A stretch of 64,000 bases of DNA. Origin: Dipteris shenzhenensis. Taxonomy: Eukaryota. This document shows, one piece after another, positions 1 through 64,000 of this stretch. Position 1 is the first letter of the stretch; each line of letters opens with the position of its first letter. Both the position numbers and the translations under genes were made by a program. The stretch lies in NCBI GenBank assembly GCA_047967505.1, contig CM106538.1, one strand, 5' to 3'. A model generated the notes under the pieces. That model saw only the letters and a program-made list of their open reading frames with translations. It did not search any database and was not told where the DNA came from.

Positions 1-2215
1 ATGCTCCATCTCTAGATTATGTCATGTTGACAGATTGTGGTGAGCCTTCATGCTTTGAGGATGCTATGTCTAGGAATGACAAGCATAAGTGGGAGAAGGC
101 TATGCAGTCAGAGATGGATTCTTTGATGAAGAATGCTACTTGGGATTTGGTTTATTTGCCCAAAGGAAAGCATGCATTGCCATGCAAATGGGTTTACAAG
201 CTAAAGATGTCTCCAGCAGATGCATTGCCTAAGTATAAGGCAAGGTTGGTAGGCAAGGGTTTTAAGCAAGAGAAGGGTATTGACTTTGATGAGATCTTTT
301 CCCCAGTGGTGAAGATGACTACCCTTCGTATAGTGCTTGCATTGGTCGCCAGAGAGGACATGGAGCTTGTCCAAATGGATGTAAAAATAGCTTTTCTACA
401 TGGAGATCTTCATGAGAACATCTATATGTAGTAGCCAAAGGGGTTTGTTGTGCAGGGCAAAGAACGGATGGTATGCAAGCTTCAGAAAAGTCTTTATGGG
501 CTGAAGCAGGATCCTAGGGAGTGGTACCATAAGTTTGATGCATTTATGCGATCCCAAGGGTACACACGGAGTGAGACAGATCATTGCCTCTACACGAAGA
601 AGGCATCAGATGGCAGCCTTCTTATTTTGATTTTATATGTTGATGACATGCTTATTGCTAGGAAATCTACTTTGGATGTGGATGCCTTGTCTTTGGGAGG
701 AAGGACACATTTGTTGTTGGATATGCAGATGCTGATTTTGCTGGGAATGTAGACAGCTCGACAAGCGCAGATCCAGGATATCTTTGTAGCCCACCAAAGA
801 GCCACCATGATGCTAGGTTTTGGCTTTTGAGTTTCAGTTTTCAGTTTCCAGTTTTGTGTGGTTTTGGAAGCTCCCCTCAATCCTAGACTACGTGTGCTTG
901 CATATTCAGCCTTCAACTCTAAGTGAACCTGGTACTTGTTGGAGACGTCCTCAAATGGTGCCATGACTAAAGGAGTGTAGAGAAGCAGAAGGTGTGGAGA
1001 TGCGGGCTTGAAGGAGCCGCATGCAGGAAGAGGGAGGGCGATGGAGTCATTGCTAGGGTCCACGGCCTACAATGGCTTACCTACGGTTTTAGCATGGGTG
1101 AGGCCACTCTGATGAAATCTGTTGGGAGGCCGTCTTTACGACTGGCACTAGTTGCCCATACTTAAGACCCTACTATATGTTTTATTTTAAATGTGTTCAT
1201 ACATTGACATGAAGGATTTGGGTGATGCCAGTCACATACTTAACATGAGGATTGTTCGGGATAGGAACAAGAAACTCCTTCATTTGTCACAGAAAGAGTA
1301 CATTAGCAAGGTACTTGAGCATTTCAATATGGAGAGGGGAAAGTCCATAAGTACTCTGTTGCCTTCATATGTGAAACTCAGCCAAGCGGATAGCCCTAAG
1401 TCAGATGAGGAGCGGGCTGAAATGGCAAAGATACCTTATGCATCCGCAGTAGGAAGCTTGATGTATGCCATGGTTGCTACACGTTCAGATATTGCTTTGT
1501 AGTGGGAGCTGTTAGCAGGTAAATGGCAAATCCTGGCAAGAAGCATTGGGAGGCAGTGAAAGGTATCATGAGATACTTGAATGGTACAAAGAACACACCA
1601 GGAGGTCTATTACAGGATATGTTTTCTCATTCACTGGAGGTGCAGTTTCATGGGTCTCTCGTTTGCAGCCATGTGCAGCTTTGTCTACCACTGAGGCAGA
1701 GTATGTTGCAGCCACTGAGGCATGTAAGGAAGCTATATGGCTTACTCGTCTAGTGGGAGACTTGAGCATTGCAGGAGAGGTTCCAGTTTTGCACTGTGAT
1801 AGTTAGAGTGCCATCCAGTTGGCACGGAATCGTATCTTCCATGCGAAGACAAAGCATGTTGATGTGAAGTATCACTTCATCAAAGAGGTGATTGAGGACA
1901 AGCGCATCCAGCTTGTCAAGGTTCACATAGATGAGAACCCTGCAGATCTTCTTACAAAGAGTCTTTCCTCAGAGCAGTTTGCGCATTGCAGAGTATTAAT
2001 GGGTGTCAAATGACATTAGGATGTCCATCTTCTCCCTTAAAGGCGCATTGGCCGTTAAGTGGGAGGGTGTTGGGATAAAGGCCAATAGCCTAGTATATAC
2101 CCCTTTGTACCATACATACATAATAAGAGCTTACCTTGATCTGGGTGAGTTAGCACCCACAATTTCGGTGTTCTCCCTTTCTGTGTTGCTCTCCGATAAG
2201 ACCTCCTCTCCATCA
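1..2215 (+). mobile_element. Ty1/Copia LTR retrotransposon, 3' part (RT, RNase H, PPT, short 3' LTR), degenerate and rearranged
   Basis: KYKARLV, VDDML, YASAVGSLMY, STTEAEY and NPADLLTK motifs; PPT AAGTGGGAGGG then LTR TGTTGGGATAAAGG (2068) to CCATCA (~2215); stops and frameshifts. Confidence 0.92.
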
Positions 2216-2439
2216 ACAGCAGCTATTATCCTAAGAATTTGATGTGATTGAGTATACAGGTTTCAAATTTGTCTGCAAGAAATTGTGGTTTCTTTTTAAT
2301 AATAGCTGGGTATACCTCATTCCATCCCAACTGCATGAACATAATTAAAGTCTTTGATATCTACAAAGCAAAAAGTTTAAATTAGATCTAGACTTTGTTA
2401 TTAGTTTAAATTTCAAATCACTTAAAACATTACCTAATA

Positions 2440-3854
2440 TCATGAGCTTTGATCTATCTCAATAATTGTACTCGCAAGATCTTTGCACTTTATTGTACTT
2501 TCTCTTCTTTGTAGAATCTGCAAATAAATACAATGTCAAAATTGTAACTGAAATAATTAAGCAGAAAATAATCTTAAAAATCTACTTCACCTTCTTGTTG
2601 TTGAGAACAAATGAAAATCCTTCGGAGACAGTGCCCTACGACTTTGTCAAAATGTCATTACATAATTGAGAGAGGGTGCAACATTGCCTGAGTGAGATGA
2701 TGCTCAGCACACTTCCATTCTCAATGACTGTAATTTCAATTAAACCATTTTCTGGACCAAAAGAGTTCTCATTTTGATCCAATGGCACAAGTTCTAAACC
2801 AATCATCCTACTTCATTTGTAGTAGAAAGAAAGTATGCAGTTTTGAGATGAAATCATATATTTCACTTGGAGTGAGTTATGGAGGACCTCACAATACACA
2901 TTGTTGGTAGTTGTCCTGTCCCAATCAGCATCTAGAAAGTTTGGAATGCCATCGTCTCCTTTTGCTTTAAAAGTCAACATGGTCTTGCAAACCTTCATTG
3001 GAAAATCATGAAAAAGATATACAAATACTGTAAGTGGCATGCAAATGTTTATTTTGCCGATTCTCATGGCAATGTTTGGTCTCAAAGACTTCTGCACTTC
3101 TGTGAATAGCTTAGCTCTATATGCTTTTGTTATCATGCCATCTGGAACATGCCAATCAACTGTATTTCGTGTTGGAATATCTTGTTCTTGCAATACACCA
3201 TAAGTATTATCCTTGTTTAGTAATTGGTAAAAGTGGTCATAAAAATATATACCCGATTGAGCCAACTGCACTGCAGGTCTGCCTTGATATTGTAGCTCTC
3301 CGATGGCTCCGTGTAGAACATCAAAGAGTCCCAATATGCACTCCGTTGGCTGCCACTCCTCATACGATGAAGGATATATGTCTAAAACAAGCCAAGAGGC
3401 GATATGAAGATATAATGAACCAACCAAAAATTTGGTTCAAATATGAACTCACTCAAATTGAAAACTTACAATTGGGTCTATGTTGTGGAAGATATGTTGG
3501 ATAATCTTGCAAAACAAGTTCTCGACACATATAGACATGTTGCATCAGGATTTCATTTACAAACCTCCTCCCTTATTTGATTCTGAAATCTTTTCCTCTG
3601 CCCTTCCAAGAAGCCTAGAAGACATTAGCTGATTGTGGTTTCTTCCTCTTGTTGGGTTGCATTAGTACCCATGCTCCTTTTGCCAAGGCTAGTCTTTTCC
3701 ACCTACCATCCATAGTAACAGTACTAGAAAGTTCTATGCACGAGATAGAAGAGGAAGGTCGACAAGATAAACAATTACTCTTCACATCACCATCTTCGTC
3801 TGCATTCGCCACATATCATTTTTTACAGATACATCCATAGTTTGTCGTAGCCAT
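2440..3854 (-). pseudogene. Three-exon decayed gene of unknown family (~417 codons; BAH-like and ubiquitin-like segments)
   Basis: Exons 3854-3470, 3381-2591 and 2517-2440 join in frame across GT-AG introns of 88 and 73 bp; five in-frame stops and no frameshift. Confidence 0.7.
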
Positions 3855-4969
3855 CAAAACCTTTCAAAGATTCCAACTATGAAATCAAAGAGACGAACAA
3901 GATTAAAAGTTAGTACATGTACTATTATTGTTGTTGCTGAAATAGAGCTCTATAATGGTGTAAATGAAAGAGTAAAATCAACTTAGAATGAGCGTACAAA
4001 GGGTGATAAGAGCTTATTGTTATGAAATCGACAGACTAGCAATAACACGGTGCAGGATCCTCAAAGAGAGCTTTCAAAAAAGGCTTGTTGAATAGAGCAA
4101 GAGAGGAAATTGGTGGTTCAGAGAAAGTTTGAAGTGGGAAAGCTTCTTTAGGAGGGAATACGATTCAAAATGCATGTTTTGTCTCAAACATAATTCATAG
4201 TTGCAGTGAGACAGAGAGAAGATCTCGTAAAAATCAAAATCAGAGCTCCTCATTAATGTGGCACGCTTCTAGTAACATAAAATACTATTTCTTTTTCTTA
4301 TTTTCACCTTATTTTGTTGAAATTTCAACGTTACATTGGCCCTTTGCTCATTGGCCTAGAAACTCTTTTCCTAAATCGTAAAAGGCCCCAAAACGAGCTC
4401 CCTTTTTTCCTAATGGTGGCGCCAAAGATGTGTGGGATCGATGGCATGAGGATCTCGAAAGAATGCCAATGGTGCCTCCACTCCAAGCTACTCCTTGTGA
4501 GAGCAATGCAAAGCACGAGCCGTCTGCAAGTGTCACTCAAGTGGCTCCCAGATTGTTGCAATGTGTTTCCACGAAAGAAAGAGGGAAAGGGGAGATGGGA
4601 GAAGAGACGGAGAAGAGAAGAATGAATGGGGATGGAGTGGCAAACACAAAGGCAAAAGAAAACAAGAGAACACCCAAAAACACTCTTGGAAGAGAAGAGG
4701 GAGCTTGTATTCCAAACTTGTGGATCCAACAATGAAGACCAAGGTCAACCACTTGGCCTTTTATACATGTCACCTTTTGAAGGGAGGGCCAACCCTATTC
4801 CCTTTATACCACTCTCTTTCCTCATTCTTTTACAACCATCTTGGGCATATTTGGCTCCAAGGCACAATCCTAGCTCTATGGACTTGCTATTATCCATCAA
4901 ATGACATCACTAACCAGTGGTGGCATATTGTTAACCAATCGGTTAACATAGAGTTAATAAAAGGAGGAC

Positions 4970-5540
4970 TATGAGGAAGAAAGACAACTACCTAAAGTTC
5001 TTAGAAATGGTTGAATTCAACTAAGTAGTCCACCTTGGCCTTCACCAATTATAATGGTAAGAAAATGGATGATACTATATGCTTATGCCATAAATTACAA
5101 ATTTTTATATAAAATCACACTAAAAAAAATATATCATATGTCTTGCATTGATGAGCTCTTTGATCAAATGCAAGAGGCTAAATATTTTAAGAAATTTGAA
5201 AATTTGATTTAAGATATGGATACCACCAAGAAGGAAATTCAAGAAGAAGATGTACCCAAAACATCTTGTATGGGCATTGTCAATTTAGAGTAGCATCATT
5301 TGGTTTAAATCATGCTCTAGAAATGTTTAAAACACTTATGAATAGTATCTTAAGGCCATATTTAGGGAAATTTGCTATAGTCTTTCTAGATGATATCCTT
5401 ATATGCAATAAAACAAGAAAGAAGCATACGTAACATTTTCCAAAGGTATTCCAATTGCAAAGAGATAACTCTCTTTTTTGCTAAGCAATCCAATTGTGAA
5501 TTCTTTGCAAAAGAGATATCATAATTGGGAATATCATATT
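4970..5540 (+). mobile_element. Highly degraded Ty3/Gypsy RT fragment
   Basis: Remnants of SPW-SP-IMVRK, DLRYGYHQ, FGL-HA and IVFLDDIL, broken by many stops and frameshifts. Confidence 0.7.
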
Positions 5541-5559
5541 GAATTGTGAAAGGGCTGTT

Positions 5560-6830
5560 TTAATGCATCGTTCTACTTTTAGACCTTCCCATCGTATCAT
5601 CATAGATCTAGGCATACTTGAGATCTTCTTCAAAGGTTTTGGAAAATTTTATCCTCACCTTTACCCTTGTAATTATCTTTTAGATGTGTCACAAGAACCC
5701 TTACTCTTTGAAACTCATCAATGCCTTTAAGTTTGAGGACCCATTGAGGATTGCTTCTCTATAATAAGCTATATATTGGACTAAGGATATCCCAAGCATC
5801 CCATGCACTCTCACGCTCATTTTCAAAGAAAATTTCCTTTAGGAAAACGTGTTCAAACTCATGCTAATACCTTGGGATTGTCAACCTCTCTAAGTCTTGT
5901 ACCACCTTTTATATGCTTTATTACCTAGGGAAAGACTGGCTTCCACGATTCGTTTTCAAGAGAAGCATATCTAAGTTTATGGAAACCTTACCATTTTTGT
6001 AAGAACGTATTAATACTGTCTCTATTTCTCTCTTTTTCTTCCCCATTATAAATTGTTGGCTTTAGAGTTTTCAATATATTTGAGGTCTCCCCAAGTCAAG
6101 AGGCAAGCACTTCAAATTCGTGTGGAGAGTTGGCAATATATCTCTAGGAATTCAACTTTGGAGTTGATTCGATTCCTTTTAATATGTGATATAATGACAT
6201 AGCTTTCTATTTTTAATTGTTTAAAAACAAAGCTCTAAGATGTCTTTGTGCATAAGGAGATAGATCTCACACCCTCAATGCCCATATGTTCTTGTGCATA
6301 CATCTATTTTGATCTCTTTAAGGAATTCTCTTGGCATGTACTAGTGTGTTCCTTACAAGCTAGTGAATTGTTTGAATTGCTTCAACTTTGCTTTGCTATC
6401 CCTGCTTTGGTAGTTCATTTTGGTGGTTAAATTGTTTTCCCTCGATGATGCATTATTTGGATGCAAATTTCTCCTCATAACAAAAAATGGTCAGTTTTAG
6501 AAGTTGCAATGTTAGATCAATAAGAATTTACGGGACATAGTGTTAAAAATGAATGAAAGCATCATCATGCGGAGAGGACCTTCTTGGGATGATGCTTGCC
6601 TCTAACGAGTTTGAAGTAGGGCTATTGTCCAAGGCGATTTCCTTCATGACTAAGCAGATAATGGATGAGTGTCAGACATTCTTCTTCGCCAGGCCAGGGC
6701 ATCATTACAAACCTTCTCAACTAGACAATGATATTGCTAGCTATAAAGCAACACATATGCTGCACTTATCCGTTAACATAGAGAGACAAAGGCAGATCCC
6801 AAGATTCACTAGAAAGCTTGATACCAATGT
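5560..6830 (-). mobile_element. Degraded Ty3/Gypsy gag and leader remnant with PBS
   Basis: Minus-strand PBS-like TGGTATCAAGC at 6826-6816 next to an LTR-like end (plus TGTGAG at 6828); gag-like remnant ASLSLGNKAYKRW...EFEHVFLKE...AWDAWD at ~5780-5940. Confidence 0.55.
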
Positions 6831-7854
6831 GAGATCTCGACAACTTAGAGACCGCTTCAAATTAACCACCTAGCCATGAGTTCCACATCCGATCCCTTGC
6901 CTTTCCTTCTTGGTTTTCTTGTTCATCCTTACATGACCATCCTCCTTTGGAACTATGCGAAGCTGTCTTTCAAACTGAGTGTTTGACAGTGAGACCCTAT
7001 ATTACTTCATTTAATTAGAGGGCCTTTAGTTGTGCACCATAACTAATGCCTAAGCCTAGCTATAATTTTAGGCCCAAGCCCAAACTCACTTTAATCAAGA
7101 AGTATGGTGATTTTACCTAAAGTTTGAGAAAATAGCTTGAAATTTTGATGAAAGCTCGACCTTAAGACTTTAGGTAAACTCAAAGTCATATCTGAGTTCT
7201 AATCCATAATAATTCCAAGTTTTTTAAACACATAAGCTATTATGGTCAATAATCAAAACCCAAAATTACCTTCTCAATGCATTAGCTAAGCTAACATGAC
7301 ATAAAAGTATCCTAAGAGATTTTCCTATCCTTCTACCAAATTGGCGTTCAGAGTGGAAGAGGGTATTTATCCCTCCCCCTAACTCTCAAGGAATACATTG
7401 GTGTGAGCTCCATCCCTTGTGTCTGATGGCCACCATCTTTGGTGCATCCCATTGAAACTCATGAGGTGAGGGTGATGGTTGGATCACTGTTACTTGCTTT
7501 CGATGGTGAGCCATGACCCAGAAGTTCATTTTGAAATCCATCAAAGGTCATTATTTTGCTTTCCTATGAGAAAAATAATATTGGAGACTCCACTATTTTT
7601 CATCTTTAACTTTAACTAATTTGAGCCTTTTGCTATTTTCTTTCCTTTGAGAGAAACAAATTTGGAGCTTGCGTTATTTTCCACTTATTTCCAACTTTTT
7701 CAACCTTATAAAACCTCCATGTATCTAGATGAAGGGCCCTCACACATTTTCTTCAAGAACAAACTCTCAAGGGAAAGATAATGACTGCCACTTGCCATTT
7801 TCCTTGAGTGGCAAGCTAGGGGGGGCGAGGGGGCTCAAGGATCCATCTTGAGTG

Positions 7855-8125
7855 TTATGCTGCTTGATATAGGGCCATACATGTTTAAGGGTGGGTAAAC
7901 ACTCCCCTCATGCCTGCCCATCTGCTTGAGGGATGGGCGGGTGTGCTTTATACATCGAGGGGACAGGGCAAGGAAAAATCCACAAATGGTTTATGTTGCT
8001 TGATATAGGGCCATACATGTTTAAGGGTGGGTAAACACTCCCCTCATGCCTGCCCATCTACTTGAGGGATGGGCGGGTGTGCTTTATACATCAAGGGGAC
8101 AGGGCAGGGAAAAATCCACAAATGG
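7855..8125. repeat. 136-bp tandem duplication (2 copies)
   Basis: 7855-7990 is repeated from 7991 with a few substitutions; each unit holds the inverted pair CCTGCCCATC/GATGGGCGGG. Confidence 0.92.
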
Positions 8126-9102
8126 GTCTTACCTTTGTTAGCAAGTTAAACGTAGCTTATTGGTTGAACTCTCGTCTTTTGCCATGCTAGGAATGAACGA
8201 GGGAGTTTGGTTGCCCTAGGTTATGTCCAACGATATTTTGCACATCCCATGATATTCATGGCATCCACGTCCTTCCACGCCTCTAGTGCCTTGTAAACAT
8301 GGTAAGAGGCCATTCTCATTCACAGCTAGGGAATGTCACAAAATGCTTGCGCTTGGGACATTGCCACTAGCCCCCTTGCTACTGCAATGCCACATTGTAG
8401 TACCCGTTGGAGATGTGAAATAGTAGTCTGAAGCCAAGCATTACGGTGCTACTTGCTTGCAAACCTATGAGAGACCTTGCAAACCAGTCCACCTACACGT
8501 TTTCGGGTCCCATCATCTTGTTCTGGCCTCCTTTTTTGGGCAGGGAAGTAGTGAGTGGGAAACATTCCTGAGCTCCATGCCAGTCCACGCGACAAGAACG
8601 TCTGGGTTTAGACCACCCGACCACCCATTGAGGAGGAAATATAATTGGAGGATGGTAGCAGTGTGTGGTGGGTCACACTACCCGGCGATCATCAGGCTGC
8701 TAATTTACGTCACCTAACTTGTGATTGGTGTAGAGGTTGGGGGAGATGGAATGAGCCAAGCATATAGCAGATGGAGGAGGTGGCCATGGAGTGGGGTGGC
8801 CTATCAAGGGTCGGACACAAATCTTTTGTGTCAGTGTCCGGGCCGATCCCTCCTCTTAGCCCAAGTAGGACAACACCAGCACCATGAGAATGGCGAGCTT
8901 GGTGGTGTGCACTAGAGACCACCTCTCTAGTAGGAATGAGGAGGAATGGAAAAAGCCTAGTGTGAATTCGACATGCATCGTAAAGGCGATGCATGCAAGC
9001 TTACGCTACCAGTAGTATATTAGTACTAGTACTAGTTAGTGTGCACGCCTTCAACATTGCAAGACTTTGGGCTACTGTTGCCTTCACTCCTTCCACAGCA
9101 TC

Positions 9103-9193
9103 ATGGTTGAGAAACAAGGACGCGATGCTCATGCTGTGGCAAACGAGCTGGTGGCATTCCTCAATGCTTCCCCCACTCCTTACCATGCTGTTC
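9103..9193 (+). CDS. DNPEP: Aspartyl aminopeptidase (peptidase M18), coding exon 1
   Basis: ATG at 9103 translates MVEKQGRDAHAVANELVAFLNASPTPYHAV, the M18 N-terminal F-L-N-A-S-P-T-x-Y/F-H-A-V motif; GTAAG donor at 9194 (phase 1). Confidence 0.9.
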
Positions 9194-9283
9194 GTAAGAT
9201 CCCACCCGTTCACTTCCTCTTTTCCTCTTAATTGCTCCAGTTTTCTGGTTCCTGAATTTGGGTCTTTTCTCTCTGTCCCCTAG

Positions 9284-9419
9284 ATGAGGCTAAGGCCAGG
9301 CTCAAGGCAGCAGGCTACGTGCAGTTATCAGAAAGGGCAGATTGGCATCTCAACGCAGGCGGCAAATATTTTTTCACCCGCAATCACTCCACGATCGTTG
9401 CCTTTGCTGTTGGTGGAAG
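9284..9419 (+). CDS. DNPEP: Aspartyl aminopeptidase, coding exon 2
   Basis: Pyrimidine tract plus TAG acceptor; (H)EAKARLKAAGYVQLSERADWHLNAGGKYFFTRNHSTIVAFAVGG; GTATG donor at 9420. Confidence 0.93.
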
Positions 9420-9511
9420 GTATGTAGATTGTCCTTCCTAAAGAATCTTCAGTGGACTTATGGTCATGTGAAATTCTGGATGAGGTCATGATTCATCTTT
9501 GCATTTGGCAG

Positions 9512-9590
9512 GTATGTTCCTGGGAACGGCTTCATGATCGTTGGAGCTCATACGGACAGCCCGTGCCTAAAGTTGAAACCAGTCTCAAAA
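9512..9590 (+). CDS. DNPEP: Aspartyl aminopeptidase, coding exon 3
   Basis: CAG acceptor; (R)[26 protein letters not shown] with the zinc-ligand motif GAHTDSP; GT donor at 9591. Confidence 0.95.
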
Positions 9591-10760
9591 GTACAGTTGA
9601 ACACGTTTTCTCCCTGTTCACTTATATATACTAATATTATACCAGGTTACCCCCTTTTAATTGTATGTTTGTCGTGTGTTTCGATTCAGCCTTAGACGTC
9701 TTTGGCAAGGATTTCACAAATAATAAGGCACGTCACGGTGGTTCTCAACCATAACATGGGCGGGGGATTGAACCAGGCACCTGACAATTTGATAACGGAC
9801 GATCATATCGTGCACATCTGGCCTTAATATGCCAGTTCAGCATGCCACAGAAGACATGAAATATAACCCAATTTCGCAACGAACCCACTAATGAACATTT
9901 CCCAGTTTGCCAAGTAAACTAAGATCCTATAACTAAAAATGAATGGTCCTTTGGTTTCACATGGATAGAAGTTCTCATTGATTGACAAATGGGCGTGCTA
10001 GGCCACGAGTGAAATTTGTAACGATACTGGCCCCTATTGTATAGCCCATAATCGATCAGAACTGTAAAGAAAGTACTCATGGGCAAAAGACTGTTTCGGG
10101 GAAATTTCTCAAAAGGGTCTTTAGCCATCCTGTCTTTAAATGAATAGGGGGATGAGAAAGTGAAGAAGATAGGGGCATGTTGAAGGGCTGTTGGGGCTTT
10201 AATAATTATGGGATTATTGAACGTTCACAAACTATATGTGGCAATTCCAAAACTAAAATTTATTCGCACAACAAGCGAAAATGTTAAATTGTCTGACCTT
10301 TAAGGTCTGAGACATATGTTGCTAATTCTGCGCCCTATGTGAGGGTGCCTGCTTCATTAGGGAGGCTTGCTGATTTCATTAGGTGCACCCAAAAATTGAT
10401 TTGCAGTGCTCATTTAAACTTTGTATTACTCTTGCGGGGACCACAAACTGCTGAAGTGTTGTCGTGAGGAAACTGTTGATCAGTGTTAGGTAAGACCAAA
10501 TATCTTACAAGTCAATTCTCTTCCATCATGGAAAACCATAGTTGAATCATGTTATTGATTGTTGTCATGCTACAAGCTGAGGCAAAGAAAAGAAGCCCAA
10601 CTCTAGATAGACCAGATGATGTTGTTTATTCGTGTGCGTCTATTTGCTGTGATGTGTGAATGTCTTCTATATCCTTTGTATGGAAGCAAGGCTTCCTCCT
10701 CAATGGTTTTATATAATATGGGATTTGATTCGCTAGTGTGCAATCTAAAATCAAGCTTAG

Positions 10761-13700
10761 TGTCATGATCTGTGATGTATTCCTTTCTCTATACCTTAGA
10801 CTTATGGATGGTTTTAATGAATGGACACTTGTGGAAGGGTATGCCCTTTCGACGGGACACTTCCTATGAGGCACAATCCTTCACAAGAGACATTCTATTG
10901 AAGAGACACTCCCATTGTAATGTACCCTCCATCAAGGGTCACACTCTTCACAAGGGGTACACACCTCTTCATGCACATACACTTTGGAGTACACACCTTT
11001 TCATGTGTGACTTTTCACTCTCTATATAAGAGAGGCCCAACTGTATGAATGACACACTACAGACATTCAAGCAATACAAATATTCCTTGTTCTCTGCTAC
11101 TTCAGTCTCTTTTTTGTTCCTTAGCACATTTCTAAATATAGTAAATCTAGGATGTCTTATAGTGGTATCAGAGCAAATTTCGCTCCTGCTTGTAGGAAAT
11201 GCCCCCCACCTTCTAGCGCCTATCTGATACATCTTTTTCCGCTAGAAGGATATCCACGCACGTTATGCATGGAAGAGATGGAGAGAACGAGCGTAAAATT
11301 TTTTAGTGCCAACCCCACCTAAACTCATCAGTGGCCTCTCCATCTTCCTTACATCACGAGTTGATGTGAATGGACACGACAAAAATCGTGTCTTTTGATG
11401 TGCTTGGGCTGTCCCAAAACCAAGGGACGCACCTTTTCCACCATCAGGCACACCTTTTGATGAAGAGTTTTTGACTCCTCACCCAAGGGACACACCCCAT
11501 CGTGGAAAAAAGGGACACATATTTTCGTGTGGGGACACCCCTCTTTAAAACAGGGTTACACCCCTTCATGAAAAGGTACACCTATTCCAAGGGTCACACC
11601 CCTTAGAATAGGCACACCCTTTGGCACCAAGCACCACCCTACAAAAGGGTACCTAGAGGGCCTAAAAAGCACAACCAGCCCTAAACCTAAGGCGCAACCC
11701 AAGATTACCCTTGCGTCCAAGTAACCTAACCTTTAATTTTTGGGAAAAGCAAGGCCTAGCAGTTATTGCAGCCTTCGCAAATCGGTTTTTGGTGTCTCGT
11801 AAGTCACGTCCTCTTCTCGAAAGTCACGCCTGCTGTTCCGTACAGTCTATCAGGCCGATTCTGCCCCTCCCTTGCTGTTTTCTGCTTGCCAGCCCACACC
11901 AAGCCCACACCAAGCCCACATCAAGCTTGCCGATCTCTGTTTGTAGGTTTTTGCTCAGCCTTTGGCGGCCTTTCATAGTCACGCCAATCATGCCCTCAGC
12001 CTTCTATCTGTTCGCTAGCCTCTGCTCAGCCATGGATGCGTTCCATCGCCCTGAAGAGTGACAGCCTGACGCCAATCTCTGCATAGCCTGCTAGATCTCT
12101 TCACCTCGCCATCTCAGCCTGCGAACAGAGGCCTTGTTGTACAGCAAATTCCCTCAGCCAGCCCCTCTTGTACAAGAAAACATCGTCTCTATCAACAGAT
12201 CAAGCCCCAACTGGTTGATGGTGCTATGCTATTGTTGGCGACATATTTCTGCCCACAACCGGACTGTTTGGTTGCTGAATCGCCTCCCTCTACAGCAAAC
12301 CCTAATTTCAAAATTTGAAGCTTGACTATTGTCTTCTACCAACTTGACATCAGGACCTCCTTCAACTCGGAATTGATGCTGTACTTTTTCCAGCCCAAAG
12401 CCACCCCACTGCTGGTACACGCTTTTTAGCACAGTCTGGCAGATCTAATCTATTCCAAGTGGATTCTTTCCATTCTATTTTTAAGGATTCTCCTTCATAT
12501 TGTTATTTGCTGCTCATTATCAAATTACAGCAAATGAAAGCCCCCTCCTTAAAGCATGGAAACCTCTGGTAATGCCCCAGTCCCTTCAAGGACACCTCAG
12601 GCATCATCTTTCACACAATATCGTGTCCAGATTGCACAACCAGCCCATTTCGGAGCTTTTGCATCGTGGGTCTTCTGTGTCACGTGCCCTTCCAGTGATT
12701 TGGACCACATCCTATACCTTCTGCGTGAGGCACCTCAATTACATTACTTCCTTAGCGCAGTCCAGGTTGTGTTTCACGAGACACGTAGATACCTAGAACC
12801 CGATATTCCTCAGGAGTTTGCTGTCCATCTTTGGAGAGACTTTTACCCCTCAGCTTCAGCATCTCTAGGGTACTCTCCACCTCCTTCAGCTCCCAGATAT
12901 CCTCCTGCACAGGTTTTACCTTCCCCAAGACAGTATTTACACTCTGAAGGCACTCCTTCTCCTGGATATCCTCCACTCCCGACAGTAGCTCCTTATCCCT
13001 TCTCAGATCCGTGGACTTTGCAACCTACCTGTGTACTCTTACGAGCATTAACACCCACTGCGGCATCACTAGTGTTACCTCAGACAGGACCTCCTTTACC
13101 AGATTTCCACGGGTGGTTCCATCCTGCCTCGCCTGCCCCCTCCAACGCAGGTTTGTGCTTTTCTCACAGGGACCTCAGATATGTTGCAACGCTCACGGGC
13201 AGCCTCTCCGGCGATAAGCGACTCAAGTCCAAAAAAGACCCTTGAAGTCAACTTACAAGGCGAAGCACTACTTGAACTTCAAATTTCTCCGCTTTAGGAC
13301 AGCATCTCCGACTTGGTCCAGAAAGTCCAACAACTCCAGGATTCTCGCAGTATCACACATACAGAGGATGACGTGACACCACCAGATGACTATGTGGACT
13401 CGTTCCCACCAGAGATAGAAAACACTGAACTCCGTGCCCTCTACCGCTTACTCCAAGCTTCCAAAACTAAATAAACTTCCGAAAGCCTACATTGGTCAAC
13501 GAAATCGCCAAACAGTTGACCAATGGCTCGCAAAACTGCACATGTACTTTGATACTGTTGATCTCACTGAAGGAAAAAAGATTGCCTTGGCAGCCTCCCT
13601 CCTCAAGGATATAGCTTTCCTATAGTGGCAACGATACTTAAAGGACGGCAAAAGTGTGTTAACTTGGGAACGTTTTGAACACGTGCGCCATAAGCAGTTC

Positions 13701-16700
13701 ATACCTGCCAATGCGGACTTCCAAGCATGTTCAAAACTCTGACAGTTGGAGCAAACAGGCTCCCTATCTTCCTACATCTCTCAGTTCATCACGTTGGTGC
13801 TAGAGATTGATGGTTTAACTGATGATGATTGCCTTCATGCTTTCATCTCAAGCCTAAATCCCTCGTTACGCATTGATATCCTCAAAGCAAACATCACCAC
13901 CACAGCTAGCGCTATTGCTTACGCAGAGCGCATTACCGATTTCCAAAACTCAGGAAAGCAAAGTTCTAATAGAACACGAAACTCTACTATGGCCAAGGAT
14001 GCTCGCCCTCAAGCTAACCCCAAGTTCAAAAAAAACTCGGGTAATCAAGGTCAGCGACAGTTTCAAGATCCCCACAAGTCTTAGAAATCGTATGCTGGAT
14101 CCCAACAGAAGCACTCCTTCAAGGATCGCGCCTCTTCCTCTTCACAAGTCATGACCAACATCACCAACATAAAGGTGCGGCCACTGACAAGAAGAACAAC
14201 TCCAGCACAAAAGGGATTTGTACCATCTGTACAGGCGACCATAGATGGTTCGATTGTCCCAAGTGACCAAAGCGAAATTCCAATATGGAACCTAGCACTT
14301 CCCAAATAGAAGATGCTGCCCCAGCACAAGACAAGAAAGACAAAGCTGTTCGAATGGCAAATACCATCCACATGAGCCTTGCCAGCAACCCCGAACCTTC
14401 CCTAGCCACTCAAGTACTTTGTGTCCAAGGATCGATTCGTGGAACAACGGTCACTATCCTCATCGATAGTGGCTGCTCTCATAACTTCCTAGCTAGTTCT
14501 ATGGTCGAAAAACTTCGGTTGACCACCAGTCCTAGTCCCATGGACTATCAGATTGAACTCGCAAATGGAACTACCTTCTTGTGCAGCACCAGGATCAAAA
14601 ACTTGTCTTTTCGCATACAACATTATACGGACAAGTTGAACTTCGACATCATGTCTCTTTCTCAGTACGATGTCATACTCGGACAATAGTGGCTCTGCGA
14701 CTATGATCCATCAATCAGTTTTCGCAGCCATACTATCCAGTTTGTCCGCCAGGGAAAACTTATTGAGCTAACTGGTTCTAGGGACTCTCCTTCAACCCCA
14801 GTTGCCTTTGTCCTACAAGTAAAGAAGTGGGTTCGTAAATGTCAAGTAAAGACTTCACTTCTGTTGGTTATGGCAGTAGAGGAGACACCAACAAAGGATC
14901 CTCCTGAGTACCTCAACCAACCTTTTTTCCAGCCCTACCTGGATATTTTTCCATAGGAATTGCCAAAGCAGTTACCACCTCGACGACCAGTGGATCACCC
15001 AATCGAACTTATTCGAGGCAGTAATCCACCGTCGAAACCTCCTTATCGGGTTTCTTACACTCAAAATAAAGAAATCCAAAGACAGGTGACTGAACTACTC
15101 GACAAGGTCACATTTGGCCCAGTCGCAGCCCTTTCGGATCTCATGTACTACTTGTGGAAAAAAAGAATAAGTCAATGCGCCTCTGCATCGACTACCGAGC
15201 CCTCAACAAGCTCACTATAAAAAACAAGTATCCATTGCCTCGCATCGATGACCTCTTCGATCAACTTCTACACGCAACACAATTCTCAAAGATTGATCTT
15301 CGTTCAGGTTATCATCAAATTCGCATACGAGAAGGCGATGAGTACAAGACAGCTTTTCGAACAAAGTATGGACACTATGAATGTTTGGTCATGCCTTTTG
15401 GGTTAAACAATGCCCCGGCCACATTCATGACGCTAATGAACGACATTTTAAGGCCTTTCCTCAATAAGTTCGTCATCGTTTACCTCGATGACATCCTCGT
15501 TTTCAGCAGATCCCTACATGAGCACATATACCTAGATGAATCTAGGAACATTCCCAAACTCATCCTCTAAAAACACAACATAGTGCAGTTTCAATCTCAT
15601 GATAGTCACTCACAAGGTTGAAAACCATAAACTCCATCATGCATAGCAAGGACTAGCTACTATGACATCCCCACTGATGTCATCAGCGCCCAACAGTGGG
15701 TGTAGACCATAGTATAAATGTTCTCACACATATAAATCCACAAACCCACACATACTTGAGCATCCATTTATACAAAGTCTTCGTACTGAGTTTCTGTCGG
15801 CACTCCGGAGGTGAAGGGTAGACTCAGCCATGATGAAGGCTAGCACTAAAGGAGAAGGCTAATCAAAAGGTAGTCCAAAATCTCTTCATTCAAGCTACAA
15901 CTACTTGTGAAGTCTAAACATTTTCATTTTAGTCTCTCCCCAACGAGCATCTAAATCTAAATCTAGCTGATAGGGCAACACACCATTTAAGATAGAAAGA
16001 ATTATCACAATACCAGCAGGCCGCAACTTGGACGAAAACTTCACAAGGTGAAATTTGCATGTCCGCTAATACGGTAGAAGCATATACCTAGATGAATCCA
16101 GGAACATTCCCAAACTCATCCTCTAAAAACACAACATAGTGCAGTTTCAATCTCATGATAGTCACTCACAAGGTTGAAAACCATAAACTCCATCATGCAT
16201 AGCAAGGACTAGCTACTATGACATCCCCACTGATGTCATCAGCGCCCAAACAACAACATCTCCACCAAGTTTTTGAAGTTCTCCGCGCAAATTCTCTCTA
16301 CATCACCGTTGAGAAGAGTGAGTTCTTCAAGACCCAACTCGAATATTTGGGACATGTTATTTCAGCTCATGGCATCTCTGTGGATCCCAAGAAGGTCGAG
16401 GTAATCCGAAACTGGCCTACTCCTAAGAATGTTCATGATGTCCGCTCTTTTCTCGGATTGGCAAACTTCTACCATACAAAGGTCTATCAGTTTTCCGAGA
16501 TCGCTGCTCCTATGTCCGAATTATTGAAAAGCACAGCAGTTTTTCAGTGGCTTCTTGAAACAAAGCATAGTTTCCAACAACTCAAGCAAGCACTCACTAC
16601 CACACCAGTTATGGCTATTGCTGACCCAAACCTTCCATTTGAGGTCATGACTGACGCTTCTGACATCGCTACAGGAGCAGTCTTGATGCAAGAAGGTAGA

Positions 16701-18935
16701 GTTATTGCTTTTGACAGCCATAAACATTTCGATATCCAAACCTGATACCCGGTTTATGATAAGGAGTTTCTTGCCATTGTACATGCTTATCGCTCTTGGA
16801 AACATTATCTCATGGGAGCCGACTCGGTGGTCAAGACAGACCATCATTCTCTAAAGTATATCTTTACTTAGTCAGTCATGAACGCTCGACAAGCACGCTG
16901 GGTTGAGTTTCTAGCCAACTTTGACATGACCATTGAGTACATTCCAGGACTACGCAATGTAGTTGCAGATGCTCTCAGCAGGTTAACTCTAGCATCAGCT
17001 ATGGTAATCTCTACATTATCTGTGGATGTTCTGAATTCATTCAAAGGGAAGTATCTCAATGATAAAGACTTCGGCACAGTAGTACAAGTTCTTTCAAAAG
17101 ATCAACCTTCGACTTCCCAACATAAGATTTTCTCATCCTATTCTTATACGGACGACCTTTTGTATTATCAAGATCGCGTTTGTGTACCACATGACAAGGA
17201 TGTTCGACGTCTTTTGTTAAAAGAGCATCATGCAGTTCCTTATGCTGCCCATCCAGGCATCAACAAGACTTACAGGTTACTTAGTGCAACATACTACTGG
17301 CCTCAGATGAAAAGCGATGTCATCAAAATGGTTACATCTTGCTTATCTTGTCAACAAATGAAAGCAAGCCGACGACTTCCAGCAGGACTTCTTCAGCCTC
17401 TTCTAGTTCCAACTGAAAGGTGGGAAAGTATTTCCATGGATTTCATTACAACACTACCACGATCTTCCAGATGTAACACTCAGATTATGGTAATTGTTGA
17501 TCGATTGTCCAAAATGGCACACTTTGTTGCTTGCAAAAGAAGTGCCCAGGCTCCGGACATCGCCAAACTCTTCATACAACACATCTTTCGACACCATGGA
17601 TTGCCCAAGAATATCGTATCCGACAGAGATCCTAAGTTTACCAGTCACTTTTGGATTTCATTGTTCGAATCTTTGGGTACAACTCTATTGTTTAGTTCAG
17701 CCTACCACCCAGAATCAAATGGTCAGACTAAAAGAGTCAACCAAGTTCTGGAAGAAATGCTCCGCCATTATATTCAGTCACGCCTAGCAGCTTGGGAAGA
17801 GTATCTACCACTCCTTGAGTTTGCTTATAATAACTCTTTCCATAGTGCCATCAGCATGACTCCATTCCAAGCAGCTTATGGACACACTTTGATTGTACCA
17901 ACGAATTTTGTACTTCAACATCGAGTGGCCCTAGCTGATCAATTGGTTCAAGAAATGCAAGACATTCTACTCCAAGTCAGGGATCATATGTGAAAAGTGC
18001 AAGAGCAGTATCAACGGTCCATAGACATCACCTGGAATTTGAAACTGGTGACATGGTGCTATTATTTGTAGCCCAACATCGCTACAAGACGGTTAAGTCT
18101 GTGTTTCCTAAGTTGCGACTAAGATACTATGGACCTTTCCGGATCGTCAAGAAAAATTCACCTTTAAGTTACAAATTGGAATTACCACCATCATGGGGTA
18201 AAATCCACCTGACATGTCATATTTCTTGGCTAAAGACGTACATTCCGGGCGATGAAGCTCTTGCAAGTGATTATGTCCGAGAAATCAAAGACGATTATGT
18301 TCTCCTTATTCCTGAGCGTATTCTGGACCATCAACAGCGAGAGAATCGACATCGACTTATCATGGAATTCCTTGTTCTTTGGCGAGATCTGGACGACTCC
18401 GACGCTACTTGGCAATCTGATGAAGACTTACAGCAGTACCGTGACATTTTACAGCAGTATTTTCAGAATTTACCGTGATATTTTCTACATCAGCTGATTA
18501 TCTCCACCAGGGTCTTATTTTGAGTGGGAGGGGATGTCACGATCTGTGACGTATTCCTTTCTCTGTACCTTAGACTTATGGATGGTTTAATGAATGGACA
18601 CTTGTGGAAGGGTATGCCCTTTCGACGGGACACTTCCTATGAGGCACAACCCTTCACAAGAGACATTCTATTGAAGAGACACTCCCATTGTAATGTACCC
18701 TCTCATCAAGGGTCACACCCTTCACAAGGGGTACACACCTCTTCATGCACATATACTTTGGAGTACACACCTTTTCATGTGTGACTTTTCACTCTCTATA
18801 TAAGAGAGGCCCAACTGTATGAATGACACACCACAGACATTCAAGCAATACAAATATTCCTTGTTCTCTGCTATTTCAGTCTCTTTTCTGTTCCTTAGCA
18901 CATTTCTAAATATAGTAAATCTAGGATTTCTTACA
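10761..18935 (+). mobile_element. Ty3/Gypsy chromovirus-type LTR retrotransposon, structurally complete, coding decayed
   Basis: 401-bp LTRs 10761-11161 and 18535-18935 (about 10 substitutions and 2 indels by eye); TSD CTTAG/CTCAG; PBS TGGTATCAGAGC at 11163; PPT at 18522; gag ~13434, protease ILIDSG, RT YLDD, RNase H, integrase 16878-17993, chromodomain EFLVLW...ATW. Confidence 0.97.
15526..16250. repeat. 725-bp insertion in Gypsy RT bounded by 169-bp direct repeats
   Basis: 15525-15693 equals 16081-16249 with one mismatch; RT reads SLHEH|QQHL across the insertion; no TSD seen. Confidence 0.9.
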
Positions 18936-19203
18936 CTCAGCTTTCACAACAACCCATATAGGGATGATGAGAATGACCATGATTGCCACAATCTTCCTAC
19001 AGATACGCAATTCTGAACTATGATTACAACTAGCAAATAAGCTGCAAGAGCAACAACAATAACTGAGAACATGTTTGGCCACTACAGTTTCATTGCCTGC
19101 ATGAGCCGTATAACAAACATGAAAGTAAGGCATACGATAGGCAAAAGCCATGCTGTAAGGAAAGGAAAAGCTTCCAAGAGATACAAAATTGGTAAGTATC
19201 ATC

Positions 19204-20230
19204 CTATCTGTCCATCAACCACTCACGGTGTTGCCCATGGAGATGGATAAGACTCTCCAACCCTTCAGGGCACTCCGTGAAGACGGCATTCAGGAGGCTC
19301 TGAGGGTCAAGGAGATCATGAAACGAAGGGGAGATGATATACGTTCCCAACACAGCAGTCTGTAAAGACAGACTGAAGTGTTGGAGAGCAGCGCAGATGT
19401 CGCGCTCCAATTGGATTAATTTGTAGAGCAGTTTGCTGCTCCTTGTCAAAGACAAATGTTCGGGAGGTGGGTGCTGATAGTCTATGGCCTCTCGACACAA
19501 CACACTTCGCTTCACGTCTCTGACTGCGAAGTGTGTGAATCCCCTTGGGACGGGGACTCCTGTCGGGAGGGTGGCTCTTACAAACACATCGACCTCAGCT
19601 TCAGCTGGTCGTGTGCGTGCCACCACCTCCTTGTCCTTGAGCTTCCTACAACGGGAAGCCAAGGTCTCTTATGATGAATTTGCGAGGTACGGTATCTTCA
19701 TCGTTGGAGCACATGACAACCTGGGTATGTCTGCTCCACAAATAGGGTCAAGCTCGCGCGGCATGCCCTCTCCATGATGATTGACGTGTCTGTCTGAAGA
19801 CTTTTCGGAGTTTTGTTTACACTGCCTAATTCCTTCTCGACATTTTTGAGCCTTTCATTGACATTTTTGAGCCTTTCATTGACATTTTTGAGCTTTTCAT
19901 CGATGTCCTCTATCCTTGGCATCATCATGATGATGAGCTCCTTCGTAGTCTTCCCGGAACCTTTCCCTCTTATAACATGCTTCCATTCGTCCTCGCTGTT
20001 TCCAGAAGCACATCCAGTCTTTGCTTTTGCTTGGGCTGCAAATTGAGCGAGTTTTTTGATTGCCACTTTCCACTGTTGTTTGCTTGCTTCTGCTGCCTTA
20101 CCTTTCCTCCCCAACCGGAATTTATGGCTTGGGTTAAAGAAGAAAAGCTTCTCTGTTATGTCGCCAACCCTGAAGAGCCTCCAAACGCGGTTCCACGGAG
20201 TGCTGAAGTCGCGTGGTGGCCTGATATTTC
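19204..20230 (-). pseudogene. Decayed coiled-coil plus putative PD-(D/E)xK-fold nuclease gene, antisense in host intron 3
   Basis: ORFs 20114-19698 (heptads LKNVNER; frame stays open up to ~20230) and 19662-19204 (EAEVDVFV...FAVRDVKRS...KLIQLERD) are separated by a frameshifted stretch. Confidence 0.55.
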
Positions 20231-20639
20231 AGAGTTTGTTGGGTCGGCCTTTAGCAACATCGCAGCCCTCAACTGTTCGTGTTTAGCAGATGGCTCATCA
20301 ACCCACAGAAACTCATCAAATCAAAAGGAAGAGAAGGCATGCCTCTATTGTATTTGAATTTGGCATTGAACATGTATCCTATTGAGTTTGGGACCACCCC
20401 CCTCCAATCTCCAACCAATTAAGAATTCCTGTACCAAAAATCACCCCAAAGCAAAGTCTCTAATAATACAAATTGAGAAAACATATCCTGGAAACTCAGT
20501 CTGATGCTGCAAGTACTTTTTGAAGCACCTTTCCTATGGCATTCACAACAGTGATGTGTTTTTACTCGGTTCCTTCCATCACGTCCCAGACTCTTCCCAA
20601 GCCACCAGATGGCTCCAACTCGATACTTTCTAGATCATA

Positions 20640-21148
<509 letters not shown>

Positions 21149-21221
21149 TACATGCGCGCGAACGTACGCACACACGCACATATGTATGGATATGTCACGC
21201 GTATGCACACACCCCTATATA

Positions 21222-21263
<42 letters not shown>

Positions 21264-21354
21264 GAGTTTGCATGACCCACCTTCGGCGGATCTTGCAAAC
21301 TCTTACCACGGCCACTATGTGCATGTGTGTTACACATACATATGTGTATGCATG

Positions 21355-21695
21355 TGGTAGTCCAAGAGCTTGTGGCAATTCATGAGTCCGTAAAAGTCCA
21401 AGAGTTCAAGGGTGGTAATTCAAGACGTAATGATAGTCCAAGGTTGGCACGTGGGATAGTCCAAGAGCCCCTGGAAGTCTAAGAGTCCTAGGGTGGGAGT
21501 CCAAGAGCTTATGGTAGTCTAAGAGTCCAAGGATGGTAGTCCAAGAGCTTGTATGGTTCAAGGGTGACAGTCCGTGGTGGGCTCCAATGTTGGTAGTTCA
21601 GGAGCTTATGATAGTTCATGAGTAAAAGTCCAAGAGTCAAAGGGTGGTAATTTAAGGGGTACCGATGGTCCAAGAGTCCAAGGGTGGCACGTGGC
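21355..21695. repeat. Degenerate minisatellite built on GGTAGTCCAAGAG
   Basis: Many AGTCCAAG(AG) cores; a ~100-bp block at 21355-21452 recurs at ~21592-21693. Confidence 0.85.
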
Positions 21696-21705
21696 AACAT
21701 TTTCT

Positions 21706-21739
<34 letters not shown>

Positions 21740-21741
<2 letters not shown>

Positions 21742-22260
21742 GAGGGGTTGTTGCTATGATATTATCAATTTTTTCTGCCAAGCTCCCTTCATGCCAATCT
21801 TCAGGTAATCCTCCAATGCGTAGACATCGAGCATTAGCCGCCCTCTTTTCTTGTTCCTGCACCTCTCCATATACTTCAGTTTTGTTGATTTTGCTGTCCA
21901 TTGTTGCTGAGATTTCCTCTTTGATCGATTTGACCTCATTGGTAACCATGTCATGGACTTTGGTTACCAACTGTGGTGCAGGTTCTGCTTCCATGTGTAT
22001 TTGTAGTACTTCTTGTATGATGTCTTGTTTGCCATTGTTCTCCATCTCCTTCACTTTCCTCTCGAGAGCTGCAACCATAAGTCTAAGCTCCCTTACTTCC
22101 TGCTGTAGAAAATATATCTCCTATGGGTCTGAGCCAACCCTCCGCTTTCAATGCAATGTGTATGGGCTGGTGTTGCTGCGATGTCGGAGTAGGAGGGTTT
22201 TCTGATAGGGGTTGAAACCAAGGTCTTCACCTTTGCATGATGGCCTGTGAATAACTTGGA
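21740..22260 (-). mobile_element. LINE ORF1 fragment (coiled coil plus RRM start) bounded by (GA)n tracts
   Basis: VQEQEKRAANARCLRIGGLPEDW parallels LLEQQQRASKALNIRVRGIP in ORF1 of the LINE at ~48900; (GA)n at 21708-21739 and 22290-22326. Confidence 0.6.
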
Positions 22261-22286
22261 GCCCTCTTGCTGTCTCTAACACTCCA

Positions 22287-22330
<44 letters not shown>

Positions 22331-22392
22331 TAACATCTTTGAAAGATGGAGGGGTCTATGAGACTAAAAAATAATCTAGATACGATGAAAGC

Positions 22393-25300
22393 TGTTGGGG
22401 ATAAAGGAATAATGTGCTATCCCTTGTATAAGTGGTACTTATAATGCCACGTCATCACCTTATCTATTCTTTGTATAAAAGGCAATAAGGGAAGTCACAT
22501 CGTAGACTTTTGCTTCCCACAAACTTGTGTTCTCTCTTTTGCTCTCTCACCTTTCTCCATCTCCCTCTTGCTTCCGCTCCTTGCTCCCATCAATTGGTAT
22601 TAGAGCCTCCCTACCCACCAGCTTCTCCTCGTTCCCTAGCCTCCCCTCACTGTGTGACCTTTCCATCGCAGGAAGTCACTTGTTCTTGCTGCCCACGCAG
22701 TCCAGCCACTCTCCCTCGCTGCCCCCAGCTGTTTCGTGGAGTTTCATCGCGGGAATCACTTCTATTCTCGTGCTCCTAGCTGGAGACATCTTTTGGGTGA
22801 GTGTACTTGCTGTTTTTCAGCATTTTTGACTGGTTTTTGGGCTGTTGCAAGCGAAATACAGCGAGAAAGTGGTCAAGGACACTTTCCAGTTGGAGTTTTT
22901 GGTATTGCTACACCTCCTACAGCAGGGCGACTACATTTGGATCACATTTGGTCCGATTTGGTGCTGTTTACGCTGGGCGACAGTTTTCAGCCACACAGGA
23001 GCTGAATTTCGTCTGTCATTTTGGGTTTTTTCCTCCAGTTTTTGCACTAAAGCTGGTCGCCTACACCTGTAGAGGAATCCTGCCAAGTTTGGTTGGATTT
23101 TGACTGCCCGTTGCGAAGTTCTTGCTGATTTTCAGTTTCCAGCCACAGGGCAAGTTGCAGATCTGTGGATTTCGCACATTCTACTGCTGATTTGACAATA
23201 TAAAAGTGGTCGCCTACTTGAAGGGACACTGTCTGCCAAGTTTGGTTGAATTTCGCCTTCGTGGTGCTGAGTTATCATCACTTTTAGGGTTCAGCCTGTC
23301 AGAAAGTGACACGTGGCAGTGGATAAGGCACATAAATTTGGGGCTTTTGCAATTTTATGCATTGGAAGGCTTGCTCTTGCACATTGAAGCAAGAAATTTT
23401 CAGTTTGGGACACATTGGAAGAGGGAATCTCAAAGAATTCAGAATATTCCAAGAATATTCCTTGAGCTTGATGCCATAGGTTATGCATTTGTGAAGTAGT
23501 GCTTGGAGCACTTGGATGCATTGACATTGTTGCAAAAGTGGTACTGATTTCCTTTATGCTTGGATTGTGCACATTTGTGGTAGTCAAAGTTTGACTTTTG
23601 ATCTCAGAAATTGGGGCTTTTGGTGCACAAGTGCTCAGCAATTTTTGTGACACTGGAATAGTGTCTTGGATGCCTTTGTGTTGAGAAAAACAAGAATATT
23701 GTTTGTTGCAGATTTATGACTGTTTTTACTGTCATTTTGGGACAGTTTCTTTGAGTTTTGGATGCCTCTATCTCTGTCACAAGTTGGGACAGAATTTTGA
23801 GTGAGTTACACTCAGTTTTGCAGGCATATTTCACTCAGTTTTGGAGTTATATTGGTGCAGGAAATTAATTACAGTTTTGGTACTGTTTATGCATTCAAAG
23901 TTGGAATATATATTGGCTGCAAGTTCTCTCCAGTAGAGGACAGATTTTACAAGCTTTTTTTAATCTCCTTTGCTGATTTTTTATTTGCTGAGATATGGCT
24001 TCAAGTGGGAGTGAAGGTGGTTCACTTCTTAACATCAAGAAGTTGGAAGGAGTACACAATTTTGCCATTTGGCAAAAGCAGTGCTATAATGTGCTTCTTC
24101 AAAAGCATCAAGCCCGTCCTATCAAGGAAAAGGGAGTGAAGCCGGCAAATATATCAGATGATGATTGGGAAAGTGTTGATGAATTGGCACGTTCTACAAT
24201 CATGCTTTCTATTTCAGATGTGCTTCTATTTAATGTTGAAAATGAGAACACTACATGGGATATGTGGAAAAGGTTGGAAGACTTGTATGCTCAACAAAGT
24301 GCAGCAAGCAAGGTTTATTGGCTCAAGAAGCTCATGGATCTTAGGATGAAGGAGGGCACAACTATGAGTGTGCACCTCAATGAGTTCAACTCTATCATCA
24401 AGCAGTTGGCAAATCAGAAATTCAACATTGATGATGAGTTTAAAGCAACATTCTTGCTTTGCACTCTTCCTGAGAGTTGAGATATCTTAAGGGCAAAATG
24501 CATGTGTGCATTTGCTTTGGGAAGAAAGACTTGGTTCTTCATGGGTTCACAGACAGCCCATAGTCAGATGTTGAGAGGGCTGAAATGGCCAAGATTCCTT
24601 ATGCATCCGCGGTTGGTAGTCTCATGTATTCAATGGTGGCTACACGTCTAGATATTGCCTTTGCAGTGGGAGTTGTCAGTAGATACATGGCAACACCTGG
24701 CAAGAAGCATTGGGAAGCCATGAAAGGTATCATGAGATATCTTAAGGGCACAATGCATGTGTGCATTTGCTTTGGGAAGAAAGACTTGGTTCTTCATGGG
24801 TTCACAGACTCAGACTTTGCAGGATGTGTAGACCAAAGAAAGTCTACTACAGGATATGTTTTCACCTTACATGGTGGTGCTATTTCATGGATCTCTCGGT
24901 TACAGAAATGCATTGCTTTATTTACCACAGAGGAAGAATATGTTGCAGCCACAGAGGTGTGCAAAGAAGCCATATGGTTATCTTGTCTAGTGGGAGATAT
25001 TGGTTTATCAGGAGAGGTTCCTATTTTGCATTGTGATAGTCAGAGTGCTATTCAGCTAGCACGTAATCCTGTGTTTCATGCCAAAACGAAACACATCGAG
25101 GTGAAATATTATTTTATCAGAGAGGTGCTTGAGGATAAGCGTATTCAGCTTGTTAAAGTGCACATTGATGACAATCCTGCAGATCTTTTAACCAAGAGTC
25201 TTAACCCGCAACGCTTTGCACATTGCAGAGTACAGATGGGTGTTGGCTGAGTTTCTCATGATTGAGATTCTCTTGTATTTTGTGTATATGTTTTCTATGT

Positions 25301-25600
25301 ACACTTCTTCCTCTTTTTGGGCACATTGCCTTTAAGTGGGAGATTGTTGGGGATAAAGGCATAATGTGCTATCCCTTGTAAAAGTGGTACTTATAATGCC
25401 ACGTCATCACCTTATCTATTTTTTGTATAAAAGGCAATAAGGGAAGTCACATCGTAGAATTTTTGCTTCCCACAAACTTGTGTTCTCTCTTTTGCTCTCT
25501 CACCTTTCTCCATCTCCCTCTTGCTTCCGCTCCTTGCTCCCATCAATTGCTCTCTCACCTTTCTCCATCTCCCTCTTGCTTCCGCTCCTTGCTCCCATCA
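22393..25600 (+). mobile_element. Non-autonomous Ty1/Copia element (gag N-terminus joined to RT end/RNase H; PR, INT and most RT deleted)
   Basis: LTRs 22393-22592 and 25345-25545 (plus a 55-bp duplication to 25600); TSD AAAGC on both sides; PBS TGGTATTAGAGC at 22595; PPT AAGTGGGAGA; gag 23995-24480; RNase H ORF 24585-25250. Confidence 0.96.
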
Positions 25601-25871
25601 AAAGCTAAGGGCTAGGGCTCACTAAATGGGCACCCATACAAGGCTTATGTGTGACGTGAAAACATAATACATTGCGCTCTCATTGCACGAGAGAGAAAAC
25701 CCAAATAAGAGAACAATGCGGGGAAGCTCTTGGTTATCTACTTTCATGTGCATGGTGTACCTAGGGTTAGATAGCAGGCTAATGCGTGAGTCAAGAGGTA
25801 GCAAAGGGCGGGATGGCTAGTTTTAGTCGAGACTGCTATATATAAAGCTTCCTATATGTAGAGGATGCTAT

Positions 25872-26202
25872 TGATAACACGGTTTTCCTCTATATAAGTG
25901 AGAGCCTGTGCTATTGCAGATCACTTCAGGTGAGCGCTTCTCAAGTGATGGTTGGGCTTGGACCCTGGCGCCTGGTCGAGACTATGGCCATCTACGTGGC
26001 GGATCATAGGTTGCGCATCGAATGTCTTCTGGATGAGCTCAAGTGGTATGGGACGCTTGGGTTAGATGTGGATCTATGGAGGAGTCGAGCTGTAGCCCAC
26101 GTGCTCGGGAGGATCGAGATTGCATGCGCCGGATTGGGGTCAAGATCTCGGGTTAGTGATAGGGTAGATCTTGTAGAGTCGTATCATTTGGTATCAGAGC
26201 CG
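25872..26202 (+). mobile_element. Orphan LTR plus PBS remnant
   Basis: TGATA...TATCA ends (25872-26186) followed by PBS TGGTATCAGAGC at 26189; no internal domain follows; left boundary uncertain. Confidence 0.5.
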
Positions 26203-26249
26203 CCCTATTACAATAGGAAGTGATGTAAAGTATGCACAATTGCGATCTT

Positions 26250-28080
26250 CAGGTATGATACTCATACTTGCGTGGGACTTCTGAATTCCCTTCCTGAATC
26301 AGGACGATTCTATGGGGGGTTGGAACGGGGTGGTGTGTTGTAAAATTATGCATTGGTATGTTTATATCATATGTGTATATTTGCATATGGTTTTGCAGTC
26401 CTTTGCAAAATGTCTTGGCTGGTTGCAGTAGAAGCATTTCTTCTTCGTCTCGCCTCCACTAGATGAAGAGGAGTCCTCCTCGAGGTTTTCCATTCCTTTT
26501 GTTGTTGTTGTTGGGCATGCCGTTGCTTGGCTTACCAATTCACTATGCCATTACTTGTCTTGTGCATAAAAAGGCTTGTCATTGGATCTGTTGTTCTCTG
26601 TCTCTCGTGGTTCTTTTGCAGAAGCAAAGGCACTAGCTCCTTGAAAGTCCGGTGCTGACCATTGTCCTGTAACCATGGATGTAACAAACCCTTTATAGCT
26701 CTTGGGGAGCATTCCAAGCAAAAACCTAGCAATGTATGCCAAACCGTTGGCTAACCAATTGCTGACAGTCGATCCCTCACCACCTTCATCTAGGTGATGC
26801 GATCCCCCACTGTGTTCTCCTCATCGAACTTCATGTTACAGAGTTCCATTTCCATGGTGAGGATCTTGGCTGTGTTGTTGATCTCGTACATATCTTTCAG
26901 CGTGGTCCATGCTGAAAACGCTGTGTCACCTAGTTGAACGTGAGGGAGGACCCAGTTTGCAGTCGTGCCAATAATGATGGCAAGGGCCATCTGCATCTCA
27001 CCGACTTGGTCCGTATGTGTCACCTATGCTCAAGCCACATTCTTGACATCTTGTGGCCTTAGCTCCACTACTTTTATCATCTCCCAAATCATCCGAGCTA
27101 TCAAGTGGCTCTGGATCTTCATCTTCCAGAGAGTTGTTGCTTCCATCAAGCTCACCCGATTCCTCCCTAGATCTTCGAATGGGAAGTCTAATAGCCATGA
27201 TGAGGAAATAAAGGGCTTAGGAGGAGTACACCTGCCTAAATCTACCCCCCTCCTCTTATCCTTTAGACATAATAGTTGATTTCTACAAGCTGAATTGAGA
27301 CCTTCTCCACAGGGGTCTGTCCCTCGAGCTTCCAGCACTTGTGAGTCTTCCTCAGGGCTCCGATAACATGTTAGAAAACAAGGTGGAGGCTGCTTGCTAG
27401 AGCCAACTCTCCCTATAGTGAAAGATAAACAAGGAGTAGCCCGGGAATCCAACTTCTTTGCTCAATATCTACTAGTGTGCAGAGAGAGAGATGCAGATGG
27501 TAATTGAACAATGCTCAAGAGAGAGACTAGACTCCCAAAGATGGACCAAACACATTTAAAAAATGTGTGCACAGTCCAATCACTTTATTTCAAATCTTCA
27601 ACTCAGTTTACTCAAAATCTTTCACTTCAATCACTTTATTCTTCAAATCAATTTCAACCTGCATGCTCTCCTACAGCTTTAGTGGGCTGCATAGTCGTGC
27701 TCCGTGGATACGCCTTACTGCTGCTGTTCCTGGAGAAGACCTGTAATGAGAGCTCCATGAACCTCAGATCTGTTTGCTGCTCTGGAACTGCAGCCAACCT
27801 GAGAACAACCGTAAGTGCAAGGTACTGCTCTTCACCCTGTAGATGATCTGTAGACTATGCTGCTTAGCTATTGGATGATCCCTAGCCTCTCTGCTGGCCT
27901 GGTAGACAGTCCAGAATAGAGATCTTGTAGAATAAGGCAATAACAAGTAAGCAGCTTTGGGCCCAAAAATTACAACATGCCATTTGTGTTCGCTCATATG
28001 AGATTTATGCACAAGAGGTTCACCTGTAAGGGCCAATGATCAGCCATATCTGATTCGCTGAATCGATCTTATTATGAACA
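26250..28080 (-). mobile_element. Truncated Ty1/Copia (5' LTR, degenerate PBS, gag with zinc knuckle)
   Basis: Gag motifs WKMKIQSHL, AWTTLKDMY, LLGMLPKSY and CFYCNQPRHFAKDC; PBS-like TGTTATCGGAGC at ~27368; putative LTR 27369-28080 (TGTT...AACA). Confidence 0.8.
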
Positions 28081-28352
28081 GAATTTGATGATTTGAATGA
28101 TGGAGCTTTACGCAACTTTTATAGATCAGTATCATTGAATCAACCATGTGCTTCAATTGTTAGTATAAAAGGTTGTTCAAACTTTAATGTTAAAGGTCAC
28201 AGTGAACCAAGAAATGTCTACAAGCGTCATTGCATGCCTCGTCTCTAGTTCGTGCGTATGCTGTCTTAAAAATTTGTCAGCATGCTTTTGGTGACAATGT
28301 AAAGGTGATGTCATGACTATTGGATGCTTAATAAGTAGAATTCTTATTGCAG

Positions 28353-28555
28353 TTGCTTAAAGGAGGTTTTTTGGAAGTTGGAGTCCAAACTTACGGTTCA
28401 GGTTTATGGCACACATGGTTTGATCGTGATCTGACTATTGCGGGTCGGGTCATGGTACAGCAAGGAGGTGAGGGGATGACTTCTTTCTCTCATGAATTGG
28501 TCAGGATTGAGCAGCCCATAATTCGAGTACCCACATTGGCGATCCACTTGGATAG
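28353..28555 (+). CDS. DNPEP: Aspartyl aminopeptidase, coding exon 4
   Basis: TTGCAG acceptor; LLKGGFLEVGVQTYGSGLWHTWFDRDLTIAGRV...IIRVPTLAIHLD(R); GTATC donor at 28556; phase 0 matches exon 3. Confidence 0.95.
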
Positions 28556-28789
28556 GTATCGATTCCTTCTCTTCTATCAAAGCTGGTGATAGGGTTTTCT
28601 AGCATTTCAGTTGTTGCTTATGTATGTTGCATTAAGAAGCTGTTTCCAAATCAGCTGAAATGGCTAGTGTAAATGATTGGGCTTGTTTATTTTCTTCAAG
28701 AGCTTTGTCTAAAATTGTGAGCATCTATATTCATAGATTCATATGATAATGTAAGAAAACTGGCCTGAGTAGTAGAGGCTTGGGTATAT

Positions 28790-31700
28790 GGTAGTAGAGG
28801 CCAGTGTGTCACTTTGCACTTGGGTGCAAAGTGACACACTGGCTACATCGGCAAGTACGTAATAGTCCCCTAATAGGAGATTTTGTCGTATGCTGTGACC
28901 CCTTTGTGAGCCCTTGTCTAGGGACAGTCAGGCACAAGCTACGTAAGTCATTCTCTCAGCCTTAGGTCAAGTCGGAAGATCACTCCTTGTTCACTAGTAC
29001 CCATTGGAGAACCATAGGGTAGTGTTTCCGATAGTTTACGTCCAGCCTAGGATAGTGCCCTTCTGGGCCCCCTCAGGGCTGGAACAAGTGAAGAGAATGG
29101 CAGGGGAAGGGCTGCCTTTATAGGCTACCCTGCATCCCTAGGCTGGCATTTATGGGGCCTAGGGCTGGCATTTATGGCCTAGGGCTGCCTTTATGGGTCC
29201 AAGGGACCAGCCAACCAGCCCCAAGGGCCAAAAGCTCTATAAATAGGGGGCCTCCAGGCCCTCTTTCCTCATTCAGTTCTCCGATCACTTCAGTCTCCTA
29301 CAGCTCCTCCTCAGCCCCCTCTGAACAGCCTGACACTCACCCCCAGTGGCCCTGTGACCAGCCTCAGCCTTTGGCATCAATTCAGTCCTCTGGGAAGGTG
29401 TTCACGCAGCGCATCAGATGGGGAGTCAGGACAGCGAACGGAGTAAGGTTTGGGGTCTGTTTCAGCAGCTCTTTTCAGTTATCTCTTACAGTTTTACACA
29501 GCTCATTCTCAGCTCTTTATTTCAGTCATCTCTCAGCTCTCTTGTAGGATCTATCACTCCTAGCTTTCAATCTCTCACTCACGCAGTAACCTTGCATTCC
29601 GGTGGACAGCACAAGTCTCTCCCTTGCCTTGCAGAAGCGTCCTACATTGTGAGTGTGGACAGCATCAAAGTCTCGGTATTGGTCGGCGTTGCCTCTTAGG
29701 TCTTTGGGTCTGCTATACGTGTGCACAGTGAGCTCTTCAGAAGTGCATTTTCGAGCTCTCTCGAAGAGTTTTCTTTGTATTTCTCAATTCTCCAAGTAGA
29801 AAGCAAATTCTCCCCTGGTTGGGGGAGGGGGCCCTTAGTGGGTACAGGGACCCAATCGGTTGTCGACTCTACTCTCTCTCTACCCTCATCTCCTTTCTCT
29901 CTCTATGGTAAACAACGCTAATTTCTCGCTAAAGGTTTAAAGAAGGTCTTGCTGTGAATTACACGATTAGATTACCGTTGCATGCTACATTGGTATCAGA
30001 GCTTCAGTCTGTATCCAACTTGACTACCACGAGTGTATGGTTGTGTTGAGATTCGGAAAGGACACACAATCAAGCGCCATGGAAGTGTCAGGAAAAGATT
30101 TCAAACTTGAAGACTTTGAAGAGGAGGAAGACTACCAATAAGATACGCTTCTGTCAAGTGCTCAAGAAGTGATGGCGAACCTTCTAGAGCAGAATCGGGT
30201 CCTCCTGCAGCAACTTGAAGAACATTCATCCCAGCTAGAAGAAAGCAGAAGACAGTTGGACTAAACAAAACAACGTCTGGAGGAGAAAGAAGCAGAAAAG
30301 CCGCTGGAAGAAAGAGGAACCACAGATGTTGAAAAACTGCTCTTGTTGATGCGTGAGAAATGCAAAAATGAGGAGGCACTGTGATGGGCAGAGCTCGCCC
30401 AGGCAGAGAGGCAACAAAAGCTAGACCGATATGCGATGCTTCTCCAACACAAACATATGTTAGCCGCTATACAGGCAAGTTTGAGCATAGCAACCGTCAC
30501 CGTCACAGCTTCGTCATCGACAAAGGTAACACCACTCACTCGGTCCACTCTAAATTTTGTTAAGTATGATGGTAAGTGTGACTATTTAGCAATTTTGCAA
30601 TTTATTCATCAGTTTGTAGCTCATTTTTTGTTAGCGCAGATTCAAGATGAGCAAGATAAAGTCCAGCTTGCAGTCCCTCATCTAGTGGCAATATTGGGCT
30701 AGTAAGCATACTGACCCAACAATGTTTAAGACGAATTTCGTTTGGGCAATGTTTGTGGCGTATCTCAAAGCCCGTTTTCTCCCACCCCAATATTTGCTTA
30801 ATCTGGAGGAGGAGTTCTCTCGGCTCTCCCAGAATGGTTTTCCTGTGTTGACATACAGTAACAAGGTCATCATGCTGGCGCAGCAGTTGGGCGTGACGGA
30901 GAGCGCCAAGATGAAGCAATTCATTCAAGGATTGGACACCAACATCCGTTATACCATTTGGAACTTCGACCTGTTGGATTATGAGCGGGCGTAACTATTG
31001 CACAAAATTAGGAGATGATGCTGAACGGGGGAAAGTCCAAGCAAGTCTAGAAAGATTCCAAAGCCTTGCAGCAGTCAAACAACACAACAGGTAAGGATCA
31101 GAAGAAGTACCAAAAGAAAGACGGCCATGCTTCTGGTCAAAAGAAGGAGTCCAAGCCCAAGATGACTTTGGATGAGAAGGCTAAAGAGGGCATTACTAGG
31201 GGAGGCTATCTACTACAGCCCGACGAGCTAGAAGGGGTATCACCAAGAACATCGTTGCTTTCATTGCCACCACATCGTTGGGCATGGCAAGAAGGATTGT
31301 CCGAATTGGCTTGCCGAGAAGGTTGCGAAAGCGTCTACTTCGTCCGTCATCAATGTATTGGTGCTTTCAGTCCCGCCTTCATCCTCAGCTACGAATGCCG
31401 TCTTTCATGCTTTGAGCGCCGTTCCCACGGTGGTCTTTCAAGGTAGTAACGTGCATTAGTTTATTGTCCTGTTCGATATGGGGAGTTCAGAAGATGCCAT
31501 CTCCCCTCAGCTTGCCAAGACAGTGGGGTGCACCTTGGTACCTCACGAGCTTACAGTGGACGGGTTCATGCCCAGCTTGCACACACACATTACGCATAAG
31601 GTCATTCATTTCACTTTTTTAGTTCAGAAGGCCATGTTTATGTATGATTTTATTTTGACTCCTTTGATGGGTGCGACATGATCCTCGGGATTTAGTGGTT

Positions 31701-34700
31701 CCAACTTCCGTGAGCATGTACCGACGCATGATTGGCGGCAGGACACCTTCACTATTGTGGAAGGTTTATCTGAGCCTGTCGTGATACGTGGCGATCGAAG
31801 CATACGAGGGATTCCGTTAATCTCGCATATTCAAGTAGGTCGCGCCACCCGCAAGGGTGCCATGTGTGCACTTGTCTACATCCAGTGCCAAATCACTGTA
31901 ATTCAAGCCGCTCCTCCGATGGGGCAAGCAATGGTGGATCTACTCCAAGAGTTCCATGACATCATGCTCCAGGATGATCTGCCACCCTAGCTTCCTTCCA
32001 ACCGATCAGAAGACCATTGCATTGATTCACTTCTGGACTCGACACCAGTTTTGTATCGACTTTCCAAGTCTATGGAGGGGGAGTTATAACAACAATTGTC
32101 TCAATTACTGCGCGTAGGGTTTATTAGACCTTCTTCTTCGCCTTTTGCTGCACCCATTCTATTTGTGGCAAAAAATGATAAGTCTGCACGATTATGTGTC
32201 AACTACAAAGCACTCAACAAGCTTACAGCAAGCAACAAGTTTCCTATGCCCCGCATCGAGTATAACTTGGAACGACTCAATGGTGTAAAACTTTTCTCAA
32301 AGATTGACCTCAAGAGTGGCTACCATGAAGTCCGGATTTTTGAAGCTGACATCCCAAAGACAGCTTTTCGAACAGAGCGAGCTCATTACGAGTTCGTCGT
32401 CATGCCCTTTGGTCTGAAGAATGCACCACCAACATTCAACAAGATGATGTCATGGGTATTTATAGAGTATATTGGGAAGTGCATGTTTATCTTTCTCGAT
32501 GACATCCTTACCTTTTCTGCTATAGCCGAGCAATGTATTAAGGATGTGCAATGTGCCCTACAGTTATTACATGTAACCAGCTATATCTCAAGGCAAAGGA
32601 AAGTGAATTTGGATTGCTGAAAATTCAGTATTTGGGCTACATCATTAGTGCTCAAGGGATTCGATTGGACCCTGAGAATATCCAAGCTATCACAAGTTGG
32701 GATGTTCCCACGATGGCCCAGGAGATTCGATTCTTTGTGGGTTTATGTCAAGCATACAGCTCGCACATGGAGGGTTTCTCAACATACGCAGCCCCTCTTA
32801 CATATTTGCTCAAGAGGGTAAAGACACGCATACAAAAAGTTCAAGTCACAGGCAAAGCTTTGTAGGCCTTCCATGACTTGCAACGGTTGGCCAGGACAGC
32901 ACCAGTTATGAAGATCGCCTCTTGGGATGATCCATTTTTTGTAATGATAGACGCTAGCAATGTTGCCATAGGGGCAGTTTTATAGCAAGAGGATAGGCCC
33001 GTGGCATATTACAGCAAAAAGCTTAACGATGCCGAAAAGAACTATTCAGTGTATGATAGAGAGCTCCTTGGTGTCATCTAGGTATTAAAACATTGGAAGC
33101 CTTTCCTATACGGATGGACTTTCACGGTTAAGACAGATTACCAAGCCCTTAAGTGGCTTTAGACAATGCCTAGTGTGCAATGGAGTGATCGGCAACAACG
33201 GTGGAGCCATATATTCCAGTAGTTTAGGAGAATGATCGAGTACGTTCCTGGCAAAAACAACCCTGTTGCCGATGCTCTCAGTCAGAAAGATTCCATCTAG
33301 ACCATTGAGCAGGCCACTGTGCTCGAAATCAAAGGAAAGGATCTTGATTGCATGAAGGCACAGTATGCGGAGTCAGCAGAGTTTGACACGCAGTTCCAGT
33401 TAGTCACGACGCTTGCTTCAGGCCATTACTCATTAGAGGATGGTTGGCTTTTCTATAAGAAAAGATTATGTGTACTATTTGTATTAGCCAAAGATGCAGA
33501 AGGACGTATACGGCTATGTTCAGAATTGTCAGATATGCCAAAAAGTCAAGGCTTCCCACAAGAAAGCGGCAGGCTTACTTATGCCATTGCCAATCCCCGA
33601 CGGTCCTTTTCAAGACATAGGTATGGATTTCGTGGGGCTACTTCCAGCATCCGCAGGTATGCATAATACTCAATGTCTTACTATTGTTTGTCGCTTTAGT
33701 AAATATTGTATGCTTATTCCCGACAAACAAACGGCCAACGCTGAAGATGTAGCTCGTTTGTTTATCAAGTATTGGTATCCCATTGGAGGGTTGCCAAAGA
33801 CCATCACATCCGACAGGGACACCAAGTTTACGTCTAACTTTTGGGGAGCCTTGTTTGATAATTTTGGTACAAAGCTGCAGATGTCTAGCGCTTTCCATCC
33901 GCAATCCAACGGCGAGACGAAAAAGTATAATGGTATGGCATTTGATATTTTGAAATCATATTGTCATGATGCTCAGGGAAAGTGGGAGTAGTTTCTTCCG
34001 CTTGTGCAGGCCATTCTGAACGATACCTATTCTTTGAGTATTAGTCACACACCTTATGAAGCGGCGTTTGGACGACGGTTTACCTCACTCCTCACCCGGA
34101 TGGTGTTTCCATCTCTTGAAGCTAACAAAGCCACCGAATCAATGGCAGAGATTACAGAGTCTGTGAAAAGCCGCATCGTCGAAGCTCAAGCATCGTATAC
34201 GCGCTAGGCTAACAAATCTAGTCGAGATGTCCAGCATGAAGAGGGGCAATGGGTGTATTTACGTATTATCAAGCAAAGATTGAAGCAGGTGGGCAAGCGA
34301 TGCCCTCAGCTGTCCTTCAGGAGCTTCGGACCATTCCCTATTATTCAGAAGATCAACGATGTCTCAATGAAGTTACGCCTTCTAGATAGTTGGACTATGC
34401 ACAACGTGTTTCATGTAGCTTGGTTGAAGCCATATTTTGGACCTTCTCTTTCAAAGATTTCCGACGACCAACAACCTTAAGTTCTTGATGAAGCCGAAGT
34501 TTTGCAGCCAGAACAGATCCTTCTTCATAAATTCAAGCATGGGTTAGGATGCAGGATCTGAGAGTTTTACACCAAGTTCCGTGATCGAGGTACCCATGAA
34601 GTAGTGTGGTTGGATGAAGATTTTTTCTAGGAGTTTTCCCAGATATTGGCGGACTACTTGAAAGCAATGAACCTACTGCCAAGTTAAGAAGGAGGGAATG

Positions 34701-35415
34701 CTACATGCACCTCTGCACTTGGGTGCAAAGCGACACACTGGCTACATCGACAAGTGCGTAATAGTTCGCTAATAAGAGATTTTGTCGAATGTTGTGATCC
34801 CTTTGTGAGTCCTTGTCCAAGGACAATCAGACACAAGCTACGTAAGTCAGTCTCTAAGCCTTAGGTCAAGTCAGAAGATCACTTCTTGTTCACTATTACC
34901 CACTTGAGAACCGTAGGGTAGTGTTCCCGTTTTAGGCTTAGGGATAGGTTTAGGTCCTCTGGGAAGGTGTTCACGCAGCGCATCAAACGGGGAGTCAGGA
35001 CAGCGAACGGAGTAAGGTTTGGGGTCTGTTTCAGCAACTCTTTTCAGTTATCTCTTACAGTTTTACACAGCTCATTCTCAGCTCTTTATTTCAGTCATCT
35101 CTCAGCTCTCTTATAGGATCTATCACTCCTAGCTTTCAATCTCTCACTCACGCAGTAACCGTGCATTCCGGTGCTGTCCACAAGCCTCTCCCTTGCCTTG
35201 TAGAAGCGTCCTACATCGTCAGTGTGGACAGCATCAAGGTCTCGGTGTCTTTGTATTTCTCAGTTCTCCAAGTAGACCCAATCGGTTGTCGACTCTACTC
35301 TCTCTCTACCCTCATCTCCTTTCTGTCTCTATGGTAAACAACGCTAATTCCTCGCTAAAGGTTTAAAGGTGGTCTTGCTATGAATTACACGATCAGATTA
35401 CCGTTGCATTTTACA
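28790..35415 (+). mobile_element. Second Ty3/Gypsy chromovirus-type element, decayed, with unequal LTRs
   Basis: 5' LTR ~28790-29989, PBS at 29991, gag, PR (FDMGS), RT (FLDD), RNase H, integrase, chromodomain-like tail ~34490-34686, PPT AGAAGGAGGGAA, 3' LTR 34699-35415 with internal deletions; left boundary and TSD unresolved. Confidence 0.93.
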
Positions 35416-35450
35416 ATGGAGATCTGGCTATCACTACATAGAATGAGTGT

Positions 35451-37310
35451 TGTATTCGCTTGCAAGTGGCAATTTTAGATTGAATCCTGGTTTCAATGTA
35501 AGAATATCTTTATTGATGATGTGAGGTAGTAAAGGTTGCCCATAAATGCTTTGAAAAAGGTAAAGACACAAGGGAAGGAACACCATGCAGCAATTGGTAC
35601 AATGAAGAGTGCAAAAGGGCCAATGAAGCATGGAAAACAGCAGGAAAAGCAGATAACCAGCAAGGGAAAGATATTATAGAAAGAGGCTTGGAAGCAAGAA
35701 AAGAAGGTCTATTAAGGACAAACAGTTTGAACAATTCTCGGAGCTAGCAAACTAACAATAACAAACAGAGAAAGTGGCTGCCACATGGGCAGCATATGGG
35801 CTGCCATGTGGAAAGTACACCTAGAAGCATTACTGGCAAGGTGGAGGTTCACTTGAGGTCTGCATCTGTATGGAACAGGTGTCAGCAGCAACAGTATGGT
35901 GCAGTCAGGGCCAGGTTTGGTGGCCTGGAACAGGTCAACGAAAGCCTGGGATCAAACAGAAGTTGTACAAAAGCTTGGCGCCTACTGTACGGACTGTCCG
36001 CGGGAGCTGTATGGAGGTGGCATGGGTTTGCAGGCAGGGAAAGGTCCAGGAGCAGGTTGGAGCTGAATATGAGACTGGTTGGTTTTGCCCTAGAGACACC
36101 ACAGGTCTTTAGAAACCCACTATAGCTGCTTATGCTTGGGCACTGATGACGACATAAGTGTTGCTTTTCTTGCTAGATATGTCTACCTTTTGTTTTTATA
36201 TTTATTTATTTTCTGTTAGCTCATTGTTCTTCTCTTTCTTTCTTTTTTTCCCTCTCTTTTATTGTCATTGTAGAATTTTCGACTTTAGAGGAACAAAAAC
36301 CTGAATTTGTATGATCGGATATATTCTAGTCTTACAAAGGTATATATATATATGGGCCAGGAAAGGCCTGGAAAAGACCCTATTGGGGTAGATCAGGGCC
36401 TGCGCCACCGGCAGACTGCCATGTGGCCAGGCGGGACAGTCAGGGCAGCCACATGGCTGCATGTGGGGCTGTGCTTATAGACCAGCAGGTCGGCCCCCCG
36501 GATTGAGGGGTTGGCATGTCTAGGTCGGTTGATTCAGGGGCCCATAGGCTTTATAAAAGGGAGCCCCTTGGGCTCATTCCATCATCCACATTGTGAGCAG
36601 ATTGGAGCTTCCAGTAACCTGCATCAAGGTCCTTTGGAGGAGCACATACATGCGGCAAAGGAGGTGACTACAACACGGTTCAAAGAGCTCGTGGGTCTTC
36701 ACTTTTTGCTTTCTTCCAGGTCAGCAAGGTGGATGGAAGTCAGAAGGAGATTGTGCCGCACCATTGGCTGCACATCAGGGTAGCAAGGAGGTCAAGTCTT
36801 CACAGCACACACTGCCTTTTGTTTGCCTGCCTGGGAGGGGCAGCTTGAAGGTGTGTTTACAGGCACGATAATGAGGCCAACCCAAGCACTACGGGAGCAC
36901 ACAGGCTGAGTATTTTAGAAGTGCCACGGAGGTAGGATAACAACCTACTTTGTTAGTACAAGGGTCCACGTTTTGGTGGGACACTGGACTTGTCTTTTGT
37001 ACGGTGTCCATCTCTTGGACGGAAATATATACTATGGTTCAACATCTCTCTCATGAGCATTGTTTATTTACTTGCTTGCACATGTATGTTGAGTACACTT
37101 TAAGGAAATAAGTTTTGGATTCCACATAGCACCATTGTGTGTGCGTGTGTGTAGGTACATATACATGCTTACGCACACACACGCTTTCTTTTTTGTAAGA
37201 GCACACACTTTTTTAGCACTACCTTCCAGGCAGCGCTATCGTTACAACTCTCTCTCTCTCACGGAGTTTGCAAATCATTCGAACTTCCCTATACATGGGC
37301 TTCCATCACA
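35451..37310 (+). mobile_element. Candidate large solo LTR
   Basis: TG...CA ends flanked by AGTGT/GGTGT (one mismatch); TATA-like CTTTATAAAAGG at ~36550; no coding motifs. Boundaries tentative. Confidence 0.4.
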
Positions 37311-37521
37311 GGTGTTGCAAATTAATCATTCATTCATCTTGACAATTGTTTTCCTTTGACAGAACCAATTGAAGGCAGTGCTCACGAGTACTTGTACTCA
37401 CTTTTTTTACTTTGAAGAAAGATTTCATTTAGAAAAATATACATTTATAACTGTCCAAAGTGGGACAGCTACTACTCAAAACTAGAAACAATAATAAAAG
37501 ACTTCCAACTGGGCCTGAGGA

Positions 37522-37523
<2 letters not shown>

Positions 37524-37577
<54 letters not shown>

Positions 37578-37810
37578 ATGTATATGTACATATGTTTGTG
37601 TGGGTACGTACGTATGTATGCATGAATGGTATGTATGTATACAAAGAGATGTACATATATATACATGCATGCATGCGTGCATGCGTACATACATCCATAC
37701 ATACACACATGTATGTATGTATGTATGTATGGGTGGATGGATGGATGATGTATGTATGTATGTACGTACGTACATGCGTACATGCATGTATGCATGTATG
37801 CTTGTATGCT
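37524..37810. repeat. Compound microsatellite (CA)n/(TATG)n/(TGCA)n/(GATG)n
   Basis: Directly visible. Confidence 0.97.
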
Positions 37811-37815
37811 TGTTG

Positions 37816-40800
37816 TGTAAGATAAGGACTGTCTGGACAGCAACCCTAACTGTGCGGAATAAACTTGAAACACTCTTGAAAAGACTCAGACAATACAGGA
37901 ATAGTACTCACTATATTCATCCACCAAGCGTGGGGGAAAAGAGCCCAAACATACTGCCAAGGTTGCTGGGTAAAATCACATGCAAGGAAGATGCCTCCTA
38001 CTCAGATCTACAGAAGATAAAATCTGCGACACTCTAGTCACGGGGATTTCAAAGGCTCAGTTTGTTGAGTAGAATTGACCCAAAATGGCCACCTATTTAT
38101 AGGCAATGCAGGGACCTAGAGTCTGCTCAAAAATGGCTGACTGTGCAATGCTTACTGCCTGACTTTGTCTGCAGATCCACCCGACTAGAACTCAACCTGT
38201 TTTGGTGCATTTGTGGTCCAGATATAGTCGCCTACTTCCCAAGCTATAAATTGGCCCTGGCAGTGGCTTAAGCATGCTCTTTTTGATGACCTGCTCCAGC
38301 CAAGGATGCCATGTTGACCCGTGGCAGTTCCGGCTTCTGTTCTAGGACTTGCCAGTCCACCATATGTGCTGTAAACCCTACGCAATGCTCCTGTCCAGGT
38401 ATACTCGCTATCTACAGTGCCTTGACCAATTATCATCCTCATTTGGGGACTCATAGGTGGATTAGTGGCACGGCAACATCCCCTCTCCATGACTCGACTG
38501 TGGGCCAATGCCCATGTGTCTGATGAGAAACTCTAGCTGCTCTAGGAATAGTGTTGGTTAAAATATCGGAGATTTTGTCCTGTGTTAGGCAATACAGCAG
38601 CTCTATGATCTCGTCCTGGATCAGCTCCGAAATGCGGTGACACTGAAGCTCGGTGTGCTTCGTACGAGTGTGGGACAGTGGGTTCTTTGCAATCGCTATG
38701 CAACTCATGTTGTCGCACCTGATCACCACCACCTCCTTCTGAAGAACTCCCATGGCCTCAAGTATCCATGTGAGCCAAATGGACTCGCATGCTGCCAAAC
38801 AAGCTGCCCTATATTCTGCCTCCGTAGAAGATGGCGCAATTGTAGGTTGCTTCTTGCTTGGCCATGATATGGCACCCTCTACAAGCGTGAAGCAGTAACC
38901 TGAGTTGAACGCTGTGCATTCCAATTCTTTCCCAATCCGAATCACAAAATCCTTCGGGATTACTACCGGAGCATACATGATCCCGCAGCTGGTTGTGCCT
39001 TTGAGGTACCTGACAGTCCTGAATCCAGCCTTCATGTGATCCTCCCTTGGTTTGATTGAGAATTGATAGAGTACTCCAACTGCAAAAGCTATGTCAGGCC
39101 TGGTATTTGTTAAATACAGCAAACTACCAAACATTCTCAGGTATGTTGCTGCATCTACCGACTGAGAATGCTTCATCCCGACCTCCATTGGAGTTGGTGC
39201 TTCTTTGCAATCCTGCATCTGAAATCTCTTCATCACCTCTTGACAGAACCTTTCTTGACAAATGAATATGCTATCATTCTTTTGTCAAACCTCAATGCCA
39301 TGGGAATAATCAAGAAACCCCAGATTTGTCATTTTGAACTCTTGCATCAAGATCCTTTGACCACTTGGATCTTCCTCTCATGATCGCCTTTGATTATCAA
39401 ATCCTCAACATATATCATGGTCTTACTCCTTCTATGGCAGATAGAGGTTAGGATCAGACGGACTACGAGATATCCCAATCTCATGGAAGTAGTCATCAAC
39501 CATGTGGTACCATGCCTTCGGGGGCTGTTTCAGCCCGTATAATGCGCTGTGAAGTCTGCACATCTTCTTCCCACCACCTGGATGTCGAAACCGTTCTGGT
39601 TGCTCAACATACACTTCTTCTTGAAGCACATCATTTTAAGAAGGATGCTTCACGTCCATCTGCAACTGATGGTGGGCTGCCAAAGCCATGATGGTGTGGA
39701 TGGTAGTTCATTTTGGCTGTAAGGAGCAAATGTCTTTCCATAGTCAACTCCTTCTGCTTGTGCGTAGACTTTGACCAAAAGTCTCACCTTGTACTTAACC
39801 AAAGTGCCATGTACTTAGCACGATAAACCCATTTGGTTCCTATAATCTTCCTCTTTCGGGGTCTATCAACAAGATCCCAAGTGTGGTTCTTTAAAACGAC
39901 ATCCATCTTTGCTTTCATACCAGCCCACCACTCTGGTACTCCATTTACTTCTTCAAAGGTTCTAGGTTCCACCATATTCTAGTTAAGGCGTAGTTCATGG
40001 TAAGGGCTTTTCTTTGAGACCTCCTCAACTCCGAACTACCCTCCCGAATCTTTGTTGCTGCTGAATCCTTCAAGGTCTTTAGGGACCACTTTTGTAGCAT
40101 TCTTTCCTTCGCCGAGGTTGGTCTTGTTGGTGTGGGTGCCTCAGACTCTTTCTTTGATTCTTCGGCTTCTAGTTTCTTTGTCTCCTCTTCTTGTGTGATA
40201 GCAAGTCTCTGTCTTTGGGGAGTAGTTGGAGCTTCCAATGTAGTTACTTGTGGCTCTAACTCTTGGAACACCACATCTATGCTTACCACCGGCTTCTTCA
40301 TTTCTGGTTCGTACAATTGATATGCCTTTGACTCTTCACTGTATCCAATGAAGATACACCTTTTGCTCTTGGGATCCAACTTGCTCCTATCTAGAATAGA
40401 AATTCCTTAAATGAGAAATTATAGGCTTCTTATCATAATAAGCTTTGTATGTAGTCTTCCTTCCACCACTTTGGTCTTTAGTCTATTTAGGATGTGGACA
40501 GCTGCACGGACTGCCTCACACTAAAAAGATCTAGGAAGCTTCCTCCTTCTAGCACACACAAGCCCATTTTAGTGTTTGTGTAGTTCTTCGTTTTAGCCAC
40601 CCCGTTCTATTGGGATGTGTGCGTCATAGGCAGCTGTTTTTTTATCCCTTGCTTCTTGCAGTGGGCGTCAAAAGCCCTAGAGATAAACTCTCTCCCCCCC
40701 CCGGTCAGCTCAAAAGGCTTGATCTTCTTCTCTTGATCCATGCCTTCCACTCTTGGAACTTGGTGAAGGCTTGAGACTTCTTAGCAATACAATATATTCA

Positions 40801-40900
40801 TGTTGAAATCGTCAATAAAAGTCAGATAGTAGGCGGCTCTTGAAAGTAACATCGTGGACATCTTTCCACATATATATGAGTGTGGCACTTTGGCTCGTTG
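37816..40900 (-). mobile_element. Degraded Ty1/Copia (integrase, RT, RNase H, PPT, 3' LTR), 5'-truncated
   Basis: LDPKSKRCIFIGY, TWDLV, ALYGLKQ, SLLYLTNTRPDI and SSTEAEY; PPT GGAGAGGGGA then LTR ~38478-37816; stops at a (CT)n tract 40987-41036. Confidence 0.9.
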
Positions 40901-40984
40901 CGTGGCCTCCTTTAGGAGCGCATCCCGATGTTGCTTGCCCTCTATGCAAGCTTCATAGACTTGTGCACTCTCTCCAATATGTGT

Positions 40985-41039
<55 letters not shown>

Positions 41040-41880
41040 GATCGTTCATTTCTGAAAGCGTTCTACAGCTCATCTTTTTGAACGTTTTGTGCCACAACTT
41101 TGAATTGCCTATATCTGCTTGAGCCATCAAGGCCCTGATTTTGGACAGCCCATGCTCCTCTGTTCCTCTTTGCAAGCACCTTACTGTAGAATTGGGATTA
41201 GGAGCCAGTAATGTCATGATGAAGGACTCGAGCACATCAATGTTTAGGCCAAACAAGGTCGGACTCGGCGATTATAGACATCCTTGTTTGACCCCAATCA
41301 TGCTGGTGATCTTTTTTGTCCATCCAATCGACGTTCTGACTTTGCTTGGCACATGTTGGTATCTTCTCCAGACTGCGCATGGCCTGACTATACCCTTGAT
41401 CACTTTTATACCCAAGTAGAGCCATCTCTTGATTGATATGAGGATGGTTCAGTAGCGTATCTTTATGTGCGCTAGAGTGTGGCCCTTGGCACTAATAGCC
41501 AATTAGAGGGGAGTGGATGCCCGGCTTTGAGTGACCTAGCTAGGAAGGGTGGGTCAGCCTTACTGGCCATCCTCTTCTTGCTTTGTTGTTACACAGACAT
41601 GAATTACCCTCCCATCAAGGCTTCTTTGAAAATCAGCAGATCTTTGTCACAGGCTGTGATCGCCCTTTTGACCTAGTCCCCAACATGAGTTCAACGATAG
41701 TGGTTGGGATGGGTATTGCTTCCATGATTGTGCCAAGAAGCAGCCACATAGATTGATCCTGTGAAAGAGGCTCAAGCTGGCCTTGGTGAACGGCATGGTA
41801 GACAACTTGATGCTCCCTTCTTCCGAGTAGAGGGCTTTCAAGAAAGAGACTTGGCCATTGGAAGAAGGATCTAAAGGTTT
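41040..41880 (-). mobile_element. Possible L1-type LINE ORF2 C-terminal remnant
   Basis: Fragmented minus-strand ORFs of LINE-like character; no catalytic motif confirmed. Confidence 0.35.
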
Positions 41881-42269
41881 ATTACAAGCAAGATTGGTTT
41901 TATCTCCTCTCTTAAAGGTTGATAATGCTTGTAGCCTTTTTCATGATGCTTGCTGTGCTTTGTTTCTTGCCTACTATCTGTAAAACACTGAGAAATAGGT
42001 TATTCAGGAAAATTCTTTTTCATGCCTTCAAGTGGGTTTGTTGCAGAGAAATTAGCTGTTTAAGTACCCAAATTATGTGTTCAAGTTGTTTAAGGGTTTT
42101 GCTGCTCTTGAATGGGATTTGAAACAGCTTGAATCTACTTCACAGTGGACTGGGTCTCTATCTTCTGGACTTCTGAGCTGCACTGTTGGAAATGGAAAAT
42201 AATTAAAAGTGACAGTTCCCAAGGTACCATTTCGAGCATTGTTTGACTGCGAAAAATCATTGGATGCAG

Positions 42270-42339
42270 ATCAGTCAATGAGGGTTTTCAATTCAATACA
42301 CAGACAAATCTTGTACCAGTCTTGGCTACGGCTGTTAAG
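42270..42339 (+). CDS. DNPEP: Aspartyl aminopeptidase, coding exon 5
   Basis: TGCAG acceptor; (R)SVNEGFQFNTQTNLVPVLATAVK; GTTAG donor; phase 2 matches exon 4. Confidence 0.9.
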
Positions 42340-42537
42340 GTTAGAGTTAGTTGAATCGGTGGTTGAATGTATTACCATTGGCTTTTATTTCATAGACAAG
42401 GTCTTGGTGTGGACAGTAAATAGTGATGGAGACAATCTTTAGTTCATTCAGCCAGGATATACATTTTTAACATTAGACTCTGTTTGTCTGTTTGACGCAT
42501 ATGAAATGTTCCTTAACATTCTGCTATGCAAATACAG

Positions 42538-42693
42538 GATGAAATCAACAAGCTCACAAACAGTCAAAATTACTGCTTGCAAGCCATGGAAAAAGGCGCC
42601 AATGCAGCAACCAATCTTCAGCATGATACACCTAAGAAGATTCAAAGTGGAGATGAGGGTGTGGCTGAAATACACCATCCACTTCTTTTGGAG
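42538..42693 (+). CDS. DNPEP: Aspartyl aminopeptidase, coding exon 6
   Basis: TACAG acceptor; DEINKL...variable loop...IHHPLLLE; GTAAC donor; 52 open codons. Confidence 0.88.
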
Positions 42694-42778
42694 GTAACGG
42701 CATAACGAAATTCAATATGGTTTTGTTTTCAGGGCTGTCAGCACTATTTCTTCTGATGCATGTGTTTTTTGAACACAG

Positions 42779-42934
42779 CTGCTTGCCTATGAGTTAGGCT
42801 GTCAACCAGGAGAAATTTGTGACTTTGAACTGCAAGTGTGTGATACGCAACCAAGCATAATAGGAGGTGCACTTAAGGAGTTCATCTTTTCTGGGCGTCT
42901 CGACAACCTGTGCATGTCATTTTGTTCCTTGAAG
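42779..42934 (+). CDS. DNPEP: Aspartyl aminopeptidase, coding exon 7 (GC donor; gene incomplete in window)
   Basis: CACAG acceptor; LLAYELGCQPGEICDFELQVCDTQPSIIGGALKEFIFSGRLDNLCMSFCSLK with the RLDNL metal-ligand motif; followed by AAG|GCAATC. Confidence 0.93.
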
Positions 42935-43065
42935 GCAATCCTTTTCTAACGTCATTTCTGCCGAAGTTTTGAATTTCTCTTTCTCCTGTTTGTATGAATA
43001 AGTTCCGGAACCTCAAGTAACGGTGAAGTATTTTCTTGTAAGGTTGCATGGAAGATTAGTTTGGA

Positions 43066-43199
43066 AATAATAACCTTGTGGAATAAACCAACTCAACATT
43101 CTGTATATTCATCAATCACAAATCATTGTGAGAGCACTTGAAAATCAGTTAATCACAAATAACCTTGTGGAATAAACCAACTCAACATTCTGTATATTC
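43066..43199. repeat. ~43-bp direct repeat (2 copies)
   Basis: ATAACCTTGTGGAATAAACCAACTCAACATTCTGTATATTC at ~43070 and ~43159. Confidence 0.9.
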
Positions 43200-43289
43200 T
43201 GTATCCTAAAGGCTTCGATACTAATGTAGCTCCTAATCACTGCATCTGTTGGCCATGAATGCAGGAGTTCCTACCTAGCTAGATTAGCA

Positions 43290-43690
43290 CGATGCCCTGG
43301 TATCTATTACCTTTATAACCTTCAGTTGCCTACCATTATCACTTGGGCTGTACAGTACATCTGACTTACTACAAGATTCACTTCTTTCTTCATATGATGG
43401 ATTGAATCAGCCCCATCTTATCTTCGACAATGTCCTCATTTTGGCAAGCAGTTGAATGCGCCAAGAAAAAGCCACCAGCCCTTGGCCATTTTTCCTTGAC
43501 TTTGAGAAGGCATATGATAGAGTCAACTGGAGCTTCTTGGAGAGAATCCTATGTCGCATGGGCTTCTCTAGGCCAAGCTCTCAGACAGAGTGACAGAGAG
43601 GACGGTTTTTAGATGCATACACACCAGGATGGGAAAGACCTTGGCTTCATATGGGTAAAGAGAGGCACCACCACCAGGTATCTGGGTATA
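43290..43690 (+). mobile_element. L1-type LINE RT fragment
   Basis: IFDNVL, LDFEKAYDRVNWSFLE and a downstream RYLG remnant. Confidence 0.8.
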
Positions 43691-46600
43691 GTCTTCACAA
43701 GCAGTTGCAGCTTGAATGAAGAGAATATGGACTAATTTTTTATTAGCCTTCTCCTTTAGTGCTAGCCTTTGTCATGGCTGAGTCAGACCTTCACCTCCGG
43801 AGTGCTAGCTATGTCCAAAGGAAGCTGCAAAAAGCGGGCTTTGGCTGATATTCACTGCTCAAAAGAGACAAGGAGGCAGCTGGAGAGAGCTTTACTTTGC
43901 ATTAGGAAGAGTGGGCAGGAGGTAGCTCCATGGGGAAGGAAGAAAGGAGGGCAGTTCCATAAAAATGGGGAGGGGAACTTTGCAAAGGGATGCTGAAACT
44001 CCCCCTCCTTTTATATCCCCAAGGTAGGGTCGATCACCCCTTGAATTAGAAGGTATGTAGGGGGCTGGAAGGCTTACATTTGGCACGTGGAATTGCTTTG
44101 GTGGGCTGTGTTCCAAGGCAACTTTCCTTTCCAGTTTTGGGTGGATTGTGGAAGAGTCCCTAGAAAGTTGGTGTACTGGATGGACACTTGGTCCAAGAGG
44201 TGACATGTGGGTGCCATGCGAGAATGGCCTGCCACTTATCCAATATGTTTAGGAATCTTGTGGAATGCCGCCATAGCCATTCCATATTGTAGGTTGTCAT
44301 GTGTACATTGCCACGCATTAGAGGGTGCCAAATCACATGTTGCCAGGTGTCACAGGGGATGCTCAACCTGCCATGTGTCATGAGCTGAATTTAAACATGT
44401 GCTCAAATGAGTATCAATTTTTTTTGTAATCATAAATATTCAGTTGAACTGGTCAATACCGCTTTGATTTGGCTTCTGATTTCACTATGAGATTCTTGGT
44501 ATTATTTCTATCCAATATGGTGAATCTAGGATTATTTCTAGACTCTTTGGCTTGGTCAGCCTTCTCACATATTCTATCATCTATGGGCTATTAGGCCTAT
44601 TTAGTTTATCATCTTGCCCTGTATCTCCTTGTCCCTTTCATGTTCTAAGGCCAATGCAAGAAAACTAAAAACATTTTCCTCAATGGTTGCTAGGTCAATA
44701 TACATTGTGTGCCTTTGATTGGTCTTGAATTCGGGTACTCGAGTGGGTTGTGGTCTTTTTCCTTCGTAGGGGTACTTTTCATCTAATAATTAATTACCAA
44801 GCAAGTGATACACGAGAAGAGACTTTTCGTCTGATATGGGAGATGCTATGTATCTTCCAATGTAGTGGAAGATCTAGCTGAATTGAAAACTGGTTAATAA
44901 CTCTCAATATTACTTGGAAAGAAAGAAAGAAAGAGTGAGTTTATTAAAAGTCTTCGGAAGACCAAAGGATCTATGAGACTAAAAGAAACTGATACAATGA
45001 GCTGAGGGGTGGAGCCATCAAGCGGGCATCAACACCCATGACGAATACAAAAGAAAATCCATAATCATGATCATAATGGCATCAATACATAGGAAGAACT
45101 CTCTTTGAGCTCATGGAGAGGATGGGAGCTGGTGGGGGCGTCAACCCTAAGAGGAGGTCGTCGATGTGTGAGGCTGCTGTGGTAGCAAGCGAGGACGCCG
45201 AGTGATCATCAGGGTGAGAGTTCGGCAAGCCAAAGAAACGGCGACTATGCCGCATGCGAGAGCCTATTCCGTCATGCAGCGATAGACGCCTCGGGCTTGA
45301 GCTTGGTGTTGGGATGGTCGCCTCAATCCCTCCTGCCAAGAACCCTCAGTAAAGAACCGCAAGTTTGGAATGAAACTTGTGAAGGAGTGCTGGCGGCTGT
45401 CTATACGTATATAGTGGCGAGAGAAAGTTTTAAGCAGTTTTCAATTTGACATTTGTGAACAGAAGTGACACCTTATCCCTTCATGGGTATATATAAACTT
45501 AATTTTTGTTAATGAAAGTTAGTATTTAACAATTAGTCATATTGTTTGGGTCTCTCCTAATTATCTTATTGAGTGATCTTGCTTGCTTGTGTCTATGTGT
45601 GAAGCTTGACACTTAGTTTCCACGAGGCTCTCTAGCCTAGGTTCGGTGGGGCTGTGTTAGGAATGTCACTGCCCCACCTATGAGCCCCCGATTTGAGGGG
45701 ACAAGGGGGTAGGAGACTATAGGGGGATAAGGGCTGAGAGTACTTGGCTGACTGGCAATGGTAGTTTTGATTAATTGGGAGAGAGATAAGAAGATTGTTC
45801 AATTGATGTCCTTACTTGCGTATGAAGAAGATAATGGAACTAGAATTGGTGAACTAAGTCGCGTCCGCTAGAGAATCATTGCAACCCCTACTTTCATAGA
45901 GCTTGCCTCATAAGATCTCTCACTAAAGACATAACTAGAATGATGTCCTACCTTTTGGGAGTACATCGGAAGAATGCCAAAATTGTCATTGAAAAGTTGG
46001 ATATTCAACTTTCTTTTAAAAAACAGCAAAAGGAACTTTCTATTAATGCTTGGAAAAATCAACCATACAAGTCAGCTGTCCTGAAGGCATTGACCATGGG
46101 AAACAAAATTCGAAAAACTGGCTGAAACAAGAACAGCCTGCTTCCAAAGAGCCCAGCTCATTGCCTAGGGAATCTCTGGTACGGGGGCTAACAACCATGG
46201 ATCCCTTGCCTTGCGAAAATGTGAAAAATTCTTGCAGGCCAAGCCTTGCAAAACCTTTTGGTTAGACCGCTTTAGAACCTGATGTCCCGTGCTCCCAAGT
46301 GGCGTGCAGGGTGTAGATGATATCCTGCCAGTGGTCGCCACGGGTGGAACGCGATGCTTGCCCATTACTAAGCTACAACGCACAACCTAGATGTTCCATG
46401 CCATGATGCTGGCCATTTTTCCCACACACCGTCCTCTGGAGAGGAGAGGGGATGATGCTGAGCAGGTGGGATGGCCTCATGTAGCTCAATCTTGTGAATG
46501 CTTCGTCCATGTATCTCGTAGGCTAGGGAGACCTCATTGATGTGGAAGGCATGGCCCCCCTTTGTCAACCTGGATGCCATGCCCCCAAGTGAAGTCTTGT

Positions 46601-47287
46601 TGGGTCCTTTGCATCCAAGCCACAATCCATAGGGATCCCAACCGGCACTGGTCAACTCCATAGGCAGTGCGGGATCGTCTCTAGAACTTCGTCTAAGCAG
46701 CAGTGCCATCACCCATCCACCCGCATTTGCTCCAACCAAGGGCATGTGGCTAAGCCCCTGTGGGGTTGACCAACCAGAAGAAATAAGAGATCTATCGTGG
46801 CCATATGTTGGACCCGCCCAAAATCTAGTTTTGACCTCTTGGGGCACCTATTGCTCAACCCAATGTCTCTCTGTTGAAGGAGTCCATGCCGAGGCCTCCA
46901 TCTAGAGCCCGCATCCCTATTCGTGTCGTCTAAGAATAGAAGGCCACATCATCCACACGCTCTGTGTGGCCAAATGTAGACAACCAAAACAATGCTCCCC
47001 GATCCCATTGGATCTCCCGAAGGGGCCAGCCTTCCAAAGCCAAGGGCACCATTGGGGTGCATCCTGATCCGAGATACTAGTAGAGTCAATGAAAAACTCG
47101 TTGCTCAAACGGCCCACTACCTTGATTATCTGCCATTGAAGCAAATCTAGGCTCCCATCCCTCGGTCACTGCAATGCCCAATAACAATCCTCAAGGGTAC
47201 CCTTGTCCTGGAAAATTGACCCAACCGCTCGCTATCTGCCCATGTCTGAAGTGCTGCCCTCTATGACTTAGGAATGGTTGCATCTGT

Positions 47288-47336
47288 CTCTCTCATCTAA
47301 TCCTATCTACTCTCCCTCCTTTTTCCTCCTTGCAGC

Positions 47337-47378
<42 letters not shown>

Positions 47379-50300
47379 CCCCCCCCGCCTAGCCTCGCCT
47401 GCAACTCCCTCCCCACCTGCAGCTCCTCCGCCCCTCCGGACCCCCGCTGCCCCTCTGCTCCTGCTGCTCCCCCCTCTGTCTGCAGCTCCACTTGCTGCTC
47501 CCCCCCCCGCTTGCAACCCCTCCCCGCCTGCAGCTCCTCTGCCTACTGCCTTCTCTCTCCCGCTTCTGTTCCATCCTCCCCGCCTACCCTCAGCCCTCCG
47601 TCTACCCTCAGCCCTCCCTGCCTACCCTTAGCCCCCCCCTCCCCCGCCCTAGCCTATCATATCCTCGCTCCTCCCTCCTCCTCCATTCCCCTCCACATTC
47701 ACTCCTCCTCCACCCCGACCTACAGCCCCGCCTCCTTCTCCCTCCATTGAGCTCTCTGGCTCCATGCCTTGTGTTAGCTCCCTAGGGGTTCCTCCCGTCT
47801 TGGGGGGGGGTACCTGCTCTTGCTCCCTCTCCCGCTCCTGCAATAAGACTAAGACCTATACCAAACACGGGTTTGTCGAACGAAATGGGGGAAGGTGGCA
47901 AGGATACATATAAAGCTGCCAAGAAAGATGACAACAAAGCCAAGAAACAAACACAATTGAAACTCGAAGATGTGAACACACGCTACAAGTGCAGTGGACT
48001 CGGAGTGGACAGCAAAGCAAAGGTGGGACCCACCTCTGCCTCAGCTTCAGTCACAGCTTCAGCTTCAGTCTCAGCCTGGGTCTCTGCTACATCCTCATCC
48101 TCATCCTCAGCGCTAGCCTCAGCTTTAGCTTCAACATCAGCTCTTGTTCTAGTTTCAACTACACTTTTAGCTCCACTTACGCCCATAGCCTCTATAGTTA
48201 CAGCTACTGGCTCTGATATACCCCTACCCATGACATCGATTGCTCCACCCTCCCCTATGATAGAGGGGTTTCCAGTGACACCATCTCTTCCATCTCTCCC
48301 TTCTTCTCCCTCTACAGTTCTCTCTCCGATTATGACACCTACTTTGGAGGGGTCATACACTGTTCTGCACTACTCGACCTTTCTCTCCCCTCTGCCTTTC
48401 AGTCAGCCCATGCTCCCATACCGTGCCCACGCTCCCATACCGTGCTGGGATCGCCTCCTCCAGGCCACTATCTCATCTCCATACCATACCCATCTCACCT
48501 AGTCATCACCCAACCTCCAGTCTCATCCTCACACTTTCCGGCCACAGTTCTTTCAGTTTCCGTTAGAGCACAGACGAGTTGACCCATCAGAGGCTTGAGA
48601 GTACTTGCTGATAGAGGTCCAGAGCATCCGAGAGCGCGAGAGGGAGCTGTCACGCTTCGCATAGGAGCAAACACGCTTCACCCAGAAGCAAGCACGTCTC
48701 ATATAGGAGCAGTGTCAGGCTCAAATGGAAGATCTCACAGCTCCGACAAGACGTCACTGCTATATGTACAGTCCTAGGGAGTGCCCCAGTTGTGGAGGCA
48801 CATATTGCGAGCATGCAATGTGCCATCGAGGAGACGTCCAGATGGGTCAACATAGCTAAACGGGAACCTGCAAGAGTAACCGTTTCGGCTACCCTCCTGG
48901 AGCAGCAGCAGAGAGCCAGCAAGGCTCTCAACATCAGAGTACGTGGGATTCCCCGCATTGAGGCTACATCGATGCCGGATGCGCAGGCCTTCGTGACCAC
49001 TATCCTAGGGGCGACTGAGCACAGGATTGAGAGAGCATGGCGAGTTGGGAGGGACCCCAACCGAGAGCAGCCCCTTATTATACGGTTCCATGACGCCCAG
49101 GCATGACTTTCGGCTTTACATCATAGGTCAGCCTTACGAGACCAGCCAGCGATCTCCATGGATGAGGATCTCACTCCACTATAGGTTGAGAAGAGGCGCT
49201 TTCTGTTGCAGCAGCGGGATCAGGCCCGCAAGGAGGGGAAGTGGGCAGTAGTACGAGATGGACGACTCCTTACAGGCCCCCGTCAAGCACCCACCTCTCC
49301 CCGTATAGGGAGGTGGGGTCTATGAGACCCAGACATCCGAGACCCTATCTTGTACCATCTAGAACTGTAATGGTACCTTATGGTCAGAACCAGGGAGCTT
49401 CTCGGAATCCTATATAGGTCACGACATAGTCTTTTACACAGAGACACATCAGAGTCCAGAGTGCCCACTACCAGTAGTCAGCGGCGGGTATACATAGGAG
49501 TCCGCCTACAGAGATGAGACGAGGGATACATGAGGGGTTCGAGGGTCAAGAGGAGTCGCAGTCCTTTACAGATCCACACTTTTGGGGGCCATCTCAGTGG
49601 AGCATAGAGATCCACACTCTAGGTTTCTCTGGATCTGGATTCGACACATGGATAGCCGGGATTTGTTTATTGCAGTTTGCTACTTCCCCCCCGAGACCTC
49701 CCACTTTGCCAGAGATATTCGAGGGGAGGATGAGACATCCCCATTTGCTGTTCTTTATCAGTCCATTTTTTACTTCTCTAGCTGCGGGGAAGTCCTGCTA
49801 GTTGGGGACTGCAACGCGAGGACATGCGCTCGTCAGGCACCACTTCTCGACTTCAGGGATGACTCCACTCTACTGCCAGACATTGACCTCGAGGAGGCAG
49901 GTATGCTACGAGTTTCGCTGACAGATGAGGACTGCTCACATCTTATGGGCAGGCCCTAGTAGACCTTGGTAGGATGCATGATCTCATTATCTATAATGGC
50001 CTTGAGAGATGGCCCGCATCAGGTGGCTTCACTTGCTTTCCACATGTGGGAGGCTGCAGTGTTGTGGACTACATCATGGGATCCCCTACCTTCACATCTC
50101 GCATCACTGACTTTACCGTAGTACCTCTCCCTCCAGGGCTAACCATACCTATCTTTTCTTTAGCATTTCTACCCCCCGCCGCACAGCCCTTTCTACCCCG
50201 TTGAGTTCTTACTCCATCTACCATGATATACGCTTTGATCATGATCACTCACATACTTACTCTAGTCGTCTGTACATACTTCTCGCATACGTTGACTTTA

Positions 50301-53300
50301 TACCCTTATTTAGAGGATTGTGCTGCCCTAGTCACTCGCTCACTACACGAGATTGCTCTTCATGCCTCCCCCCACACCACCCGCCCACCACCGCCTAGGA
50401 CGGTACCCTGTAATAGCTGGTACGATGATGAGTGTAAGGCTTTACGCCGTCAGCTTAGATTCGAAACAAAAAACAGCCTTTTGAGCGAACCAGAGACGCT
50501 ACGCGAGTATTGTTGTCCAGTACGCAAGAAGAAACTTGACTTCGTGCGCCGGAACGAGGAGGAGCTACTGAACATTCTGTTCAGTAACAACTTTAAGGAC
50601 TTCTGGCGGAGATTTTTAGAGGGACAGTCCCCCCCACCACTCACTGACACTTAGGTGTGGTCTGATTATGCACGCACGCTCTATGATATCCCAAATCAGC
50701 CAGCCCCTAACCTATCACATATGCCATGCCCCACATCCTGCACCCTGTTCACTAGGGGGGGGGTAAAGGATGCCGTAATGAAACTTCATAATGGCCGAGC
50801 TAAGGATTATGAGGGACTATGCACTGGGTTCATTGCATATGGGATTAACCTCCTAGCCCCGAAGCTATTTAATGAAGTTGTTTGCTTGGGGTTTCCATGC
50901 AGCTGGACCATCAATACTATCTCACCCATCCACAAGGCAAGGGATCCCATGAACCCAGAGAACTACATGACCATTATGATTAGACATGTCATGTCCAAGA
51001 TTTATGCATCAGTACTTGATTCCGAGGTTAACAGATTTGCGGAGTGTCGAGGACTCAGAGCAGCGGGATAGGCCGATTTCAGGCGGGATCATGGGGCCAT
51101 GGACCATATTCTCACGCTCAGATGTATCATCGAGGAGACGAGGGCACGGAAGCATAGGGTTTACTGTTGCTTTGTGGATTTTTGCAAGGCATTTGACACC
51201 GTTCCGAGAGCCTGCCTTATACGACACCTACAGGATTTGGGTTACGACCAGGAGATCATTTGGGTTGTCATGGCACTTTATGAGCGAGTTTCAGGCAGAG
51301 TCCGGATAGGATCTGGATGGACAGACAAGATCATGAGCACTATCGGGATCAAAGGGTGTCCATTATCACCTACCTTGTTTGGCCTCTACATCGATGAGCT
51401 CGAGACAGTGATGCAGGCACAAGGTGGGGTAGGTTGCTCTCTCGCGGGCACCCTGATCCGGATATTACTTTACGCAGATGACGTGGCTCTCTTGTCCTCC
51501 TCAGCAAAGAGGCTCTAGAGACACCTTGATGCACTACAATCCTTTTGTGAGTCTCATGATTTGAAGGTTAACTTGGGTAAAACCAAGGTTATGACCTTCA
51601 ATACATCACGAGCCGTCATCCGCGATGAGCATTTCGCATTTGATGGGTCCCCTGTTGAGGTAGTTTCATCATAAACTTATCTTGGGCGTCTTTTCCGAAC
51701 CCATCTTTACCATGAGACCCGCGATGCATGCACGCCTTAGCAGAGGATATGCTTCATTGTCTAGACTAGAGAGACAATGCTTCTGCTCTCACTTTCAGGA
51801 TCCACGGACCAAAGGGTTGCTTTTTGACTCCTTAGTCTGCTTAGCAGGGATGTGTGGCAGTCCATGCTGGGGGCTAGACTTGTCAGATACAGAATGGGCC
51901 AGGGTGGAGTGGCTACAGGTTCTCATGCTATCATGGATGATCCGTGGTAAGCCATCCGTCCCTCAGCAGATTATTCGGGCGGAGTTTGGGTCACCCCCAT
52001 TACATCTAGATGCTGCATTTCAGGTCATTACGTATCTGTACCGAGTTAGGGAGTATGGGGATTACACATCCGGGCGTAGCAGGATACCATGGCTAGCACT
52101 GTCCTCTTCTATGGCACTTGCAGCAGGGAGAGACCAGAGGTGTTGGTATGCACACACAGAGAGATGGTTTGTAGGACTAGGGTTCACATGGGCGGACTAC
52201 CTCCTTTCCAGTACAGCATGGATGCTCCTTTCTCTTGCCTCCTATCACACAAGGTCAACTAGGTTATTCGTGAGGATCTACTACAGCTACACACATTCCA
52301 GACTTGGTTGGGCCCGAGTGATCTTCTAGTGAAGCTGGGCTTCTACAGAGATCACCTCTTACATATCACAGCAGAGGGTTTCATTGATCCACTTGGATAC
52401 ACGCAAATTCACCTACCCCACTCGTTGAGGATCTCTCTTGAGCAGTTCCGGGTCTCTTCACACAGACTTCGTATCGAGAGCGGCAGAGCAGAGCGGTTAC
52501 CCAGGGAGAGGCGCATATGCACACTGTGTGACATGCAAGAGGTTGAGACAGAGGAGCATTTCATCTTCAGGTGTCCTGTTTACTATGAGATCCGAGGGCG
52601 TTTCTACTGCCTCTTCAGAGATAGTTATGGGGTTTGGCCCGTTTCCTCTCCTACCCAGACGAGCGATGTTTGGCTGGTTTCATTCATGAAGTACTCAGAC
52701 ACCGAGATAGGATACTCCGAGCATGGAGACAGGAGCAGACTTCTTCCTCGACTGATACCTCTCAGAGCTCTATCACGGAGTTCTTTCAGCCAGATCACAT
52801 AGACCCCCATGAGACGAGACCTTGACATGACCGTGACCCGAAGCCTGTGACTCGACAGCTCAGACAGAGGATTGACTCACAGATCATACTTGGGGACATC
52901 CCCTCCTTGTTCAGGGTCGACGGGGGTCGCAGTGGCCCTGGTTAGACGTAGAGCAACCAGGAGACATACCAAGACTGCACCGTTAGGGGAGCGACAACGC
53001 TCTATTGTTGACCTCATGCCTCCACTTCCACAGCCTCATCCATCCTGATATCCTTTTGCTGCTGTTGATGATGATGATGATGATGGTTATGATGATGTCG
53101 ACGATGATGCTGAGATTGATATATATAGTCGAGATATGACTATGTTGCACTTAGGATTTAGTACTGCCATTTTGCATTTTTTTTGCATTTTGCATTGGTG
53201 TGGATGCTCGTTTAGTAGCTCCACTACCACAGCTTATTGTATCAGGTTTTTCACAGTCTCATAGACCCATCGGTCTTCTGAAGACTTTAATACACTTTCT

Positions 53301-53320
53301 TTCTTTCTTTCTTTCTTTCT
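47288..53320 (+). mobile_element. Full-length but decayed two-ORF LINE, RTEX-like
   Basis: TSD CATCTGT at 47281-47287 and 53321-53327; C-rich 5' UTR; ORF1 with coiled coil plus RRM-like region; ORF2 APE (LVGDCNART, VVDY), RT (FVDFCKAFDTV, GCPLSPTLF, YADD) and C-terminal CCHC (CTLC...ETEEHFIFRCPVY); (CTTT)n tail. Confidence 0.93.
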
Positions 53321-54008
53321 CATCTGTTGCCTTGCCCCTTGCAAACAGATGGCTTCCAACTGCACCTTTGCCTTTGCAACAATGAGCCTACTTCACCTCC
53401 CAAAGAATCTGCTGCCTCGGTTGAGTCTGCGGGGAGGGAGGGGGGGAGGGGCTGGTCTCCTAGGGCAGTCACATGTGAGGTGACCCATCTGTCTAGACCG
53501 TAGGCACTGTCTTGGTAACCGTGAGTCATCAACCCTATGATGGAACTCTCTCCCATCTAGGGTCTCAAGGTAAATCTCCTTCGGGAGGGACTCCAGACTC
53601 TCGACAATGAGCCTGAGTCTACGAACTCCGTCGTCCACCACAAGCGAAGTTGCTATGTCCAGTGGAGACTCTAGCACTGTGCCAAAAGCGCGACCAATGG
53701 ACGGAAGGATGGCCCTAAACTCCATCAGGAGCCTCATGAAGCGGAGCGTCACCGGGAAGTGGGGTACGTGATAGGTTATGTCCATATTCCAACTGTGAAA
53801 CCATGGTATTGAGGAAAAGAGATACATTAGATGCGGGCCGAGGAAAATGGGGCTTTGCTCCACAAGTGGCAGGTGTCAGGTGAGCCTAGTTGGAGAAGGA
53901 AGACTCCACTCTTGTAGATAGTGACATTTTGAATGTGGTTACCATCTAGTGCTAAGCTCGCTTGGATCCCATCACACACTTGGCGCCTCGTAGGAGTGAG
54001 ACCCACAA

Positions 54009-54615
54009 CATAGTTTTTTCCATACGTTTCCATATGGCATATGCATATGGGGTATGATAGTATAGTATGGAAAAATGCCCTTGGCTGAACCATACGCGGC
54101 CGTAAAATTTTTCATACTTTCAAAACATAAAGTATATGAAATTTTATTAACAAATTCAAGTTTCATGTTTCAACTACTTAAGCATTCCAAAACTATATCT
54201 TAAACCATAGACAATTATAGAATCTAGATTCACAAACATTGAAAGGCTTGTCACTTCATGATTCATCATTAGTGGGCGAATACATCAATGATCAAGGATT
54301 GAAGAGTCATGAGTCTGAAAACTCTAAAAGACAAGTCTAGGAAAAGTTTCCAAAAAAGTTTCAACTTTCAACTTTCAAGCATCAAAGCTGAAAACTATAA
54401 AAGCCTAGATGAGACTGCAAAAAGGGAATGAGGCTATAAAAGTCAAGACTTTAGCTTCAATCTGCTAGCTCTAGAGTCTCAATGGTCAACTTCTTACTCT
54501 CTTCTCCCTCCTCCTCATCATTATCAAAAACTTGATATGGTCACGTATGAATTCCCATTTCATACGTCTTTTCTTCGTTTGGTTTCTATACGATAAGCTC
54601 ATGGGAAAAGCTATT
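54009..54615. mobile_element. Non-autonomous hAT element (607 bp)
   Basis: Imperfect TIRs CATAGTTTTTTCCAT / ATGGGAAAAGCTATT; 8-bp TSD ACCCACAA/ATCCACAA; removal restores the L1 ORF1 frame. Confidence 0.8.
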
Positions 54616-56472
54616 ATCCACAATCATGCCTATCACTGCTTTGTCTTGTAGGGATTGCACCGCTTGCTTCCAGTTGCTTGTCTTCTCGGGAGAGAGGACC
54701 TTAACGGCATGGGGAGTCGAGGGTGCTGCCATGAGAGCCCCTCTGGCCAAAACAAGGGTCACCACCAAGAGACTTTGTCTCTGAGGGAAGGCAAAAACAC
54801 ATCGCTGCAAGGAGAGAATGGGGGGGTGGAAAAATGGAAAGATTAAGGAAAGGGCACCCACCAGTTTGCGTAGAGAGATTGCTCCAAACACACGAGTGGG
54901 TTGGCGTAAAAGAGATGAAAAGCGGCACTCCAGGCTGGAATCTGAGAGCTGCAAAGAGAAATTTACCCAAAGGGCGTCAAGGTTAGCACTTAGCCTTGGT
55001 ATGGCCTTGTAGGCTAGTTAGGATCAGTCAACCCTCAGGTTGACTTCATTGGTCAATACTTTTGGTTGACTTTGGGGGCTATATTGGCCACCACTTGTAC
55101 TTTCTCATTATCCATTTGCAAGTACTTCGTTTTTTCTCAGTTGTTGCTTGCTTCTTTGCATTCCATTAGTCCCCGCACCCAATAGTGGTATCAGAGCAGG
55201 TTCTCTTGCTCCTACTTGCCTTCCCCTGTGCTCACCTTCAGTTCAGCTCAGCTTCCAGGCAACAATTCAATCCCAGTGCAACTCGTTTTTGCTGATTATA
55301 GTGCTAGGGCACCTCTGCATGTGTTCCCTCGGGAAGCCCAGATGAGAGAGGACAGAGATGGAATAGAGCGAGAGCAGGATTGCATTCCAGCCTCCTCCGG
55401 ACCTTCAGCCAACATGTACGCTGACTTTCCTTGGTACTGGAACAACTTTGCAGCAGCGTTGAATGTAGAAAATTGTTTCTAGAGTCGGAAAATAGTCAGG
55501 GAACTGTTTTGACTTTTTCAGATACGATTTCAATTTTTTTCGTTGTTTTTGACTAGTTGCTATAAAAAGGACACCATTCTGCTCGTACATGCCCGTACGG
55601 TCCATATGGATGACCACACGGATGTACGAAATCAATGCTTTTGACTGTAAACAATTTGTACAGCCTCTGCATATCCGTCCACACAGTTTTGGGTGACTTT
55701 GGATCTCCGTACAGCTGAAAACAGCTTGTTTTTCTTGCAGTTCAGCCACGTTGTAAAAGTGCTTTTGCAGATTTCAGGGTGTATTTTGAGGCTTTTGAGC
55801 TGTTGCAGTGACATTGAGGTGATTTTGCTCTAGAAATTGGGGCTTTTGTGTCACATATGTAGATTTTGTAGTGACATTTGCTCCTTTTGGTTACAATTTG
55901 GGGCTTTTGCAGTATATTTCGTCTTTTGACTCTATTTTACCTCCGAAATTGAGGATTTTGGATCCATTGCTGGTAGATTGCGGGATATTTTCAGATTTGC
56001 ACATTATTTTGTTACATTTGCACTCATTGCAGTGACATTTGGCTGCTTTGATATGAAATTTAGGGTTTTTCAATGACATTGGCAAGAAATCGCAGCAGAT
56101 TTGGTCACATCTGCAAAATTACAGCTTATTTTGGGGCTTTTACCAATTCGCCCTCTTTTCGGCATATTTGCCCCACAAAATTTGGGCTTTTGCTAGATTT
56201 GCTATTATTTGCAGTCACTTTTACTTGATACAGCCAAATTTGGGTTTGATTTTCATTTGCCCTTTGATTTGCGTACTTTGCCTTCAGAATTTGGGGCGTG
56301 TCTTCTGTGCACTCCACTTGGCTTTCATGCCCCAGAAGTTGCTTTGCAGGGACATTTAGCCACTATTTGTGGGCACATCGTACTCAGATTTTCCTTGGAT
56401 AGATTTGAAGGTATTTGCCCTTTGATTTGGGCTGGTCACTTTTCTTGCAGGACATGCTTTTGCAGGGCAGTG

Positions 56473-59400
56473 TGAGAGTGCTCTCAACGGAAGCAAGAAT
56501 GGAAGAAGGAGAGAGAGAGACAGAGAGCCACACAAGTTTTGGTGGGTGCAGAACCACCCTAATCTTCTTTTTCATTCATTTATATATGTGTTTGAGTATT
56601 GTACATAACTGGGGTAAAGGCACAGTGACCTTTAACCCCCACAACCTCCCACTTAAAGGACAATGTGCCTTTAAGGGAGAACAACCAGTGAGCATGAAAC
56701 CGGCTTCTAATCACTCAGAGGGCAGTGGAACTAAACCTTTAATCACTTCAGCACTTATTTACAGCTCACAAAGCATATATCACAACCATTAACCATTGCA
56801 TGATCACCATTTGGCATTTACCCATTTGTTCACAAACAAAACCACTGAAAAAGGGATGGAGGCTAGAATGCCCCTGCTCAACAGACATAGACAAGTGCAC
56901 CCGATTGGCCCCAAACACCGTGGCGCCCCTTTCGGTATTTCTTTATATTTCACAGTGAAATGATTACAAGTTGCATCTGGGAGACCTTCCCTGCAACTGA
57001 GCACGCAGCCCCAATTCACTAAGCCTTCGCAAGGCTTTCAAGCATATAACACCATCACATAAGTGCACTTAACCCGTAGGCTCAACCCAAAGGCATTCTC
57101 TTTTCCGAGTGCAATTCCATTGGCCACCTGGAACTCTAGGGGGGCCACTGAAGGTACATGGTCCTCTAGGGGACCCATTAAAAATGCCACGTCATCATTT
57201 TCCAACAACCACTCTTTTAATTCCTTGGAATGCCTTTGGGCCTAGGGATTAATTACGCTTATGTGCTAGGCACCATGCCGCGTTTAATTACACAATTACA
57301 CATTATTAAGCCCACGCTTGGACTTTTAAAACCAAAGTTGTCACGGTCTTGTAGTACATTAAAGTACTTAGAATTTCACGCCCCCGTGACAGAGCATACT
57401 ATCCAATGCCCATCAATACACAACAATACTCAAACCGCTGACTAGGTAGACTCTTCGTCAGCATATCTGCAGGGTTATCATCTGTATGAACCTTGACAAG
57501 CTCTATGCGCTTGTCCTCAAGTACCTCCCTAATGAAATGGTACCTGACCTCAATGTGTTTGGTCTTTGCATAAAGACCGGATTCCGTGCTAGCTGAATAG
57601 CACTCATGGAATCACTATGCAATGTTGGTACACCTGTATGAATCCCCAAATCTCCCACTAGCCGATCAAGCCATATAGCCTCCTTGCAACCCTCTGTGGC
57701 TGCAACATACTCAGCCTCTGTGGTAGACAAAGCCACGCACTTCTGTGCACGAGACATCCACGACACTGCACCACCTGCAAAGGTGAACACATAACCAGAA
57801 GTGGATCTCCTACTATCCACATGCCCTTTGCATAGTCTGAATCTGTGTACCCAAGTACACGCATGTCTCCTTTACCAAGGCAAATGCACATCTCCTTGGT
57901 ACCCTTCATGTACCTCATGATGCACTTAACTGCCTCCCAATGCCTCTTTCCTTGGATTAGCCATATACCGGCTAACAACGCCCACTGCAAATGCAATGTC
58001 TGATCTAGTAGCTATCATAGCATACATAAGACTCCCAACCGCTGATGCATAAGGAACCTTGGCCATCATGGCCCTCTCCTCATCTGACATGTGCATATGC
58101 CTCACACCCAAATATACGCAAATGAGAGTAAGAGGGCTTCTTGCCACTCCATGCCTCTTCAGGAATACCACCATCCAAACTCTTACTAGGTGATCTATTG
58201 ATCACATGCACTGTAGTCTTCATTGCCTCAGCCCAAAAACCACCAGAAAGACTTGCATTGGAAAGCATGCATTGCAACCTTTCTTGAATGGTACGGTTCA
58301 TCTTTTCTGCAACTGGATTTTGCTCTGGAGTACGAGGGGATGTGAGCTCCCTCTTAATCCCACATGTATCACAGAAATGCTGAAAGTCATGAGAGAGATA
58401 CTCTCCACCATTGTCAGTCCGTAGGCATTTAAGCATTCTACCTGACTGATTCTCAACCAAGGCCAGCCATTTCTGAAATACCTGGAACACATCACTCTTC
58501 CGAGCTATAGCATAAGCCCACACTTTCCTAGTTGCATCATCAATGAATATCACATAGTATTCAGCCCCGCCTAATGACTGTGTGTAGGCATGGGACCACA
58601 TACGTCTGAATGCACCAAATCAAGCATTTCAAACTCTTTCTTTCCCCTTCTTTTATGGGCTGATTTAGTCTGCTTCCCATAGAAACAATGCTCACAAAAT
58701 TCAAAATCAGAGAAACTTAAATGCGGTACATAACCCAAACGGCATAAGAGTTTCATTCCATTCTGGCTCATGTGCCCCAACCTGTAATGCCACAAAGAAG
58801 TGCTTGGCTGCTCGATTATTGCAACAACATGATCAAATACCCCTGATACATGTAAGGGATACAAAGTCCCACACTTGGCACCCCTGGCCAAAAGCATGGA
58901 GCCCTTTTGAATTTTCCAACTCTGAAAGCCAAAAGTGGTGTGAAAACCAGCATCATCTAGCTGACCCACTGAAATAAGACTCTTGGTCAGCTTAGGCACA
59001 TGTCTCACATGTTTCAAAACAAATGCAGACCCATTTGCAAAAGAAAACTTTATGTCACATGCTCCCACTATGTCACATGCATAGTCATTTCCAAGATGCA
59101 CACAACCTGTCTTTCCACTATCATAAGTGGAGAACCATTCCCTATGGGGAGTAACATGGAATGAAGCACCAGAATCCAAAATCCAATCCTGGGAATATGC
59201 ATCATCTTAAGTGGTAAGCAACTCTGCAGATAAACTAGACATGAAGAGAACGTCATTGTCACTATCATGTGTGACTGCATTGACCTCCTCGATCTTCACT
59301 TTTGCTTTGTCCTCCCTTGGACTCTCTTCCTTTTGATTTGCACCCCAATTTGAATTCTTTTTCTTATCCCTTTGCTCTCTTTTTAGCTTGTAGCAATCCT

Positions 59401-61717
59401 TTTTCATATGGCCCTTCTTGCCACAGTGGTAACACTCAATGTTCCGTGCCGTGGATGTGCTACGTGACTTCCCTCTTTCTTGGGACTTCCCCCTGAACTG
59501 TGATCTGCCCCTTTGCACATTTAAGGCTGCATCCTGCTTGTTGCCATCCATAGACTTCCGTCTAATCTCCTCGGCCAACAAGCTACCCACAACATCATCA
59601 AATTTCAGTACTCCACCAAGTGCAGAGTTACTAACAGCTGTACGGAAGGTATCCCATGAGGATGGCAAGGAACATTAGAGAAATATTGCCTTAGTCTCCG
59701 CATCAAAATTCATCTTCTGAGCCTGAAGCTGGCTGAAAATAATATTGAATTCATTCAAGTGAGAAGCAATGGAGACCCCTTCCTTCATTTGCAGCTCAAA
59801 TAACCTCTTCATGAGATAAACTTTATTAGAGGCAGTTTCCTTCTCATAAGTGGCACACAGTTTCTTCCACAAATCTTCCGTAGTCTGCTCATTTACTACT
59901 GTGAAATAAACTGACTCTGCAAGATGAAGTCTAATAGTAGACTTTGCTAATGCATCCAACTCATTCCAATCATCCTCAGACATATTTGCAGGCTTAGCTT
60001 CAATCCCTGCCAAGGGTTTAATCTGCTTCTTTTGAATAAGCACATCCCTTATTTGTTCTTTCCACAAAGGAAAGTTTGTCCCATCAAACTTTTTAATGCT
60101 GAAAAACTCCTTTTCAGACGTGGAAGAGGATGCCATGATGCAAATGAAACAAAATCCCAAATGCTAGTGCCTGCAAGAGAGAATCACACCAAATACTAGG
60201 TGCACCCAAATGTGTATGCCACAATAGAGTGAAATATCACCAAAATTCAAAGCTCAAAGCATCAAAAGATGCATCTGACTCTTGTGCATATACTATGCAT
60301 CCATATGAGCAAATCTGGCCCAAAAGAAAATGCCAATAAGTGCCAAATGACTCAAGCATAAACACCGTCCACTGGCATATGCATCAATAATATCTCATCC
60401 AAGAGAGCATAGCACTATCAGTGCATCACCTGCAATGTGTCAAAGCTGTTCCTCAGCATAAAATAGCATCCATGTGCAAAGCGTCCATAAAAAATAGCAT
60501 CCCACAAGGCAATTTGGGCCTATCAGCGCATCCAATAAGGACCGCAATGCATCCAAATGGCCTATAAATCATCCACTGCAACCCAATGCACACCACGAAT
60601 GAGCGCACACTGCTACTGCAACCAGAGTGATCTGCATAAGGTATGCTCAAGAAATCATAGTCCCACGGTAATGAGCGCTACTGAAAATAGAACCTGAGAT
60701 GCCTCAAAACATGGGCGCCATTGCATAATCGGAATCAGCAAGAAAATCTGCAAATATCTCTCTTTTGCCAGAACTCCAAAATCCCAACCGATGAGTGAGA
60801 AATGGGAGTCAACACTTATCCACTGCCATGTGGCATAAATCTAAGGTTTCAAAACCTTAGAATGAAAAATGCATAACAGAGAGACGAAATCGAATACACA
60901 GAGATCTATAACTCTGAAAATTCTCCACCGAATCGCGCAAGAACTGACAGGTAGGGGACAGACGGTTTTGGAAACCGTGGTCTCAATCACTGGGTCCAAC
61001 ACACGGACTGAAAAACGTTTTTGGAAACAGAGCTATCTGTAAACTCCACCGGAGTGCGAATGATGAGCAACATAGAAGTTTTAGGACCTCCTGAGTCCAC
61101 AGGAACTGACAGATCTGCAAATGGTTGCTCCAAACTTGAGTTCCAACACCCGGGCAAAAAACGCAGGAACTGACACAGTGAGTCAGAAATCCAATGAAAT
61201 GATCCCAGATTCAAGAATGAAGGTGTTTCCAAGCTCCTGAAGTAATGTGGACACCAAAAGCAAGCAATAGTTGCCTCTACAAGTCAATATGGAGTCTCTG
61301 TCATCGAACGGAACAGGGAAAAGCTCAAAAAACGACTTTTTCTTTGAAAGCTCTTAACAAGCTCTCAAAACCACTTCGCAAAGCCAAAGTGACTTTTCCA
61401 AATGTTCCTCCAAGGTCTCTGCACACTCGGATGCAAGTAAAGTCGCCCACAAAGCTTCCCACAGAGCTTCTCCTTCCTCTCACAGAGCTGCTGAGCTTCA
61501 AGCATTCACGCACGCTCAGCTAGATCACTCGGGCTCTGATACCAGTTGAGAGTGCTCTCAATGGAAGCAAGAATGGAAGAAGGAGAGAGAGAGACAGAGA
61601 GCCACACAAGTTTTGGTGGGTGTAGAACCACCCTAATCTTCTTTTTCATTCATTTATATATGTGTTTGAGTATTGTACATAACTGGGGTAAAGGCACAGT
61701 GACCTTTAACCCCCACA
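56473..61717 (-). mobile_element. Ty1/Copia element with RT largely deleted
   Basis: 171-bp LTRs 61717-61547 and 56643-56473 (2 differences seen); TSD CAGTG; PBS TGGTATCAGAGC; gag with CYHCGKKGHMKKDC, protease LDSGAS, integrase, then a direct junction to the RT end (DEERAMMAK) and RNase H. Confidence 0.97.
56695..57391. mobile_element. Solo LTR (697 bp) in the Copia 3' UTR
   Basis: TG...CA ends with perfect 5-bp TSD GAGCA (56690-56694, 57392-57396); removal gives a short 3' UTR matching that of the Copia at ~2030-2067. Confidence 0.85.
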
Positions 61718-62238
61718 CAGTGTTTTCTTGGACAGGTTCTTGCAGGAGATTTTGGGGACAGATTTTGCATTTTGCTCAGTGTTTTAGCAGCCTACTTGGC
61801 ATTTGCAAAGCTTTTGCTGTCATTTTTGGGTTGGCATTTGCAGATTTGTAGCTGGCTTTGGAGCAGCCAGCTCATTGCATTGTAGTCTTGAGGCTTTGAC
61901 ATTTGCCAGTCATTTTCTTTTGGGGATTCTCTTTTGCAATGGCTCACCATCAGTCTGTTGGAATGCTTGCCCATTAAGACAAGCTTGATGGTTCCAACTA
62001 GCCCATGTGGTCATACTCAGGGAACTGCTGCCACTGCAACCACTTTTGCCATTTCTGGTTCATCTACCACTACTTCCACAGTGCCTGCTGCAGACCTTCC
62101 AACATGCATGGGCACATGCAGTGTTTGCCATGAATAGCAAGATGAAGGTTATACCTCACATTCGGTCTTGCAAGATAGCCAAGGATGCATGGGATACTTT
62201 GGTCAGTCTTGCAATGAGGCCCAGGTTGCCTATTTACA

Positions 62239-64000
62239 CATGGTTGTAAGACACGTTAAGACACGACACGTTAGACACGTTTTAGACACGAGTGTCTAAA
62301 GTGTCTTAAAGATAAGACACGTAAGACATAATATTAAATATTAAATATTAAAAATATAAGTATGTATTAGTATACAAGTGTAGGCTTAGTGTACAACTTG
62401 GTAGCATGACTAGGTACTAGTTTTAACATATTAGAGGTACATTGTATAATGTAGTTAAGAGTGAAGACTTGTTACTTGTCACTTAAGACTTAAAAGTTAA
62501 ATGCCAAGACTCCGGACTTGGGACTTCTTGCAAGTTAAAACTCAAGACTCGAGACTTAAAAGTTAAAACTTAAAAGTAAAGACTCAAGATTCATGGGCTT
62601 GCAAGTCATGACTCACAACTTTAAGGTTTAAAGTGCAAACCAACAATCTCATATTCAAAATTCCAAATTACAACTTAACAAGAGCCTAGAGGGTTACATA
62701 AATGATAGTCAATCATCATAGATCAATAAAGTTTAAACATATGTCATAAATAACTGGGCCATTGCCAACAATCTAGTAGTCACATGTGACATGAATGAAA
62801 TCTGAATCCTCATACATATAACTGAAAAGAAACTTTCGAATCTCAAGAGTCAAGTCTCTCAGGACTCATCCTAGTCTGAATTTGCTAGGTCACCGCCACT
62901 GCTGGATCCAAAGTCACCATCAGTGATAGTGTTACCCTCACTATCATACTGTGGCTCCTCAGGCACCTCCTCCTCCTCCTCCTCCTCCACCTCCCCCTCC
63001 TCCTCGTCCAAGGCAGACCGTATAGGTGTATTTGACGAGGTATTGGCCACAGCTAGGACTCTCCCATGGCCACGTCGGATGGCACAACCATGACCTCGTG
63101 CTCCTCTTCCACCACTCGTGCCTCTGCCTCTGCCTCTGCCTCTGCCGTTGCCCTTACTTGTGTCTCTCCGTGCTGGAATAGCAATGGCTGATCTACGACG
63201 TAAACGAGTGACTCATCTATCTATGGTCTCTAGCTCTCTATGTAGCTGTGCATATATCTCCTCCTCGTCAGCTTCAACTCTAGCATAAGTAGGCAACTTG
63301 GTTATGTCAATGCTTGTAGGATCCGCCTGCAACAACATTTAGAAGCGTATGTTCAATGTTCATTGTTGTGATTTGAATTTCCTATATATATTTAGAATCG
63401 AAATCATAGATGATAGAACATGTTACAATAGACTCAAGCTACCAATCTTACCTGCATTGGACCTACCAAATTTTTAAGCTTTCTTATAAGCCTTAAGTTT
63501 GCACGGCAGTCGCTCGAGTTGCCTTGTGCTTAACTTGTTCCTTATTTTGGTATGGATCATAGAATAGGAGCTCCAATTCCTCTCGCATGCTCTTGCTGCA
63601 CATTCCTTTTGGTTTTGAATCCCGATTGGCATTTACAAATCAAGATTCAAGGAGTGAGAATCATCTACATTTACAGTTTACTAAACTAGGATTAGCAAAT
63701 GCCAAAGATACATGTATGGTGTCTCAGCTCTCACCTGAGATAAAATCCGGAGAGCCAACTTATGCACTCGAGGAGTGGAGTAGCCATATGTCTCCCACCA
63801 CTCAATTGGCTTTACACAAATCTCCTTCCTTCTAGACGTGGGTCTAGAGAAGGAAATGCCCACACTATTCCTATACTGAGAAAGCGCTCCAAGTCGAGCT
63901 CCAATTGCTCATCCTGTGAAAAAAGCCTCCTTGTGTAGGCATCTCTATCCGCAAGTAACTCCGGCTTATTGAATAAATCAACTGGGATGCAAAAGTGTTG
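62239..64000 (-). mobile_element. hAT DNA transposon, 3' part with transposase dimerisation domain
   Basis: Terminus CATGGTTGTAAG with AGACACG subterminal repeats; WWETYGYSTP..KLALRILSQ, an intron, then ACERNWSSYSMIHTKIRNKL; acidic and RG-rich tail; runs off the window. Confidence 0.9.

Follow-up and report, generated by a model that had tools for sequence, protein, structure and literature searches.

The large open reading frame of the locus described here measures 207 aa from stop to stop (2813-3436), and the locus raises the question of whether a longer, split gene lies behind it, what protein such a gene would encode, and whether that gene is still functional or belongs to a transposable element (TE). 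All coordinates refer to the window, that is, the whole 64,000-nt stretch of DNA that was analysed.

A three-exon gene on the minus strand

The first-pass annotation had proposed a hidden three-exon gene on the minus strand, and this proposal held: a script run on the window showed that the segments 3854-3470, 3381-2591 and 2517-2440 can be joined in phase over two GT-AG introns. The joined exons (385 + 791 + 78 = 1254 nt) give 417 codons followed by a terminal TGA at 2442-2440, and the remaining two frames of the joined sequence contain 24 and 27 stops, compared to five in the gene frame. The parts of the gene are the following:

Exon 1: 3470..3854, minus strand; ATG at 3854-3852, 128 codons plus one base, three in-frame stops; its product comprises the non-conserved residues 1-31 and, from residue 32 (window position 3761), the N-terminal half of a BAH-like domain
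Intron 1: 3382..3469, minus strand; 88 nt, phase 1, GTAAGT...TTTTAG
Exon 2: 2591..3381, minus strand; 791 nt, two in-frame stops; its product comprises the C-terminal half of the BAH-like domain, a middle domain and most of a ubiquitin-like domain
Intron 2: 2518..2590, minus strand; 73 nt, phase 0, GTGAAG...TTGCAG
Exon 3: 2440..2517, minus strand; 25 codons plus the terminal TGA (2442-2440); its product is the final strand region of the ubiquitin-like domain

Homologues with the same intron positions were found for both junctions (marked below by a slash). At junction 1 (..HRPN/YIYPSS..), the spliced form is present in the relatives P0130 (RHRPNYIYPSN) and P0035 (PRCNYVYPS) and is also matched by the intact P0045, P0060 and P0082 (..CNYLYPS..). 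The unspliced relatives P0008, P0123 and L001 all read ..RPN-C-K.. past this junction, the product of reading through T/GTAAG. Junction 2 (..NNKK/ILQRRESTIKCKDL..) is matched by P0007, P0009, P0010 and P0036 (..VLERRESHIKCREL.. and similar); P0003, P0004 and P0013 enter intron-like sequence immediately past the junction point, and P0177 shows an in-frame read-through of intron 2 to an exon-3-like end.

A new family of fern-type proteins

A profile search against 1.84 billion representatives returned 203 relatives at E<=1e-3, counted as clusters at 50% identity, with 117 of them at E<=1e-10 and 32 at E<=1e-30. By word-index search, exon 2 gave six matches, the best with an E-value of 5e-95 and 56% identity over 100% of the exon, and exon 1 gave no candidate; no longer relatives were found by the same kind of search among 592 candidates. 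Homology to exon 1 was observed in P0008 (E 3e-25), in L001 (E 3e-27, from residue 32) and in P0045 (E 2e-6).

Intact full-length relatives of like size and layout are P0045 (418 aa) and P0043 (412 aa). P0060 (373 aa) ends too early to include the final ubiquitin-like strand region, and P0036 (594 aa) represents a cluster of 29 members, the full-length ones measuring 593-594 aa. An organism name was attached to three of the 20 clusters looked up, each of the three being a "hypothetical protein" from Adiantum. Scanning metagenomes with A1 gave a single relative out of 325 pattern matches, the 1858-nt contig L001, which retains intron 1, has no intron 2 and carries an apparent frame break near 1061-1097; this contig is too short for neighbouring genes to show. 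A scan of viral contigs gave no relative among 69 pattern matches, and searching the ESM Atlas with P0007 produced nothing usable.

Annotation by sequence returned little for this family. No Pfam BAH or ubiquitin match was found in 154 relatives (11 at E<=0.1 and 143 at E<=0.001), a result in line with the earlier statement that the architecture was not recognised. The gathering threshold of PF01426 was reached neither by the window segments nor by the 154 relatives, and no Pfam BAH match appeared on the window segments at E<=1. Sub-threshold matches of these segments to Translat_reg (E 0.023) and DMAC1 (E 0.038) were taken as chance. Furthermore, profile A1 had no match at E<=10 among PDB sequences, and an architecture of BAH, new domain and ubiquitin-like domain was not found in a full-text literature search. 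The family is new and unannotated, of the fern type among plants, and its only organism-named members come from Adiantum.

Three predicted domains

On the window protein, three domains were delimited from structural models:

BAH-like domain: 3179..3761, minus strand, spanning intron 1; approximately residues 6-189 of the P0045 model, mapped via alignment A4
Middle alpha/beta domain: 2762..3166, minus strand; 135 aa, with the stop at 2815-2813 entered as X; model built from the window sequence
Ubiquitin-like (beta-grasp) domain: 2443..2743, minus strand, spanning intron 2; residues 336-418 of the P0045 model, mapped via A4

The N-terminus had previously been set apart as a Cys-rich domain. We do not retain it, since homology to the relatives starts only at residue 32 (RPSS...); residues 1-31, which include four cysteines, gave no match in the searches, and the Cys pattern of L001 differs from that of the window at the N-terminus. 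A near-threshold Zn_ribbon_LapB match is present in P0036 (24.2 bits, cut-off 25.7). A zinc ribbon in the N-terminus of the window protein was rejected on two grounds: P0036 aligns to the window by tblastn only from its residue 186, and the C-x-C...C-x2-C of the window is missing from L001 and P0123.

The AlphaFold model of the intact relative P0045 (418 aa; pLDDT 89.4, pTM 0.79) matches solved BAH domains over residues ~6-189, and the BAH-like N-terminal half suggested earlier is borne out in this relative. All of the VIA-align ranks 1-9 are BAH proteins, with Z-scores from 13.4 to 11.2: ORC1b (5hh7) scores 13.4 (rmsd 2.8, 131 residues), PBRM1 12.2, ASH1L 12.1, EBS (5z8n) 12.0, TNRC18 11.6 and AIPP3 (7cce) 11.3. 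Foldseek gave 79 matches at E<=0.001 (best E 6.6e-6), with a BAH-containing protein in every row listed. The matching part of P0045 covers both motifs that the first-pass annotation had quoted for this region. The BAH and ubiquitin-like folds were modelled on P0045, which is 24-27% identical to the window protein, and the BAH segment of the window was aligned to it. The first domain is accordingly described here as a predicted, very divergent BAH domain.

By sequence, the family profile A2 gave a weak match to the BAH domain of BAHCC1 (E 0.061). In this weak HMMER alignment, the family places W, H and Y opposite the Y of PYIGRI and the W and Y of KWFY in BAHCC1, which we take to be its methyl-lysine cage residues. 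In methyl-lysine-reading BAH domains of the EBS/SHL/BAHCC1 type the aromatic cage consists of one Trp and two Tyr, as described in a review (PMC13068663).

The ~135 residues between the BAH-like and ubiquitin-like parts are predicted to form a separate domain without a known fold match, and they had gone unnoticed in the first-pass annotation. The model of this domain from the window itself had a pLDDT of 92.1 and a pTM of 0.84. Compared with solved structures, none of 48,161 chains reached Z>=5 (best Z 4.0); likewise, no match at E<=0.001 was obtained among solved folds or in the BFVD viral library. A ZW10 match of profile A2 over this domain (E 0.025) was taken as chance, because the fold searches show nothing similar.

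For the C-terminus, the ubiquitin-like fold proposed from the sequence pattern was recovered in the P0045 model. Such grasp folds have the order beta-beta-alpha-beta-beta-(alpha)-beta, and residues 336-418 superimpose on the UBX domain of PUX5 (9v9o) with Z 10.8 and rmsd 1.8 over 75 aligned residues; the ubiquitin-like domain of TBCE follows at Z 9.3, with SUMO, ISG15 and ubiquitin-like domains of USP proteins within Z 9.3-8.4. In addition, profile A2 matched the SUMO2 sequence at E 0.005. The UBX match exceeds the generic ubiquitin-like match by no more than ~1.5 Z units. UBX domains, which serve as p97/Cdc48 adaptors, insert a conserved F-P-R loop into the N-domain of p97, and no FPR string occurs in the ubiquitin-like segment of the window or of P0045. 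A C-terminal Gly-Gly is absent from the window protein (...IIEIDQSS), from P0045 (...LIVVPC) and from P0036 (...LEVKEC), so that the domain would not be a conjugatable modifier. On the model, the third domain is predicted to be a built-in, non-conjugatable ubiquitin-like beta-grasp.

Genomic context and the transposon question

The gene sits between retroelement fragments, Copia-type on one side and Gypsy-type on the other, neither of which is on the strand of the gene or related to the other:

Copia-type pol (RVT_2), frame-broken: 1..2013, plus strand; context, outside the gene, with RVT_2 fragments at 3-431 and 1191-1502
Polypurine tract and likely Copia LTR start: near 2030-2084, with the LTR start near 2068
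Gypsy-type RVT_1 fragment: 5200-5433, on the strand opposite to the gene

In the sequencing run X1, whose kind is a guess and in which 14% of the sequence words occur, one contig is ~94% alike to the window over the block 2316..3879, introns included, and differs from it in the flanks on both sides. The likeness ends 25 nt upstream of the ATG and 124 nt downstream of the stop. A second X1 contig matches 3572-3680 only, the runs X2 and X3 yielded no contig, and no splice joints were seen. Judged by its sequence, the X1 copy also looks broken, as the first contig carries frame-shifting indels relative to the window, +1 at 2727 and -1 at 3511. The window and X1 copies may be orthologous pseudogenes, or both may belong to a dispersed repeat.

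The first-pass annotation had suggested a TE-borne protein for chromatin targeting or anti-silencing. The suggestion found no support in the window: there are no noteworthy repeats flanking the gene, one copy is present and the retroelement neighbours are unrelated. In 1-12000 the block is flanked by neither terminal inverted nor direct repeats, and the sole inverted pair there is a 20-nt, 85%-complementary, AT-rich one (619-638 and 5107-5126) that falls inside the two retroelement pol fragments. The 64-kb window holds no second copy of the gene, the flanks are unique within it, and no transposase or pol adjoins the gene on its own strand.

That the gene was TE cargo, captured or TE-encoded (for example as a chromatin-targeting or anti-silencing factor), with the window copy decayed, is nevertheless the likeliest of the alternatives. 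In its favour, the family has many members, 203 clusters at 50% identity, and is rich in fragments, and the locus lies within retroelement debris. P0148, P0083, P0110 and P0123 look decayed or chimeric, P0069 has a Copia integrase SH3-like domain (PF25597, 108 bits) fused to a family fragment, P0058 carries an 87-residue family fragment inside a 668-aa ORF, and the identical protein P0047 is present under two A. capillus-veneris accessions. The X1 likeness, restricted to 2316-3879 with unlike flanks and in the second contig to 3572-3680, points in the same direction. Against this, P0069 is the only one of 154 relatives in which a TE domain passes the Pfam cut-off, and the intact relatives lie on transcript-sized contigs of 1.4-2.3 kb with little beyond the ORF. 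Insertions of TEs in one lineage beside an orthologous gene would account for the unlike flanks equally well, and the likely Copia LTR begins at ~2068, whereas the shared block begins at 2316. Together with the missing terminal repeats, the single copy with unique flanks in the 64-kb window and the lack of an adjoining same-strand transposase or pol, this makes a TE cargo improbable.

Five in-frame stops and the decay of the locus

The reading frame carries exactly five internal stops and no frameshift over 1254 nt; the earlier count was confirmed exactly by a script run on the joined exons. The stops are:

Stop 1: TGA at 3818-3816, minus strand, codon 13; within the non-conserved N-terminus
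Stop 2: TAG at 3617-3615, minus strand, codon 80; W in P0008 and L001, L in P0123
Stop 3: TAA at 3575-3573, minus strand, codon 94; Q in P0008 and L001, E in P0123
Stop 4: TGA at 2815-2813, minus strand, codon 318; CGA in the X1 contig, R in P0003 and P0004
Stop 5: TAG at 2638-2636, minus strand, codon 377; AAG in the X1 contig

At 2813 the window has a C>T change at a CpG relative to the CGA of the X1 contig, and at 2636 the AAG of X1 is a transversion away. The remark that each stop lies one transition from a sense codon, as expected from methyl-C decay, proved non-discriminating, since it holds for every TAA, TAG and TGA. The CpG observed/expected ratio is 0.37 in the gene, 0.45 in the whole window and 0.30 in the Copia fragment, so CpG decay is regional rather than gene-specific. 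Among the differences listed between window and X1, 36 sites have A/T in the window and G/C in X1 and 28 show the reverse, without a clear excess in either direction. Five stops with no frameshift over 1254 nt is a somewhat unusual pattern of decay.

With its five in-frame stops, its two GT-AG introns kept and intact relatives that have the intron positions in common, the locus is a non-processed pseudogene. It is highly improbable that the gene is functional instead, with the stops due to assembly or sequencing errors or bypassed by read-through or RNA editing. The unshifted frame and the retention of all family-invariant residues, down to every invariant column of alignments A1 and A4, would fit a working gene; so would the fact that every stop is one T>C change from sense, the change made by U-to-C editing, which is known from fern organelles. 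Five independent nonsense codons, however, far exceed base-call error, and the stops at 2813 and 2636 are ordinary substitutions, because the X1 contig differs in DNA there. To our knowledge, stop-removing U-to-C editing is organellar only, and a rescue of this kind was rejected in view of the spliceosomal GT-AG introns and the nuclear retrotransposon surroundings. In addition, no RNA run carrying the window sequence was found among the sequencing runs listed. A chance arrangement of ORFs without any gene, for which nothing speaks beyond the presence of stops, has a negligible probability given homologues to E 5e-95, 203 profile matches, splice junctions reproduced in relatives and a gene frame with five stops where the other two have 24 and 27.

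Discussion

Taken together, the locus is very probably a non-processed pseudogene of an unannotated family that combines a BAH-like domain, a new domain and a ubiquitin-like domain, the ancestral product having had ~417 aa and three domains. Intact members of this family may work as chromatin-binding adaptors: docking on a nucleosome or histone tail would be the task of the BAH domain, and a partner, for example ubiquitin-system or segregase/proteasome-type machinery, would be brought in by the ubiquitin-like and middle domains. The window copy makes no such protein. Because the likeness to the X1 contig stops just outside the gene, insertions at the block ends are possible; they may have interrupted the window or the X1 sequence where the likeness ends, which would be compatible with a loss of expression and later decay.

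BAH domains are a main route for reading silent chromatin in plants and animals (EBS/SHL, AIPP3, BAHCC1, TNRC18, ORC1, DNMT1/CMT), and fern chromatin biology has been little studied. We tentatively propose, as an improbable reading, that the intact members of ferns and some other eukaryotes make up a class of chromatin proteins not described so far. In these proteins a divergent BAH reader, with a His in its pocket, would be joined to a ubiquitin-like domain by a middle domain whose fold is new; in a bolder version, the family would have expanded through transposon control, or would act in it, in giant fern genomes. If true, the reading of a histone mark or of a nucleosome would be coupled directly to ubiquitin-, proteasome- or segregase-type machinery, and the transposon-control version would explain the many decayed and TE-chimeric copies. 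The combination of BAH, a domain without a solved-fold relative and a ubiquitin-like domain would be an added domain architecture, and in ferns the family is a concrete starting point for structural and biochemical studies. The window locus alone adds little, as a dead copy that marks the family and local CpG decay.

Comparison with known systems

Among plant BAH readers, EBS/SHL (BAH-PHD), AIPP3/BDT1 and ORC1b (BAH-PHD) have the same distorted beta-barrel BAH fold as the P0045 model, with Foldseek E-values of 2.5e-5 to 1.9e-4. In contrast to EBS/SHL, AIPP3 and ORC1b, the family has no PHD finger, TFIIS or AAA part; after its BAH-like domain come a new alpha/beta domain and a ubiquitin-like domain instead. 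In the weak alignment, the Trp that the review PMC13068663 places "at the back" in the H3K27me3 cage lies opposite a His of the family.

The top Foldseek matches of the P0045 model are TNRC18 (8ds8, E 6.6e-6) and BAHCC1 (6vil, E 2.3e-5), and BAHCC1 is the only BAH protein reached by the family sequence profile (E 0.061). Landmarks of BAHCC1 are found in the family too, as far as the weak alignment goes: aromatic-x-G-R-I, V-x-V-x-aromatic-x-Y, L-Y-x-S-x-x-E/D and F-F/Y-Y. TNRC18, BAHCC1 and DNMT1/MET1/ZMET2/DIM-2 are large multi-domain or enzyme-linked proteins, whereas the family members have ~410-600 aa, and neither a methyltransferase nor a Tudor or coiled-coil part was detected in them.

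At the other end of the protein, the PUX5 UBX domain, the TBCE ubiquitin-like domain, SUMO and the ubiquitin-like domains of USP7/USP11 have the beta-grasp fold seen in the C-terminus of the P0045 model. The family domain differs from SUMO-type modifiers in having no Gly-Gly, and the window protein and P0045 differ from UBX domains in having no F-P-R loop. UHRF1-type proteins carry a ubiquitin-like domain, chromatin-reader modules (TTD/PHD/SRA) and a RING. The family differs from them in its reader, which would be a BAH domain instead of TTD/PHD/SRA, in its domain order and in having no RING; the resemblance, for which no homology is claimed, is a functional analogy only, in that a built-in ubiquitin-like domain and a chromatin reader would be united in one polypeptide in both.

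Gene structure and relatives

The gene under study lies on the minus strand of the window. Its features were read from the window sequence by script:

3854-3470, minus strand: exon 1
88 nt, minus strand: intron 1, GTAAGT...TTTTAG, phase 1
3381-2591, minus strand: exon 2
73 nt, minus strand: intron 2, GTGAAG...TTGCAG, phase 0
2517-2440, minus strand: exon 3
3818-3816, minus strand: in-frame stop TGA
3617-3615, minus strand: in-frame stop TAG
3575-3573, minus strand: in-frame stop TAA
2815-2813, minus strand: in-frame stop TGA
2638-2636, minus strand: in-frame stop TAG

Joined, the exons (1254 nt) give 417 codons and a terminal TGA at 2442-2440, with exactly five internal in-frame stops; the alternative two frames hold 24 and 27. 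The long ORF within the gene comprises 207 aa from stop to stop. Translated exon 2 with its stops as X (P0001) had six matches in a sequence search, all unnamed ORF products, the best covering 100% of the query at 56% identity (E 5e-95). The profile A1, built from these matches and searched against 1.84 billion cluster representatives, returned 203 proteins at E<=1e-3 (117 at <=1e-10, 32 at <=1e-30). Three of the 20 clusters looked up carried organism names, all of them Adiantum 'hypothetical protein' entries. The predicted size is matched by intact relatives of the same layout (BAH-like domain, middle domain, ubiquitin-like or Ubl C-terminus), namely P0045 (418 aa) and P0043 (412 aa); P0060, also of this layout, has 373 aa and ends before the last Ubl strand region, and P0036 reaches 594 aa with an N-terminal extension (cluster n=29, full-length members 593-594 aa).

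Junction 1 (..HRPN/YIYPSS..) is present in its spliced form in P0130, P0035, P0045, P0060 and P0082, and the unspliced P0008, P0123 and L001, a 1858-nt metagenome contig, go on as ..RPN-C-K.., which is the read-through of T/GTAAG. Junction 2 (..NNKK/ILQRRESTIKCKDL..) agrees with P0007, P0009, P0010 and P0036; P0003, P0004 and P0013 depart from the family alignment A4 at this point, and P0177 reads through an in-frame insert before an exon-3-like end. The recurrence of both junctions in relatives upholds the three-exon structure proposed in the first-pass annotation and shows that the gene is real and shares its intron positions with the family. L001 (1-1858) keeps intron 1 and lacks intron 2, with ..NGTRVLKRRELQIKCKEL.. 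uninterrupted, and its frame seems to break somewhere between about 1061 and 1097; the contig is either a transcript assembly that was only partly spliced or a pseudogene that has lost an intron.

The same annotation had described a Cys-rich N-terminus, which did not hold up as a family feature: residues 1-31 of the product (four Cys and one stop) found no match in sequence comparisons, homology to relatives starts at residue 32 (RPSS...), and L001 has a different Cys pattern there. The P0036 cluster, from Logan and JGI sources, carries an N-terminal extension of ~200 residues with a CxxC...CxxC zinc-ribbon-like motif scoring near threshold against Zn_ribbon_LapB (24.2 bits, cut-off 25.7). Nothing in the window corresponds to this extension, and a zinc ribbon in the gene's N-terminus is rejected on this ground.

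Predicted domains

No Pfam domain was found in the window's segments, and among 154 relatives (11 + 143) the chimeric P0069 alone had a hit above a curated cut-off, to a retroviral SH3-like domain. We modelled P0045 with AlphaFold2 from the 104-row alignment A2, window's segments included, obtaining a confident model (pLDDT 89.4, pTM 0.79). Foldseek against the PDB gave 79 matches at E<=0.001 and, among the matches listed, all contain BAH: TNRC18 (E 6.6e-6), Orc1, BAHCC1, EBS, DNMT1, Sir3, ASH1L, AIPP3, MET1, SHL, DIM-2 and ZMET2. With VIA-align (48,161 representatives), ranks 1-9 were BAH domains matching model residues about 6-189, with top Z scores of 13.4 for ORC1b (rmsd 2.8, 131 aligned), 12.2 for PBRM1 and 12.1 for ASH1L. 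Residues 336-418 matched Ubl/UBX domains, best the PUX5 UBX (Z 10.8, rmsd 1.8, 75 aligned) and next TBCE, SUMO, ISG15 and USP Ubl domains (Z 9.3-8.4), all in excess of the stated background of Z 7-8. At the sequence level, profile A2 gave a weak echo of these assignments (SUMO2, E 0.005; BAHCC1 BAH, E 0.061). Mapping of the P0045 model through A4 places the two domains as follows:

about 3761-3179, minus strand: BAH-like domain, across intron 1
about 2743-2443, minus strand: Ubl domain, across intron 2

The model thus bears out both the BAH-like region suggested earlier, which takes in the two motifs then quoted, and the C-terminal ubiquitin-like fold. The divergence of this BAH from Pfam's model is extreme. 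The Ubl C-terminus has no terminal Gly-Gly and is therefore an integral domain rather than a modifier.

About 135 residues (window 3166-2762), which the first-pass annotation did not set apart, separate the BAH and Ubl domains. Modelled from the window's own sequence with the 83-row alignment A3, they gave a very confident structure (pLDDT 92.1, pTM 0.84) in which a long helix leads into a mixed sheet that carries a long hairpin. None of the 48,161 PDB representatives reached Z 5 (best Z 4.0), and Foldseek found nothing at E<=0.001 in the PDB (best E 0.048) or in the viral library BFVD. The invariant or nearly invariant residues in A3 and A4 are mostly aromatic, Gly or hydrophobic, with no obvious catalytic set among them, and we therefore infer an interaction domain.

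State of the copy and its surroundings

The copy in the window has five nonsense codons, no frameshift and all invariant family columns intact (A1, A4). It cannot make the protein, and since it has kept its introns it is no retrocopy; the locus is very probably a non-processed pseudogene of the BAH – new domain – Ubl family. Methyl-C decay had been argued from each stop being one transition from a sense codon, a reasoning that carries no weight because it holds for any stop codon. Stop 2813 is CGA in a contig of the sequencing run X1 and R in relatives, hence a C>T change at CpG in the window; stop 2636 is AAG in the X1 contig, a transversion away. Relatives have W or L at 3615 and Q or E at 3573. 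CpG observed/expected is 0.37, a regional and not a gene-specific depletion.

The X1 contig is ~94% alike over 2316-3879 (85 other letters, 20 gap letters) and lacks at least two of the window's five stops. Its indels of +1 and -1 relative to the window, at 2727 and 3511, make this copy look broken too. The similarity reaches 25 nt upstream of the ATG and runs out 124 nt past the stop codon, which fits TE insertions near the gene in one lineage or in both. The gene's neighbours are:

1-2013, plus strand: frame-broken Copia pol, with RVT_2 at 3-431 and 1191-1502
5200-5433: Gypsy-type RVT_1 (RT) scrap

Carriage of the gene by a TE, as proposed in the first-pass annotation, is unsupported. No repeats bound it: in 1-12000 a single inverted pair occurs, AT-rich, 20 nt long and of 85% complementarity, and it lies inside the two pol fragments, no second copy occurs within the 64-kb window, and the flanks are unique there. 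In favour of some TE link speak several decayed relatives, the X1 flanks unlike those of the window, and two chimeric 'hypothetical protein' ORFs of Adiantum nelumboides, P0069, in which a Copia integrase SH3-like domain (PF25597, 108 bits) is fused with ~70 residues of the C-terminal half of the family's BAH, and P0058, with 87 family residues inside a 668-aa ORF. The unlike flanks are, however, equally explained by a Copia LTR running from near 2068 to about 2316, the start of the shared block, and the two ORFs probably reflect gene models that read through TE-rich DNA, or else captured exons.

Elsewhere in the window, 2030-2084 matches 56626-56681 (minus) and 25320-25360 (plus) at 86% identity; these sites have the look of a polypurine tract plus the beginning of an LTR, belonging to related Copia copies. 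In tblastn, further Copia-type integrase remnants at 40260-40541 (minus, E 6e-10) and 58086-58268 (minus, E 1e-16) are hit by the integrase region of P0069. A Gypsy-type retroelement body at 13743-18478 (plus) holds RVT_1 at 15094-15570 (E 5.6e-30) and integrase zinc-binding and core domains at 16872-17993. A 135-nt unit is repeated in tandem at 7855-8125 (two copies, 97% identity). G+C is 0.49-0.54 over 46001-54000 and 0.37-0.47 elsewhere, and negative GC skew is strong at 46-48 kb.

Discussion

If solved BAH proteins are a guide, the BAH domain at the N-terminus of intact members would bind a nucleosome or a histone tail; the middle domain would offer a family-specific interaction surface, and partners from the ubiquitin system, the proteasome or segregases would dock on the Ubl. 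UBX domains carry an F-P-R loop, a motif absent from the Ubl of the window's product and of P0045. In the weak alignment to BAHCC1 (E 0.061), family W, H and Y stand opposite Y, W and Y, which we take to be cage residues. According to the review PMC13068663, the H3K27me3-type cage consists of one Trp and two Tyr. Methyl-lysine reading by the family's BAH is therefore no more than a possibility.

The BAH – new domain – Ubl combination has no Pfam family and no description that we found in the full-text literature, and the same sources gave no prior description of so extreme a BAH divergence or of the middle domain without a fold match. The component BAH and Ubl domains are of known kinds, and the copy in the window is, as a locus, an unremarkable pseudogene.
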